Source: a candidate division WOR-3 bacterium (GTDB lineage Bacteria; Hydrothermota; UBA3072). From it: DNA of 64,000 nucleotides. How positions within the stretch are numbered: the first letter of the stretch is position 1; each line of letters starts with the position of its first letter. The stretch is from positions 787 through 64,786 of the forward strand of contig JAGLZA010000099.1 of the NCBI GenBank assembly GCA_023131835.1. The letters run 5' to 3'. Below are positions 1 to 64,000 of the stretch, piece after piece. The translations under genes were made by a program, and so were the position numbers. Under the pieces are notes generated by a model. It ran no database searches. It saw only the letters and a list, made by a program, of their open reading frames with translations, and had not been told where the DNA came from.

Positions 1-1725
1 GCTAAGGAAGAAATACTCCTGGATCAGAATGAACTTGCCAAAGGGTATGATTATTTCAGGATTGGTGCTTTTGAGATAACTCTTGACCATCAACTGCTGG
101 CTTATTCTATTGATACAACTGGCTCAGAGACCTACACACTGTATATCAAAGATTTAAATACCGGGGAACTGTTGAAGGACGAGATAAAAGATATAGATGA
201 CTATATAGCATGGACCAATGATAGTAAGACCATCTTTTACGCCACCCAGGATGCTACAAGGCGTCCCTATAAGGTCTACAGACATACATTAGGCACCACT
301 CAAAAAGAGGATAAAATAGTTTATCATGAAAAAGATGAAGCATTTTATGTCTATATCTCCAAAACAAAGAGTAAGAAATATTTACTCATAACATCCGGGA
401 GTAAAACCACTACTGAAATTCGCTACTTAAATGCCAACTCCCCTAAAGATAGCTTCAAAATAATACATCCCCGTCAGCATAAAATGAAGTATTACATTGA
501 CCACCATAATGATAAATTCTACATCCTGACCAATGATAATGCAAAAAATTTCAAGTTGATGGAAGTTTCTGTTCACAATCCCTTGAAAAAGAATTGGAAG
601 GAAGTGATTCCCCATCGCAATTCAATCAAAATAGATGACTTTAGTGTCTTTAAGAGTCATCTGGTGGTTTATGAGCGTGAGAATGGACTGAAAAAGATAC
701 GTATAATGAATCTTGTGAATAATGAGATTCACTATGTTGATTTTCCCGAACCTGTTTATTCATTCAGGCAGGGTGCAAATCCGGATTTTAACAGCAAAAT
801 ACTTCGTTTTACCTATATGTCGTTGGTTACTCCGAGATCTGTTTTTGATTACAATATGGACACACGGAGCCGTGAATTGAAGAAACAGTATGAAGTCCTT
901 GGTGGATATGACCCATCACTTTATCAATCAGAAAGAATTTTTGCTCAAGCACAGGATGGTACTATGATTCCAATATCACTGGTTTATAAAAAGGGAATGG
1001 TCAAAAATGGTAGTAATCCTTTATTTTTGATTGCCTATGGTGCATATGGTGCAAGTTTTGACCCTTATTTTTCCTCGAATCGTTTGAGTCTCCTTAATCG
1101 GGGTTTCATATACGCAATAGCTCATATCCGTGGTGGCGGTGAAATGGGCGAATACTGGTATGAACAGGGCAAATACTTTAACAAGATGAATACCTTTACC
1201 GACTTTATTACCTGTGCCGAGCATTTAATTGCTGAAAAGTACACATCAAGTGATAAATTGGTCATCAATGGAGCTAGTGCCGGCGGATTGCTCATGGGAG
1301 CCGTAGCTAACCTGCGGACGGATCTTTTTAAGGCTGTAATTGCTGATGTGCCTTTTGTGGATGTCCTAAATACTATGCTTGATTCATCCTTACCACTTAC
1401 CGTCCTTGAATATGAAGAATGGGGAAACCCCAACGAAAAGGAATATTACGATTACATGAAATCCTATTCACCATACGATAATGTAGAAGCCAAAGAGTAT
1501 TCCAATATGCTGATTACCGCTGGCCTGAACGATACACGGGTCTCCTATTGGGAGGCTGCTAAATGGACCGCCAAATTAAGAGCCTTAAAAATTGATAATA
1601 ACCTTTTGCTACTCAAAACAAATATGGGTGCAGGACATGGTGGCGCGTCTGGCCGATATGACTACCTCAAAGATATCGCTTTTGAATTTGTCTTTATCTT
1701 CGATCTGCTCGGGATAAAAAAATAA
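1..1725 (+). CDS. ptrB: Oligopeptidase B / prolyl oligopeptidase family S9 serine peptidase (5'-truncated by window edge)
   Basis: The reading frame is open from nt 1 (AKEEILLDQNELAKGYDYF...). The C-terminal catalytic domain carries GASAGGLLMG (GxSxGG nucleophile elbow), a DVPFVDV Asp region and MGAGHGG (His), which fits S9A protease II. Confidence 0.8.
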   Translation, partial: AKEEILLDQNELAKGYDYFRIGAFEITLDHQLLAYSIDTTGSETYTLYIKDLNTGELLKDEIKDIDDYIAWTNDSKTIFYATQDATRRPYKVYRHTLGTTQKEDKIVYHEKDEAFYVYISKTKSKKYLLITSGSKTTTEIRYLNANSPKDSFKIIHPRQHKMKYYIDHHNDKFYILTNDNAKNFKLMEVSVHNPLKKNWKEVIPHRNSIKIDDFSVFKSHLVVYERENGLKKIRIMNLVNNEIHYVDFPEPVYSFRQGANPDFNSKILRFTYMSLVTPRSVFDYNMDTRSRELKKQYEVLGGYDPSLYQSERIFAQAQDGTMIPISLVYKKGMVKNGSNPLFLIAYGAYGASFDPYFSSNRLSLLNRGFIYAIAHIRGGGEMGEYWYEQGKYFNKMNTFTDFITCAEHLIAEKYTSSDKLVINGASAGGLLMGAVANLRTDLFKAVIADVPFVDVLNTMLDSSLPLTVLEYEEWGNPNEKEYYDYMKSYSPYDNVEAKEYSNMLITAGLNDTRVSYWEAAKWTAKLRALKIDNNLLLLKTNMGAGHGGASGRYDYLKDIAFEFVFIFDLLGIKK

Positions 1726-1960
1726 GAGAACCACTGAGAGCAATGTCATTGCGAATCCCTCTTCCTGTCCGACCCTCGTGAAGCAATCTCCTGCGGTTGA
1801 GATTGCTTCGCCTGTGATGAGCAAGATGTTGAACTCGCAATGACTCTCAGTATTGGAGTAGGGGCAATTCATGAATTGCCTCTACAAGTTTCGCGCTCTG
1901 TGTGAATGGGGACGGGGAAATCTGTCTCGGTGTATAACACTGTGACACTTTTAGTCAATA

Positions 1961-2590
1961 GTTAATAGTCCACTGCCTACCCCCCAAAATTTGGCATTGT
2001 CCCAAAGTTGTATGATTTAGTGTAGTTTCTTGCGTTTATACGTTCGGAGTTAGACAGATAAGACATTATGTGTTGGGTTCGTTGAGTTTATAGAGTTCGT
2101 GGAGTTCATGGGGTTCATAGGATTCGAGTTCGAGGCCAGAAGGCCTCTCCCACAAGATTAGTCCAATGTCCAATGTCGTGAGTGGTTTAGTGAGTTAGTG
2201 GGTTCCGACCAACCGTCCAACTCACCAACAGACCAACTATGTTAAAAAAGGCAAAGATATCATACTGTCAAACTCCGAGCTTGAGAGGGGTAGGGACGTT
2301 CAATCGAACACCCCTACCAGATTCTTTTTCTCCCTTTTTCCTTCTAAAAACACAAATAGTAAAGATTGAGGGTTCGAGGGATTAAAGGTTCAAGTGGTAT
2401 TGTTCTCTGCTTGCCCCGTAGGGAAGACCCGACCGTACCGGGGTGACCTCTGTGGTTAAAAAAGGGGGGTAGTCAGGGTCTTCTCTGTGTCCTCTAAAAC
2501 ACAAAAATTAAAGGGGAGTGGTTGGGCTCTTTAGTTCTCAGTGACCTCTGTGGTTAAAAAAGGGGGGGTAGTGTGTTAATAGTCCACAGC
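1961..2590. repeat. Intergenic repeat island: family-B element (2073-2240), GTAGGG...CCCTAC hairpin (2289-2318), family-A element (2444-2575); block bounded by 13-bp direct repeat gttaatagtccac (1961-1973, 2577-2589)
   Basis: Nearly 1 kb with no credible ORF. The sequence motifs recur at 20311-20516, 53540-53640, 58521-58665 and 61108-61200 in both orientations. Confidence 0.6.
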
Positions 2591-2695
2591 CGTGTCCGGA
2601 GAGGGTGGAGGCTCACCATTTCGTACTGAAAGAGACGAACCTCGCAGGATTAGATTAGAGGGTCGGTGCCCCCTGGGGAATAGAGAAACGCCAGA

Positions 2696-3172
2696 TTAAA
2701 GACCGGATTGCTTTATTATTTCCCTTGCAATTTCTGGGATTTCTCTTTTAATTCCAGGTGAGCATTCTTCACTGAAAGTGTAAATATCTTCAACTTCAAT
2801 TGTGAAGAGATCGATTTCAACCGGTATCGGAATACCGATCTTTTTTGCAAATTCTATTACTGATGGAAAATTCAATTGATGGGGTGAAGAAAGATGAATA
2901 GAATCCTTAAAATCTGATATATCATGTTTATTCAAGGTTCCAATTTCCTCCCTGCCTGTTTTTATTACGTCAACGAGAACCAGGTGTTTATAACCTGATA
3001 TAATATCCAGAATAGTAATACCAGAAATGGCAACCTTACAAAAATCAATATTTTCATTTCGACAGAGAAGTTTCTCGATTTCATCAACAATCTTAAGCCC
3101 AACTGAATCGTCGGATAGAATTGGGTTTCCCAACCCCAGTATAAGTATTTTAGGTTGTTTTCTTTTATGCAA
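2696..3172 (-). CDS. Hydrogenase maturation protease (HyaD/HybD/FrhD family)
   Basis: Carries ILILGLGNPILSDDSVG, the GNxxxxDDGxG-type motif of hydrogenase maturation endopeptidases. It sits directly downstream of the [NiFe] large subunit gene. Confidence 0.8.
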   Translation of the reverse strand: MHKRKQPKILILGLGNPILSDDSVGLKIVDEIEKLLCRNENIDFCKVAISGITILDIISGYKHLVLVDVIKTGREEIGTLNKHDISDFKDSIHLSSPHQLNFPSVIEFAKKIGIPIPVEIDLFTIEVEDIYTFSEECSPGIKREIPEIAREIIKQSGL

Positions 3173-3222
3173 TTTATAACCTTGACCCCTCGATCCCTTG
3201 AATCCTCGAACCCTTAAAGAAT

Positions 3223-4686
3223 TTAATCCCTTATTATTGTTTTAATAACTTCTCTATCTGAATTATATATTCTAATTTTGAGAGGTGTCTGCCCTGGTAA
3301 TGAGTGGGTAGCACAAGCCAGGCATGGGTCGTAAGCCCTAAATGCCATTTCCACCATATTTAGTAATCCATCAGAAACTTTACCATTCTTTATCAGTCTC
3401 TCGGCTGCTTTCTTAATGGACATTGACATAGCTGCTGAATTATTAACCGTAGCAACTATCAGATTGACTTTCTCTATAATCCCTTTTTCATCAGTCTTAT
3501 AATGATGGAATAGTGTTCCTCTTGGTGCTTCCACAACTCCAACCCCTTCAATTGGTGTTTCGGTGGGTATGTTCCTGATATTCTTATTCAGGATTTCCTT
3601 ATCTTCTGCCAGCTCCAGTAATCTTTCTGCTGCATACATTTGCTCTACCAATCTTGCCCAATGGAAAGCAAGCGTATAATGAGCAGGTTTTCCTCCTAAC
3701 ACATCATAAAACTTCTCATATTCTTCCTGCGCAAGAGGGGTAGCCATCCCATCAGATGCATTCAATCGTGCTAGAGGGGCAACCCTGAATACACCACTAT
3801 CAATTCCATCGGTAAAACCTTTCCATCCAACATTTTTCAAATAGGGGAACTTAATGTAACTCCACTCTTCCACATGTTCTTCAATATGATTAAGATAGTC
3901 CCTACCTTTAAATTTACAAAACTCATTACCTTCAGGATCAACAACCCTTATCATTCCATCGTAGAAGTTAACCTTATTATTCTCATCCACCATACCCATA
4001 TAATATGTCTTGTGTTTATATATGTCCCCTACCACAAGATCCACATATTTTTTATTCTGAAGTACAACATCAGCGAAGAGTTTTAGACTGAACTTAGAAA
4101 ACTCAATCGCATCCTTGGCAGTCTGTATAATTTCCTTTCTATCATCCTTAGTTGGTCCCTTTGAAACACCACCTGGTAATCCACATACAGGATGAATAAC
4201 TTTTCCTCCTAATAAGGTGATGATATCCCGTGTCCTTTTTCTAATATTAATTACTCTTTTACCTGTTTCTACACCAACCTTTTGGATTACCCCAAGTATA
4301 TTCCTTTCTGAAGGAGGAGCATCTGGACCCATCACAAAGTCCGGACCACCTAAGAAATAAAAGTGTAGAGTATGATCTTCAAACATAAATGCAGAATATA
4401 TCAATTCACGAATTTTTTTAGCAGCAGGAGGTACTTGAACCTTATATAGGTCATCTAATGTTTTTGTTGAAGCCATATGGTGTGCAGTAGGGCACACTCC
4501 ACAGATTTTAGGTGTAATTCGTGGCATTTCCTCTGACCTACGACCTTCAGAGAATTTTTCAAAACCCCGGAGTTCTGGAACCTGGAGATAAGCATTAGCA
4601 ACATTCCCTTTATTATCGAGGAATATCTCTATCTTTCCATGTCCTTCTAACCGTGTAATTGGATCAATCGTTAGTTTTCTACCCAT
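3223..4686 (-). CDS. mvhA: [NiFe]-hydrogenase large subunit, group 3 (MvhA-like)
   Basis: N-terminal RLEGHG...ICGVCPTAHH (L1 CxxC) and C-terminal DPCLACATH (L2 CxxC..H). Cys is used, with no in-frame TGA. Operon context with mvhG and mvhD. Confidence 0.85.
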   Translation of the reverse strand: MGRKLTIDPITRLEGHGKIEIFLDNKGNVANAYLQVPELRGFEKFSEGRRSEEMPRITPKICGVCPTAHHMASTKTLDDLYKVQVPPAAKKIRELIYSAFMFEDHTLHFYFLGGPDFVMGPDAPPSERNILGVIQKVGVETGKRVINIRKRTRDIITLLGGKVIHPVCGLPGGVSKGPTKDDRKEIIQTAKDAIEFSKFSLKLFADVVLQNKKYVDLVVGDIYKHKTYYMGMVDENNKVNFYDGMIRVVDPEGNEFCKFKGRDYLNHIEEHVEEWSYIKFPYLKNVGWKGFTDGIDSGVFRVAPLARLNASDGMATPLAQEEYEKFYDVLGGKPAHYTLAFHWARLVEQMYAAERLLELAEDKEILNKNIRNIPTETPIEGVGVVEAPRGTLFHHYKTDEKGIIEKVNLIVATVNNSAAMSMSIKKAAERLIKNGKVSDGLLNMVEMAFRAYDPCLACATHSLPGQTPLKIRIYNSDREVIKTIIRD

Positions 4687-5669
4687 TATTTCTCCATCCT
4701 CTTACCTCTTAGTATTGAAGATGGTAAACTATACATATAAAACAGACCCGCAGGGTCAACAAGATTGTCCATCAATTTTTGTAATTCCTCTTCGGATATT
4801 TTTTCTTCATTTTCGAGAGCAAATATCGATGCGATACCTGCCATGGTTCTTAGACCATGATCCTTAACTTCATCCAGAGGACCAAAACATCCTCTGCAAG
4901 ACATATTTGCATTTATACAACGCTGTCCACACCCGGCACGAGTGGAAATTCCCATGCATATAATACCCTGAGCTAAAAAGCACTTCTCCGGGTCAATTTC
5001 GATTTCATGGACTCTCTTGAATTCAGCAATCTCTAATTTCTCTGGCTTTGAATCATTCCTATCGCATTCATCACACAAGGCTTTTTTAGGAGCCAATACT
5101 GAACCTTTCTCTGGCAATTTTCCTTTTAGTATAGCAGTCACCGCATCCATAATTAAATCTTTAGGAGGAGCACAACCGGGTATATAATAATCAATCTCAA
5201 CTACCTGATCTAAGGTCTTCACCGTATCAAAGAAAAGAGGTAAGGTGAGTTCCCCTTCAGCGATTTGTGTCTTTACTTTGGGTAATATGCTTTTCGGGTT
5301 ATTTGTAGATTCTGTTGTTTTATATACTCTTTCGAAGATTCCATCCCTATCCGAAAAGTTTGCCAATCCGGGAATTCCCCCTATATGAGCACAACTGCCA
5401 AACGCAATAACCAACCCGGATTTTTCACGAAGGAGCTTTACCATCTCTTCTTGCTCTTCAGTCCTGACTGCTCCGTTTATAAAGCTGACGGTTAACTCCT
5501 TGTCTTTCATATTTTCCACATCTTTTCTTTTAAAATCAAGTGCTACTGGCCAGAATACTATATCGACAGCATCTACGACTTCTAATAAATCTTCCGCAAG
5601 GTCCACAACTGCTTCCTCACAACCACCGCATGATGCACACCAGTAAAAAGCGACCTTTGGTTTTGTCAT
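4686..5669 (-). CDS. mvhG: [NiFe]-hydrogenase small subunit, group 3 (MvhG-like)
   Basis: N-terminal VAFYWCASCGGCEE plus further Cys clusters (GSCAHIGG, CxxC). The gene abuts and overlaps the large subunit gene. Confidence 0.8.
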   Translation of the reverse strand: MTKPKVAFYWCASCGGCEEAVVDLAEDLLEVVDAVDIVFWPVALDFKRKDVENMKDKELTVSFINGAVRTEEQEEMVKLLREKSGLVIAFGSCAHIGGIPGLANFSDRDGIFERVYKTTESTNNPKSILPKVKTQIAEGELTLPLFFDTVKTLDQVVEIDYYIPGCAPPKDLIMDAVTAILKGKLPEKGSVLAPKKALCDECDRNDSKPEKLEIAEFKRVHEIEIDPEKCFLAQGIICMGISTRAGCGQRCINANMSCRGCFGPLDEVKDHGLRTMAGIASIFALENEEKISEEELQKLMDNLVDPAGLFYMYSLPSSILRGKRMEK

Positions 5670-5670
5670 A

Positions 5671-6078
5671 TCACCGTCCTAATTTGATAGGTCCTAATTT
5701 TAACATCTCATCATAGAATCCATTCATTGCATCACAGAGCTTTGTGATTTCACCAGTATCAATCCATTCAATTCTTACTCTTTCTGGTTCAATATTAAAT
5801 TGGGATAATACCATCTTAAGTAATAGAACTCTGCGTAATGTTTTATAATTACCATCATGTTTACATTCACCAAGAGAGCATGCACAGATAAGAACTCCCC
5901 AGGCGCCGTATTCAAATGCCTGTAATACTAATTCTAGACCTACTCGTCCTGTGCACATAGTGACAATGGACTTATTCTCTTCCTCAGTGGGAAAATTACT
6001 CAGCTTTAACCCCGGATGTACTGACCAATTACAACAGAATGTTGTTATCTTTGCTCTTTCGGCTGTTGAATTATTAAT
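5671..6078 (-). CDS. mvhD: Methyl-viologen-reducing hydrogenase delta subunit (MvhD/FlpD family); probable AUU start
   Basis: The track ORF (M at 5958) is internal. The frame is open upstream to a stop at 6100-6102 and encodes ...ITTFCCNWSVHPGLKLS...MCTGRV, which gives the MvhD CNWC and C[ST]GRV motifs. There is no ATG/GTG/TTG in that stretch, but a GGAGG (6089-6085) lies 6 nt upstream of an ATT (6078-6076). Confidence 0.65.
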   Translation of the reverse strand: MNNSTAERAKITTFCCNWSVHPGLKLSNFPTEEENKSIVTMCTGRVGLELVLQAFEYGAWGVLICACSLGECKHDGNYKTLRRVLLLKMVLSQFNIEPERVRIEWIDTGEITKLCDAMNGFYDEMLKLGPIKLGR

Positions 6079-6637
6079 TTGTAACCTCCAGGATTTTTCT
6101 TATTTCGGTAAGTAATTCTTTTTGAGAGACTTTATATCCTTCCTCTAATTTTCTTGCACCAGAAGGACATGCTGCAATACAAACACCACAACCCTCACAG
6201 GTAGACTTATCCACACTGGCTTTCTTTTTACCCCCCTCTTCTTCCTCTAATGAAGTAGCCTCTGTTTTGCAAACCGATACACATACTCCACATCCGCTAC
6301 AAATTTCTTCATCAACCAATGCTGTAGTACCTTCAACATCAAAACCGGCCTCGATTAAAGTTTTTCTTGCATCGGTTATAATCTCTGTTACAGAAATATT
6401 AGCCGAACAACTATTTTCACAAAGTCTACAATAAAAACATTCAAATATTTTCCTGGAAATCTCCTCTGTTGGTTCAATAGCACCAGTCAATAATCCGTAA
6501 ATCAATATTAATTTACCACGCGGACTATCAGATTCCCAACTGGATATCTTAAATAAATGGCAATTTTCATAGCAATAACCACACCTTATACAAATATTTA
6601 ACTCTGATTCCCAGGGTTTTAAATACTTAACTTCCAT
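6074..6637 (-). CDS. Fe-S cluster protein: HdrC/GlpC-like N-terminal Cys-rich domain plus two 4Fe-4S ferredoxin motifs
   Basis: CIRCGYCYENC and CFYCRLCENSC, then CSGCGVCVSVC and CEGCGVCIAACP. The N-terminal ~100 aa are about 60% identical to the N-terminus of the CCG-domain protein at 16093-17148. It is the first gene of the hydrogenase operon. Confidence 0.7.
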   Translation of the reverse strand: MEVKYLKPWESELNICIRCGYCYENCHLFKISSWESDSPRGKLILIYGLLTGAIEPTEEISRKIFECFYCRLCENSCSANISVTEIITDARKTLIEAGFDVEGTTALVDEEICSGCGVCVSVCKTEATSLEEEEGGKKKASVDKSTCEGCGVCIAACPSGARKLEEGYKVSQKELLTEIRKILEVTN

Positions 6638-6813
6638 TGCTTATTCTCCATTTATGGCTATTTATCATCCGGGATCCTCCTATTTTGGAGCTCACATATA
6701 ATAAATATTTTATATAAAACAAAGTCTATATTTTTCATTTTATCTATCTACCTAAAATATATAATAAACAATAATATTGTTATATAAAAAAAATGCAATA
6801 GATAATATAAATT

Positions 6814-7115
6814 GGAGTTTCATCATTTTTTATATAGAAGCCTACAAATCTCCGGTTAAGAAAGCGAGGACTTGCCGTTTAGAAATCCTCTCGGAGGCCG
6901 AGCGGGCATGGTTCCTTGATTTCCTTGGAAATCAAGGGGAGCGAGGCCGAGAGCGGAAGCAGCGATTTCCTCGCCGGGGAAATCGACTGCGGTTTATGAA
7001 CGGCAAGTCCTCGCGACTTTTTGTTTGTAATCGCAAGTATCTACTTGTTAATTCGCTGTAAGGTTTGATATTCCTACCTTAAGAAAATCTAAGCGGTAAA
7101 AAATGATGAAACTCC
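6814..7115. mobile_element. MITE-like element with ~18-bp terminal inverted repeats (GGAGTTTCATCATTTTTT ... AAAAAATGATGAAACTCC) and internal 16-bp inverted repeat (GCGAGGACTTGCCGTT / AACGGCAAGTCCTCGC)
   Basis: Perfect TIRs are read directly from the sequence, and the element is intergenic and non-coding. It shares its termini with the elements at 44586-44910 and 51106-51373. Confidence 0.7.
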
Positions 7116-7309
7116 AAATAATATAAAATATTTTTTGAATACTTTAGTGTTCGGGCAAGTCCCTTTTTACTCGATATCAGAAAATGCTAATAGTTATGAA
7201 TTATAGAATAATCAGATAATTCTATATTCTTACGGTTCATACAAAAGAAGATCTGTCAGTATTAATAAACCTTTTACTCTTTGTTTACACTATAATTTTT
7301 ATTCGCTCC

Positions 7310-8647
7310 TCACGGAATTTTTGCTACAACTTTACGTAAATTTGGATTCTTCTCACATTCTTTTTCAAATGCTTTATCGCGAAGGGAATTTCTATAATGT
7401 GGTAACTGAAACCTGTAAGTGAATCTTACTTTCCTACCCTTAGACTCTTCATAAAGTGCAACAACATCCTCTATAAAAACCCTTTCTTCATCTGTTGGGA
7501 TGACAAAAACCTTAACCTTTGAGTTTTTTGCACTAATATCGCATTCTGCGTTTCTTGTTTGAGCAATTTCATTTTTCTCCTTATCATATTCAATACCCAT
7601 AAATTCAAATCCGTCTAACGCCTTTGCCCTGATGATACTACTCTTTTCACCAACTCCGGCAGTAAAAACAACAGCGTCAATTCCTCCAAGCGCTGCTACA
7701 TATGCACCAATATACTTTTTAATCCTGTAACTCTCCATTTCTATAGCAAGTCTTGCTCTTTCATCTCCTTTTGCTGCTTCGGTTTCCACATCACGCCTAT
7801 CAATATACTTACCAGTTATACCTATGATTCCGGACTTCTTATTAAGTATTGAATCCATTTCTTTCGGTGTATAGCCTTCCTTTTCCATTATGAAGAAATC
7901 AATAGCCACATCATGGTCACCTGCTCTTGTTCCCATTATCATTCCTTCTAAAGGCGTAAATCCCATACTTGTATCATAGGATACACCAAATTTTACAGCA
8001 TTCAAAGATACACCATTGCCAATATGACATATTACAAGATTGCATTTAAAAGGGTCCTTACCTAGAAGAACAGCCGCCCTTCTGGAAACATATATAAACG
8101 ATGTGCCATGAAATCCATATCTCCTGATTTTATACTTCTCATACCATTGGTAAGGTAGAGCATACATAAACACGTGCTCTGTCATAGTTTGATGCCATGC
8201 CGTATCCATAATCGCCATATGCGGAACATCCGGAAGTAATTCTCTCGCTGCTTCAATTCCAAGGATGTTGGGTGGATTATGGAGTGGAGCCAAAGATATC
8301 AATTCCTTAAATGACATGAGGACCGCATCATTAATAATTACAGATTTAGCAAATCTTTCACCACCATGAACAACGCGATGTCCAACTGCAGAAATCAGTG
8401 ATAGATCTTTGATAACACCACTCTCCGGAGATGTAAGTATATCAACAACAAATTTGATTGCTTCACGGTGATTGGGACATTCAAGTTCAATTTTCACCTT
8501 GGCCTGTCCAGGAACTTCATGTGTACAAAAAGAACCGTCAAGTCCAACTCTTTCAACAACACCACTTGCTATAGTTTCCTTTCTATCCCAGTCGTACAGT
8601 CTGTACTTTACAGAGGAACTTCCACAATTAAGACATAATATAATCAT
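7310..8647 (-). CDS. ackA: Acetate kinase
   Basis: N-terminal ILCLNCGSSSVKYRLY, HGTSF, and a C-terminal VIPTDEE motif. It has a ~45-aa C-terminal extension relative to typical AckA. Confidence 0.85.
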   Translation of the reverse strand: MIILCLNCGSSSVKYRLYDWDRKETIASGVVERVGLDGSFCTHEVPGQAKVKIELECPNHREAIKFVVDILTSPESGVIKDLSLISAVGHRVVHGGERFAKSVIINDAVLMSFKELISLAPLHNPPNILGIEAARELLPDVPHMAIMDTAWHQTMTEHVFMYALPYQWYEKYKIRRYGFHGTSFIYVSRRAAVLLGKDPFKCNLVICHIGNGVSLNAVKFGVSYDTSMGFTPLEGMIMGTRAGDHDVAIDFFIMEKEGYTPKEMDSILNKKSGIIGITGKYIDRRDVETEAAKGDERARLAIEMESYRIKKYIGAYVAALGGIDAVVFTAGVGEKSSIIRAKALDGFEFMGIEYDKEKNEIAQTRNAECDISAKNSKVKVFVIPTDEERVFIEDVVALYEESKGRKVRFTYRFQLPHYRNSLRDKAFEKECEKNPNLRKVVAKIP

Positions 8648-8661
8648 ATTATTTCTTGATT

Positions 8662-10395
8662 TTATGCATTAGGCATCTTTATAAAACCATTTCTCATCAA
8701 AGATTTTGTTTCTTCCCGAGCATTTCTTATAGTAATCTCAGCCTTCCTGTACAACTCCTCTTCAGAAATCTTTAACCTGGCAACACCCTGCTCTATTGCC
8801 TTCATACCAACAGCAGTTGCCTCCCTTGGATAAACTTCCCACTCATCCATTGTTGGAACTATATATTCTTCAGAAAGACCTTTGTCTTCGGCACATTTTG
8901 CCAGTTCAGCAGCAGCAGCAATACACATCTCATCAGTTATTGTTTTTGCCATTACATCTAAAGCACCTCTGAAGATACCTGGAAATCCTAGTGAATTATT
9001 AACCTGATTGGGAAAATCCGATCTACCTGTTGCAACTATTCTTGCACCAGCTTTCTTTGCTTCCCATGGCCATATCTCAGGAACAGGATTGGCACAGGCA
9101 AAGACTACTGCATCATCTGCCATTAAACTTACCCATTCTGGTTTAATAGTACCAGGACCAGATCGTGAAAGCGCAATACAGACATTTGCATCTTTCATTG
9201 CCTCGGGTATTCTTCCTTTTCTACCCTCAGCATTAGATATCTGACACATATTCCATTTCTCTTTCAAATCTTTAAGATCCTTCCTTTCTTTATTCAGAAT
9301 CCCCTTACTGTCTACCATAATAATATTCTGGGGATTAACACCAGCTGCAATTATAACTCTTGAGATAGCAATATTTGAGGCACCTGCACCTACCATTGTT
9401 ATCTTTGCTTCACTGAGTCCTATGTTTATAATCTTGAGCGCATTTATCAACCCGGCCAGAGTTACTGCTGCCGTTCCCTGCTGGTCATCATGCCAGACCG
9501 GAATGTCCATTTCTTTCCGCAGTTTATCTAATATATAGAAACATTTTGGCTTAGCGATATCTTCTAAATTTATCCCACCAAAGGTAGGTGCTAACCATTT
9601 ACATGCGGTAATTATTTCATCCGGATCCTTGGTATCCAGCATTATAGGAAAAGCATCCACCCCACCCAAGTATTTAAAAAGGATTGCCTTACCTTCCATT
9701 ACAGGTAGACCAGCCTCCGGTCCTATATCACCAAGCCCTAAAACTCTCGTGCCATCGGATACAATGGCAACGAGATTTCCCTTATTTGTGTGTTCATAGA
9801 CCTTTTCCGGGTTCTTACTAATATCACGGCAAGGTTCGGCAACTCCAGGTGTATACCATATTGCAAAATCATTAAAATCTCTAATGCAGCATTTAGGAAT
9901 AACCGAAATTTTTCCACGATAAAAAGGATGTAGTGTCATGGCATCTTCACCTGGTTTATTTGCTTTAGCAAGAAGTTCTTCAAGAGATACAGTCTTTGTA
10001 AGAGTCTCTATCCTGGCTAAGAGCGTACTTGGCGAAACAGGTTTTTCTAAAAAATTATCTACGGGTAAGAGTTGTGTTCCTGCTATTTCAGAAAAGTCCA
10101 TTTTCATAACTTCCTGTATACTGGATATGATCAATATTGGGATTTTAGAACAACTAAAATACGGAGATTTTCTATCAGGATTTCTTAGCTTATTTACAAC
10201 TTCCAAACCAGCCGTAATATGCTCCATCATAATATCCAGTACAATTAAGTCAGGCATAATCTCCTTTACATTTTCGAGAGCCTCTTTTGCTGAACTTGCA
10301 CAGGCACATTCATAAGAATTGCTTTCCAGTATTGTCCTGGTTGCAAGTACAAAATCCGGGTCATCATCAACAATAAGGATTTTCTTTTTATCCAT
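8662..10395 (-). CDS. Response-regulator receiver domain fused to NAD(P)-dependent malic enzyme
   Basis: The N-terminal ~120 aa form a REC domain (KILIVDDDPDFV...DLIVLDIMM). The remainder carries malic enzyme motifs (IWYTPGVAEPC, GKAILFK, GGINLEDIAKPKCF, GAGASNIAI) in a single ORF. Confidence 0.8.
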   Translation of the reverse strand: MDKKKILIVDDDPDFVLATRTILESNSYECACASSAKEALENVKEIMPDLIVLDIMMEHITAGLEVVNKLRNPDRKSPYFSCSKIPILIISSIQEVMKMDFSEIAGTQLLPVDNFLEKPVSPSTLLARIETLTKTVSLEELLAKANKPGEDAMTLHPFYRGKISVIPKCCIRDFNDFAIWYTPGVAEPCRDISKNPEKVYEHTNKGNLVAIVSDGTRVLGLGDIGPEAGLPVMEGKAILFKYLGGVDAFPIMLDTKDPDEIITACKWLAPTFGGINLEDIAKPKCFYILDKLRKEMDIPVWHDDQQGTAAVTLAGLINALKIINIGLSEAKITMVGAGASNIAISRVIIAAGVNPQNIIMVDSKGILNKERKDLKDLKEKWNMCQISNAEGRKGRIPEAMKDANVCIALSRSGPGTIKPEWVSLMADDAVVFACANPVPEIWPWEAKKAGARIVATGRSDFPNQVNNSLGFPGIFRGALDVMAKTITDEMCIAAAAELAKCAEDKGLSEEYIVPTMDEWEVYPREATAVGMKAIEQGVARLKISEEELYRKAEITIRNAREETKSLMRNGFIKMPNA

Positions 10396-10561
10396 TTTTA
10401 CCTCCTAAATTTTAGTAAAAGTAAGCTATAAAAAGTTCTAAAAACTTTAACCCTTCTGTGTCTGCCTTTAACGTCATTCTACAGGGAGCTAATACTCCTA
10501 TGACTATTGATATTATTTGCGTATCAGCTAAATTCAACAAAATCTTATTACTCTTATCAGT

Positions 10562-11350
10562 CTAAACATATTGTTGTATTTTCTTCAGTAGAACTTCAGG
10601 TTTTATAGGCTTGGGAATCAACTCATCCACCTTGTGAGTAGCAGCTATAGTATGGACAAAATCGGGCTTTCTGAACTGCTTATCAAGGGTTGTCACGATA
10701 AGAATGGGTATATTGTATGTCTGAGCATTCGTTTTTAATTCACGAGATACCGTAAAGCCATCTTTATCGGGAAGCATTACATCTATTATAATAAGATCGG
10801 GAGTCATTGCTTTTACCATTCTAATCCCTCCATGACCAGTATCTGCAGTCTGTACCTCATAATTGTTTGCTTCCAGCACCAAACGCATAGAGCGCACGAA
10901 ATCACGGTCACTATCAATAAAAAGAATTTTTTTCTTCTCTGAGGGTTCAGATACAGTAATCTCTCTGCGAGTGATTAATGCATACACCCTGGCAAGTAAA
11001 TCTTTATAATCGATAGGTTTTTCAGCAAAATCATCTGCCTTATGGTGTAGCGCAATCTTCTCAGCATATTTTTCTCCTTCTGTTTCAGTACTAACCGAAG
11101 TCAGAACAAGAATTGGTATTTCAAAGAAGTCTGTGCTCTCTTTAAATTCACTACAAAGTGAAAATCCATCCTGGCCAGGGAGCATTATATCCAGAATAAT
11201 CAGGTCTGGTTTCTCTTTTTTTAGCCTGAGTCGGGCTGATCTACTATCATTGGCTATGACTACTTCGTATCCTTTGTTTTCCAGTATCTTAGTTGTAGCT
11301 GTACAAAAATCTATATCGTCATCAACAATTAAGATCTTTGCTCCTTTCAT
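10562..11350 (-). CDS. Response regulator with two tandem receiver domains and no output domain
   Basis: Two REC units (KILIVDDDIDF...LIILDIMLPGQDG and KILFIDSDRDF...LIIIDVMLPDKDG) in 262 aa. The start overlaps the upstream gene by 4 nt. Confidence 0.8.
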   Translation of the reverse strand: MKGAKILIVDDDIDFCTATTKILENKGYEVVIANDSRSARLRLKKEKPDLIILDIMLPGQDGFSLCSEFKESTDFFEIPILVLTSVSTETEGEKYAEKIALHHKADDFAEKPIDYKDLLARVYALITRREITVSEPSEKKKILFIDSDRDFVRSMRLVLEANNYEVQTADTGHGGIRMVKAMTPDLIIIDVMLPDKDGFTVSRELKTNAQTYNIPILIVTTLDKQFRKPDFVHTIAATHKVDELIPKPIKPEVLLKKIQQYV

Positions 11351-12450
11351 TTTTTCACCTCCTTGTTTTTCACCCGGGGTAAAAATACAGTAAAAGTACT
11401 TCCTTTCCCAGGTTCACTTATCACCTTGATAGTACCATAATGAGCATCTATTATCTTCTTTACAATAGATAATCCTAAACCGGTACCACCAGTTCTTTTT
11501 GTTTTCTGATCCTTGGTTTGATAAAACTGCTCGAAGATAAAGGGTAATTCCTCAACTTTGATCCCCACACCATTATCAGAAATATCTACTACAATATTCT
11601 CATTTTCTTCTTTCACATTGATTGTGAGAGACCCCCCATCTTTTCCATACTCTATTCCATTATCCAGTAGGTTTAAAAATGCCTGCTTTAAAGTTTCCCT
11701 GTCGCCAAGAACCATTGGCAAATCCATTGGAACATCCATTTTCAAGTTAATGTTTTTCTGTTTTGCTAATGTCTTAACTAAATTCAAAGCTTCAGTAAGA
11801 ATTGGAATCAATTCTACTGGTTCTAATTTATCTACGATTCTATTAGAATCTATTTTTGATAGGTTAAGCCAATCTTTGATTAACATCAAAAGTTCATCAA
11901 TCCTAATCTTTGACCTCTCTAACATTTGCCTTTGCTCTTTTGTAACTTCGCCTGCCATTCCTCCCAAAATTACTTCAAAATATTCCTGTACGGCTACAAG
12001 TGGCGTTCTTAGTTGATGTGAAACCATACTGATAAATCCTTCTCTCATTTTTTGTAATCGATGAACTTCAATAAGAGAATTTCTCTTCTCAAGAGCCCTT
12101 TTTGTGATTATTCTTAGTTCATCAGGCGTAAATGGTTTTGGTAAAAAATCATATGCGCCTTTTTTCATCACTTCGACTGCTGAATCTATTGTTGCATAAC
12201 CTGTAATAACTATTAAGACAATTTCCGGATCGATTTTCCTAATCTCTTCAAGGACTTCCATACCACTCATTCCTGGCATTTTGAGATCAATAAGTGCAAG
12301 GTCTGGTTTCAACTCTTTTACTTTCTGCAACCCGGTTAATCCATCTCCTGCAATATCTACAGAGTAACCATCCTTAGCATATACCTGAGTGCAGGAATCA
12401 CATATAGATTTATCATCATCAATTATCAATATTTTTGCAGTTCTTCTCAT
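11347..12450 (-). CDS. Hybrid histidine kinase: N-terminal receiver + HisKA + HATPase_c
   Basis: REC (KILIIDDDKSI...LALIDLKMPGMSG), an H-box (SMVSHQLRTPL), and N/G boxes (LLDNGIEY, GGTGLGLSIV). No transmembrane segments. Confidence 0.8.
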   Translation of the reverse strand: MRRTAKILIIDDDKSICDSCTQVYAKDGYSVDIAGDGLTGLQKVKELKPDLALIDLKMPGMSGMEVLEEIRKIDPEIVLIVITGYATIDSAVEVMKKGAYDFLPKPFTPDELRIITKRALEKRNSLIEVHRLQKMREGFISMVSHQLRTPLVAVQEYFEVILGGMAGEVTKEQRQMLERSKIRIDELLMLIKDWLNLSKIDSNRIVDKLEPVELIPILTEALNLVKTLAKQKNINLKMDVPMDLPMVLGDRETLKQAFLNLLDNGIEYGKDGGSLTINVKEENENIVVDISDNGVGIKVEELPFIFEQFYQTKDQKTKRTGGTGLGLSIVKKIIDAHYGTIKVISEPGKGSTFTVFLPRVKNKEVKK

Positions 12451-12700
12451 AATCGTCTCCCTTTTTATTTAAACTTTATTGCCTTACATTCTTTCAATCT
12501 GTTCAATTTCCATATATTCTATCAAAAATAACCCATTTCTTCTACATAAAAGTCTCTATTACTTATATGCAAATTTCATACCATAAAAAAATATCAATTT
12601 ACAGTTTTATTTAAGTGATTGGTCTTCTTTATGTTACTATAAATTTATTTAATTTATGGAAGGTTTTTCTATTGTTATTTTCATTAGTTTTTGGGGAGTT

Positions 12701-14065
12701 TTACCCCGGTTCTGGAGAATTATTTCCCGATTTTATTCCGTATTTTTTTATCTTTAAGCGTAGTGTTTTACGGTCGATTTTAAGTAATCTTGCAGCTTTA
12801 CTTTTATTCCAGTTACAAGCTTTTAGAATTTTATTTATATGTTCTTTTTCTACTGATTCAAGGGTAGAATCAGCAGGTCTTTCGCTATCTGTTCGTGATG
12901 GATAAAAGAGGTCGGCGGGTTTAATAATATCTCCCTTTGCCAGTACCACCGCTCGTTCTATGATATTTTGTAACTCCCTTACATTTCCTGGCCAGTCATA
13001 TGTGGTGAGTTCATGCATTGCTCTCTCTGAGATAGTTTTTACACCTTTCTTCCGCTTTCGATTATACCTGCCAAGGAAATAGTTTGCCAAAATAGGTATA
13101 TCGTCTCTTTGCTCCCGGAGTGGTGGAAGATGAATGGGTATTACACTTAGTCGGTAAAATAAGTCTTCGCGAAATGTCCCATCCCTTATACCTTTCACGA
13201 GATCCTTATTCGTAGCAGAAATAATTCTTACATCTATCTTGATAGTCTGAGTACTTCCGACTTTTGATATCTCCCTTTCCTGAATTGCCCGCAAGAGTTT
13301 ACCCTGAACATTTATACTGATATTTGCTATCTCGTCAAAGAATATAGTCCCTCTATTGCCAAGTTCAAATTTTCCATGCCTGGTGGCGATTGCTCCTGTA
13401 AAAGACCCCTTAACATGTCCAAACAGTTCACTCTCAAACAAGCTCTCTACAATACTACCACAATCAAAAGTAACGAAGGGTTTATTTTTCCTTTTACTAT
13501 AACGATGAATTGCCCTTGCTACAAGTTCCTTTCCTGTACCACTTTCTCCTGAGATTAGAATAGTACTATCGGTTGGTGCTATTTTTCTTATCAACTCTTT
13601 TATTTTTATCATCGCCTCACTTTCACCTATAATTCCATCCATTCTCATGTATGTGCTTAACTGTTCATGAAGATATATGTTTTCTATTGCCAATTTCCTT
13701 TTCTCTTCCGCTCTTTTAATAATTGCATTTAATTCCGGAGGAGTAAATGGTTTAGGAATGAAATCGTATGCTCCTAACTTCATCGCATTAACAGCTGATT
13801 CAACAGTAGCATATCCTGTTATAACAATCACAATAGTCTCAGGATTCTTATTCTTTATCTCACTTAGAACTTCCATGCCGCTTATACCAGGCATTTTCAA
13901 GTCCAGAATTACTATATCAAAATCTTTACTATCTAAAAGTTTGAGCCCTCTATAACCATCTCTGGCAACTGTTACATTATGTCCCTTCCTATGAAGCATC
14001 TCGTAAAGGGCATCACGCATAGCTTCTTCATCGTCTACCACCAAGATATTCAGACCTTCAGTCAT
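12701..14065 (-). CDS. Sigma-54-dependent response regulator (NtrC/DctD family: REC-AAA+-HTH)
   Basis: REC (LNILVVDDEEA), GESGTGKE Walker A, a GSFTGA-type GAFTGA motif, and a C-terminal Fis-type HTH. Start chosen at the ATG at 14065 (MTEGLN...), which overlaps the kinase stop by 8 nt. Confidence 0.8.
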   Translation of the reverse strand: MTEGLNILVVDDEEAMRDALYEMLHRKGHNVTVARDGYRGLKLLDSKDFDIVILDLKMPGISGMEVLSEIKNKNPETIVIVITGYATVESAVNAMKLGAYDFIPKPFTPPELNAIIKRAEEKRKLAIENIYLHEQLSTYMRMDGIIGESEAMIKIKELIRKIAPTDSTILISGESGTGKELVARAIHRYSKRKNKPFVTFDCGSIVESLFESELFGHVKGSFTGAIATRHGKFELGNRGTIFFDEIANISINVQGKLLRAIQEREISKVGSTQTIKIDVRIISATNKDLVKGIRDGTFREDLFYRLSVIPIHLPPLREQRDDIPILANYFLGRYNRKRKKGVKTISERAMHELTTYDWPGNVRELQNIIERAVVLAKGDIIKPADLFYPSRTDSERPADSTLESVEKEHINKILKACNWNKSKAARLLKIDRKTLRLKIKKYGIKSGNNSPEPG

Positions 14066-15974
14066 CCTTTCTCTGTATTGGCAATTGAATAGTAAATGTA
14101 GAACCCTTCCCAACCTCACTATCAATATTTATTCTACCATTATGCTTTTTAATAATCCCATAACTTATGGCAAGACCAAGACCTATTCCATGCCCTTTTG
14201 TTTTAGTTGAGAAAAATGGTTCAAACAGTTTTTTAATATTTTGTTCCGGAATTCCACACCCTGTATCAGTAAATTTCGCGTTTATGAATTTTCCATCAGA
14301 TGAGGTTTCAATTATCAATTCCCCCTGCCCTTCCATTGCCTCAGCGGCATTTAGTACAATATTCATAAATACTTGTTGTATTTGTGTTTCATCCACCATA
14401 ACAAAGGGTAGGTTTATCGAGAGCTTCTTGATTATTTTTATATTATGGAATACCGCTTGTCTTTCCACAAGTGATAAAACTTCATTAACTATTCTATTTA
14501 CATCGGAGGGTTTCATTTCAGGTTCACTTTGATGCGCAAAATCAAGAAGTCCTTTTACGATTACTTTACATCGCGTCGCTTGATTAACTATCTTCTTCAG
14601 ATTTTCTCCACGAGGATCATTCTCTTCTAAATCCTCAAGTAAAAGGTGACTATATATCAAAATACTTCCAAGAGGATTATTTATTTCATGGGCAACCCCT
14701 GCTGCTAATTGCCCTATCATAGCCAACCTCTCCGACTTCATTATTTCCTGCTTTACATATTCTTTTAATTGTTCATCTCTTTCTTTTATTGAATCTGCCA
14801 TACAGTTAAATGCCCTTGCCAGTTCTCCAATCGCATCTCCAGTCCTACATTCAACCCTATGACTTAAGTATCCTTTTGCTAATTTATCAGAGGCAGAGAC
14901 AAGAGAGCGAATAGGCCTTGTTATACTATTTGAAAGGATATTTGAAATAGCAAAAGCGACGAGTATCCCAGCAAATGTTATCATCAAAAACGTTAATAAA
15001 GTTCGTCTTCTCATATCCACAAATTTTTCTTCAAGTATTCCAACATACAGAATACCAATTACTTTATTTTTGATATTTCTTATAGGTTCATAGGCTGTTA
15101 TATACCAATTATTTACTACAAATGCTCTGCCAATCCAGGGTTCCCCTTTTATCAATACTTTATTGTTTACTTCTTTCGATACACGTGTACCAATAGCTCT
15201 AGTTCCACCCACTGTTTTTACATTGGTGGAGATACGTAGGTCTCCCTGAAAAATTGTAGCAGTTCCAATGTCTTTTTCCTTGTATGTCTCTCCACGATAT
15301 ACTATATCTTTTATCTTATCCACAATTTCATAATTTCTATTGAGCAAGTTCCCACCATATAATACCCCGATTAAGTTTCCCTTTTTATCAAGGACAGGAG
15401 CTGCTGCTTTTATCATCATTCCAGAGGTCTCTTCTTTTCCTGGTCTTGGTTTTGCTTTAGGAGTCGAAATAAGCTTCATACGAACCTGCAGAGCAAGGTC
15501 CTCTCCTTCTTTTACTAATTCATCTCTTGTGATTATCACTGTAGATGCAACTATTTCTTTCATATAAATCACCCTTCCTATGAGCTCATCATCTACCTGG
15601 TAGTCTCCATAAACTGCAGGGTTCCGCGCTCTGAAAATAACTTTACCATTACTATCTGTTAAAACGAGTATATCCAAAGATTCCCTTTTTCTAATTTTCC
15701 TTATTTCTGTTTCCAGGTTGCCTATATTATTTTTCAAGATTGCATCTTTTAAGAAGAACCGTAGAGCAGTTAAACGAATTGAAGTCCTAACTTCTTTTAT
15801 TTTATCTTTGTATATTTCTCTTGCTGAATTAAGGTCTAATTCAACCTTATTCTGAGCTTGTTTCACTATTCTATCACCAATTAGGTGTACTCCTACTGTG
15901 GTAGACACAATACCAGTAAGTATGATTACTGATATAAAATAAAAGAGTAGCTTTAATCGAAGTGAAATCTTCAT
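14058..15974 (-). CDS. Sensor histidine kinase with periplasmic double-PDC/Cache-like domain (DctB-like)
   Basis: Two TM segments flank a ~280-aa extracytoplasmic domain, followed by HAMP, an H-box (GVAHEINNPL) and HATPase (GHGIGLGL). Translationally coupled to the sigma54 regulator. Confidence 0.75.
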   Translation of the reverse strand: MKISLRLKLLFYFISVIILTGIVSTTVGVHLIGDRIVKQAQNKVELDLNSAREIYKDKIKEVRTSIRLTALRFFLKDAILKNNIGNLETEIRKIRKRESLDILVLTDSNGKVIFRARNPAVYGDYQVDDELIGRVIYMKEIVASTVIITRDELVKEGEDLALQVRMKLISTPKAKPRPGKEETSGMMIKAAAPVLDKKGNLIGVLYGGNLLNRNYEIVDKIKDIVYRGETYKEKDIGTATIFQGDLRISTNVKTVGGTRAIGTRVSKEVNNKVLIKGEPWIGRAFVVNNWYITAYEPIRNIKNKVIGILYVGILEEKFVDMRRRTLLTFLMITFAGILVAFAISNILSNSITRPIRSLVSASDKLAKGYLSHRVECRTGDAIGELARAFNCMADSIKERDEQLKEYVKQEIMKSERLAMIGQLAAGVAHEINNPLGSILIYSHLLLEDLEENDPRGENLKKIVNQATRCKVIVKGLLDFAHQSEPEMKPSDVNRIVNEVLSLVERQAVFHNIKIIKKLSINLPFVMVDETQIQQVFMNIVLNAAEAMEGQGELIIETSSDGKFINAKFTDTGCGIPEQNIKKLFEPFFSTKTKGHGIGLGLAISYGIIKKHNGRINIDSEVGKGSTFTIQLPIQRKDD

Positions 15975-16092
15975 AAGTATTTAGAGGTGATAAAAAAACA
16001 TAAACTAAGGCAGTTCTGATTTGTACTGTATGCTTGCCTATTTATTTCTATAAGAGCAAATATTCCAGCGAGCATAGATTCCTGCCTTCTTT

Positions 16093-17148
16093 CTATTTCA
16101 ACGACTCCCATACAAGGTCCAGGAGATTCTTGACCTTAAGTTTTCCGCTATTCTTACTGGCTACGTTTCCTATATTAAATTCGCAGGTCGGACAGAGTGT
16201 TACGAGAGTATCCACTCCTATTTCCAGAGCCTGGTTCACACGCTTTTCTGCAAGTTTTTCTGCAAGTGGATTATTGGTAACGAGTAATCCTCCGCCTCCT
16301 CCACAACATTCTGCTTGTTTACCACTGGTTGGTAATTCCACAAGCTCCACGCCTATCTCTTTCAATATACTTCTTGGCTCATCCACCATATCCATACCTC
16401 GGGCAACGTTACACGGGTCATGATAGGTAACCTTTGTTCCGAGTTTTTTATGCTCAACTTCAGGTAACCTTTTTACCACCTCCTCTATCACATATATAGC
16501 TTCAAGATCGGGATAATTTTTCCTGATAAAGAACACACAGGTTGTGCACATACATATAAACTTTTTGTAAGGAAATCTCCTGCGAAACTCCTCCTTATGT
16601 GTTGCAAGGTCGTCTTTATAACCAAGGACTCCAAATGGCATACCACAACAGGTCTCATCCACTACCTTCGGCTTTATACCTAACTTCTCTAAAATCTCAA
16701 GATATCTTTTTGTATCTTCTGTTCTCTCAAGGAGGCGGCATCCGAGGAGAACAGGAACTTCCCCATTTCGTACTGGAGACTTCAGTTCTTTACCAAAGAT
16801 GTTTCCTGTGTCTTTAATCTTATCTAATAATTCCAAATGAGCTTCATTTTTATAACCATCATTCACAAGATCTGTCCTCGCAGCGGTTAAAATATCAGGG
16901 ACTGATACATTGGCAGAACATCTTTCCACGCAATCTCTACAATAGGTGCACTCAAATATCTTATCTGCAATATACTCAGAAGACTCAAGTTCCCCGGAGA
17001 AAAGTCCGTATGATAGGACAATCTTACCCCTTGCTCCATCTGATTCCCATCCAAGCTCCTTATATACAGGACAACCTTCAAAACAGTAAGCACATCTAAT
17101 ACAAATATTTAACTCTGCTTCCCATTTTTTTAGTTCTTTTGCATCCAT
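16093..17148 (-). CDS. (Fe-S)-binding oxidoreductase subunit with two CCG domains (GlcF/LutA/HdrD-like)
   Basis: N-terminal CIRCAYCFEGC and CTYCRDCVERC motifs, followed by two CCG motifs (TCCGMPFGVLG, ECCGGGGG). Adjacent to the FAD oxidase gene. Confidence 0.75.
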   Translation of the reverse strand: MDAKELKKWEAELNICIRCAYCFEGCPVYKELGWESDGARGKIVLSYGLFSGELESSEYIADKIFECTYCRDCVERCSANVSVPDILTAARTDLVNDGYKNEAHLELLDKIKDTGNIFGKELKSPVRNGEVPVLLGCRLLERTEDTKRYLEILEKLGIKPKVVDETCCGMPFGVLGYKDDLATHKEEFRRRFPYKKFICMCTTCVFFIRKNYPDLEAIYVIEEVVKRLPEVEHKKLGTKVTYHDPCNVARGMDMVDEPRSILKEIGVELVELPTSGKQAECCGGGGGLLVTNNPLAEKLAEKRVNQALEIGVDTLVTLCPTCEFNIGNVASKNSGKLKVKNLLDLVWESLK

Positions 17149-17156
17149 CCTATCAT

Positions 17157-18584
17157 CTATTCCTTAACTCTATATCTAATGGGGGTTGCTGTTAACCAAT
17201 CATCGGGTGCATCCATCAATTTATGTGGATTTAAAATATTATTTGGGTCAAGTGCATGTTTGATTTTCCGCATTGCTTCAACAAGGTCCTTCCTTGCTCT
17301 CTTCCATGCAGGTGCTTTAGATAAAGCTATACCATGCTCTCCAGAAGTTATTCCACCAATACTATCCACATAATCATAAACTTCTTCAACTGCGTTTTTT
17401 GCAGCCTCCCATTGCTCTTTTTTTGTCGTATCCATCAAAATCTTTGTATGCATAACACCTGAGCCACAGTGTCCGTATGCAGTCATTATTATTCCATTCT
17501 TTTCCGCTATTTCGTGAATCTTCATGGCGCATTCTGCCATTTTTGAATACGGAACTGCCATATCATCTGCAAGTGAAGTACAGGCAAATCCCTCTTTGTA
17601 TCGTGATAATGCCGGGAATAGTTTCTTACGACCGGCGTATATCTTCGTACGCTCTTTCGCATCATAACTCATTGCCGTAACTTTACCATCGTGTTTCTCG
17701 CAAATCTCTTTCATTCCTTGCATTTCAAAATCTACAGCTTCCTTGACCTTACCATCGGCTTCAAAGAGTATAATCGCTTCAACATCAGGTAACCCTAGTT
17801 TCATTGCAGTATTGACTGCTTCAATCGCAATATTATCCATAAGTTCAAGCATTGATGGTTCTGCCCCACTCGCAATTATATTCGCTATTGCATTACCTGC
17901 ATCTTCAAGTTTCTCAAAGGTTGCCATACCAAGACATCTAAGCTTCGGTAACGGTATAAACTTCATGGTTGCTTCAACAATAATACCAAGTGTTCCCTCT
18001 GAGCCAACCATTAACCTGTGTATCTGATACCCTGCCGCTTCAACACGGGTCTTACCACCAAGATTCACAATTTCGCCATCAGCAAGCACAACCTTCATTC
18101 CTAATACATAATCCCTTGTAGCACCATATTTTACGGATCGTATGCCACTGGCATTATTAGCGATTTCACCCCCTATTGTTGCGATTCGACTTGATGCAGG
18201 TGATGGTGGGTAGAACACTCCAAAAGGTTTAATTGCGCGATTTAAATCATCATCCACTACACCAGATTCAACACGACAATACATATCTTCGCACTTTATT
18301 TCAAGTATACGGTTCATTCCCTTCATATCGAGTACAATCCCGTGGTCAATAGGTACGGAGTGACCGGACATTCCAGAACCAGCTCCACGCGCTATTACAG
18401 GAATTATCTCATTATTTGCATACTCTATGATTTTTTGAATCTGTTCAACAGTCCTAGGTCGAACAACTACATTTGGCAACTCCCGATGAATAGATGCATC
18501 TGAACCATATACATATAACTCTGCAAGCGCATCTCGAACATTTTCTTCACCAACTATTTCTACTAATACCTTTTTGATTTCCAT
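17157..18584 (-). CDS. FAD-linked oxidase (GlcD / D-lactate dehydrogenase family)
   Basis: An FAD-binding PCMH-type domain (ARGAGSGMSGHSVP) and a C-terminal FAD-oxidase domain, paired with the CCG Fe-S subunit. Confidence 0.75.
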   Translation of the reverse strand: MEIKKVLVEIVGEENVRDALAELYVYGSDASIHRELPNVVVRPRTVEQIQKIIEYANNEIIPVIARGAGSGMSGHSVPIDHGIVLDMKGMNRILEIKCEDMYCRVESGVVDDDLNRAIKPFGVFYPPSPASSRIATIGGEIANNASGIRSVKYGATRDYVLGMKVVLADGEIVNLGGKTRVEAAGYQIHRLMVGSEGTLGIIVEATMKFIPLPKLRCLGMATFEKLEDAGNAIANIIASGAEPSMLELMDNIAIEAVNTAMKLGLPDVEAIILFEADGKVKEAVDFEMQGMKEICEKHDGKVTAMSYDAKERTKIYAGRKKLFPALSRYKEGFACTSLADDMAVPYSKMAECAMKIHEIAEKNGIIMTAYGHCGSGVMHTKILMDTTKKEQWEAAKNAVEEVYDYVDSIGGITSGEHGIALSKAPAWKRARKDLVEAMRKIKHALDPNNILNPHKLMDAPDDWLTATPIRYRVKE

Positions 18585-18760
18585 ACCAACCTCCCATTAA
18601 ATCCAAAGTAAACTTAATAAAAAAATACAGGATGTCAAGGTAGGTGAGTGTTTGTTTGATTACATGATTCTCCGATCAAACGGCTTACTCTCTCCTAATT
18701 CTAAGAGTTCCTCTTCAACCAAATTCCCCCTTCCTAAATTTCTTAGTTTCGCTTCTTTAG

Positions 18761-19363
18761 CTATTTTTCTATTTCTCTGTGTATCTTCTCTAAGTTCTTC
18801 TGGATCTCTTTACCTAATTCGTTATAGAGGCTATTTCCGTGTGCATCTATGGTCACAGTTAAAGGACCAAATTCGCAAACATCGAGTATCCAGGCAGCCT
18901 CAGGTATACCCAGTTCATCAAGCCAATAAACATCTTCTACCTTCTTAATCGCCATGGCAGCCAGAGCTCCTGCTCCTCCTGTATAATGAACATATACAGC
19001 ACCTACTTCTTCTAAAGCCTTTAGAGTCCTATCAGCCATTCCTCCTTTACCAATAATCATTCTACATTTAAAGGTTTTTAAGAATTCGTCTTCAAAGATT
19101 TCCATCCTGATAGAGGTAGTAGGACCCGCAGAAACGATTCTCCATTCGTCATTCTTCTTCTGAACCACCGGACCACAGTGGAAAAGTGCCATATCTTCAG
19201 GTTTGAATGGTATATCTTTACCTTCTTTATGTAATTCCAACATTTTCAAGTGGCATTCATCCCTCGCAGTAAACATCTTGCCAGATATATAAACCGTATC
19301 GCCAACCTTGAGATTCTGTATATCCTTCTTATCAAATGGAGTATTTAATTTTATAGTTGCCAT
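18761..19363 (-). CDS. Class I fumarate hydratase / L(+)-tartrate dehydratase beta subunit
   Basis: About 200 aa of FumA-C/TtdB-like sequence (GDTVYISGKMFTARDECH...) immediately downstream of the alpha subunit gene. Confidence 0.7.
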   Translation of the reverse strand: MATIKLNTPFDKKDIQNLKVGDTVYISGKMFTARDECHLKMLELHKEGKDIPFKPEDMALFHCGPVVQKKNDEWRIVSAGPTTSIRMEIFEDEFLKTFKCRMIIGKGGMADRTLKALEEVGAVYVHYTGGAGALAAMAIKKVEDVYWLDELGIPEAAWILDVCEFGPLTVTIDAHGNSLYNELGKEIQKNLEKIHREIEK

Positions 19364-19364
19364 T

Positions 19365-20225
19365 TTAGATCACCTCCGCTCTTCCATCTTTAGTTATCCT
19401 TACTGTAGAACGCCTATCAGCCCAGCACTGGACTGCAATTCCAATAGGAAAGGAAGCAGGATGTCTATGTGCATACTCTATATGCACATCAAGAACAGTT
19501 GTCTTCCCTCCAACACCCATAGGACCTACTCCTGATTCATTAATCAATTTGAGTAATTCCTCTTCCAATTCGGCAATATGGGGTTCGGGATGTCGTACGC
19601 CTACATCCCTGAGTAATGACTTCTTACCAAGTTTTAAGGATAGGTCTGCCCCACCACCAACACCAATTCCAACAACAGTTGGTGGACATGGTTTTCCTCC
19701 GCAACCTACAATGTGGTCAACTACAAATCGCTTTAAACCTTTAATACCCTTTCCAGGAGCCATCATATTAAGTGCACACATATTCTCAGAGCCACCACCT
19801 TTGGGAAGCAAATGAATTGTACACTCTTCTCCCTTTACTATATCCCAGGTTATGTAGGGGACATAGTTTCCAACGTTATTTCCTGGATTCTCGCCAGTAA
19901 AGGGATTTACTGTATTTGGTCTGAGGGGAATTTCCCCGCTAGCTCGCTTGACTGCATTTGTAATGATATCCTTTAGTTCCCCAAGATATGGGAAATCAGC
20001 ACCTACCTCTATATAAAACGTCTGTATTCCAGTATCCTGACACATTGGTGCACCTGTTTCTCGAGAGACCTTGATGTTCTCTAAGATTGCTTCAACTTGT
20101 ACCCTTGCTGGTCCTTCCTCAACCTCATACGCCTTTTCCAGGGCAGATACTACATCATTGGGCAATTGTGTTTCTGCTCGTCTAATAGCTTCAACTAACT
20201 GATCCTCAATATCTTTATTGCTCAC
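19365..20225 (-). CDS. Class I fumarate hydratase alpha subunit (Fe-S hydro-lyase)
   Basis: CQDTGIQTF and a CGG...CPP Cys pattern typical of Fe-S type hydro-lyase alpha subunits. Confidence 0.7.
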   Translation of the reverse strand: MSNKDIEDQLVEAIRRAETQLPNDVVSALEKAYEVEEGPARVQVEAILENIKVSRETGAPMCQDTGIQTFYIEVGADFPYLGELKDIITNAVKRASGEIPLRPNTVNPFTGENPGNNVGNYVPYITWDIVKGEECTIHLLPKGGGSENMCALNMMAPGKGIKGLKRFVVDHIVGCGGKPCPPTVVGIGVGGGADLSLKLGKKSLLRDVGVRHPEPHIAELEEELLKLINESGVGPMGVGGKTTVLDVHIEYAHRHPASFPIGIAVQCWADRRSTVRITKDGRAEVI

Positions 20226-20310
20226 AATATCTCCTCCTTATTTTAGATTGACCGATTTTCAGTTATTTGAGCACACTGTAACACGTTTAAAATAAATGTC
20301 AACCCATTTC

Positions 20311-20720
<410 letters not shown>

Positions 20721-20771
20721 TCACAAAATCAAGGCTAAAAGTATTTACTAAACACAGGGAGAAGCATATCG

Positions 20772-21515
20772 TTAAACCTGAGGCACTTCAGTAATTCTTG
20801 AAAGTAATCTTTTTGAGCGATCTTCTTCTGGATTTAATTCCAGCGCTTTTTTGAGATATTTAATAGCAGCAGTGATTTCATGGAGCAGGAAGTACCCATT
20901 TCCCATCCAGAAATACAATGATGCATATTCAACCCCTGCTTCTTCAAGAATCTTAAAGTGCTCAAGTGCCTTTTCCTCATTTCCCTTGCTGTGATATGCA
21001 ATTCCAAGATGGTAATGAGCTATCTTTGACTGGGGAGAGTGCTTTATCAATTTTAGGAGATTGTCTATTGCCTCATCAATATCTCCTGTATGATAATAAC
21101 AGTGACCCAACCAGTAATATGCCATGGAAAAATCAGGATTTTTCCCAATACATTTTTCAAAATAATCAATCGCCTTCTTTATCTTACCCATCCTAAAAAA
21201 TGAAATACCAATTTCATAAAGAGTGTCAGGGAAATCAGGCAGGAGTTTGAGAGATTTTTTCTGGTTTTCAATAGCAAGTTCAATCTCCCCAATAATGTAT
21301 GCAAGATAACCAGCTAACCTGTATATATATGGATCATTTAATTCCTCACATACCTTTCGACAATTCTTGAGAGCATCCCTCATTTTACCCTTTCTTCTAA
21401 ATTCCGTTACCTGTCTCATCCAATACGCAGGTGAATCTTCCTTTATGGGAAAACCACAGTAAGGACAGAAAACAAAATCATCCCTTACTTCCTCACCACA
21501 ATTTTTACATATCAT
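20772..21515 (-). CDS. TPR-repeat protein with N-terminal zinc-ribbon
   Basis: CKNCGEEV...CPYCG zinc ribbon followed by multiple TPR-like A/Y/W-rich 34-aa repeats. Overlaps the icd stop by 1 nt. Confidence 0.6.
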   Translation of the reverse strand: MICKNCGEEVRDDFVFCPYCGFPIKEDSPAYWMRQVTEFRRKGKMRDALKNCRKVCEELNDPYIYRLAGYLAYIIGEIELAIENQKKSLKLLPDFPDTLYEIGISFFRMGKIKKAIDYFEKCIGKNPDFSMAYYWLGHCYYHTGDIDEAIDNLLKLIKHSPQSKIAHYHLGIAYHSKGNEEKALEHFKILEEAGVEYASLYFWMGNGYFLLHEITAAIKYLKKALELNPEEDRSKRLLSRITEVPQV

Positions 21516-22831
21516 TAATTCTTCATCCTTCTTATAATCTCCTGTCCAAATTCCGATGTTTTTATTGGTTCCACACCTTTTAGATGTCTTGCAAAGTCAT
21601 AGGTAACTTTCCTATCCATAATGGTCTTCCCAAGAGCATCTTCTATTAACTCTGCAGCCTCGACCCAACCCATATATTTAAGCATCATTACACCTGACAG
21701 AATCAGAGAGGATGGATTTACCCTATCAAGACCACGGTATTTAGGCGCCGAACCATGGGTTGGCTCAAACAGTGCAATGTAATCCCCAATATTAGCGCCT
21801 GGAGCAATTCCAAGACCACCTATCTGGGCAGCGCAGGCATCTGACAGGTAGTCCCCATTCAGATTGGGTAACGCTACCACGTCATATTCATCTGTTCTTG
21901 TAAGGACCTGCTGAAACATCTGGTCGGCAATCCTGTCTTTTATTACAATGCGTTTACCGGGATTACCCGGTTCTCTGCCACCACGCAGATGTTTGAATGC
22001 CCCTTTTTTAGTGGTGGGAGTTACACCATCAGGCCCCTTTACCTGGTCCCACAGTTCGTCTTCTGTAATAACATGGTCTCTGAATTCATCCACTGCAACT
22101 TCATATCCCCAATCCCTGAAAGCACCTTCCGTGAATTTCATTATGTTGCCTTTATGGACCAATGTTACACTATTTCTTTCATTATCTATTGCATATTTGA
22201 TAGCCTTGCGTACCAGTCTTTTTGTACCTCTAATGGACATAGGTTTAACCCCAACTCCAGAGTCCTCCGCGATATCCGTTCCCATCTTCTTATTCAGGAA
22301 TTCAATAACCTTCTTAACCTCTTCTGTACCCTGTTCCCATTCGATCCCTGCATAAACATCTTCGGTATTTTCCCTGAATATAACCATATCCATCTGCTCA
22401 GGATTGTTCACAGGTGAGGGAACCCCTCTGTAATACTTTACCGGTCTCACACATGCATACAGTTCCAGCATTTGTCTCATTGTGACATTCAGGCTCCTAT
22501 AACCCCCGGCGACAGGTGTGGTGAGTGGCCCTTTAATTGCTACAATATAGTGCTCAATTGCGTTGATAGTATCCTGTGGGAGAGGTTCACCATACATCTC
22601 AGATGCTTTCTCACCCCCGTAGATTTCAAACCAGTTAATCTTTCTTTTATCTCCATAGGCAATTTCCACTGCTGCATTCCAGACAGGTTGAGATGCATTC
22701 ATGATATCCGGACCTATTCCATCACCTTCAATAAAAGGGATTACAGGCTGATCCGGGACCTGCAATTTTCCTTTCTCCATTTCGATTTTTCTACCTTTTT
22801 CAGGTGGCGCAAGTTTATCAAATTCAATCAT
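21515..22831 (-). CDS. icd: NADP-dependent isocitrate dehydrogenase
   Basis: N-terminal [24 protein letters not shown] and other matches to E. coli-type IDH. Length 438 aa. Confidence 0.85.
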
Positions 22832-22847
22832 TATCTATCCTTCCTCT

Positions 22848-23348
22848 TTAATCGACTTTAAAATCTCCATATTTTTTCACATGCTCCTCAATTCCTCCGT
22901 CCTGAATTAACCTCATCATAAATGGCGGAATAGGAAGGGAATTAAGGGTAAATCCCTTGGTTATATCCCTAATCTCCCCTCTCTCCAGGTCAATCTCAAG
23001 TTCGTCTCCTTCCTCAATCTTATCTGTATCTGTTGTCAGGAGAGGTAATCCTATATTAAAACTGTTCCTGTAGAATATCCTTGCAAAGGAGTTTGCAATA
23101 ATACAGGATACACCGGCAATTTTTATAATTCTTGGTGCATGTTCACGGGAAGAGCCAAGCCCGAAATTTCTACCGGCTACAATGATGTCACCTTCATTGA
23201 CCTTTGAAGCAAATTCGGGATCAGCATCCTCAAGAACATGCTTGGCAAGTTCCGGTAGATTTGACCTCAGGTGGAAGTATCTTCCAGGAGCTATATGATC
23301 CGTTGATATATCGTTACCAAATTTCCATACTTTACCTTTAATTACCAT
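22848..23348 (-). CDS. Aconitase-family dehydratase small subunit (LeuD-like)
   Basis: 166-aa swivel-domain protein (LeuD-like) immediately downstream of the large subunit. Confidence 0.7.
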
Positions 23349-23356
23349 AACTTCTC

Positions 23357-24610
23357 CTACAGATATTTTCTCGGGTCTGTGATTTTACCCTCAATTGCAG
23401 AGGCTGCTGCCATTGCAGGAGACCCGAGATAAATGAAGCCCTCTGGATTTCCCATTCTGCCTCTAAAATTCCTGTTCTGGGTGGAGAGAACCCTCTCTCC
23501 ATCTCCTAAAACACCCATATGCACACCAACACAGGGACCACAACCTGGAGATTGAATGGCTGCTCCTGCCTCGATGAAAATCTCTATTAAACCTTCTTTT
23601 AATGCTTTCTTATACACATCCATTGAAGCAGGAATTACTATCAGTCTCGTCTCCGGATTACTTCTCCTCCCTTCCAGTATTGCCGCCGCTACCTTCAAGT
23701 CCTCCAGTCTTCCATTCGTACAGGTTCCAATATAGACCTGGTCCAGGGGAATGGAATCAACTTCGGATATCTTTTTTACATTGTCTACGGTATGAGGAAA
23801 TGAAATAACAGGTTCTAATTCACTGACGTCAATCTCAAAAACCCTTTCATAATCAGCATCTGAGTCAGCTTTAATTTCCCTGTATCTCTCACCTCTACCT
23901 CTCATCTCAAGATATTTTTTTGTATCTTTATCCGTCGGGATAATCCCTGTCTTTGCTCCTGCTTCAATTGCCATATTTGTTATGGTAAATCTTGAATCCA
24001 TTGATAGATTCTCTATGGTTTCTCCTTCAAATTCCATTGCTTTATAGGTAGCGCCGTCTGCGCCAATCTTTTGAATAATATGAAGTATTAGATCTTTGGA
24101 ATACACCCCTTCGGGGAGTTCTCCCTTCAGTATGAATTTGAAGGTTTCAGGAACCTTGAGCCAGACCTTACCGAGGGCAAACGCAAGTGCCACATCAGTC
24201 GAACCCATTCCGGTTGCAAAGGCCCCCAGTGCACCGGATGTGCATGTGTGGGAATCAGCGCCAACCATCAGGTATCCGGGATTCGCCCAGTCTTCAACCA
24301 GCCTCTGATGACATACACCTTCACCTACCTCTGAAAGATATGCGCCTGTCTTCTTTGAGAATTCCCTCAGCATCTTGTGAGAATTTGATAGTTCTTTCCT
24401 GGGTGATGGAGCGGCATGGTCTAAAAAGAGTATGGTATTTTCTGGGTCAAAGACCCTCTCCATATTTAGTTTCTGCAACCTTTGAATAGAAAGTGGTCCT
24501 GTCCCATCCTGCACCATTGCCACATCAACATCTGCTACAACTATTTCCCCTGCCTCAACCTCCCTCCCGACGTGCTCCCCGATGATTTTTTCAGATATCG
24601 TTTTGTTCAT
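23357..24610 (-). CDS. Aconitase-family dehydratase large subunit (LeuC/HACN-like, archaeal-type ~420 aa)
   Basis: Cys ligands in GCGPCVG and a LeuC-like substrate motif. Start placed at the ATG at 24610 (MNKTISEK), which has a GGGAG RBS and abuts the citrate synthase stop. Confidence 0.75.
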   Translation of the reverse strand: MNKTISEKIIGEHVGREVEAGEIVVADVDVAMVQDGTGPLSIQRLQKLNMERVFDPENTILFLDHAAPSPRKELSNSHKMLREFSKKTGAYLSEVGEGVCHQRLVEDWANPGYLMVGADSHTCTSGALGAFATGMGSTDVALAFALGKVWLKVPETFKFILKGELPEGVYSKDLILHIIQKIGADGATYKAMEFEGETIENLSMDSRFTITNMAIEAGAKTGIIPTDKDTKKYLEMRGRGERYREIKADSDADYERVFEIDVSELEPVISFPHTVDNVKKISEVDSIPLDQVYIGTCTNGRLEDLKVAAAILEGRRSNPETRLIVIPASMDVYKKALKEGLIEIFIEAGAAIQSPGCGPCVGVHMGVLGDGERVLSTQNRNFRGRMGNPEGFIYLGSPAMAAASAIEGKITDPRKYL

Positions 24611-24611
24611 T

Positions 24612-25769
24612 CTACTCCCGTTCATCCATGGGAGTATATTCAACATCAATGGGTCCGTTGTAGATTGCTCTCGGTCTGAATATCCTATTTTGTTGCCGGT
24701 ACTCGATGCAATGACCGACCCAGCCTGAAACTCTTGACACTGCGAAGATGGGTGTAAAGAGATCAGTTGGAATTCCTATGGCTTTGTAGGCGAAGCCGGA
24801 ATAGAAATCAACATTGGGGAATATTCCCTTCTTGCTCACTTCTCTCATCATTATTTCTTCGACCTTTATGGCTGTTTCCACCAATTTGCTTTCTTCCTTT
24901 CCAGCCAGGTTTTTGGCATAATCTTTAAGGATTTTTGCCCTTGGATCGTAGGCTTTATAGACCCTGTGACCGAAGCCCATAATCTTCTTATGCTCTTTTA
25001 TTGCCTTCATGATATAATCTTCGGCATTTTCAGGACTTCCGATTTGCTGGAGCATAGCAACCACTCTCTCATTTGCTCCACCATGCAGAGGGCCCCTAAG
25101 AGTTCCTATCCCTGTAATGATAGAGGAATATATATCAGAGAGTGTTGAAGAAGTTACATAAGTCGAAAAGGTGGATGCATTCATTCCATGGTCTGCATGG
25201 AGAATAAATGCCAGGTCAAGGATTTTGGCACTCTCCTCATCGGGCTTTTCACCATGAAGCATGTAAAGGAAATTGGCAGCGTGGGGAAGAGAATTATCCG
25301 GTTGCAGTATCTCTTTTCCGTTTCTGGCTCTGTCAAACGCTGCAACAAAAGATGGAAGCCTTGCAATGATTTTTTTACCATTTTTGGTAAATCCTCTTAA
25401 TGTCTGTTTTTCTCCCGGAGGTGGCGGTTCCTCCATACCCATATAGGAAACACAGGTCTTCAAAGCATCCATTGGGTGACCACCTTTTGGAAAATTCTTG
25501 ATCCATTCGATTTCCTCTGAAGTTAGTTTTCTGTATTCCTTCATTTCAGTGGTAAAATCATCAAGTTCCTTTTTATTGGGGAGATTGCCAAAGAGCAGAA
25601 AGTAAGTTGCCTCTTCAAAGGTTGAATTCTCTGCCATAATCTCAATAGGTATACCCCTATAGATTAATATGCCATCATCTCCGTCAATACGTGACATTGC
25701 AGATATGGCTGCCGATACTCCTTCAAGTCCACGAGAATACTCAAATTCTCCAGAAGGTTCTTTACCCAT
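24612..25769 (-). CDS. gltA: Citrate synthase
   Basis: GFGHRVYKAYDPRA signature and LIYRGIPIE. Start placed at the ATG at 25769, preceded by AGGAGG-5nt (MGKEPSG...). Confidence 0.85.
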   Translation of the reverse strand: MGKEPSGEFEYSRGLEGVSAAISAMSRIDGDDGILIYRGIPIEIMAENSTFEEATYFLLFGNLPNKKELDDFTTEMKEYRKLTSEEIEWIKNFPKGGHPMDALKTCVSYMGMEEPPPPGEKQTLRGFTKNGKKIIARLPSFVAAFDRARNGKEILQPDNSLPHAANFLYMLHGEKPDEESAKILDLAFILHADHGMNASTFSTYVTSSTLSDIYSSIITGIGTLRGPLHGGANERVVAMLQQIGSPENAEDYIMKAIKEHKKIMGFGHRVYKAYDPRAKILKDYAKNLAGKEESKLVETAIKVEEIMMREVSKKGIFPNVDFYSGFAYKAIGIPTDLFTPIFAVSRVSGWVGHCIEYRQQNRIFRPRAIYNGPIDVEYTPMDERE

Positions 25770-25874
25770 TGTGTCCTCCTTTATTTTTACTAATACTAAT
25801 GTTGAATCGGGCAATGTCAAGGTATTTTTATTTCAGCATAATACCTGTGACTTATGACTGATAGCTAAATAACC

Positions 25875-25903
25875 CTTGACAACGGTTATGGGGTTGTTAA
25901 TAC
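25875..25903 (+). promoter_or_regulatory. Sigma70-like promoter upstream of larA (TTGACA-17-AATACT)
   Basis: TTGACA at 25875-25880 with a weak -10 at 25898-25903. It is ~60 nt upstream of the larA SD. Confidence 0.3.
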
Positions 25904-25966
25904 TATGAGCAAGATAAATTGCCCAAGTTTATATTGTTTTGTTAATAAATAAAAAAGGAGGTAAAA

Positions 25967-27211
25967 ATAAAGATAGAAGTTCCATACGGTAAGGATAAAA
26001 TTACTGTTGATGTCCCTGAAGAGAATGTAAAGGATATTGTCTACCCCAATAAGGTAGAGATTAGAGAACCAGAGAAAATTCTTCAGGAAGCACTGGATAA
26101 TCCTGTTGGAATGGAAAATTTTGACAAGTTTCTGGAAGAGAGTGAGGACATTCTTTTTATAGTGAACGATGGAACCAGACCAACCCCTACTGCCCTTATC
26201 TTAAGATTACTCAATGAAAGAATGGATTTGGAGTCGGCAAAGTATATAATAGCCACAGGAGCCCACCGTGCTCCAACCGAGGAGGAATTCAATTTTATCT
26301 TTGGTGACCTTTATGATGAATTGAAGAACCGCATCATAGTCCATGATGCAAGAAAGATGGAAGATATGGTCTATATCGGCTCAACATCAAATGAGACGGA
26401 GATGTGGGTGAACAGGATTGCCTGGGACGCGGGCAGTTTGATTCCAATAGGCTCTGTGGAACCACATTATTTCGGCGGATTCACAGGTGGAAGAAAATCT
26501 TTCCTTCCGGGAGTTGCAGGTTACAAAACCATACAGCAGAACCATAAACTTGCTTTAAAACCCGGTGCCAGAGCGCTTAAACTGGAAGGTAATCCAGTCC
26601 ATGAAGATTTTAACGAAGCAATAAGAACTATATCTGATAAACCCATATTCTCAATTCAGACAGTCCTTGATGGTGAGAGAAATCTTTATGCCGCAACAGC
26701 CGGTGATATCTACCAATCATTTGACAAGGCGATTTCCTATGCAAGGGAAGTTTTCTGTGTTTTTATACCAGAAAAGGCTGAAATTGTGGTTTCAGTTGCT
26801 CCCTATCCAATGGATGTGGATCTGTATCAATCACAGAAAGCAATTGATAATGGAAAACTTGCCCTGAAAGAAAACGGTGTATTAATAATGGTCGCTAAAT
26901 GCAGAACAGGATTGGGTGATAGGACATTCTATGATCTCCTTTCATCCTCAAATTCTGCAGAAGAGGTTCTGGAAATGATAGAAAAAGAGTATAAACTTGG
27001 TTATCATAAAGCTGGTAAGATGGCAGAGATAGCAACCTGGGCAGAGATGTGGGCCGTGACTGATCTCGAGGATGAGATATTAGAGAATATCTTTATTAGA
27101 CCCTTTGATTCTATCCAGATAGCAATCGATGAAGCAATCAAGAAAAAGGATCCAAATGCTGAAATCCTGTTTCTGATGGACGGAAGTATCAGTGTTCCCA
27201 TAATTCAATAG
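25967..27211 (+). CDS. larA: Lactate racemase LarA family (nickel-pincer-nucleotide dependent); apparent AUA start
   Basis: The frame is open 48 codons upstream of the track ATG (26111), and that N-terminus (IKIEVPYGKDKITV...LDNPVG) matches LarA. VNDGTRPTP and HYFGGFTGGRKSFLPG motifs are present. GGAGG at 25957-25961 lies 5 nt before ATA 25967, with no ATG/GTG/TTG available. Confidence 0.75.
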   Translation: MKIEVPYGKDKITVDVPEENVKDIVYPNKVEIREPEKILQEALDNPVGMENFDKFLEESEDILFIVNDGTRPTPTALILRLLNERMDLESAKYIIATGAHRAPTEEEFNFIFGDLYDELKNRIIVHDARKMEDMVYIGSTSNETEMWVNRIAWDAGSLIPIGSVEPHYFGGFTGGRKSFLPGVAGYKTIQQNHKLALKPGARALKLEGNPVHEDFNEAIRTISDKPIFSIQTVLDGERNLYAATAGDIYQSFDKAISYAREVFCVFIPEKAEIVVSVAPYPMDVDLYQSQKAIDNGKLALKENGVLIMVAKCRTGLGDRTFYDLLSSSNSAEEVLEMIEKEYKLGYHKAGKMAEIATWAEMWAVTDLEDEILENIFIRPFDSIQIAIDEAIKKKDPNAEILFLMDGSISVPIIQ

Positions 27212-27241
27212 TCAACCAATCATGTTTTGGGTAAAAGTTTA

Positions 27242-28057
27242 ATGGTTTTTGTCTTGGAAGGTAAGTTCCGGGAAGTGATTGAATCAATTTATAAGAATAA
27301 AAGGTGTGTGGTATCCTTCTCCGGTGGGATGGATTCATCTCTGCTTTTATGGCTGGCTATTGAGGCTACAGGAAGGGAGAACGTACTGCCTGTTCACATA
27401 ATGACTCCAGCAACTACTTTACAGGAAGAGAAGAATGTAGATAAAATAAGTTCATACCTTGATATCGATGTTGAGAAACTGAAGATTAATATATTGGACA
27501 TCCGGGAAATATTAGAGGGTAGTAAGCTCAGGTGTTATTTCTGTAAAAGATATATGCTTAAGCATCTTGTAGAGATTGCGGATAAAGGAGATTACAATGC
27601 CGTTCTGGAAGGGAGTAACCGAACAGATACTGAATATTATAGACCTGGATTAAAAGCTTTAGACGAGTTTAAGAGTGTCTGTTCACCATTCTTAGAATTC
27701 AGGGTTAAAAAGAGAGAAATTCGTAGAATTTCAGAAGAGATAGGACTGCCGTCTGCAGATTTTGAATCATTGGCTTGTCTCCTGACACGGATGCCCTACG
27801 AAAAAAAAGTGACTGAAAAAGCCCTGAGAAGGATAGATAAAATAGAAGATTTTATTAGGGATTTTGGCGTAAAACAGGTAAGAGCCAGGATTGTCAACAA
27901 TAAAATAAGAGTGGAAACAGGAGAATCCGATATACCAAAGATAAAAGAGAATCAGAATGAAATATTGGAACTCTCTAAAAGGATGGGATTCAATAATACA
28001 ACTCTTGATATAAATCTATATAAACCAGGAAGGTTCGATGGAGAACATTCAGGATAG
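27242..28057 (+). CDS. larE: LarE (ATP-dependent sacrificial sulfur transferase, PP-loop ATPase)
   Basis: SFSGGMDSS PP-loop. Start at the ATG at 27242 (the track uses TTG at 27227). Adjacent to larA and larB. Confidence 0.75.
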   Translation: MVFVLEGKFREVIESIYKNKRCVVSFSGGMDSSLLLWLAIEATGRENVLPVHIMTPATTLQEEKNVDKISSYLDIDVEKLKINILDIREILEGSKLRCYFCKRYMLKHLVEIADKGDYNAVLEGSNRTDTEYYRPGLKALDEFKSVCSPFLEFRVKKREIRRISEEIGLPSADFESLACLLTRMPYEKKVTEKALRRIDKIEDFIRDFGVKQVRARIVNNKIRVETGESDIPKIKENQNEILELSKRMGFNNTTLDINLYKPGRFDGEHSG

Positions 28058-28805
28058 GTTTAATAGTCTGTGGCATAAATGGAAGAATGATGAACTCACA
28101 TTCAACGAAATGATAGAGAAGATAAAATCTCTATTCGTAGAAGATATGGGTTTTGCAAATCTCGATATTGACAGAAAGAGGAGACGAGGCTTTCCTGAAG
28201 CCATTATGGCTGAAGGAAAAATTCTGGTTGACCTTAAAAAGATAATTGGTAAATTATTCGACAGAAATGAAGAAATCGTACTGATCACGAAGGTCAAGAA
28301 AGATATTGCAAAGGAATTATGTGATGATTTCCCTGACTTAATCTATAAAGAAAGAGCAAAAGTACTTTATTATCAAGAGAAAGTTCCGGAAAGGTTAGGT
28401 AAAATTTCATTAATCACAGCGGGTAGCGCAGATATACCTGTAGCAGAGGAAGCAAGGGTTACTGCTGAGATAAGGGGAAGTTACATTGAACCTTTATATG
28501 ATGTTGGTATTGCAGGAATTCACAGACTTTATTTAAACCGGGAGAAATTTCAGAATGCCAATGCTGGGATAGTTATAGCGGGAATGGAGGGAGCGCTTCC
28601 CTCCTTTGTTGCCGGCCTTGTAGATTATCCTATTATAGCTGTTCCTACATCGGTGGGTTATGGAGCTAATCTAAACGGTCTGGTAGCTTTGCTGGGTATG
28701 ATAAACAGTTGTGTTCCGGGTGTTTCTGTGGTGAATGTAGATAATGGTTATGGGGCTGGATATATAGCATCAATGATAAATAGAAAAATAGAAGGAAGAG
28801 GTTAA
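28038..28805 (+). CDS. larB: LarB (PurE-like pyridinium-3,5-biscarboxylic acid mononucleotide synthase)
   Basis: MGFANLDIDRKRRRGFPEAI matches the LarB N-terminus, and the PurE-like core has AGSADIPVAEE. Overlaps larE by 20 nt. Confidence 0.75.
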   Translation: MENIQDRFNSLWHKWKNDELTFNEMIEKIKSLFVEDMGFANLDIDRKRRRGFPEAIMAEGKILVDLKKIIGKLFDRNEEIVLITKVKKDIAKELCDDFPDLIYKERAKVLYYQEKVPERLGKISLITAGSADIPVAEEARVTAEIRGSYIEPLYDVGIAGIHRLYLNREKFQNANAGIVIAGMEGALPSFVAGLVDYPIIAVPTSVGYGANLNGLVALLGMINSCVPGVSVVNVDNGYGAGYIASMINRKIEGRG

Positions 28806-28809
28806 AGAA

Positions 28810-29997
28810 TTGAAAATTCTGTATTTCAACGCCTTTAATGGTATTAGTGGGGATATGATACTCGGCAGCTTTTTAGATTGCTGCATCTCATTTCATCACC
28901 TGAAGGGAGAGATGGAAAAATTGGGTCTGGAAGGAATCGAACTGGAGAAAAGGGCTGTAGAAAAAGCCGGTATCCGTGCGACAAAGGTTTCTATTAGATT
29001 CAAGGGGTCTACTCCCAGACGGACGCTTTCGGATATAGAGCAGATTATTAATGAAAGCAGACTGAATGAGGTTATCAAAGAGGATTCAATAGAGATATTT
29101 AGAAGGTTAGCTAAGGCAGAGTCCTTTGTTCATGGGATATCCATGGATAAGGTCCACTTTCACGAATTAGGGGCAGTGGATACAATTGCGGATATCGTTG
29201 GAGCAGTTTCCTGCTTTAACAGGATAGAACCCGATGCTGTTATGTGTTCTCCAATAAACGTGGGGGCAGGGACAATTAAAACCGAACATGGAGTTCTGCC
29301 CGTTCCTGCTCCAGCCACCGTAGAATTGTTGAAAGGGGTGCCGGTATACAGTAGTGAGATAAAAGCTGAATTATGTACTCCAACGGGAGCGGCAATTATC
29401 ACCTTCTACGCAAATGAATTCAACCAGTTACCGGAGTTAACAGTGGATAAAGTAGGGTATGGTGCGGGAGACAGAGATTTTGAGGGGGTTCCCAATGTGC
29501 TTCGCCTTATGCTGGGGGTTTCAGAAAATGATTATCTACATGACGAGATAATGGAAGTTCAAACCAATATTGACGATATGAATCCAGAAGTATGGAGCCA
29601 TATTTTCGATAAATTCTTTGAGATGGGGGCTCTGGATGTCAATTTAATGGATGCTCATATGAAAAAGAACAGACCAGGGACGGTCCTCTCTGTACTTGTG
29701 AGGAGAGAGAATCTTCAAACTATAATAGATTATATACTAAAAGCCACCTCATCTTTTGGAATTAGATACCATAGAACCGAGAGAGTTAAATTAAAACGTG
29801 AGATTAGAACCATTAAGACAAAATTAGGGAAAATAGAAATAAAGGTAGGATACCTACCTGGAGGTGAGATAAAATTTGCCCCCGAGTATAACTCCTGCAG
29901 GAAAATAGCCGGGGAGAAGAATATTCCAATTATTGAGGTTTACCAGGAAGCTAATAGAGTATTCCAATTGCTTTTAAACAGTGACAATGAAATCTAA
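28810..29997 (+). CDS. larC: LarC (nickel insertion/CTP-dependent nickelochelatase, DUF111)
   Basis: N-terminal KILYFNAFNGISGDMILGSFLD (LarC signature). TTG start with a GAGG RBS. Confidence 0.75.
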   Translation: MKILYFNAFNGISGDMILGSFLDCCISFHHLKGEMEKLGLEGIELEKRAVEKAGIRATKVSIRFKGSTPRRTLSDIEQIINESRLNEVIKEDSIEIFRRLAKAESFVHGISMDKVHFHELGAVDTIADIVGAVSCFNRIEPDAVMCSPINVGAGTIKTEHGVLPVPAPATVELLKGVPVYSSEIKAELCTPTGAAIITFYANEFNQLPELTVDKVGYGAGDRDFEGVPNVLRLMLGVSENDYLHDEIMEVQTNIDDMNPEVWSHIFDKFFEMGALDVNLMDAHMKKNRPGTVLSVLVRRENLQTIIDYILKATSSFGIRYHRTERVKLKREIRTIKTKLGKIEIKVGYLPGGEIKFAPEYNSCRKIAGEKNIPIIEVYQEANRVFQLLLNSDNEI

Positions 29998-30087
29998 CCC
30001 CCGTCATTCCGAATCCCTCTTCTCGCTCAACCGAGTTTACCCCGTGGAATACCTGCACTGTCCCCTTCTTACTGTCAATCTTTTTTC

Positions 30088-30116
30088 TTGACAATATTCA
30101 GAGAATTTACTATTAT
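30088..30116 (+). promoter_or_regulatory. Near-consensus sigma70 promoter TTGACA-17-TATTAT driving a leaderless small ORF
   Basis: TTGACA at 30088-30093, a 17-nt spacer, and TATTAT at 30111-30116. The ATG at 30123 lies 7 nt after the -10. Confidence 0.5.
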
Positions 30117-30122
30117 AAAATT

Positions 30123-30293
30123 ATGAAGGTCATAGAGATTAAAAAGGGAGCAAATGACGAAATAATAGTTAGATTTCCGTATAACCCTTCTTATGTAAAG
30201 AAAACCAAGTCCATTAAAGGACACCATTGGCATCCAGGAGCCAAGTATTGGAGTTTTCCAAGTTCAAATGGTATTATTGAAGGGAAATCGTGA
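30123..30293 (+). CDS. Small hypothetical protein (56 aa; MKVIEIKKGANDEIIVRFPYNPSYVKKTKSIKGHHWHPGAKYWSFPSSNGIIEGKS)
   Basis: An ORF below the track cutoff. It has a strong upstream promoter but no SD, so it would be leaderless. Confidence 0.35.
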   Translation: MKVIEIKKGANDEIIVRFPYNPSYVKKTKSIKGHHWHPGAKYWSFPSSNGIIEGKS

Positions 30294-30428
30294 AAATCGG
30301 GGAACGGGGATTGACATCTTGACATTATTTCCACTTTTCCGTTCATTATCAAGGCCTTAGTTTCCCATTCCACTAACTTTATCCCAATTGATTTATTTTC
30401 AGATAATCCCTCCTCTCCCATATCACCC

Positions 30429-30457
30429 TTGACTTAAATTAATTTTCTTTTATGCTT
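30429..30457 (+). promoter_or_regulatory. Promoter-like motif CCTTGACTTAA-N-TTTTATGCTTTTAGGTG
   Basis: TTGACT at 30429-30434 and TATGCT about 16-17 nt downstream. A paralogous motif occurs at 31709-31740. Confidence 0.4.
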
Positions 30458-30527
30458 TTAGGTGACATCAAGAGAAAAACGTGGTGAAGAATGCTTTTAA
30501 CTTCGTCAAAAACAAAGGAGGTAAAAA

Positions 30528-30827
30528 ATGGTAAAAATAAAAATGATAGATGCTCTTCCATTGGGAAAAATCTCCGGTATTCTATATGCACTTATTGGGT
30601 TTATAGTCGGTGTGATTATGTCTTTTGTTTCAATAATTGGTGCCAGTCTGGGAGAACCTGAGGTAGGAATTTTTGGTGCCTTATTCGGCATAGGTGCAAT
30701 AATCCTATTCCCTATCTTATATGGTGTTATGGGATTCGTAGGTGGATTAATATCAGCATTGTTATATAATTTAATTGCGAAATGGATAGGAGGAATTGAA
30801 ATAGAATTAGAAACTCAAAAAATGTAA
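30528..30827 (+). CDS. Small integral membrane protein (3 TM, glycine-zipper rich)
   Basis: AAAGGAGG-7nt-ATG start. The sequence is hydrophobic and rich in G/A/I. Confidence 0.55.
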   Translation: MVKIKMIDALPLGKISGILYALIGFIVGVIMSFVSIIGASLGEPEVGIFGALFGIGAIILFPILYGVMGFVGGLISALLYNLIAKWIGGIEIELETQKM

Positions 30828-30907
30828 TTCTTTTCTTTTATGCTTTAAGGTATAAAGAGGAAAAGGTTAATAGAATAAAAAAAGTAGACAAAAAAAGGAG
30901 GAGTTGT

Positions 30908-31579
30908 ATGAGTAAAATTCATCTAAAAGGTATGTTATTTTTAGGGTTTTTTATTGCTCTTACATCTTTACCTGCATTGGCAGAACCAACAGAGGCAACC
31001 TTAATAGAAGCCTGGGAGACAATACAAAGGAATGATCCTGAAACTGTAGTCTTTGAAAAACTCGGAGAAAATCTTTACAAATTCAAAACAGAAAGGTTTC
31101 CTTTCGACGGTAAATTAAAGATACTCAATGTTAGCGTTGATGACCGAATGAAAGACTATGAATATGGAAATATTATGGGCATTATTGAGGTCGAGTTAGT
31201 TGACTTACCTGCGGATTTTTCGCTGAAGTATTCCTATAGTTATTCAATGTGGGGCCAGAATAATATGCTTTATTACGATGAAGAAACTGATGGATGGTTA
31301 ACCTCAAATGAGTATTACGCTAAAACACAGGAAAAACTCCCAAAAACTCCATCATTATTTTTCTTAAATATTCTTTCCTACGGACCAATCCTTATATTAA
31401 TTGTATTCATAGTATTCTCCTTGATTGTTATAGCTAATCTTCAAAGGAAAAATAAACAATATATGGATCACGCCTTAGAGTTAACAGAAAAGTCAATAGA
31501 ATTAGTTCGAAAATCCTTAGATTTAGGTGAAGATAGTAATAAAACATTGAAAGAGATACTGGAGGAATTGAAAAAGTAA
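30908..31579 (+). CDS. Hypothetical exported protein with C-terminal membrane anchor
   Basis: Signal peptide (LFLGFFIALTSLPALA), a ~150-aa soluble domain, a TM segment (ILILIVFIVFSLIVIA) and a charged tail. AAAGGAGGAG RBS. Confidence 0.55.
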   Translation: MSKIHLKGMLFLGFFIALTSLPALAEPTEATLIEAWETIQRNDPETVVFEKLGENLYKFKTERFPFDGKLKILNVSVDDRMKDYEYGNIMGIIEVELVDLPADFSLKYSYSYSMWGQNNMLYYDEETDGWLTSNEYYAKTQEKLPKTPSLFFLNILSYGPILILIVFIVFSLIVIANLQRKNKQYMDHALELTEKSIELVRKSLDLGEDSNKTLKEILEELKK

Positions 31580-31708
31580 AAAACGTCGGATAATCTCTCA
31601 ATCTCCCACCTGCCTACTCCCAAGTTCGGAGTTTGGGACAGTGCCAAAACTTTTCTGCTGTATTTCAAAAAATTGATAAAGATATAAAATAGATAATCCA
31701 AAATATCC

Positions 31709-31740
31709 TTGACTTAAGACTTATTTTTTATATGGTCTTT
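31709..31740 (+). promoter_or_regulatory. Promoter-like motif CCTTGACTTAA-N-TTATATGGTCTTTAGTG
   Basis: A paralogue of the 30429 motif, upstream of the channel gene. Confidence 0.35.
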
Positions 31741-31787
31741 AGTGAAAATGGAAGTTTATATTATCAACCATATAAAAGAGCAGATAA

Positions 31788-32783
31788 ATGAGTTATAAAC
31801 TTAAAATTCTCTTCATACTCCTTTTCATTGTAACAATATTTATCTATGGGATAGTCGGGTATGAAGTTATAGAGGGATGGAATTTTCTTGATTCCGCATA
31901 TATGGTCGTTATAACCCTCGCCTCTGTAGGTTACCGTGAAGTCCATCCCCTTTCATCCGGAGGAACAATATTCACCATTTCCTTAATCTTGTTAGGTATG
32001 GGGGTTCTGGTTTACGGTCTTACAACCATCACAGAGTTTGTAATAGAAGGAGATTTGAGAGAAATCCTCAGGAGGAGAAAAATGTTAGGAATAATAAAGA
32101 AAATGAAAGATCACTACATTGTATGCGGATTAGGTAAAACAGGCAAAAATGTAGTATCTGAACTCATAGAAACAAAACGGCAATTTGTTGTGATCGATTA
32201 TGATCCGGAGAAGGCAAAAGAATTAGGAAAAGATGTCGTTCTTATACAGGGAGATTCAACCCATGACACTACCCTGGTAGAAGCAGGAATTCTGGAGGCA
32301 AGGGGTCTTGTTGCTGTCCTACCGGAGGATGTAGACAATTTGTTTCTTGTGCTTACTGCAAGGAATTTAAACCCTGATCTCAGAATAGTCGCAAAATGTA
32401 TTGAAGAGGAGACAATACCGAAATTGTTTAAGGCAGGAGCAAACTCTGTTGTATCTCCTAAAATCATAGGGGGATTGAGACTTGCATCAGAGTTAATAAG
32501 ACCTGCAGCCGTATCATTTCTCGACATGATGCTGAGAGTACAAAAAAGGGCGCTTCGTATTGAGGAAGCAAAGGTCTGGCAATCGTCTATATATGTGGGT
32601 AAAAAAATGGAGGATTTGCAAAAGGTTACAGGAAAGGAATCTAATCTTCTAATCATTGCCCTTTTAAGAAATCAAGAACATCTCTTTAATCCTCCCCCGG
32701 AAACCGAAATCAAAGCAGGAGATGTTGTAATTGTAATGGGTGATGTAGAAGATGCCAATAGATTCAGGCAATTATTGAAATGA
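31788..32783 (+). CDS. Two-TM pore-loop ion channel with RCK (TrkA-N/TrkA-C) gating domain; atypical filter SVGYRE
   Basis: Two TM helices flank a pore sequence TLASVGYREV (GYR instead of GYG). It also has a Rossmann GLGKTGKNV (TrkA-N) and a C-terminal TrkA-C domain. Confidence 0.7.
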   Translation: MSYKLKILFILLFIVTIFIYGIVGYEVIEGWNFLDSAYMVVITLASVGYREVHPLSSGGTIFTISLILLGMGVLVYGLTTITEFVIEGDLREILRRRKMLGIIKKMKDHYIVCGLGKTGKNVVSELIETKRQFVVIDYDPEKAKELGKDVVLIQGDSTHDTTLVEAGILEARGLVAVLPEDVDNLFLVLTARNLNPDLRIVAKCIEEETIPKLFKAGANSVVSPKIIGGLRLASELIRPAAVSFLDMMLRVQKRALRIEEAKVWQSSIYVGKKMEDLQKVTGKESNLLIIALLRNQEHLFNPPPETEIKAGDVVIVMGDVEDANRFRQLLK

Positions 32784-32933
32784 GAAATATATCATTATTG
32801 GTGTCAGGTCTTTTTTTTACCAACTCTTTTGGAGATGAATCGATCTTTTTATGGAATTTTTGATAAATATACTTTATAAATAATATAACAAAAAATGATA
32901 TAACTGTGATTGAAATTCCTATTAACAAAGCAT

Positions 32934-33488
32934 TCATAGAATTTCACCCTCTTGTATCTTCACCCAGTACCCAAACAGTGATTTTTCGTAGTGGTTATGG
33001 TTGGGATAGCGGAACTCGATAATTTTCCAGAACTTTTTATTATGCCTTCTTTCAATAAGATGAGCGAGTTCGTGGAAAATTATATATTCAATCATATTCT
33101 CAGGTAGAAATTTCATAAGGGTGTTCGCTGTTATATTATTCCTTCCACTCAGGCTTGCCCACTTGGTTTTCATCTTCCGGAAAAAGATTTTGTTTGCCTT
33201 TACATTTAAATCCTTTGAAATCTCTTCCATATAATTTTGGATCAATTGTCCAAAATCTTTGGATTCCCTTGCTACAAGTTCCTTTCCCTCTGCCTCCTTA
33301 ATACATTCATCTATGAATGCCCTCTTTTTCTCAATCCACCTGCTGTGTTTTTCATAAATTTCTTCAGGCTTGGTCCCATAAGGTAAAATAAGTACAAGTT
33401 CACCTGTTGTAAATTCAATCCTCGGATATTTCACTTTCCTATAGAATACTCTGTAATTTGAAATTTCAGGAACCGTAGTTTTCAACAT
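32934..33488 (-). CDS. DUF45/YgjP-like HExxH metal-dependent hydrolase (type I R-M associated)
   Basis: HELAHLIERRH zinc-binding motif. Overlaps the hsdR 3' end by 23 nt. Confidence 0.7.
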   Translation of the reverse strand: MLKTTVPEISNYRVFYRKVKYPRIEFTTGELVLILPYGTKPEEIYEKHSRWIEKKRAFIDECIKEAEGKELVARESKDFGQLIQNYMEEISKDLNVKANKIFFRKMKTKWASLSGRNNITANTLMKFLPENMIEYIIFHELAHLIERRHNKKFWKIIEFRYPNHNHYEKSLFGYWVKIQEGEIL

Positions 33489-36486
33489 TCTTTACAAGCC
33501 TTTCGAAAAGTTTATTCATCTCTTCCATAGACAGGTTATACTTTGTTTTAGATCTTCTTGTATATCTTCTGAGTTCCCTCTCAACCTGCTTTCTTACGGT
33601 TGTTTGGTTTATCCATCCCGGGAACATTGATTTCCTTAATTGAAGTGATAATTCCTTTATATTCCTTTCTATCTTCTCTGCTTCCCCGGTACTCCGTTCC
33701 ACGCTCAGAAGCATAGCATATTCCATATCATCAAAATGAAGTTCTTTTTGTCTGACGGTGAGGGAGTTCATATCTTTCATAATCTCAGTTTCTTCTTGAT
33801 ATATCCTCTCGTAATCTTTTACTCTCTCTCTCCACATCTCCATAAGCCTTTCAACCCTTTCTACGAGAGATTCATAGATGGGATTCCTTTGTTTATCAAC
33901 TAAAACGAGTTTATTAAGAGCAAAGAGGATATTTGCTGCTTTCTCTTTTTTGTTTTCTACTTTTTCTTCAATTTTTTGCATATATTCATCATCAATCTCC
34001 ATTATAGGTAGGCCATCTTCAATCCCTTCTATCTCTGTTGTCTTATGCACATATTCCACGGTTTTGCTATAATATTTTGAGATTAAGGCTACATTCTCTT
34101 CCTTTTGAAGCACCATTTTATAATAATAGTTGTATATTCCTGTAAGCCATTTATATTCATTAAAGTAATCAAGTTTTATTTCATCTGGCCCGAGGATTTC
34201 AAATATTTTCCTCAACTTCCTGAACCTTTCAGCAAACTCCCTCTCTTTTTCTGCATCGCCAGTAAGAACCTCCACTGCTTTAAGAAGTGTTTCTCTTTCA
34301 AAGGATTGGGGTAAATCAGAGAGGAGTTTTATTAATTCTGCAATGATCTCTCTAAATTCTTCCCTTACACTATCATAATTGAAAAGGGCTCCTTTTAAAT
34401 CTTCTTCATTATACATCTCTAAGGCTTGCTTAAATGCCTTGAGAACTCCAACATAGTCAATTACAATTCCTGCCTCTTTTATATCACGATAGGGTCTATT
34501 TGTGCGAGCAACAGCCTGAAGTAGGCGATGCTCCTTTAGAGGCTTATCAAGATACATTACCTGAAGTATTGGAGCATCAAACCCTGTGAGAAGCATATCA
34601 GTTACTATAAGAATTTTAGGATAATCTTCAAACTTAAAATTATCAATGGTTTCCTTTTTGATAGTGTCATAATCCTTGCCTCCGTAAAATGCTCTTGCCT
34701 CTGTTACATAATCAATGATATGTACTTTGTCTCCTCTGTTATAAGTCATTATTACTTCAGAGTATTCCCTTGGCAAATATTTATCCAGGGCGAATTTATA
34801 ATCCACGCAAGCATTTCTACTTGCTGCAACAACCATTCCTTTAAACTTACCATCAAAATTTTTCATAAAGTGATTTGCAATATTCTTTGCAATAACCTCT
34901 ATTCTTTTAGGATTTTCAAGATATAATTTTATTGTAGTAAGTCTCTTTTTTAATTCTTCTTCAATTATTTCCCTTTCGATTTCTGGAAGTTCCTCAAATT
35001 CTGTCTCAATAAATGATTCAAACATCTTCTCTTTGAGGTGAGATTTTTCAAGCCTCGGTTGATAAACAATCTTAACAGTAAATCCATCTCGTATGGAATC
35101 GGTAATGAAATATCTATCAAGATGAGTTTCCAGAGGTGGGTAGCTGAACTGTAGGTATGTATTTCTATCGATCTTTGATATAGGCGTTCCGGTCAGAGCA
35201 AAGAAGAAGGCATTCTTGAGGATTGATTTCATCTGAGCAGCGAGAAGTCCATACTGAGTTCTGTGTGCCTCATCTATAAAAGCAACAATATTCCTTCTAT
35301 TCATAATGGTTTCTGAATCTCTGGATTTTCTTTCAAGGTATTGCTGTATATCCTGGAAATCCTCTGGTTTGAACTTGTAAATCAGTGTGATAAAAATACC
35401 TCTTTTACCCATGTAGTCGCTACCCTTTAACATACCCTTTAATTCCCGAGCGGTTTCAATCTTTTCAGGTTTTATGGTATCTAAAGCATTAAACTCAGTA
35501 TAGAGCTGGTCTTTAAGGTCGATTCTGTCGAGTATAAAAAATATCGTTGGGTTTTCAAGAACTTTGGAATAGAATAACTTAATAGCAGCAAATATCATAG
35601 TCAGAGTCTTTCCGCTTCCCTGCCAGTGCCAGATAAGACCCGTATCTTTATCATCTTCTCCTTTAAGATTTTTGATTACTCTCTCCACCATCTTATTAGC
35701 AGCTCTGTACTGCATATATCTTGCAATAACCTTTGTGGCATCTCCCATTTCAATTCTGAAGAAGAGGAAGTTTCTCAAAATATCAAGCAGTTTATCCCTT
35801 GTGAACATAGTAATAGTTGAGTCGATAGAATCTCTACCCTCCTCTTTCCACTCATAAAATTTTACATTTTCCTGCCAGGGAACGATTGGGAAATACTTTG
35901 CTATAGCCTCAACAGCAACACCTATCTGGACATATTTATAAAGCTCTGGAACTGCTTTTTCATAATCCTTTATTTGTCTGTAAGCATCATGCCATGATTC
36001 AGATATACTAACAGGGTTCTTACACTCAATATTAACCAGAGGGATACCGTTGATATAAAGCATGACATCAGTTCTAATCTTATCTTTGCCTTGATATTGA
36101 ACTTGTCTACTTACAATAAATTCATTATTTTCAATGTTTTCGTAATCAAAGAGTTTTATTCTTTCAACGACCCCCTCTTTTTCCAGTTTAACCGGTATTC
36201 CATGTTTATAATATTGAAGAATCTTCTTTGAACCTTCTATGCCTGTTTGAATAAGTTTTAATTCAGTTAACGCCCTGTTTATGTCTTCTTGAGTGAGATT
36301 AGGTATTAGGTTAATCCTTTTAACTGCCCGAAGAAGGTTAGAGATAAGGAGTGGTTCTTCAAAACTCTCCCTCTCCAAATCTTCAGGAGGAATAAATGTC
36401 CACCCAATTTTTATAAGTTCTTCAACTATATAATCTTCAACGAGTGATTTTTCATTAAACTTAGTCATTATATTACTCCAAATCAT
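33466..36486 (-). CDS. hsdR: Type I restriction enzyme R subunit
   Basis: 1006 aa with SF2 helicase motifs (GSGKT Walker A, DEAH box in IDEAHRTQYG), an N-terminal nuclease domain, and operon context with hsdM and hsdS. Confidence 0.85.
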   Translation of the reverse strand: MIWSNIMTKFNEKSLVEDYIVEELIKIGWTFIPPEDLERESFEEPLLISNLLRAVKRINLIPNLTQEDINRALTELKLIQTGIEGSKKILQYYKHGIPVKLEKEGVVERIKLFDYENIENNEFIVSRQVQYQGKDKIRTDVMLYINGIPLVNIECKNPVSISESWHDAYRQIKDYEKAVPELYKYVQIGVAVEAIAKYFPIVPWQENVKFYEWKEEGRDSIDSTITMFTRDKLLDILRNFLFFRIEMGDATKVIARYMQYRAANKMVERVIKNLKGEDDKDTGLIWHWQGSGKTLTMIFAAIKLFYSKVLENPTIFFILDRIDLKDQLYTEFNALDTIKPEKIETARELKGMLKGSDYMGKRGIFITLIYKFKPEDFQDIQQYLERKSRDSETIMNRRNIVAFIDEAHRTQYGLLAAQMKSILKNAFFFALTGTPISKIDRNTYLQFSYPPLETHLDRYFITDSIRDGFTVKIVYQPRLEKSHLKEKMFESFIETEFEELPEIEREIIEEELKKRLTTIKLYLENPKRIEVIAKNIANHFMKNFDGKFKGMVVAASRNACVDYKFALDKYLPREYSEVIMTYNRGDKVHIIDYVTEARAFYGGKDYDTIKKETIDNFKFEDYPKILIVTDMLLTGFDAPILQVMYLDKPLKEHRLLQAVARTNRPYRDIKEAGIVIDYVGVLKAFKQALEMYNEEDLKGALFNYDSVREEFREIIAELIKLLSDLPQSFERETLLKAVEVLTGDAEKEREFAERFRKLRKIFEILGPDEIKLDYFNEYKWLTGIYNYYYKMVLQKEENVALISKYYSKTVEYVHKTTEIEGIEDGLPIMEIDDEYMQKIEEKVENKKEKAANILFALNKLVLVDKQRNPIYESLVERVERLMEMWRERVKDYERIYQEETEIMKDMNSLTVRQKELHFDDMEYAMLLSVERSTGEAEKIERNIKELSLQLRKSMFPGWINQTTVRKQVERELRRYTRRSKTKYNLSMEEMNKLFERLVKNVENYGS

Positions 36487-37255
36487 CTATCTTGTGATAT
36501 ATTCTATTCAATCCCCTTTGTGTGGCTCTACACAACTTTATCAATTCAGGAAATGACTTTACAATTGGGTGTTTGTATGTATAGATTTGGGATGGAATGC
36601 CTTTCTGGGATGGATATCGTGTATTTTCTACACAGGATGCGGAAACGAAAAACGATAATACTATAAGCAAATACTCAACATCAAACATATTAGCCAATAC
36701 ACTTTGTATTTCTGCCAACATTTTATCGAGATGCTCCTGTGCAATGTCTGACGATGATTTATCACAAATAGCTTTGAGTACTAGTTTTGACTTCTTTTCC
36801 AACTCTGGATAGATTTCTGCTAGGAATTTCAATCTCCTTTTTCGTGTCATCAAATCAGGCAGTAACTTCATAAATTCCTCTTTTTGGACTTTTTCGAGTA
36901 ATTTGCTATTGCTAAAGAGGTTTGAAGCTTTACTTATGTCATTTCGGAACTCCCTGAGCTCGACTTGCTCATTGATATCTATATTGTTGCAATGCACCCT
37001 TTTTTCTTGCAACGGTATTTGATTAAGCAATTTCTGCATCAAACAACTAAGAACTCTCGTTGAGTTATGCCCAACATCTTTCTTTAGTTCCTGAATTGTC
37101 AGATTGTCTTGAAGGGCTCCAAAAGATTTGAACATTTTCTCAATGCTTTGTTGTAAGAAAAAGACAGCCTGTGGATATAGTTTGTTTTTGTACAAAATCT
37201 TGGCAGCCTTTAAATCATTTATTGATATTTTAAAAAGGACATCTGCTACATTCAT
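36473..37255 (-). CDS. HEPN-domain protein
   Basis: N-terminal [31 protein letters not shown] fits the HEPN helical signature, with a downstream GHNSTR motif. Embedded between hsdS and hsdR with 4-nt and 14-nt overlaps. Confidence 0.55.
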
Positions 37256-38472
37256 ACCTTTGATCTCCTTTTTCCCGTCAACAAATCATTCATCAACCCT
37301 TTTTTGACTCTTTCATATTTCCTTTTTTGGAGACGGAGAGTTCTAAGTTTCTTATCTATGGTGGAAAGAATTTCTGCAATTTTTTTCTGCTCTGGGAAAG
37401 AAAGAAAAGGTATTTTAAAGTTCTCGAGAATTGACTTTTTTAATTCCTTAAAAGTACTACCTCCACTTAGATCCTCTAAGTTTTTTTTCTTATTTAAAAA
37501 ATAATTGGCATAAAATTCTGAAGAAATATTTTTAGAAGTGTGGGGAACTAAACCTTTACAGCCCTGATTAAAAGATGCTTTTTTTGAAAGCAAAGATACA
37601 TAGCCTACTGGAGCTCGGGTTGACAGGATTATGGAGTTTTTGGGTAATAAGCTAAGATTAGTATCATTTAAACCTGCTTCAGTAATTTTCCTTGAACTGT
37701 CATCTATATAAATCCTATCTTTGAGTTTACTAAGATCGGATGGTGTAATCCAAAGAATATCACCATTTCTCCAGTAACCATCTTTTTTTGTTGAAGGGGT
37801 AGTACCTGTTTTCACACCAAACAAATCAATTACTTTTTTTACCTCCCACTCCTTAGGTATCCTCCCAATCTCCGTATCCTTAAATTCCTTATGTCCGATT
37901 CCTTTTGTAAGTAGTTCTTGCATAAGACCTTTTTTAATTCTTTTAGTTTTTTCAATCGCTTCATCAACCTTCTGAATAGCCTTATCCACCATCCCCAATA
38001 TCTCCGCAATTTTTTGTTGTTCGGGAAGGGGAGGGAGGGGGATTGGATATCTATTTAATTGAGTTTGAGTTAAAATTGGGTGAGTACTTTTAGTAGCTAA
38101 CCTCTTTAAATTTTTATAACTAAGTAAATAAAATATAAATTTCATATTTATATTTTTCGAATCATAACTCTCACTATATATAGCATTGTCAGAAACCCAA
38201 AATTTTCCTGTTGCTAAATGTATTTCTCCAGAAGCTCCTACTCTACCCACAATCAATGTAAAATCCTTATCTATTATACATTTGTCTGTCTTTCCCATAA
38301 CTCCATTAGCACCATATATTTTATAATTACCAGTATTAGAAAATTCTGGTCTTGATCCATTTTTAAATTTTATAATACTCTCCAATCTTACTACTTTCCA
38401 ATCTTTTGGAACTTTTTCTGTCAATGTCTCAAAATAAACCGTTTGTTTCTCAGAATGCATCTTCAACCCCAT
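37252..38472 (-). CDS. hsdS: Type I restriction-modification specificity subunit
   Basis: Two target-recognition domains separated by conserved coiled-coil repeats ([11 protein letters not shown]...[10 protein letters not shown] and [11 protein letters not shown]...[10 protein letters not shown]). Confidence 0.85.
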
Positions 38473-40181
38473 ATATCTGGAACATTCTCTTTGTATTTTT
38501 TATAATAGGTCTCAAATTTATCAATAGAGCCATCGAAAAATCCTGTTTTTAAAAAAGACCAATTATCACCCTCTTTGATCCTTTCTTCAATAAAATACTT
38601 TATATAGGAATTACTAAAAGTGATTGAAAAATTCCAAGCATATTTTCCTACAGGAGTCCAAAACCTGTTAGTAGATTCAATGTCTTCTATTGTTAACCAA
38701 AGATAAACAAGAGCATAAAGAAATTCGAACACATCAAAAAAATCTTCGTATTCTTTTTCATTAGTAGTAAAATTTACAAATAATCTCTTTAAATTATTGC
38801 AAAGAAGGAAACTTGATGAAGTGGGACGATTTTTATATTTTTCAAAGCTGCTTTGAATCCAATTTGTCATTTCATTAACATATACCTCTTCTATTAAAGA
38901 CTTAACGTTCCTTCCTCTCAATTTTGTTTCTATTAATAATCCGAATAAATTTACATAGTTTTCATTTAACAAAGAGGTTATCCCGCATGTGTAGATAATT
39001 GCCAAGATTGGTAAATATTCATAGCCATTCATATTTTCATAGGCAAATTCTTCTATAGTAGATATGAGAATTTTTTTGTAATTACCATTCGAGTAAAAGC
39101 TTATACAGGCAATAATATGAAGGAGTGTTTCCAAATTGTTAAAACAGTAATTTACTAATTCTTCAGGTCCAAATTCTCCTGGATTACCATAGAAACTATT
39201 TTCAAATTTATTTTTAATTTTTTTCCTCTCCTTCCTTACAAGGTCGTCGAGTTTTATATAGTTATTTTCCGCAATGCATTTTTTTGTTTCCTCAATTGCA
39301 ATAGCACTTGATAACGGGTGGGGTTTACTATACGCTTCCAATGCTTCTATCTTATTCGAGAGTTCCTCATAAAATGTATCAGCACCTTCTATAGTAATTA
39401 AATTAGCTTTTAGGAATTTTACCAATTTTTTAGCTTCAGATTCAGGCTCACTCCTAACTGTCCAATAAATTGAATATCTTCTGTTTTTTCTTCTATGAAG
39501 AGCATTTCTTAATGCTTCATCATACATGGCAGACCATCCACAGACTATTAAACCAAAATCATCAAAAACTTTATCAAGTAATTTGTTTTTTTCTTTTGAA
39601 TATTTCAAAAGCTCTTCAGGTGTATTTTTCATCTCACCATCAATGTAATCCCCGTGTAATTTTATGATTGTTACTCGATGTATATATGGAGTTCTTCCTT
39701 TCATTTTATCCTTAGTAGATATAACTTGATAATCACTAATCCCTTCTTCTTCTATAGCCTTTTCTATAAGTCTATCAAAATTTGTAGTCAAAATCATTTT
39801 AATATATCCTTTACTAACTAATCTGGCTATTGTCTTATGCGCTTTTGTAGGTTGTTTTTCACCTGCTTCTCCTTCTTTCTTATTAGGTTCAAAATATTCT
39901 CTCAAGATACCTCGTTGCTCCTCTCGAGTGCGAGCTAATCTTTTTACAAGATTTGAATAAGTAGGTTTTTCTTTGTATTTATCCCAATACCATTTTTCTG
40001 GATTTTCGATTTCTTTCTCTCCAGATACTGCTCCGATTTTCCTAATTAGATCAAGCATGATTTCCCACCCCGTTGGAATTCCTGAACCCCTTGAGGCCCC
40101 TGAGCCAATAAGAAGAGCATAGATCCCGGGATTGGAATATATCGAAAATGCAAGTTGTATCATTTTATCTTCATTTGTCAT
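38463..40181 (-). CDS. SIR2-like (SIR2_2/DHS-like NAD-binding) domain protein with ~300-aa uncharacterised C-terminal domain
   Basis: N-terminal [24 protein letters not shown] motif typical of defence-associated SIR2 proteins. Lies between hsdM and hsdS, overlapping hsdS by 10 nt. Confidence 0.6.
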
Positions 40182-40222
40182 TTTCTTCTCTCTCTCCTTT
40201 TAATTATAATGCTTTCTTCAAT

Positions 40223-41089
40223 TTATTCACCTTTTTCATTTTCACTATATTTAGCTATAACATAATTCACAAAAGCAGAAACTGTAACCAGCATATACCT
40301 TGCTTCTACCATACCAGGCTCAAGAGTCTTTCCTGACTTTGCATGCCTTATACCTCCTTCCTTTGAAGTCCAGTTATATAACTCTTTAAAGCCTTCACGC
40401 AAATTATAATGAACGTTAGTGAGACTTTGAATTATCCCAGATAAGGATTTATCTTTTCCAGTTATTATCTTAGCTGAAGATTCGACTGCACTTATCGATT
40501 CTTTAATTGAATTTTCATAATCAGGACTTTTTCTATCAGAAAAAAGATCTAATGCCTTTTTCAAATGTTCCCTCACTGGTGCAAATTTGTCTGGTGGATT
40601 TAATGCCTTTTCAATTTCTTTTATCTCTTCCTTGTTTGTTAGTGGTGAGACTGTCGTTCCAACTATCCTATAAGGTACACTTTCTTCCTCGAAAAGGTTA
40701 TTAATATCTTTGACTAAATATGGAATTTCGTTTGTATTAGGAAACTCACTAATCAGAAATTCAACAAGATCATAAACTTCAAACCACTGTAAATTTAAAA
40801 ATCGATTTTTTATTATCTTAGTGATTTTATCCTTCTTTAAGGTAGTATAAACCTCCCTGTCAACTAGCTTATCCAAGTCTTCTTTAAAAAATTTGTCCCA
40901 CAGATCTATTATAAAAAGATCAACAGGAAATTCCTCATATCTTTTTTCTCTAAATATACATCTTCTTAGAATATTCCAAATTCTTGTTTTAAGGTGATTG
41001 GATATTTCTTCCAATAATTGAGATTCTTCTATCTTTTTATATCCATATCTTTCAGAAAACCGCATAATTTCCCTCAATGATATATGCAA
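40223..41089 (-). CDS. Hypothetical protein (possible Abi/HEPN-like)
   Basis: 288 aa with no confident motif. The C-terminal region contains GGIRHAKSG. Co-oriented and tightly spaced within the R-M operon. Confidence 0.4.
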   Translation of the reverse strand: MHISLREIMRFSERYGYKKIEESQLLEEISNHLKTRIWNILRRCIFREKRYEEFPVDLFIIDLWDKFFKEDLDKLVDREVYTTLKKDKITKIIKNRFLNLQWFEVYDLVEFLISEFPNTNEIPYLVKDINNLFEEESVPYRIVGTTVSPLTNKEEIKEIEKALNPPDKFAPVREHLKKALDLFSDRKSPDYENSIKESISAVESSAKIITGKDKSLSGIIQSLTNVHYNLREGFKELYNWTSKEGGIRHAKSGKTLEPGMVEARYMLVTVSAFVNYVIAKYSENEKGE

Positions 41090-41137
41090 GTTGAGTCATT
41101 TTGTCTTCATTGGTCATTATCTTCCTTCCTTTTTTTA

Positions 41138-51105: not shown

Positions 51106-51373
51106 GGAGTTTCATCGTTTTTCGTAGGGGTAACCCTTTTCGGTTGCGAGAGATTAGAGAGTAGGTGCCTGTCTGCGTGCGAGCCCGCATAGGCAGGCAA
51201 GGCATAATCCTACAATGCTTGTATTGCAAGAGATTTGTAGAGACGAGGCATTGCCTCGTCTCTACTTGATTCGGAGGAAAGAGGTAATCCACTTTTCGAT
51301 CCTTCGTATCCCTTGTTGTTACCTCCTTTTCGCAAATTGTAGGGCGAAAAATGATGAAACTCCGACGGAGAGC
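51106..51373 (-). mobile_element. MITE-like element (copy 3), inverted relative to copy 2
   Basis: TIR GGAGTTTCATCGTTTTTCG ... CGAAAAATGATGAAACTCC. The internal sequence is the reverse complement of 44586-44910. Confidence 0.7.
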
Positions 51374-51413
51374 ACCATTGACATTTAGATAGATATACCC
51401 TATTATCGATCTG

Positions 51414-52268
51414 ATGGGAAACAATATTAAACACTTTCCATATAGAATTCCAGTGTTACTTCTATTTGTTGTGAGCACCTCATGCTTCAATATGAAAGTT
51501 AGAAGAGAAGTGCCGCAGATTTTAAGTTACAATGAATTGGGGAAGAAAGACTATGATATTCCCTATATTTTAGAATTTAAAAGGGATAATAAATACCTGG
51601 TTATTTATGGGTGCAGACATTCTTTTGACCCTGGCGATTCAATGTTTTTCGATATAGAAAAAAGATTCAAGGATTTAAAACCGGATCTCGCATTAAATGA
51701 GGGTGGGGAATGGAGGATATTTGATAGTCAAGAAGAAACCATCAGAAAAAGCGGCGAACAGGGTTTTTTAAGGTATGTAAGCAAAAAATATGCTGTTCCT
51801 GTTATGAGTCTTGAACCACCTCCTGAAAAAGAATATGAATACATATTTAAAAAGTACTCAAAAAAAGACGTTCTATTAATGTATTTCTGCAGGCAGATCA
51901 GTCAGTTGCAGAGAGCGCAAAGAATAAAAAGCTTTGAAGAATATATGTCAGGGTTTTTGAAATATCTAAAAGAAAGTGGGATGCCTGTATCAGATGAAGA
52001 AACTGAGTTAGAAAATCTGATCAAAATATACGAAGAATTCTTTAATGAAGAATTTAACTGGGAGGGTTTTGAGCCCAAGAATGTGTGGCCGAATTATAAC
52101 AGAACACTCCTAAATGAGATCAGTAGAGAAGTAAGTCTATTTAGAGACAAATATATAGTAAATTTTATAAAAGAACAATTATCAAAAAATGATAGAATAT
52201 TCGTGTTAATTGGCGTTTCACACGTAATACAACAGGAACCTGTTTTAAGATATTACTTTGAAGAATAG
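51414..52268 (+). CDS. TraB/GumN-like family protein, hypothetical
   Basis: N-terminal signal/TM segment, then VIYGCRHSF and a C-terminal VLIGVSHV resembling the TraB/GumN G-x-H motifs. A weak call. Confidence 0.4.
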   Translation: MGNNIKHFPYRIPVLLLFVVSTSCFNMKVRREVPQILSYNELGKKDYDIPYILEFKRDNKYLVIYGCRHSFDPGDSMFFDIEKRFKDLKPDLALNEGGEWRIFDSQEETIRKSGEQGFLRYVSKKYAVPVMSLEPPPEKEYEYIFKKYSKKDVLLMYFCRQISQLQRAQRIKSFEEYMSGFLKYLKESGMPVSDEETELENLIKIYEEFFNEEFNWEGFEPKNVWPNYNRTLLNEISREVSLFRDKYIVNFIKEQLSKNDRIFVLIGVSHVIQQEPVLRYYFEE

Positions 52269-52372
52269 GGTCATGAACCTAAGGGTCAATCATTTCTCTC
52301 ATTCTATGGAAAAAAATGAGAGGAATGATATTTCATCTAAGAAAAGGGAGGTGAAGGAAGTTCCTTAAGAAA

Positions 52373-53029
52373 ATGCCATCAATAATCATTGGAATTGCTG
52401 CATTTTTGTTCCTCCTTGGGATGGAATATAAAACTGCATTTCTTGAAATTTATCTCCAGGGGGAATGGAAAGTTGGTAGCAAAGAAGTTGCATTGACATT
52501 TGACGATTGCCCATTGGAGCCATACACTTCACAGATTTTAAATACCCTGGCAGAGCACAACCTACAAGCCACCTTTTTCATAATTGGTGAGCGGTCGGTC
52601 AAATATCCAGCGGTAATAAGAAGGATGTTAAATGAAGGACACTCGATTGGCAACCATGGCTATACAGGTATGAAACCAGCACTATTATTGAAAGATAGTA
52701 CAGCAGAGGGTATCATTCACACCCAAAATGTTCTGAAGAAGATTACAGGAGTAAGGCCGAAATTACTTCGCTTACCATCTGGTATACCCCAGAGAGACAT
52801 AAAAAATGTTGTGGACAAAGAAAATCTTAGAATGATATTCGCAAATGTCTTCATAGTAAAGGAACGACAAAAAACAGCCGATGAGATAGTTTTCCATATT
52901 CTAAGACATACAAAATCAGGAAGTATTGTACTCCTGCATGGCGATCATAGAGAAATGGTTAAAGCCTTGCCTAATATTATTCGTGGGATTGAAAAGAACA
53001 ACTTGAAATTTGTTGCCCTAAATCAATAA
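52373..53029 (+). CDS. Polysaccharide deacetylase (CE4/NodB domain), membrane anchored
   Basis: NodB motifs LTFDDCP, HSIGNHG and LRLPSG, with an N-terminal TM segment. Confidence 0.75.
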   Translation: MPSIIIGIAAFLFLLGMEYKTAFLEIYLQGEWKVGSKEVALTFDDCPLEPYTSQILNTLAEHNLQATFFIIGERSVKYPAVIRRMLNEGHSIGNHGYTGMKPALLLKDSTAEGIIHTQNVLKKITGVRPKLLRLPSGIPQRDIKNVVDKENLRMIFANVFIVKERQKTADEIVFHILRHTKSGSIVLLHGDHREMVKALPNIIRGIEKNNLKFVALNQ

Positions 53030-53251
53030 TTTTAATATTTTAACTTCTCTTTGTTTCAGATTTTCTCTATTCTCTATTCTTCATAAATTGTCATTATTCT
53101 ATGTGCTTGACCCTGATGAAGTAGTGTTGCACTTCATCGGTCAGGTTCATCCGATATCTAAGGCTTGAAGTATGTATATTATTACATAGGTAAGTATCTT
53201 GACATATAAACGAATTTGTATTAACATCTAAAACAACAAAAGGAGGTAGGA

Positions 53252-53455
53252 GTGAACATCAAAAAAATACTCATTGATTTTTTTATTACTTTTATTGTTA
53301 CTCTTGTAGTAAGTGCGATTGTGAGTTTACTCTGGAATCTCATCTTTCATGGAGTGAGTATTGTAGACTGGGGAACCTCATTCCGTTTCGCCATCATTTT
53401 CGGAATAGTCTTTCCATGGATGAGGACAAGGGACCACAAAGAAAAAGAAAAATAG
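53252..53455 (+). CDS. Small membrane protein (67 aa), GTG start
   Basis: AAAGGAGGTAGGA-GTG start. Two hydrophobic helices. Confidence 0.4.
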   Translation: MNIKKILIDFFITFIVTLVVSAIVSLLWNLIFHGVSIVDWGTSFRFAIIFGIVFPWMRTRDHKEKEK

Positions 53456-53539
53456 GCTTGCAATGTCACAGGTCACGACATATCTTGCCCCTACATTCAT
53501 TTAGTCATTTAGGGACGGTGCTTGTCATCTTGACAATAG

Positions 53540-53640
53540 GGTTCATGGGGGTTTATAGTGCTAATTGCGTTGTGCGTTGAGAATCGAGCCCGGAAGGGCT
53601 CTCCCACAAGATTAGTCCAGGGTCCAAAGTCAGCAGCCGA
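53540..53640. repeat. Family-B intergenic repeat (shares GGGTTCATGG...CTCTCCCACAAGATTAGTCCA with 2073-2240)
   Basis: The shared core is read directly from the sequence. Confidence 0.55.
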
Positions 53641-53897
53641 GAGCCTTTAGCGAGACCCACTCCTCCCATAAAAAGAGGGCGAGGAGAGCTCGCCTCTACA
53701 TTTCAGGGATTTGATGAATAAAATCCCTGAAGTTGCGCAGAGCAAGCTCTGCCACTACATTTTACAATCCAATTGAAATAAAAAGGACAGTACTTAAAAA
53801 CACTAACCCATATAACTATACCGTCAAGTGCCAGAACTTTCCCGAACAATCCCCAAAACAACCTTGACAGAAAAACAAAAAAATATATCCTGATTGT

Positions 53898-55325
53898 ATG
53901 AAACCGATAATTCTCCTCTTAATACTTTTAATCCCTTTTACAGTCTTTGGGATAAACGGCTCTATTGAATACAACGATGACCAGGAAATTTTGAACCTCT
54001 GGGGTAGCAACTATGAGATGGGATACGCTCAGGGTTATCTGCTTAACCAGAGAATTACCGATTTCTTTATAGATTATTTCTTTAACGGATTAGGGATTTC
54101 AGTCGCAGAATATAATTTTATCTATAGTGTGTATTGGATTTATTTCACCGTTCCTGCTCCCTATATAATTGAAGCAAACGAACTCTTAAACGGTATAGTA
54201 GATGCAGGTGCAAGCATTTATATCGATACACTCTCAAGGGATATGGATTCAACAGATGTATTAATTGCAAATTCCATTGGGGATCTCAGCTACATCTTTT
54301 CTTACTTAAATCCTTTTGGCTGCAGTTCTCTCTCTTCCTGGGGTAATGCTACTTCAGGGGACATATTACTCAACGGCAACATTATTATGGGAAGAAATCT
54401 TGATTTCACACATACAGAGATGATGCTCGAAAATGCGCTGATAATGACAGTTGACCCTGATAGTGGAAAGGAATGGGTTGGTTTTGGATACCCTGGGACA
54501 ATATCCTGTATTTCCGGCATGAATGAAGATATGCTTGCAGTTGAAATGAATATGGGGTACCGTACAAATACGATAAATTTTAATCCAAAATTAAAGCCCT
54601 TCCAGTTTACCCAGAGAGAAATACTCGAAGCATCGGATTACAATGATAATGATACAGTTGATTATCGAGATGTATTTGAAAAATGTATTGATAGCCCCAA
54701 TGCTGGTTCCTGGCTCTGTCATACCATTACCTCTTATATAGATTCTGCAACAGTTTCCGCAGCCGTAATCGAATGTGTAAATGAATCGGGTGATACCTTC
54801 AGAACAGCAGATAATGATACGAATCTACGCCCCTGGAATTTGCTCCTGCTAAACCGTGAAGAGGTAAACTATACACCACTCCCCGACCAACGGTATTCTG
54901 TTGTTCTTGATTCAATCAATACTGACTCTAATATAACAACGGAACGTATGTTCAACATAATGCGGGCTATTTCCACATCTAATACGATTCAGACTATGCT
55001 CTTTTTATCCAATGACTCAATGTTTGCCATTTCATTCGCAGATTCACTCCATACTGCTGCTAACAAGACCCCGCTATGGTATAAATGGAGCGACCTTTTC
55101 CCGAACCACTCTACAGGAGTAGAAGAAATAAAGTTAGTAGACAGGCAAAACAATACCCTTCTTTATTCAGAATTCATCAAGTTATTAAAAAAAGAAAAAT
55201 TAACTGTTTACAATATCTCCGGCAGAAGAATAAATTCAGCAGAGATACCCGCTATATCATCAGGTGTATACTTTGTAAGAAGAACAAGCCAATCAAAAAT
55301 CTATAAGCTTCTGATTTTGAGATAG
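53898..55325 (+). CDS. Secreted T9SS cargo protein, possible Ntn-hydrolase (peptidase C45/choloylglycine hydrolase-like)
   Basis: Signal peptide, then an internal FGCSSL (possible Gly-Cys autoprocessing site) and GRNLDF. C-terminal Por/T9SS sorting domain (...NISGRRI...SGVYFVRRTSQSKIYKLLILR). Confidence 0.5.
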   Translation: MKPIILLLILLIPFTVFGINGSIEYNDDQEILNLWGSNYEMGYAQGYLLNQRITDFFIDYFFNGLGISVAEYNFIYSVYWIYFTVPAPYIIEANELLNGIVDAGASIYIDTLSRDMDSTDVLIANSIGDLSYIFSYLNPFGCSSLSSWGNATSGDILLNGNIIMGRNLDFTHTEMMLENALIMTVDPDSGKEWVGFGYPGTISCISGMNEDMLAVEMNMGYRTNTINFNPKLKPFQFTQREILEASDYNDNDTVDYRDVFEKCIDSPNAGSWLCHTITSYIDSATVSAAVIECVNESGDTFRTADNDTNLRPWNLLLLNREEVNYTPLPDQRYSVVLDSINTDSNITTERMFNIMRAISTSNTIQTMLFLSNDSMFAISFADSLHTAANKTPLWYKWSDLFPNHSTGVEEIKLVDRQNNTLLYSEFIKLLKKEKLTVYNISGRRINSAEIPAISSGVYFVRRTSQSKIYKLLILR

Positions 55326-55502
55326 GAAAGGAAAGCGGGGACGGTGTTTTTGAGATTATACTTTCCCCCTAACTGTACCTCCAAGTTCTGAACTTTCCCA
55401 ATAGTGATATACTTCTTATTGACAAAATTGTAGAATAGCTTTATAATATTCTTAAGATGTATAATCTTTATGCATCTTAAGATTGTGTGAAGGGGGTGTA
55501 TT

Positions 55503-57605
55503 ATGTTCTTAATATTATTTTCATTCTTTGCTGATTCAGTTAATCTGAAATTGTTGAAAACTTTACCTTATGATTTGCCTGTATTTATTGAGATAAACGA
55601 CAATCTAATGTATACTGCTGGTGGAGATTATGGAGAATATTATACTGTTTATTCGCTTGATGATCCCTATCATCCCCGAATTATATCTCAGTGGTTTAGA
55701 GATATTAATATGAGTAAGGGAGGAATAGAGAATTCTATTTTCTTGTGCTATGCCAATAAATTATATAAGTCCAATGAAATAATGAATATTGAGGATCCCT
55801 ATAACATTTTTTATGAAGGGAAAATTGACCCTGGCGGTAGTCCAAAGTTTATGCAAATTAGAGATACAATACTCTTTGCAGATATGCATTTGAATAATAG
55901 AATATATACCTATTCCCTGTCAGATCCATCCTCGCCTTTAGAACTCTCCTCATACCAACCGCAATTTCTTAGTGCTTCTTATATGCAACGCTACTTTGTT
56001 CTTGATACATTGTGTTTTATAACAGATGGGTTGCGATTTGAGGTTGTGAATGTAAAGGATCCAGAGAACTTGTACTTTGCTGCCTTCAATGATTCAGTCA
56101 TAAAGAATCAAGCCCATAATATCAGTATAAGCGGCAAAAATGACTTTCTCTATCTTTATTTGGTTTTTGAAAACTATACGGGTTTCAGAAACGGTGTATT
56201 CTCAGAGGAAACCCTTTACACCATAGACTGTTCCAGGATAGATTCCATCGTAGTTGTGGATAAAGAGTTTATTAGAACGGTTGATGCTTATCCATATTAT
56301 AGATTTAACTCTATTATATGGGACACACTTTTATATACACTGAGCGATCCAACAGGTTATGATTCTGCATATCTTGCATCTTTTTCCATAAGCAATCCGG
56401 ATGACCCATTATTAATGAATGAATATCATGGAGAATGGGAGAGACGATTCGATGGATTCATAGACCTTGACTTCAGTGATTCTCTTCTCTATCTAAATAG
56501 AGGTTTATCAGGGATAACAGTTCTAAATCCTTTCTTTGAACATCGCGGGAACAGCTGCTACTCAGGGTATACTGTTAGAATGAACCAGAGAAATAATATA
56601 ATCTATACTGGAACTTATGGATGCGGGATAAGGATATTCAAAGAGACAGAGGATACCATCTATGAGATTACAAAGGGAGGGCAACGTTATGACCTAATGG
56701 ACATTGCCCTCTTCGATACTCTCCTTTATGCATCAAGTGCAATTGGAGGGTTTTTTATTTTCTCTATTAAAGATTCATCAAACCCTGTTCTTACATATCA
56801 GGATTCTTTACTTTCTGACTCTTTTTGGTCTGAAAAAATTGCTGTGGATTCCAATTATATCTACCTCACGAGGATGAGTCAGAATCTTGCCCGATTTTAC
56901 ATACTGGACAGATATGATTATTCGATAGTGTCTACCCTCGACAGTGTATGGGGAAATATAAACTTAAGGGATACCACAGGATTTATCGGAGATAAAATTT
57001 TGAACCTCAGTGATAAAACAAATCCATTCGTTATAACAGATCTCGGTGATGCCTATAGTAATGCATTGAAGGACTCAATACTATTTCTCTCAAACGGAGA
57101 ACTATATTCAGTGGCACAAATAGACTCTCCAGTTTTGCTAACCACATTACCTTCAGGAGAAGGTGAATTCAGGGGGGATAGCATTTACATCTGCAAACGG
57201 TCTTATCCTTCACAAATATATGTATACGATGTCTGTAAGCCTGACTCCGCATATCTGGTAGCATATGGCAAAAGACCAGAAAGCACGATGGAAATAAATT
57301 ATATCTATCCCACTTCAAATAGAAGAATCTTTACCGATGGATGTTTTTACCTCGATTTTATAGAATCCCAGGGCATTAAAGAAGAAAATTTAGATGGTAT
57401 GCACTCCTTAATAGCAGTTGATTATATAACTCTAAAAGGCATAGAAAAATGTTCAATCTCCCTATTCGATGTAACAGGTAGAAGGATTTTAAAAAAGGAT
57501 ATAAACGGAGATGGGAAAATTTATGTAAAAAACTTGTCTACTGGCGTTTATTTCATTTCCATACCGAAGATGAAATTGTGGAAAAAAGTGGTTATTGTTC
57601 ATTAG
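55503..57605 (+). CDS. Secreted T9SS cargo protein, hypothetical (repetitive beta-rich)
   Basis: 700 aa ending in a T9SS C-terminal domain (SLFDVTGRRILKKDINGDGKIYVKNLSTGVYFISI...KVVIVH). Confidence 0.5.
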   Translation: MFLILFSFFADSVNLKLLKTLPYDLPVFIEINDNLMYTAGGDYGEYYTVYSLDDPYHPRIISQWFRDINMSKGGIENSIFLCYANKLYKSNEIMNIEDPYNIFYEGKIDPGGSPKFMQIRDTILFADMHLNNRIYTYSLSDPSSPLELSSYQPQFLSASYMQRYFVLDTLCFITDGLRFEVVNVKDPENLYFAAFNDSVIKNQAHNISISGKNDFLYLYLVFENYTGFRNGVFSEETLYTIDCSRIDSIVVVDKEFIRTVDAYPYYRFNSIIWDTLLYTLSDPTGYDSAYLASFSISNPDDPLLMNEYHGEWERRFDGFIDLDFSDSLLYLNRGLSGITVLNPFFEHRGNSCYSGYTVRMNQRNNIIYTGTYGCGIRIFKETEDTIYEITKGGQRYDLMDIALFDTLLYASSAIGGFFIFSIKDSSNPVLTYQDSLLSDSFWSEKIAVDSNYIYLTRMSQNLARFYILDRYDYSIVSTLDSVWGNINLRDTTGFIGDKILNLSDKTNPFVITDLGDAYSNALKDSILFLSNGELYSVAQIDSPVLLTTLPSGEGEFRGDSIYICKRSYPSQIYVYDVCKPDSAYLVAYGKRPESTMEINYIYPTSNRRIFTDGCFYLDFIESQGIKEENLDGMHSLIAVDYITLKGIEKCSISLFDVTGRRILKKDINGDGKIYVKNLSTGVYFISIPKMKLWKKVVIVH

Positions 57606-57672
57606 CGATCGAACTTTTTGGGAAGCAATGAAGATAAAAGAAGGGTTTTAAGAATTTTCTGAGAAGAAGGTG

Positions 57673-58467
57673 TTAAATGGGTGGGGTGAGAAATTCAAAT
57701 ATTTTAGGCATTGCTATGCTTGCTTTCTCCAGTATTGTATAATCTCCTATATGAGAAAGCGCAGTAGGAGAAGGATTTATTTCAATAATTGCTACCCCAT
57801 GCTCTTTTGCATAAAATGGCAGAGAGGCAGCCGGATACACAATCCCTGAAGTGCCAATAAGAAGTAAAGAGTTTGAATTTTCAACCTCCACATATGCTCG
57901 CCCGAACTCATCCTGCGGCAGTGATTCTCCAAAAAGTACTACATCAGGTCTATATCTACCACCGCAATCACATTTAGGAAAAATCAGCCTTATTAATTGA
58001 AGCCTTGACGCTCTCTTGAGTCTATAGATAAATTCTTCCAAGTCTTCTTCATCGAATTTATTCTCCTTCATACATTTCGTACATCTGAATCTTAACATAT
58101 TTCCATGAAGTTCAATAACGTTTTTGCTCCCTGCTTCCTGATGCAAATTATCTACATTCTGGGTGATAATAGAATTTAAGATTCCCCTTTTTTCCATTTC
58201 TGCAAGTATATAATGGGCTTTATTAGGTTTTGCATTATGAATAGTCTCGTAAAACTCAAGGATGAAATCCCTCATTCTGTACGGTTTGGTGAGAAACACT
58301 CCGAAAAGACCGGCAACATTTGCATATATCGCAGGGTTATATCTCTCCCATATACCACCCTTCCCTCTAAATGTGGGTATTCCGCTCTCCTGGGATATCC
58401 CGGCTCCGGTCATAGCAACAACATTTCCTTTCTCTAAGATTGCCCTTATTGCTTCTATAGTTTCCAT
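57673..58467 (-). CDS. NAD-dependent protein deacylase (sirtuin, CobB/SIR2 family)
   Basis: GAGISQESGIPTFRG motif and zinc-ribbon cysteines (CTKC...CDCGG). Confidence 0.8.
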   Translation of the reverse strand: METIEAIRAILEKGNVVAMTGAGISQESGIPTFRGKGGIWERYNPAIYANVAGLFGVFLTKPYRMRDFILEFYETIHNAKPNKAHYILAEMEKRGILNSIITQNVDNLHQEAGSKNVIELHGNMLRFRCTKCMKENKFDEEDLEEFIYRLKRASRLQLIRLIFPKCDCGGRYRPDVVLFGESLPQDEFGRAYVEVENSNSLLLIGTSGIVYPAASLPFYAKEHGVAIIEINPSPTALSHIGDYTILEKASIAMPKIFEFLTPPI

Positions 58468-58520
58468 ATCTTTATTTTATACAAACTTAGATGTAACGTC
58501 AAGGTTAACAGATTCCCTTC

Positions 58521-58950
58521 CCACCCCCCTTTTTAACCACAGAGAGCACAGAGAACTAAAGAACCCAACCACTCCCCCCTTAAAATTTGTGTTTTAGAGG
58601 ACTCAGAGGAGACACTACCCCCCCCTTTTTTTACCACAGAGGGCACAGAGAAAATAGTGTGTTGGTCGGTTAGCGAGTTGGTCAGTTAGTCTGTTGTTCG
58701 TAGGGGCACGGAGCCCCGTGCCCCTACGATTTAATGTAGGAATGTCACAATATTGGAGTAGCGAAACTTGTTTCGCGCTTACAAAAAAACGCAGACCAGG
58801 GTCTGCTACTCCACTAAATCTTTATAATACTTCGATAGAACTCTTGGACCCTTCTTTTTTTGCAATTTTTGCCTGCCTGCGTGCAACGCACCCAGAGACG
58901 CAAAGGACACAGAGGAGAAAGAGGTAGGGGCGTTCAGTTGAACGCCCCTA
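58521..58950. repeat. Repeat island: family-A (58521-58665, reverse), family-B fragment (58655-58700), hairpins GTAGGGGCACGGAGCCCCGTGCCCCTAC (58700-58727), GGAGTAGCG...CTGCTACTCC (58755-58812), GTAGGGGCGTTCAGTTGAACGCCCCTAC (58923-58950)
   Basis: The perfect palindromes are read directly. The family blocks match 2444-2575 and 20311-20516. Confidence 0.6.
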
Positions 58951-58984
58951 CTGGAAGTCTATCTCGGGCTTTATCGTTAAAAAA

Positions 58985-60793
58985 CTATTTAACTATCACC
59001 AACTTGGTTCTACCAATGAGATGCCTGTCGAGTTTGAGTTCAAGGAAGTAAATCCCAGCCCTTGATAGGTTGAAGAAAACCGAGTGGTTGCCTTCATCCC
59101 AGCGAACTGGCCCAAGATGATACACCAATCTGCCGCTCACATCATACAGGGAAATATCTACGAGTCCGCTCCTGGAGAGTAAGAGGTCGATTGGACTTTT
59201 CGCAGTAATCAGATTAGAATAGACAGAGAAGAAGGGTTCACTAATATCTCTTTCCTCTACACCAGACACACCTATGGGAACATTCAGACAAAATTCAGAT
59301 GTGTTGTAGTACATATCGGATGTTGTAGCTGTTACAGTATCACCAACATTAACTCCCGTAACTACAATACTCCAGTCACCTGAAGCAACCGGACTGGTTG
59401 AACCCAGATATATCGCCCCTTCCCCATAGCCTGTTGGGTCTGGTATTGCCTTAAAGACCTCTACAATAGCCTGTGTGGGATCTGTATCTATATCAATTGT
59501 ACCCGCAATTGTCGTGAATGTAGCGCTGTAATAAGCAGAATCGATCACAGGGAAATTGAGTTCCTGGTTTGGGCCAGAATCTGGATCAGCAGGGTCATTG
59601 AAGGTCACACTGTTATTTTGCAGGTCTATTCCCAGTCCATTGTTGTCATAGATCGAATTTAGAGTAATCAAGTTCTCATCAGCGTTAATATTGTCGATAA
59701 AATCTTCCCATACGGCAACTCCGTCCCCTCCATTGTGGGCGATTATGTTGTACGGACCAATCTGGTTCATATCAGCACAACCCCATTGGGAAGGTCCATA
59801 CTCGCCAACAGCAACACCATGGAAATTGTTGGGTAATGGAGTTGTCAAATCTATCGCTAATCCGATAATATTATTCATAACCAGGTTCCACCGTGTTTGA
59901 ATAGGAGGAGCAGGAAAGGGCTCATTGTTGTATCCCTGGATACCAACACCATCGTAATCATTACCGGAGATAAGGTTATCATCCACAACATTATCATGGG
60001 TACCCTCACACAGACATACCCCCTCATGAATATTACCCTGATCCGCCATTCCGTTAATATCAGTGCCGATGTAATTGCGGAAAACATCGGTAAAGCCTAC
60101 ATCGCCAGGGAGCCTGGGGCCTATCACAGCAACCCCTTCAGCGTAATTTGCCGAAATGAGATTTTCTGTAATCTCATTGTGATAAGCTATAGAAGTAATC
60201 TCAGCAGGTACATTGTAGATACGAATACCTGCCCAGAGGCTGTCAGTAACGCGACCATTCCCTTTAGGCCCTAATCCTGGCGGATCCATACCGATAATGT
60301 TCCAGTATATCTGGTTATAACTCGCATCCTGCATAGGTCCTGCTTCGATAGAAATCCCGTCCTTCTCAAAATTATTGATTATAAGTCCCTGAATCCGGTT
60401 GTTGTCAGACATAATCCATATGCCACGGACTGGACCAGCAGCGATTCCGTCAATCTCTATAAGAAGAATTAATGTAGCCGGAGGATTACTTCCAGGGGTG
60501 GCTCCAGTGGGTTGTGTTAATCCATCGATAAGAACGCCAGCCGGGTCAATAAGTGGAGGGAGTTGGGATTGAGGAAATATGGTGTATGGTCCCGAAGGTG
60601 TAATATAAAAATCTATTGTATCATAGCCGGGATTAGAGTTAGCTGAATTTATTGCATCTCTTAGACTCCCTAACCCTGTGTCATTTGTGTTTATCACTGT
60701 GTAGATAGCACCTTTTAAGTTAACCGGAGCGAGGACAAGTAATAATAACAGGATGCAAATTGAGTAACATAACAATTTTCGAAATGTCTTCAT
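58985..60793 (-). CDS. Secreted right-handed parallel beta-helix protein, T9SS cargo
   Basis: Signal peptide, pectate-lyase-like beta-helix repeats (NNRIQGLIINN, GIxI repeats), and a C-terminal T9SS domain (ISLYDVSGRLV...AGIYFLELK...KLVIVK). Confidence 0.6.
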   Translation of the reverse strand: MKTFRKLLCYSICILLLLLVLAPVNLKGAIYTVINTNDTGLGSLRDAINSANSNPGYDTIDFYITPSGPYTIFPQSQLPPLIDPAGVLIDGLTQPTGATPGSNPPATLILLIEIDGIAAGPVRGIWIMSDNNRIQGLIINNFEKDGISIEAGPMQDASYNQIYWNIIGMDPPGLGPKGNGRVTDSLWAGIRIYNVPAEITSIAYHNEITENLISANYAEGVAVIGPRLPGDVGFTDVFRNYIGTDINGMADQGNIHEGVCLCEGTHDNVVDDNLISGNDYDGVGIQGYNNEPFPAPPIQTRWNLVMNNIIGLAIDLTTPLPNNFHGVAVGEYGPSQWGCADMNQIGPYNIIAHNGGDGVAVWEDFIDNINADENLITLNSIYDNNGLGIDLQNNSVTFNDPADPDSGPNQELNFPVIDSAYYSATFTTIAGTIDIDTDPTQAIVEVFKAIPDPTGYGEGAIYLGSTSPVASGDWSIVVTGVNVGDTVTATTSDMYYNTSEFCLNVPIGVSGVEERDISEPFFSVYSNLITAKSPIDLLLSRSGLVDISLYDVSGRLVYHLGPVRWDEGNHSVFFNLSRAGIYFLELKLDRHLIGRTKLVIVK

Positions 60794-60932
60794 TTACGCA
60801 CCTCCTTTTTTTTATACATTTTCCGCTACTTTTAAATACTTATCCTGTTTTCAAAGATTAAAATTATATAATGTAATAGTATATACCAAAAATAAGTAAA
60901 AGTCAATAACTTTTTTTCACTGGAGCGGGAAA

Positions 60933-61200
60933 GGAGTAGCAAAACTTGTTTCGCGTCATCCCAAAAAACGCAGAGTTTACTCTGCTACTCCAAAATCTGC
61001 GGATAAATGGTTGGGTGGAGAGGTGATAACAAAAACATTATTTTTCTTTGTGTCCTTTGTGTCTTTGTGGTGAACAATCTTCATTTTGCATTGGAGCGAA
61101 GCGACTATCTCTGTGTCCTCTAAAACACATAAAATTTAAGGGGAGTGGTTGGGCTCTTTAGTTCTCTGTGCCCTCTGTGGTGAAAAAATGGGGTAGTGTG
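60933..61200. repeat. Hairpin GGAGTAGCA...TGCTACTCC (60933-60992) and family-A repeat (61108-61200)
   Basis: These match 58755-58812 and 2444-2575 respectively. Confidence 0.6.
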
Positions 61201-61264
61201 GAGACACAAATACCTTGACAGATTAAAAACACTTTTATATCTTATTCCGGAGGTATTAAAAAGG

Positions 61265-61669
61265 ATGCAGAAGATTATAACAATAACTACAGATAAACGG
61301 GAGGGACTCTACGATATAACAGAGCAGGTTAGAGCTTATGTCGAATCATCCCATATCAATACGGGTTATGTCAATACGTATGTTCAAGGTGCCACAGCAG
61401 GTATTATGATACAGGAAAACTGGGACGAGAGTGTACAACAGGATGTTGTTGACCTCCTGCAAAAATTAATACCCAGGGGAGTCTGGAAACACGATGTCCA
61501 GGATGGAAACGGGGATGCACATCTCAAGGCTGGAATCGTAGGACCCAGTGAGACAATTCCTATAATAGAAGGTAATCTGGGGCTTTCAACATGGCAAAAC
61601 ATCTTCCTATGTGAATTCGATGGCCCACGAGATAGAAGAAATATTGTAATTACAATAACAAAGGCATAG
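61265..61669 (+). CDS. YjbQ/UPF0047 family protein
   Basis: ATAGIMIQENWDESVQQD...NGDAHLKAGIVGPSE...LGTWQNIFLCEFDGPRDRR matches the YjbQ fold. The track ORF start at 61196 lies inside the repeat, so the ATG at 61265 is used instead. Confidence 0.7.
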   Translation: MQKIITITTDKREGLYDITEQVRAYVESSHINTGYVNTYVQGATAGIMIQENWDESVQQDVVDLLQKLIPRGVWKHDVQDGNGDAHLKAGIVGPSETIPIIEGNLGLSTWQNIFLCEFDGPRDRRNIVITITKA

Positions 61670-61708
61670 AGATAATCGTCGTCGCATCAAAGAACAGAGG
61701 AGGTATAT

Positions 61709-64000: not shown

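What the first reader, a model, noticed from the sequence alone, without database searches (positions are those of the whole stretch)
8662..12450. Receiver domain fused to malic enzyme, next to an orphan dual-REC protein and a soluble REC-histidine kinase
A single ORF joins an N-terminal CheY-like receiver (intact DD...D...S/K residues) to a full malic enzyme. Directly upstream on the same strand are a two-receiver protein with no output domain and a cytoplasmic REC-HisKA-HATPase kinase. This arrangement suggests a multistep phosphorelay whose terminal output is an enzyme's activity rather than transcription. Acetate kinase, fumarase and a DctB/DctD-like sensor pair are adjacent, which fits control of C4-dicarboxylate flux.
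Basis: partly seen in the sequence, partly recalled or inferred. Interest (0 to 1): 0.6.

Follow-up and report, generated by a model that had tools for sequence, protein, structure and literature searches.

The report
Malic enzyme with built-in phospho-receiver
An uncultured anaerobe (labelled candidate division WOR-3) encodes a central-metabolism enzyme, malic enzyme, fused to a two-component "receiver" switch and embedded in a conserved kinase cascade, so carbon flow from malate to acetate is probably switched by phosphorylation of the enzyme itself as well as by gene expression.

Summary
ORF 8662-10395(-) is one 577-aa protein. It has a CheY-like receiver with every phospho-chemistry residue intact, joined without a linker to a complete small-type malic enzyme with invariant catalytic residues.

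It is not an artefact. About 30 clusters at 90% identity, from independent metagenomes, share the architecture. GenBank hides it by calling the gene from Met99 as a 479-aa "malic enzyme".

In 7 of 7 divergent loci a soluble REC-HisKA-HATPase kinase and REC-only protein(s) lie directly upstream. A Cache sensor kinase and a sigma54 activator (5/7 as a pair) and a tailed acetate kinase (5/7) usually flank them.

Receiver sequence classes suggest this wiring: the Cache kinase acts on the sigma54 activator and on the receiver of the soluble kinase. The soluble kinase acts on the dual-REC protein and on REC-malic enzyme. A sigma54-type promoter precedes the soluble kinase gene.

No HPt domain is present. 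This is therefore a two-tier kinase cascade of the LvrB "Rec-controlled kinase" type, not a His-Asp-His-Asp phosphorelay.

The same receiver subfamily is fused to acetate kinase elsewhere, again behind an orthologous REC-kinase.

Verdict: a new variant of a known kind, a response regulator with an enzymatic output. It is untested biochemically and moderately to highly interesting.

The parts
8662..10395 (-). REC-malic enzyme fusion gene (577 aa), the terminal response regulator with an enzymatic output
   Evidence: It is a single ORF. Pfam finds Response_reg, malic and Malic_M. About 30 homologous fusion clusters exist. The AF2 model has pLDDT 87.8.
9991..10395 (-). Receiver domain (residues 1-135) of the 'MME-type' subfamily: D10/D11, D54 (codon 10234-10236), S92, F115, K118-P119. 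Hallmarks are LD(I/V)MME and LPVDxFxEKP.
   Evidence: See alignments A1, A2 and A3. In the AF2 models the receiver is a (beta-alpha)5 fold with pLDDT about 76-94 per 10-residue block in the second model.
8662..9990 (-). Small-type NAD(P)-malic enzyme domain (residues 136-577), fused at its native N-terminus. Y181, K236, E278, D279, D303/D304, G336/G338 and N466/N467 are invariant.
   Evidence: The best PDB sequence match is 1ww8 (E 6e-142). Foldseek matches 2dvm with TMt 0.91.
10401..10406 (-). Shine-Dalgarno AGGAGG, 5 nt upstream of the ATG at 10395. It supports the long (REC-containing) start.
   Evidence: The sequence was read directly. The GenBank model instead starts at Met99.
10562..11350 (-). 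Dual-REC protein (262 aa, no output domain). REC-A is canonical (D10/D11, D54). REC-B (acceptor D190) is partly degenerate, with DSD in the acidic pocket.
   Evidence: Pfam finds two Response_reg stretches. One to three copies are present in 6 of 7 related loci.
11347..12450 (-). Soluble Rec-controlled histidine kinase (REC-HisKA-HATPase_c; D55, H145). It overlaps the dual-REC gene by 4 bp.
   Evidence: It aligns collinearly with LvrB 8vc9. Orthologues lie directly upstream of the fusion in 7/7 loci and upstream of AckA-REC genes.
12568..12583 (-). Candidate sigma54 (-24/-12) promoter TGGTATGAAATTTGCA, 118 nt upstream of the REC-kinase start
   Evidence: Perfect or near-perfect elements occupy the equivalent gap in L005, L006 and L004.
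12701..14065 (-). Sigma54-dependent response regulator (REC, AAA+ with GSFTGA, HTH_8). The ORF extends to 14125, but the likely start is Met21 at 14065.
   Evidence: Its receiver is 51% identical to the receiver of the REC-kinase.
14058..15974 (-). Membrane sensor kinase (Cache_3-Cache_2/sCache_3_3, HAMP, HisKA, HATPase_c)
   Evidence: See (best match AtoS-like, below its cut-off). It is conserved upstream together with the sigma54 activator in 5/7 loci.
7310..8647 (-). Acetate kinase (445 aa), 14 nt downstream of REC-malic enzyme. It carries a conserved C-terminal tail of about 45 aa (approximately 7313-7450).
   Evidence: The tail is conserved in 6 loci. Tailed AckA follows the fusion in 5/7 related loci.

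Best explanation
REC-malic enzyme is a response regulator whose output domain is a catalytically competent NAD(P)-malic enzyme. It appears to be the terminal receiver of a conserved two-tier signalling cassette.

Step 1 (inferred). The membrane Cache-HAMP kinase senses an external cue, probably an organic acid such as lactate or malate. It phosphorylates the adjacent sigma54 activator.

Step 2 (inferred from a promoter motif). The activator fires a sigma54 promoter in front of the operon REC-kinase, dual-REC, REC-malic enzyme, AckA.

Step 3 (inferred from 51-62% identical NtrC-type receivers). The same Cache kinase also phosphorylates the receiver of the soluble REC-kinase. As in LvrB, this turns on its ATP-dependent autokinase.

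Step 4 (inferred from synteny and receiver and DHp classes). The REC-kinase has a PhoR/WalK-like DHp domain. It transfers phosphate to the PhoB-like receivers of the cassette: the dual-REC protein (competitor, sink or adaptor) and D54 of REC-malic enzyme.

Step 5 (inferred). The receiver's alpha5 helix runs, after a 5-residue break, into the enzyme's native N-terminal helix and arm. In small malic enzymes this arm lies over the dimer interface and reaches into the partner subunit, whose residues help form the active site. A phosphorylation-driven change in the receiver would therefore alter dimer geometry and activity.

The net effect would be to gate flux from malate through pyruvate and acetyl-phosphate to acetate and ATP, through the co-transcribed acetate kinase.

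What is shown: the domain content, the intact catalytic and phospho-acceptor residues, the conserved synteny and the promoter motif. What is inferred: every phosphotransfer step, the direction of the effect and the identity of the signal.
For: About 30 independent fusion clusters exist, and the receiver is conserved (mean column identity 72%).

Synteny: the REC-kinase and REC-only gene(s) lie directly upstream in 7/7 loci sharing 60-81% identity. The Cache kinase and sigma54 activator pair is present in 5/7, and the tailed AckA lies downstream in 5/7.

Sigma54 -24/-12 elements lie upstream of the REC-kinase gene (in L004, upstream of the single-REC gene that precedes it): window TGGTAT-N5-TTGCA, L005 and L006 perfect TGGCAC-N5-TTGCT, L004 CGGCAC-N5-TTGCT.

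The receivers fall into two classes. The REC-kinase receiver is 51% identical to the sigma54-activator receiver in the window and 40-63% across loci, including helix alpha1. The receiver of malic enzyme is about 36% identical to both dual-REC receivers, and all three share the alpha1 pattern DF..A....LE.

Kinase classes match. The REC-kinase is best matched by PnpS, PhoR and WalK, and the Cache kinase by AtoS and ZraS. The malic-enzyme receiver and the dual-REC are best matched by PhoB, RpaB, MtrA and YycF.

The REC-kinase aligns collinearly with LvrB, whose activation by receiver phosphorylation has been shown (PMC13269768).

Independent support: an acetate kinase-REC fusion family of 20 clusters carries the same receiver subfamily (best local identity to the receiver of malic enzyme 44%; 36-43% in alignment A3). 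An orthologous REC-kinase (45-50% identical over its full length) lies directly upstream. Unfused arrangements of REC-kinase, AckA and REC occur in L035 and L050.

Junction: alpha5 is H122-132, a break spans 133-137, the enzyme's N-terminal helix is H138-155, and LTKT(V/I)S is conserved at the junction. The role of the N-terminal arm in the dimer and active site comes from PMC7902834.
Against: No phosphotransfer or enzymology has been done for any member.

Matching kinase and receiver classes is a heuristic, not a specificity test.

The window's sigma54 element has two mismatches. Genome-wide, matches of that quality are not enriched (26 observed against 19.9 expected). L001 and L009 have only weak look-alikes, and L007 has no GG-N10-GC element.

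Locus L004 lacks the Cache kinase and AckA, and L008 lacks the Cache kinase and sigma54 pair. The upstream tier is therefore not obligatory.

The 166-nt gap between the dual-REC gene and REC-malic enzyme could hold a separate promoter. The scan for sigma70-type promoters and terminators was uninformative.

The AF2 monomer model says nothing reliable about receiver-enzyme contacts or the dimer.
Confidence: 0.55

Rival explanations
1. Feedback from acetyl-phosphate. The receiver on malic enzyme, and the one on acetate kinase in the sister family, autophosphorylates mainly from acetyl-phosphate, the intermediate made between malic enzyme and acetate kinase. The enzyme would then be throttled or boosted by the fill level of the Pta-AckA node. 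The REC-kinase would act chiefly as a phosphatase or serve the REC-only proteins. This can coexist with the best explanation.
For: Acetate kinase is co-transcribed immediately downstream (a 14-nt gap here, overlapping genes in L001) in 5/7 related loci. A Ptb/Buk-like pair is inserted just upstream of the fusion in L005 and L008. The same receiver type is fused to acetate kinase itself. By analogy, MaeB malic enzymes sense acetyl-CoA through an appended PTA-like domain (PMC7902834). Many receivers accept phosphate from acetyl-phosphate (general knowledge).
Against: A dedicated orthologous REC-kinase always accompanies these receivers, which argues for kinase-driven control. No sequence feature examined here predicts acetyl-phosphate reactivity.
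Confidence: 0.2
2. Reverse information flow. The malic enzyme domain acts as a metabolite sensor (malate, pyruvate, NAD(P)H). Its ligand state changes how readily its receiver takes phosphate from the REC-kinase. REC-malic enzyme would then compete with the dual-REC protein as a metabolite-tuned phosphate sink and reset the cascade's other outputs.
For: There are several receivers per kinase (one to three dual-REC copies plus the fusion). REC-only proteins have no evident output. In most genomes the cassette has a stand-alone receiver of this subfamily and no fused enzyme.
Against: All catalytic residues are invariant, and the enzyme part is 74-81% identical to stand-alone malic enzymes. It is therefore a working enzyme, not a degenerate sensor like the PTA domain of MaeB. 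No downstream target of the REC-only proteins is known.
Confidence: 0.12
3. Phosphorylation-independent receiver. The N-terminal domain is a structural or oligomerisation module (pseudo-receiver) with no signalling role.
For: Such receivers exist in other families (general knowledge). The beta3-alpha3 loop is atypical, with MME in place of the usual MLP.
Against: The acidic pocket (D10/D11), D54, S92, F115 and K118-P119 are invariant or nearly so across the fusion, AckA-REC and stand-alone members. A kinase gene is always adjacent.
Confidence: 0.08
4. Annotation-style reading. The real product is a 479-aa malic enzyme starting at Met99 (as in GenBank MCK4527182.1), and the upstream receiver-like sequence is untranslated or a relic.
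For: NCBI gene models for four family members start inside the receiver, giving 479-487 aa.
Against: There is no stop codon between the domains. A strong AGGAGG precedes the upstream ATG. Residues 1-98 are conserved at the protein level, with all functional residues, in about 30 clusters. A Met99 start would leave a useless half-receiver of about 35 residues on the enzyme.
Confidence: 0.03

Closest known systems
Hybrid malic enzymes (MaeB/Tme): malic enzyme with an appended PTA-like sensor domain
   Same: Both use the same small-type catalytic core (Foldseek to 6zn7 and 6zng, 41-45% identity). Both have a regulatory domain fused to it, and both tie malic enzyme activity to the acetyl-CoA and acetate node (PMC7902834).
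   Different: In MaeB the regulatory domain is C-terminal. It is a catalytically dead ligand-binding enzyme fold that binds acetyl-CoA and forms a hexamer. Here the domain is an N-terminal phospho-receiver served by a kinase. No PTA_PTB domain is present.
Response regulators with enzymatic outputs (CheB, PleD/WspR, RpfG, PorX). REC fusions to 'standard metabolic enzymes' have been noted in censuses (PMC5847659, citing Galperin 2006 and 2010).
   Same: An N-terminal receiver with intact phospho-chemistry is followed by a catalytic domain, so the activity is presumably gated by Asp phosphorylation.
   Different: The characterised outputs are signalling enzymes (methylesterase, c-di-GMP turnover, phosphodiesterase). 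I found no paper describing or testing a malic enzyme output. The two Galperin censuses could not be read.
LvrA/LvrB of Leptospira: the prototype Rec-controlled histidine kinase
   Same: The kinase at 11347-12450 has the same REC-DHp-CA architecture with no sensor domain. It aligns collinearly with LvrB (8vc9, residues 39-358 against 40-375, E 7e-19). An upstream sensor kinase is encoded nearby.
   Different: LvrB signals to LvrC, which that paper describes as an anti-sigma factor (PMC13269768). Here the candidate substrates are REC-only proteins and an enzyme-borne receiver. The family relationship is distant.
Sigma54-dependent two-component systems that control organic-acid catabolism (LurSR of Desulfovibrio, DctBD, AtoSC)
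   Same: A sensor kinase and an NtrC-type activator are encoded beside genes for a GlcD-type dehydrogenase, a CCG iron-sulfur protein and acetate kinase. A sigma54 promoter lies upstream of the regulated operon. LurR activates the lactate-to-acetate operon, which includes ack (PMC6456213).
   Different: LurS is a PAS-containing hybrid kinase, not a Cache kinase. The AtoS and AtoC equivalog cut-offs are not reached. None of these systems has a second kinase tier or an enzyme-borne receiver.
Acetate kinase-REC fusion family
   Same: It has the same receiver subfamily (LDVMMEDISAGF, LPVDxFLEKP; best local identity 44%). An orthologous REC-kinase lies directly upstream, and it belongs to the same pathway.
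   Different: The receiver is C-terminal to the enzyme. The dual-REC, Cache kinase and sigma54 genes are not adjacent in the two loci seen. I found no paper describing this fusion, though I did not search for it specifically.

Membership tests
CheY-like receiver (REC, PF00072) | Significant match to the family profile and a (beta-alpha)5 fold | tested here: met
   Pfam gives 63 bits against a cut-off of 30.2. AF2 shows five strands alternating with helices, with pLDDT about 76-94 per 10-residue block in the second model.
CheY-like receiver (REC, PF00072) | Acidic pocket, phospho-acceptor Asp, Thr/Ser, aromatic switch residue and Lys | tested here: met
   D10/D11, D54, S92, F115 and K118-P119 are present. 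D11, D54, K118 and P119 are invariant and D10 and F115 nearly so in A3; S92 is at least 90% conserved within the fusion family.
CheY-like receiver (REC, PF00072) | Actual phosphorylation on Asp by a cognate kinase or small donor | not testable with these tools
   This needs 32P or Phos-tag assays.
Small prokaryotic malic enzyme (PF00390 + PF03949) | Both family domains are present and the fold matches solved malic enzymes | tested here: met
   The match to 1ww8 has E 6e-142. Foldseek to 2dvm gives TMt 0.91, rmsd 2.5 and 53% identity.
Small prokaryotic malic enzyme (PF00390 + PF03949) | Catalytic Tyr and Lys, metal-binding Glu/Asp/Asp and a dinucleotide-binding Gly motif | tested here: met
   Y181, K236, E278, D279, D303/D304 and G336/G338 are invariant in 79 sequences. 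The assignment of roles rests on knowledge of the family.
Small prokaryotic malic enzyme (PF00390 + PF03949) | Malate decarboxylating activity and cofactor preference | not testable with these tools
   This needs an enzyme assay. NAD versus NADP was not resolved here.
Hybrid malic enzyme (MaeB) | C-terminal PTA-like acetyl-CoA-sensing domain | tested here: not met
   The protein ends at residue 577 with no PTA_PTB match. NCBIfam PRK12861 covers only positions 10-417 of 764, scoring 321 bits against a cut-off of 1178.
Rec-controlled histidine kinase (LvrB type), for 11347-12450 | REC-DHp-CA order, no sensor or membrane segment, and conserved Asp and His | tested here: met
   REC spans 7-113, HisKA 136-202 and HATPase_c 249-359 of 367 aa. 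D55 and H145 are present. The protein aligns collinearly with 8vc9.
Rec-controlled histidine kinase (LvrB type), for 11347-12450 | A continuous alpha5-alphaS coiled coil with heptad-compatible length | tested here: inconclusive
   The distance from the receiver Lys-Pro to the His is 40 or 44 residues among orthologues. No structure was modelled.
Multistep His-Asp-His-Asp phosphorelay | An HPt or Spo0B-like histidine phosphotransfer module between two receivers | tested here: not met
   Pfam found no Hpt domain in any of the nine proteins scanned between 6074 and 18584. None appears in the related loci either.
Sigma54-dependent two-component system (NtrC class), for 12701-15974 | REC, sigma54-interaction AAA+ domain with a GAFTGA-type loop, and HTH_8, plus a partner kinase | tested here: met
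   Sigma54_activat scores 229 bits and HTH_8 and REC are present. The GSFTGA loop is in the sequence. The kinase gene is adjacent and overlapping.
Sigma54-dependent two-component system (NtrC class), for 12701-15974 | A -24/-12 promoter at a target operon | tested here: inconclusive
   The candidate at 12568-12583 has GG and GC at the correct spacing. It is perfect or near-perfect in 3 of 6 related loci and weak or absent in the other 3.
AtoS/AtoC or DctB/DctD orthologues | Score above the equivalog cut-off | tested here: not met
   AtoC scores 468.7 against 714, and AtoS 256.5 against 646. No DctB or DctD model ranks among the top hits.

The most novel reading that the evidence does not exclude
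The fusion may be the visible tip of an unrecognised system for post-translational control of fermentation. In this reading, a widespread cassette of a Rec-controlled kinase plus small 'MME-type' single-domain receivers (present in Planctomycetota, Desulfobacterota, Chloroflexota, Spirochaetota, TA06, WOR-3 and others) regulates enzymes of the pyruvate, acetate and hydrogen node by direct protein contact. The two fusions, REC-malic enzyme and acetate kinase-REC, would act as Rosetta stones that name the targets. The orphan dual-REC protein would then dock on the conserved 45-residue tail of the acetate kinase, which sits exactly where the receiver is fused in the sister family.
Probability: 0.3. 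Interest if true: 0.8.

Novelty: new variant of a known kind. Interest (0 to 1): 0.62.

Why it matters
Two-component systems are known mainly as switches for transcription, motility and second messengers. Here the receiver is welded to an enzyme of central carbon metabolism. A sister family puts the same receiver on acetate kinase, the ATP-yielding step of fermentation.

If phosphorylation controls these enzymes, bacteria in anoxic sediments and digesters can re-route malate, pyruvate and acetate flux within seconds. They would do so using the same signal that induces the genes, which makes a feed-forward design.

The system is compact, consisting of one kinase and one enzyme, and it is directly testable in vitro. 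It could serve as a phospho-switchable metabolic valve for engineering.

The fusion is also invisible in GenBank, because automatic annotation starts the gene inside the receiver. Censuses based on domain architecture will therefore have missed it.

Tried and rejected
1. The first AF2 run used a 28-sequence alignment. It gave pLDDT below 50 for residues 140-253, so it was unusable for geometry. A 79-sequence alignment fixed the fold. The tool returns no coordinates and models no dimer, so no inference about the interface could be drawn.

2. The search of representatives at 50% identity with residues 1-200 showed no fusion at all. This is probably because fusions cluster under stand-alone malic enzyme representatives, so it cannot be used to count them. 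It did reveal the AckA-REC fusion.

3. I clustered the malic enzyme domains by identity to ask whether the fusions come from a single event. The result was inconclusive. The enzyme is so conserved (70-85% identity) that fusions and stand-alone enzymes interleave. An earlier neighbour-joining attempt timed out.

4. Scans for sigma70-type promoters and terminators over 6500-16200 gave no signal above shuffled controls and no terminators.

5. The sigma54 pattern is not enriched across the window. Only the position of the hit and its conservation in other loci carry weight.

6. The Galperin 2006 and 2010 censuses could not be read, and the AFDB Foldseek library was unavailable. I therefore could not verify that this architecture is absent from UniProt or InterPro.

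7. I considered a malolactic enzyme and rejected it (69.8 bits against a cut-off of 850).

8. I considered a frameshift or a two-gene artefact and rejected it. The ORF is continuous and conserved, and it has a strong ribosome-binding site.

Full report

The minus-strand ORF 8662-10395 is uninterrupted and encodes 577 aa. Pfam finds a receiver at residues 6-130 (63 bits) followed by both malic enzyme domains at 164-293 and 306-519. NCBIfam aligns residues 151-549 to the catalytic half of NADP-malic enzyme (E 1.2e-95).

The receiver has the full set of phospho-chemistry residues: D10/D11, D54, S92, the aromatic switch F115 and K118-P119. The enzyme part keeps Y181, K236, E278/D279, D303/D304, the Gly-rich dinucleotide motif and N466/N467. 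All of these are invariant in a 79-sequence alignment.

A consensus AGGAGG sits 5 nt before the ATG.
- a 262-aa protein made of two receivers, with no output domain;
- a 367-aa REC-HisKA-HATPase kinase with no room for a sensor or membrane segment;
- a Cache-HAMP kinase and a sigma54 activator;
- acetate kinase;
- a two-subunit class-I fumarase.

**It is a real, conserved but hidden family**

A search of 5.8 billion protein clusters returned about 30 clusters at 90% identity with the same three-domain architecture. They are 577-592 aa long, 60-100% identical to the window protein, and come from many independent metagenomes. Stand-alone malic enzymes of about 445 aa are 74-81% identical to the catalytic part.

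The stand-alone enzymes begin exactly where the receiver ends, at M-x-K-K-L-T-x-EELLAKAK. The receiver has therefore been grafted onto the enzyme's native N-terminus with no linker, and the junction LTKT(V/I)S is conserved.

Among 185,579 species-representative genomes, only four carry the fusion. They are labelled "bacterium", Ca. Neomarinimicrobiota and Ca. Cloacimonadota. Sequences identical to the window protein are labelled candidate division WOR-3.

GenBank models of four family members start inside the receiver. One example is MCK4527182.1, 479 aa, which starts at Met99. These models delete D10, D11, D54 and S92 and are named simply "NADP-dependent malic enzyme". That explains why the architecture is not visible in public annotation.

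No solved structure combines the two parts. Both sequence and fold searches of the PDB match only the roughly 430-residue enzyme portion, or the receiver alone. Three full-text literature searches found no description of a receiver-malic enzyme protein. A census paper does state the general point that receivers are sometimes attached to standard metabolic enzymes (PMC5847659).

**The neighbourhood is conserved, which links the genes functionally**

I examined seven loci whose fusion proteins are 60-81% identical to the window's protein.
- All seven have a REC-HisKA-HATPase kinase directly upstream. It is 47-74% identical to the window's kinase over its full length.
- All seven also have REC-only protein(s) there: one to three dual-REC copies, or single receivers.
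- Five have the Cache kinase and sigma54 activator pair upstream of that. A sixth (L004) has the activator alone.
- Five have a 445-453-aa acetate kinase immediately downstream. A sixth contig (L008) ends there.
- Two loci insert a Ptb/Buk-like pair.

The wider context here includes:
- GlcD-like and CCG-type dehydrogenase subunits;
- fumarase;
- citrate synthase, aconitase and isocitrate dehydrogenase;
- a lactate racemase gene (larA) with its maturation genes larB, larC and a putative larE;
- an Mvh-type NiFe hydrogenase.

These are the genes of anaerobic organic-acid oxidation and fermentation. LarA, citrate synthase and aconitase recur in L001 and L006.

**Inferred wiring**

The five receivers in the cluster fall into two classes.

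The receiver of the soluble kinase is 51% identical to that of the sigma54 activator. Across loci the figure is 40-63%, and the similarity includes helix alpha1, which is known to carry partner specificity. Both are NtrC-type.

The receiver on malic enzyme is about 36% identical to each receiver of the dual-REC protein. All three share the alpha1 pattern DF..A....LE and an insertion in the alpha4 region. All three are PhoB/WalR-like.

The kinases fall into classes that correspond to these. The Cache kinase is best matched by AtoS and ZraS, which partner with sigma54 activators. The soluble kinase is best matched by PnpS, PhoR and WalK.

This suggests that the Cache kinase serves both the activator and the soluble kinase. 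The soluble kinase would then serve the dual-REC protein and REC-malic enzyme.

The soluble kinase aligns collinearly with LvrB. [quoted passage not shown]

No HPt domain exists anywhere in the cluster.

**A transcriptional arm runs in parallel**

In the 250-nt gap between the activator gene and the soluble kinase gene lies TGGTATGAAATTTGCA (12568-12583). It has the GG and GC of a sigma54 promoter at the correct spacing.

The equivalent gap holds perfect TGGCAC-N5-TTGCT elements in L005 and L006, and CGGCAC-N5-TTGCT in L004. In L004 the element lies upstream of the single-REC gene that precedes the kinase. L001 and L009 have only weak look-alikes, and L007 has no GG-N10-GC element at all.

Matches of the window's quality are not enriched window-wide (26 against 19.9 expected). 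The argument rests on position and on conservation in other loci.

If this is correct, the same stimulus both induces the operon and activates its products, which is a coherent feed-forward loop. LurSR of Desulfovibrio is a precedent. It is a sigma54-dependent two-component system that activates a lactate-to-acetate operon including ack (PMC6456213).

**How the receiver could control the enzyme**

With a 79-sequence alignment, AF2 gives a confident model (pLDDT 87.8). Receiver helix alpha5 spans 122-132, a five-residue break follows, and then come the enzyme's N-terminal helix (138-155) and a low-confidence arm (156-173).

[quoted passage not shown] A receiver rigidly attached to that arm is well placed to convert a phosphorylation-induced change into a change in dimer geometry and activity. 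Typically this change is dimerisation through the alpha4-beta5-alpha5 face.

This step is inference. The direction of the effect, activation or inhibition, is unknown.

The closest functional analogue is MaeB. There, an appended PTA-like domain senses acetyl-CoA and rotates the catalytic domains (PMC7902834).

**Independent support from a sister fusion**

The closest relatives of the receiver outside the fusion are stand-alone 130-140-aa receivers. They are about 50% identical, share the hallmarks LD(I/V)MME and LPVDxFxEKP, and occur in many phyla.

Of the 76 loci recovered from species-representative genomes that carry a related receiver but no fusion, 25 also hold a full-length orthologue of the soluble kinase within 9 kb. 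This orthologue is usually adjacent to the receiver. Fifteen hold the Cache kinase and 13 the activator. The cassette is therefore widespread.

Next to it I found several kinds of energy-metabolism genes:
- formate-dehydrogenase-like and NiFe-hydrogenase genes (L025, L049);
- acetate kinase followed by a separate receiver of this type (L035, L050);
- oxaloacetate decarboxylase subunits (L050).

Most tellingly, a family of 20 clusters fuses this same receiver subfamily to the C-terminus of acetate kinase. The best local identity to the receiver of malic enzyme is 44%, and 36-43% in alignment A3. In both loci examined, an orthologous REC-kinase (45-50% identical) lies directly upstream.

Two different enzymes of one pathway carry the same receiver type and sit behind the same kinase type. 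This is strong comparative evidence that the kinase-receiver pair regulates these enzymes.

**Open points**

The role of the dual-REC protein is unknown. Its first receiver is canonical. Its second has DSD in the acidic pocket here, and the acceptor Asp is replaced by Glu in two orthologues. It could be a phosphate sink, a competitor or an adaptor.

The acetate kinase that accompanies the fusion carries a conserved tail of about 45 residues (..YRFQ..N.LR[DE]...EC..P.L..V.A). The tail sits at the position where the receiver is fused in the sister family. A docking role for REC-only proteins is an attractive guess, but it is untested.

Acetyl-phosphate as a direct phosphodonor is a serious rival or complement to kinase control.

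**Verdict**

The thing is a new variant of a known kind, a response regulator with an enzymatic output in which the output is a central-carbon enzyme. It has a well-defined and conserved signalling context and a clear experimental path.

Interest is 0.62.

Noticed in passing
P0194, P0271-P0289; loci L090 10001-11623 and L091 10001-11620: A family of 20 clusters of acetate kinase with a C-terminal receiver of the same 'MME-type' subfamily. A REC-HisKA-HATPase kinase gene lies directly upstream. Unfused arrangements of REC-kinase, AckA and REC occur in L035 and L050.
   Followed up: yes
window 7313-7450 (-), C-terminus of AckA: The acetate kinase downstream of the fusion has a conserved tail of about 45 residues (RF.YRFQ...YRNSLRD..FEKEC.KNP.LRKV.A). 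The tail is shared by the AckA of five related loci. It occupies the position where REC is fused in the AckA-REC family. Other long AckA proteins carry an unrelated 'LVLLWARNP' tail.
   Followed up: partly
window 10099-10395 (-); GenBank MCK4527182.1, MBU4445975.1, RKY52925.1, NQV19624.1: Public gene models start inside the receiver (at Met99 here). They delete residues 1-98 and name the product plain NADP-dependent malic enzyme, so the fusion is invisible in annotation.
   Followed up: yes
window 10562-10942 (-), second receiver of the dual-REC protein: REC-B has DSD instead of DDD in the acidic pocket. In two orthologues (L009 and the second copy in L007) the acceptor Asp is replaced by Glu. 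It may be a partly degenerate or constitutively 'on' receiver.
   Followed up: partly
window 12693-12707 (-): A small GGGG-TAAAACT-CCCC hairpin spans the stop codon of the sigma54 activator gene. The same sequence is present in L001 and partly in L005 and L006. Its function is unknown.
   Followed up: no
window 26111-29997 (+) and 20772-25820 (-): A lactate racemase gene larA with larB (AIRC) and larC (Ni_insertion) and a probable larE lies opposite a block of citrate synthase, split aconitase, isocitrate dehydrogenase and a TPR/zinc-ribbon protein. LarA and the TCA genes recur beside the cassette in L001 and L006.
   Followed up: partly
window 33466-44434 (-): A type I restriction-modification locus (hsdR, hsdS, hsdM) has extra genes inserted between the S and M subunit genes. 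These are a SIR2_2-domain protein, an AbiJ-N-terminal-domain protein and a Schlafen/AlbA_2-HATPase_c_4-Fic_C protein. It looks like a small defence island.
   Followed up: no
window 46628-51034 (-): A 1468-aa protein with RHS repeats. The following ORFs (44941-46565) have no Pfam match and might be a toxin tip and immunity pair.
   Followed up: no
P0256 (325 aa, metagenomic fragment): An FCD domain (the ligand-binding domain of GntR-type regulators) is directly followed by a malic enzyme N-terminal domain. It is either another regulatory fusion to malic enzyme or a gene-calling artefact.
   Followed up: no
alignment A1 columns 330-420 (window residues about 325-400): Within the fusion family, the NAD-binding domain comes in two sequence versions. 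One is the window type MVDSKGILNKERKDL. The other is a Pyrococcus-like VVDLVDGKPTILTSDMDLE type, found in P0015, P0019, P0021, P0025, P0026 and P0028. This suggests mosaic evolution or a difference in cofactor use.
   Followed up: no
window 3223-6637 (-): An Mvh-type NiFe hydrogenase (large and small subunits, MvhD/FlpD-like protein) and a polyferredoxin-like iron-sulfur protein lie directly downstream of acetate kinase. Hydrogenase or formate-dehydrogenase genes also follow the signalling cassette in L009, L025 and L049.
   Followed up: partly

Follow-up and report, generated by a model that had tools for sequence, protein, structure and literature searches.

The larA gene of this candidate division WOR-3 bacterium very probably starts at a genuine near-cognate AUA codon at position 25967. 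An optimised initiation region would allow this codon to work, and its use probably lowers the output of LarA. The stretch of DNA that was analysed (64,000 nucleotides; referred to as the window) contains ATA at the orthologous start position of larA, and the comparison with relatives described below points to a start codon that has been inherited and kept over a long time. The sequence around the start, as read from the window, is aaGGAGGtaaaaATAaagatagaagttccatacggt, and the positions of all features are collected in Table 1.

The first-pass annotation of this DNA had placed a GGAGG at 25957-25961, followed by TAAAA and by ATA at 25967, and these coordinates proved to be correct when the sequence was read again. 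According to the same annotation, the first ATG lies 48 codons into the frame and no ATG, GTG or TTG precedes it. The frame check agreed with this: ATG 26111 is codon 49 counting from the ATA, and none of the three canonical codons occurs in the larA frame between the TAA at 25946-25948 and ATG 26111. The product translated from the ATA opens with Met-Lys-Ile-Glu-Val-Pro-Tyr-Gly-Lys, and its N-terminal stretch (IKIEVPYGKDKITVDVPEEN...LDNPVGM) is the same as that quoted previously. The motif GGAGG-N4-7-ATA as such is not enriched in the window (6 occurrences, 10.8 expected from shuffles). Since the motif is not rare, what makes it significant at larA is that a conserved frame begins there and that relatives have kept it.

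Table 1 Features of the larA region and of the mvhD start in the window
Feature	Position	Strand	Basis
Predicted sigma-70-type promoter of larA, TTGACA-17 nt-AATACT	25876..25904	+	10/12 consensus matches
In-frame TAA closing the larA frame 5′	25946..25948	+	Frame open from 25949
Extended SD AAGGAGGT (AAGGAGGU), core GGAGG 25957-25961	25955..25962	+	Anti-SD pairing
A-rich spacer TAAAA, 5 nt, from GGAGG core to ATA	25962..25966	+	Sequence
Putative larA initiation codon ATA (AUA)	25967..25969	+	ATG/GTG in outgroup, ATA in 8 clade lineages
Full larA-family CDS, 414 aa + stop	25967..27211	+	Lar_N, LarA_C, Mar2 match
larA codons 2-48, Lar_N strand and helix region 5′ of first ATG	25970..26110	+	Pfam/PDB alignments, dN/dS
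First ATG, internal Met49; false start of ATG/GTG/TTG-only gene callers (366 aa)	26111..26113	+	
larE (PP-loop ATPase family), ATG start, weak SD	27242..28057	+	L004 gene call mapped to the window
larB (AIR carboxylase family)	28038..28805	+	Profile match
larC (nickel insertion protein)	28810..29997	+	Exactly NCBI MCK4527199.1, candidate division WOR-3 bacterium
mvhD start ATT, 6 nt after GGAGG, overlapping the stop of the upstream ferredoxin gene	6078-6076	−	

Judged by its sequence, the larA product is a homologue of the nickel-pincer-nucleotide-dependent 2-hydroxyacid racemases. Both Pfam domains of these proteins, Lar_N (PF09861, E = 3.2e-54) and LarA_C (PF21113, E = 1.1e-17), were detected in it. 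A conserved LarA N-terminus had been claimed to lie 5′ of the first ATG, and the alignments bore this out: counted in the ATA-started protein, the Lar_N profile has its position 1 at residue 7, the alignment with malate racemase Mar2 (6d6z), the top solved match (E = 1.2e-69), runs from residue 3, and that with the solved LarA 2yjg from residue 2 (E = 1.6e-48 for Lactobacillus plantarum LarA). Residues H100, H167, K177 and H212 were found to be invariant in an alignment of 13 sequences. They lie within the motifs ATGxHR, EPHYFxG, GGRK and NPVHED, and the same motifs were aligned in 2yjg and 6d6z. The catalytic and cofactor-binding residues of L. plantarum LarA are His108, His174, Lys184 and His200, to which these four would correspond. 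The window protein shares with the LarA/Mar2 family (5huq, 2yjg, 6d6z) the Lar_N and LarA_C domains as well as the His/His/Lys/His set, its nearest solved match being a malate and not a lactate racemase, and the cofactor genes larE, larB and larC follow directly 3′ of larA. The tRNA scan detected no tRNA genes within the window.

Translation from ATG 26111, giving a protein of 366 aa without the N-terminus as in a Prodigal-type prediction, would have the advantage of the first canonical start in frame, and this ATG or its equivalent is used by ten public gene calls. We nevertheless consider it very unlikely indeed. For codons 2-48, dN/dS was about 0.1-0.4 and most pairs had a dS that was either about 1 or saturated; this purifying selection indicates that the segment is translated in all lineages. 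The same codons make up the start of Lar_N and are aligned to solved LarA and Mar2. Moreover, no usable Shine-Dalgarno (SD) sequence was found before ATG 26111 (the best canonical site in the larA ORF reached −5.6 kcal/mol), and the L012 and L098 lineages (P0006 and P0005, respectively) have Thr instead of Met49. Loss of an ATG is often the first lesion of gene decay, and larA might therefore be regarded as a decaying pseudogene that has lost its start codon, but the probability of this is practically nil. All ten lineages of the clade described below retain an intact frame, dN/dS in the rest of larA is about 0.06-0.14, the four residues H100, H167, K177 and H212 are invariant, larE-larB-larC are intact downstream, and the SD has been kept and is very strong.

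The comparison of orthologue start codons which the first-pass annotation had proposed separated the close relatives with ATA from the more distant loci with ATG or GTG (among the matches listed). ATA was found at the homologous codon in the window and in the loci L001, L004, L011, L012, L013, L014, L015 and L096. These represent eight lineages, that of the window and seven more with 61-91% protein identity, and they originate from separate NCBI, JGI and Logan assemblies. The L001 locus is also present as L002 and L003, that is, in three independent assemblies (NCBI GCA_964476585.1, a JGI metagenome and Logan). The outgroup consisted of relatives of 51-64% identity from a metagenome scan. Among the matches listed, 83 outgroup loci comprised 77 with ATG, three with GTG and three with an ATG one to two codons upstream. 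All 76 outgroup loci scored for the SD (again among the matches listed) have ATG or GTG as the aligned codon, in which these distant orthologues differ from the window larA with its ATA. A scan of genome contigs returned solely distant relatives with an ATG start.

The first-pass annotation had offered two explanations for the ATA: either AUA is truly the start, or an ATG was misread in sequencing. An error, with a true ATG and an artefactual A at 25969, would require one A-for-G change and would suffice for the window alone. Its probability is negligible in view of the relatives. L004 is a second strain from a different run with a SNP nearby, and its ATA is the same as that of the window; each of nine more proteins in the 90% cluster was called at 366 or 414 aa; and seven further lineages, down to 61% identity and coming from NCBI, JGI and Logan, also carry ATA. 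This recurrence across independent assemblies refutes the error. Because eight lineages carry ATA, the AUA start appears to be inherited, and the first of the two explanations is the one supported by the second strain and the seven further lineages. An upstream frameshift or canonical start, which might have replaced the ATA, was also considered in that annotation; neither was found in the window, L001, L014 and L015, in each of which the frame is closed by a stop a few codons upstream of the ATA, with no canonical start after it. L096, L011 and L013 contain an extra, lineage-specific in-frame ATG 3-9 codons upstream of the ATA, and L012 has a distant in-frame TTG upstream of it. In these four lineages, the ATA may not be the sole start.

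Initiation might also occur at another non-canonical codon nearby, and in-frame candidates do lie within a few codons (ATA 25973, which is codon 3, ATA 25949 and GTA 25961). This is very unlikely, though. Codon 3 varies among ATA, ATC and ATT across the lineages like an ordinary Ile codon and is separated from the SD core by 11 nt, 25949 is located upstream of the SD and 25961 inside it. Position 25967 alone fits the orthologous ATG position and the spacing of 5-6 nt in every lineage. The variation of Ile codons elsewhere in the gene provided an internal standard for the start codon itself. Ile-type codons occupy 20 columns in every one of the eight ATA lineages, and the start column is the only one of these columns with a single codon, ATA. 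Each of the other 19 columns, all internal, varies among ATA, ATT and ATC, and neither ATT nor ATC was ever found at the larA start site in the eight lineages. With synonymous sites near saturation, the third base A would not have been kept by chance if it were unconstrained. Reassignment of AUA to Met, as in mitochondria, was considered and rejected; since ATA interchanges with ATT and ATC at the 19 conserved Ile columns, AUA still encodes Ile in elongation.

The SD sequence of larA is among the strongest in the window. Its pairing with a generic anti-SD was calculated at −13.1 kcal/mol, which puts it in joint second place among about 50 ORF starts of the window even with every other ORF given its best-scoring canonical start. 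Duplex energies in those seven ATA lineages whose SD is intact ranged from −9.3 to −13.1 kcal/mol (median −11.1), as compared with a median of −5.6 for the 76 ATG/GTG orthologues among the matches listed (Mann-Whitney p = 1e-4, a test which ignores kinship among the lineages and differences in SD usage between taxa). The GGAGG core lies 5-6 nt upstream of the ATA in seven of the eight ATA lineages, L096 being the exception, and in these seven the second codon is A-rich or G-initial. The spacers are A-rich and 5-6 nt long in all ATA lineages. The larA leaders contain 21-29% G+C, and the region from the SD to the start is predicted to be mostly unpaired (0.51-0.66). If the predicted promoter (Table 1) is used, the 5′ UTR of larA would be AU-rich and about 55-60 nt long. 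The upstream sequences of L001, L011, L096, L012 and L098 likewise contain TTGACA.

Two candidate regulatory elements of the leader were examined and rejected. A hairpin sequestering the SD by its pairing with codons 5-7 (AUUCCUUAU) can be drawn for L013-L015. It is weak and absent in the window and L001, and both of its arms in L013-L015 are constrained for other reasons. Short ATG-led uORFs were found about 55-62 nt upstream of the larA start in most lineages. A conserved uORF coupled to the ATA was not obtained, since frame, length and stop position all differ among the lineages. The uORFs bear also on the possibility that the AUA is changed in the RNA or circumvented, either by A-to-I editing of AUA to AUI or by frameshifting or re-initiation from a uORF. 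Their presence in most lineages would suit the latter, but we regard either process as extremely improbable. Apart from the variability of the uORFs just mentioned, the ATG of the window uORF (25905) abuts the predicted −10 box and is probably untranscribed. As to editing, the known mRNA targets of bacterial TadA have the context UACG. The base that follows the candidate A in larA is A, unlike in this context. Finally, a scan of 25600-26300 against Rfam at E ≤ 1 detected no riboswitch or leader family.

The history of the start codon could be followed in the group of close relatives. In a bootstrap analysis of Kimura protein distances, ten close lineages (the eight with ATA, L097 and L098) formed a clade in 300 of 300 replicates. 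Its internal branching is moderately supported overall: L013-L015 were grouped in 300/300 replicates, L001, L011, L096 and L097 in 270/300, and the window, L012 and L098 in 198/300. ATA occurs on both sides of the deepest splits of the clade and is ancestral to it. A single change from ATG to ATA at the base of the clade, kept thereafter, is the simplest history suggested by these sequences. A canonical start has been gained in three of the ten lineages, each time by a different route. L098 has ATG at the start site itself, with GGAGG still upstream. In L096, the SD was altered from GGAGG to GGATGG, which created an in-frame ATG three codons upstream of the ATA. L097 has CGG at the start site and new ATGs two codons downstream and three codons upstream. 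The upstream ATGs of L011 and L013 lack a good SD and are absent from the closest relatives of these lineages. The ATA state is thus not strictly locked in, since L098 has ATG and the start of L097 was replaced, and it is long-lived though not irreversible.

A second non-canonical start was found in the window at mvhD (mvhD/FlpD), a gene on the minus strand. The complete Pfam domain of its product begins 30 residues before the first ATG, and the ATT listed in Table 1 is the sole plausible start as judged from the sequence. An independent MAG (GCA_023127855.1) has the same mvhD ATT, and the NCBI protein starts there. A relative with 74% identity has ATG at the position of the ATT. The larA ATA is ancient, the mvhD ATT recent. 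Six other ORFs of the window with long stretches free of canonical starts revealed no further hidden non-canonical start.

These data also bear on the reading in which the AUA is genuine and has no regulatory role, a near-neutral change from ATG to ATA being tolerated owing to the strong SD and leader and slowly repaired in some lineages. We consider this quite possible, though not probable. In its favour, three of the ten lineages gained a canonical ATG by three routes (L098, L096 and L097), L011 and L013 have extra upstream in-frame ATGs, and the recent change from ATG to ATT at mvhD in the same genome suggests that changes of this kind readily appear and survive here. On the other hand, eight lineages all have the same third base despite near-saturated synonymous sites, no lineage has ATT or ATC at the site, and one A-to-G transition would restore ATG, yet one lineage alone has ATG at the site itself.

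The favoured reading, an AUA start with an attenuating effect, would work as follows. The extended SD (AAGGAGGU) 5 nt upstream would position the 30S subunit in an AU-rich leader that is predicted to be largely unpaired. The initiator fMet-tRNA would pair with AUA with a mismatch at the third position, and the product would be a Met-initiated LarA of 414 aa. By analogy with the published cases, the AUA would represent a built-in attenuator of LarA synthesis that is partly offset by the optimised initiation region. Ribo-Ret mapping in Staphylococcus aureus located AUA starts at infC, ccpN and citZ that depend on an extended SD (bioRxiv 10.1101/2025.06.19.660503; PMC13009471). They give about 10% of the AUG output, and that of ccpN gives about 30% in rich medium. 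With an optimised initiation region, an AUA mRNA was translated in E. coli extracts about as well as its AUG counterpart at 20-40 °C, and nutrient limitation and ppGpp strongly depress non-AUG starts (PMC5499595). Older in vivo values were 7.5% for AUA vs 5% for AUU or AUC (quoted in PMC5499595), and AUA reached 1-2% of AUG in E. coli reporters (Hecht et al.). The analogy suggests that the AUA at larA cuts initiation to a fraction of that from AUG and makes it sensitive to IF3 and to the physiological state. The higher values published for AUA than for AUU and AUC fit the finding that ATA was kept at the larA start and that ATT and ATC never occur there. It is a speculation that attenuation was selected because it matches the amount of apo-LarA to a limited supply of the nickel-pincer cofactor.

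The closest parallels to larA are the S. aureus genes infC, ccpN and citZ, which likewise combine AUA with a strong or extended SD. The AUA of ccpN is conserved across staphylococci and Bacillus subtilis, just as the larA AUA is conserved in its relatives. Both systems involve central carbon metabolism, and an output amounting to a fraction of that from AUG would be expected for larA as well. The S. aureus starts were mapped and quantified with reporters, whereas that of larA is deduced from comparative sequence; it is found in another phylum (candidate division WOR-3) and in another gene, that of a nickel-pincer racemase. Unlike in the S. aureus cases, a history is visible at larA, consisting apparently of one origin, long retention and three escapes to ATG. 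E. coli infC with AUU and Streptomyces sigR with GTC (PMC5472188) also have conserved non-canonical starts, different from the AUA of larA. In these two systems, IF3 enforces the poor recognition of the start and translation follows the IF3 level, a loop that was demonstrated for both. Conserved AUH starts behind a strong SD are thus already established, and larA shows no new mechanism. What is new here is the clean evolutionary record of an AUA start and a warning for annotation. A search for literature on lactate racemase or WOR-3 bacteria with non-canonical starts found nothing relevant.

The warning concerns public records of this family. NCBI MCK4527196.1 (414 aa) begins with M and is identical to the protein translated from the ATA. 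Its contig, 66.7 kb long and assigned to a candidate division WOR-3 bacterium, also encodes a LarC that matches the window exactly, and the public record evidently starts at the ATA already. Translation table 11 permits ATA as a start. The nine additional proteins that cluster with that of the window at 90%, which come from separate sources, comprise seven called at 366 aa and two NCBI entries of 414 aa. The truncated calls are P0001 (99% identical), P0008 (79% identical) and P0124-P0130, all at 366 aa, and P0121 with 372 aa from a nearby TTG; two relatives were called at 399 aa. Gene callers restricted to ATG, GTG and TTG thus truncate LarA, with ten public calls at about 366 aa and two at 399 aa, and Lar_N is partly lost. 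A truncated LarA would mislead structure prediction, family alignments and expression attempts.

Two AUH starts (larA ATA and mvhD ATT) among about 50 genes of the window stand against model genomes, where about 99.95% of the annotated starts are ATG, GTG or TTG. This makes it possible that start-codon stringency is relaxed throughout the lineage, a strong SD generally licensing AUH starts in these WOR-3 bacteria at a rate of a few per cent vs about 0.05%. We regard such a general relaxation as rather unlikely. If true, it would imply a lineage-specific change in the discrimination by IF3 or the initiator tRNA, and standard gene callers would systematically truncate proteins across the phylum. 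For larA itself, the comparative data provide a case of an AUA start with a probable single origin, deep retention, a strong SD and three exchanges for ATG, which may be useful for studying the evolutionary trade-off between the strength of the start codon and that of the SD.

A second non-canonical start codon appears to be used in the window by an mvhD/FlpD-like hydrogenase subunit gene, which would begin with ATT (6078-6076). A GGAGG motif (6089-6085) lies 6 nt ahead of the ATT, which overlaps with the TAA stop codon of the upstream ferredoxin gene (ATTAA). Residues 11-129 of the product initiated at the ATT form a complete FlpD domain, and the first ATG is only found at residue 41. The identical ATT is present at the mvhD start in an independent MAG (L100), and a relative with 74% identity (L101) has ATG in its place.

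The LarA relative P0007 starts with MGSEMCIRDR, which we take to be encoded by residual Nextera transposase adaptor sequence at a contig end. If so, the shortness of P0007 would be an artefact and not a further truncated start.

In most lineages, short ATG-led ORFs open approximately 55-62 nt ahead of the larA start. Equivalents of the upstream ORF region of the window were found in L001, L011, L096, L013-L015 and L098; the upstream ORF products begin with MSKIN, MSIILT, MKVILT, MSLIFI or MSILVF, and their frame and length vary between lineages. The ATG of the ORF in the window may be untranscribed because it is located immediately 3' of the predicted -10 box. In L013 (approximately 2005-2040), the Shine-Dalgarno site (AUAAGGAGG) is able to pair weakly with larA codons 5-7 (AUUCCUUAU, encoding Ile-Pro-Tyr), as it is in L014 and L015 of the same subclade. 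This pairing would form a candidate hairpin with the AUA start inside a 19-nt loop; it was not found in the window.

Features of the window described in this part
Feature	Position	Strand	Remarks
mvhD/FlpD-like hydrogenase subunit gene with its GGAGG	6089-5671	minus	
Malic enzyme with N-terminal response-regulator receiver domain	8662-10395	minus	Response_reg, malic and Malic_M domains
Short ATG-led ORF upstream of larA	25905-25952	plus	

The fusion of a receiver domain to malic enzyme, with genes for a histidine kinase and a double-receiver protein as neighbours, is an unusual arrangement and suggests that the enzyme is under phosphorylation control.

The larA product (window 25967-27211) matched the solved malate racemase Mar2 (6d6z; E = 1.2e-69) better than the Lactobacillus plantarum lactate racemase (E = 1.6e-48). 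The gene is divergent from the citrate synthase and aconitase genes (22848-25769 in the window) in all lineages except L097, and a PEPCK gene lies downstream in most lineages. This LarA may act on malate or a different TCA-related hydroxyacid rather than on lactate.
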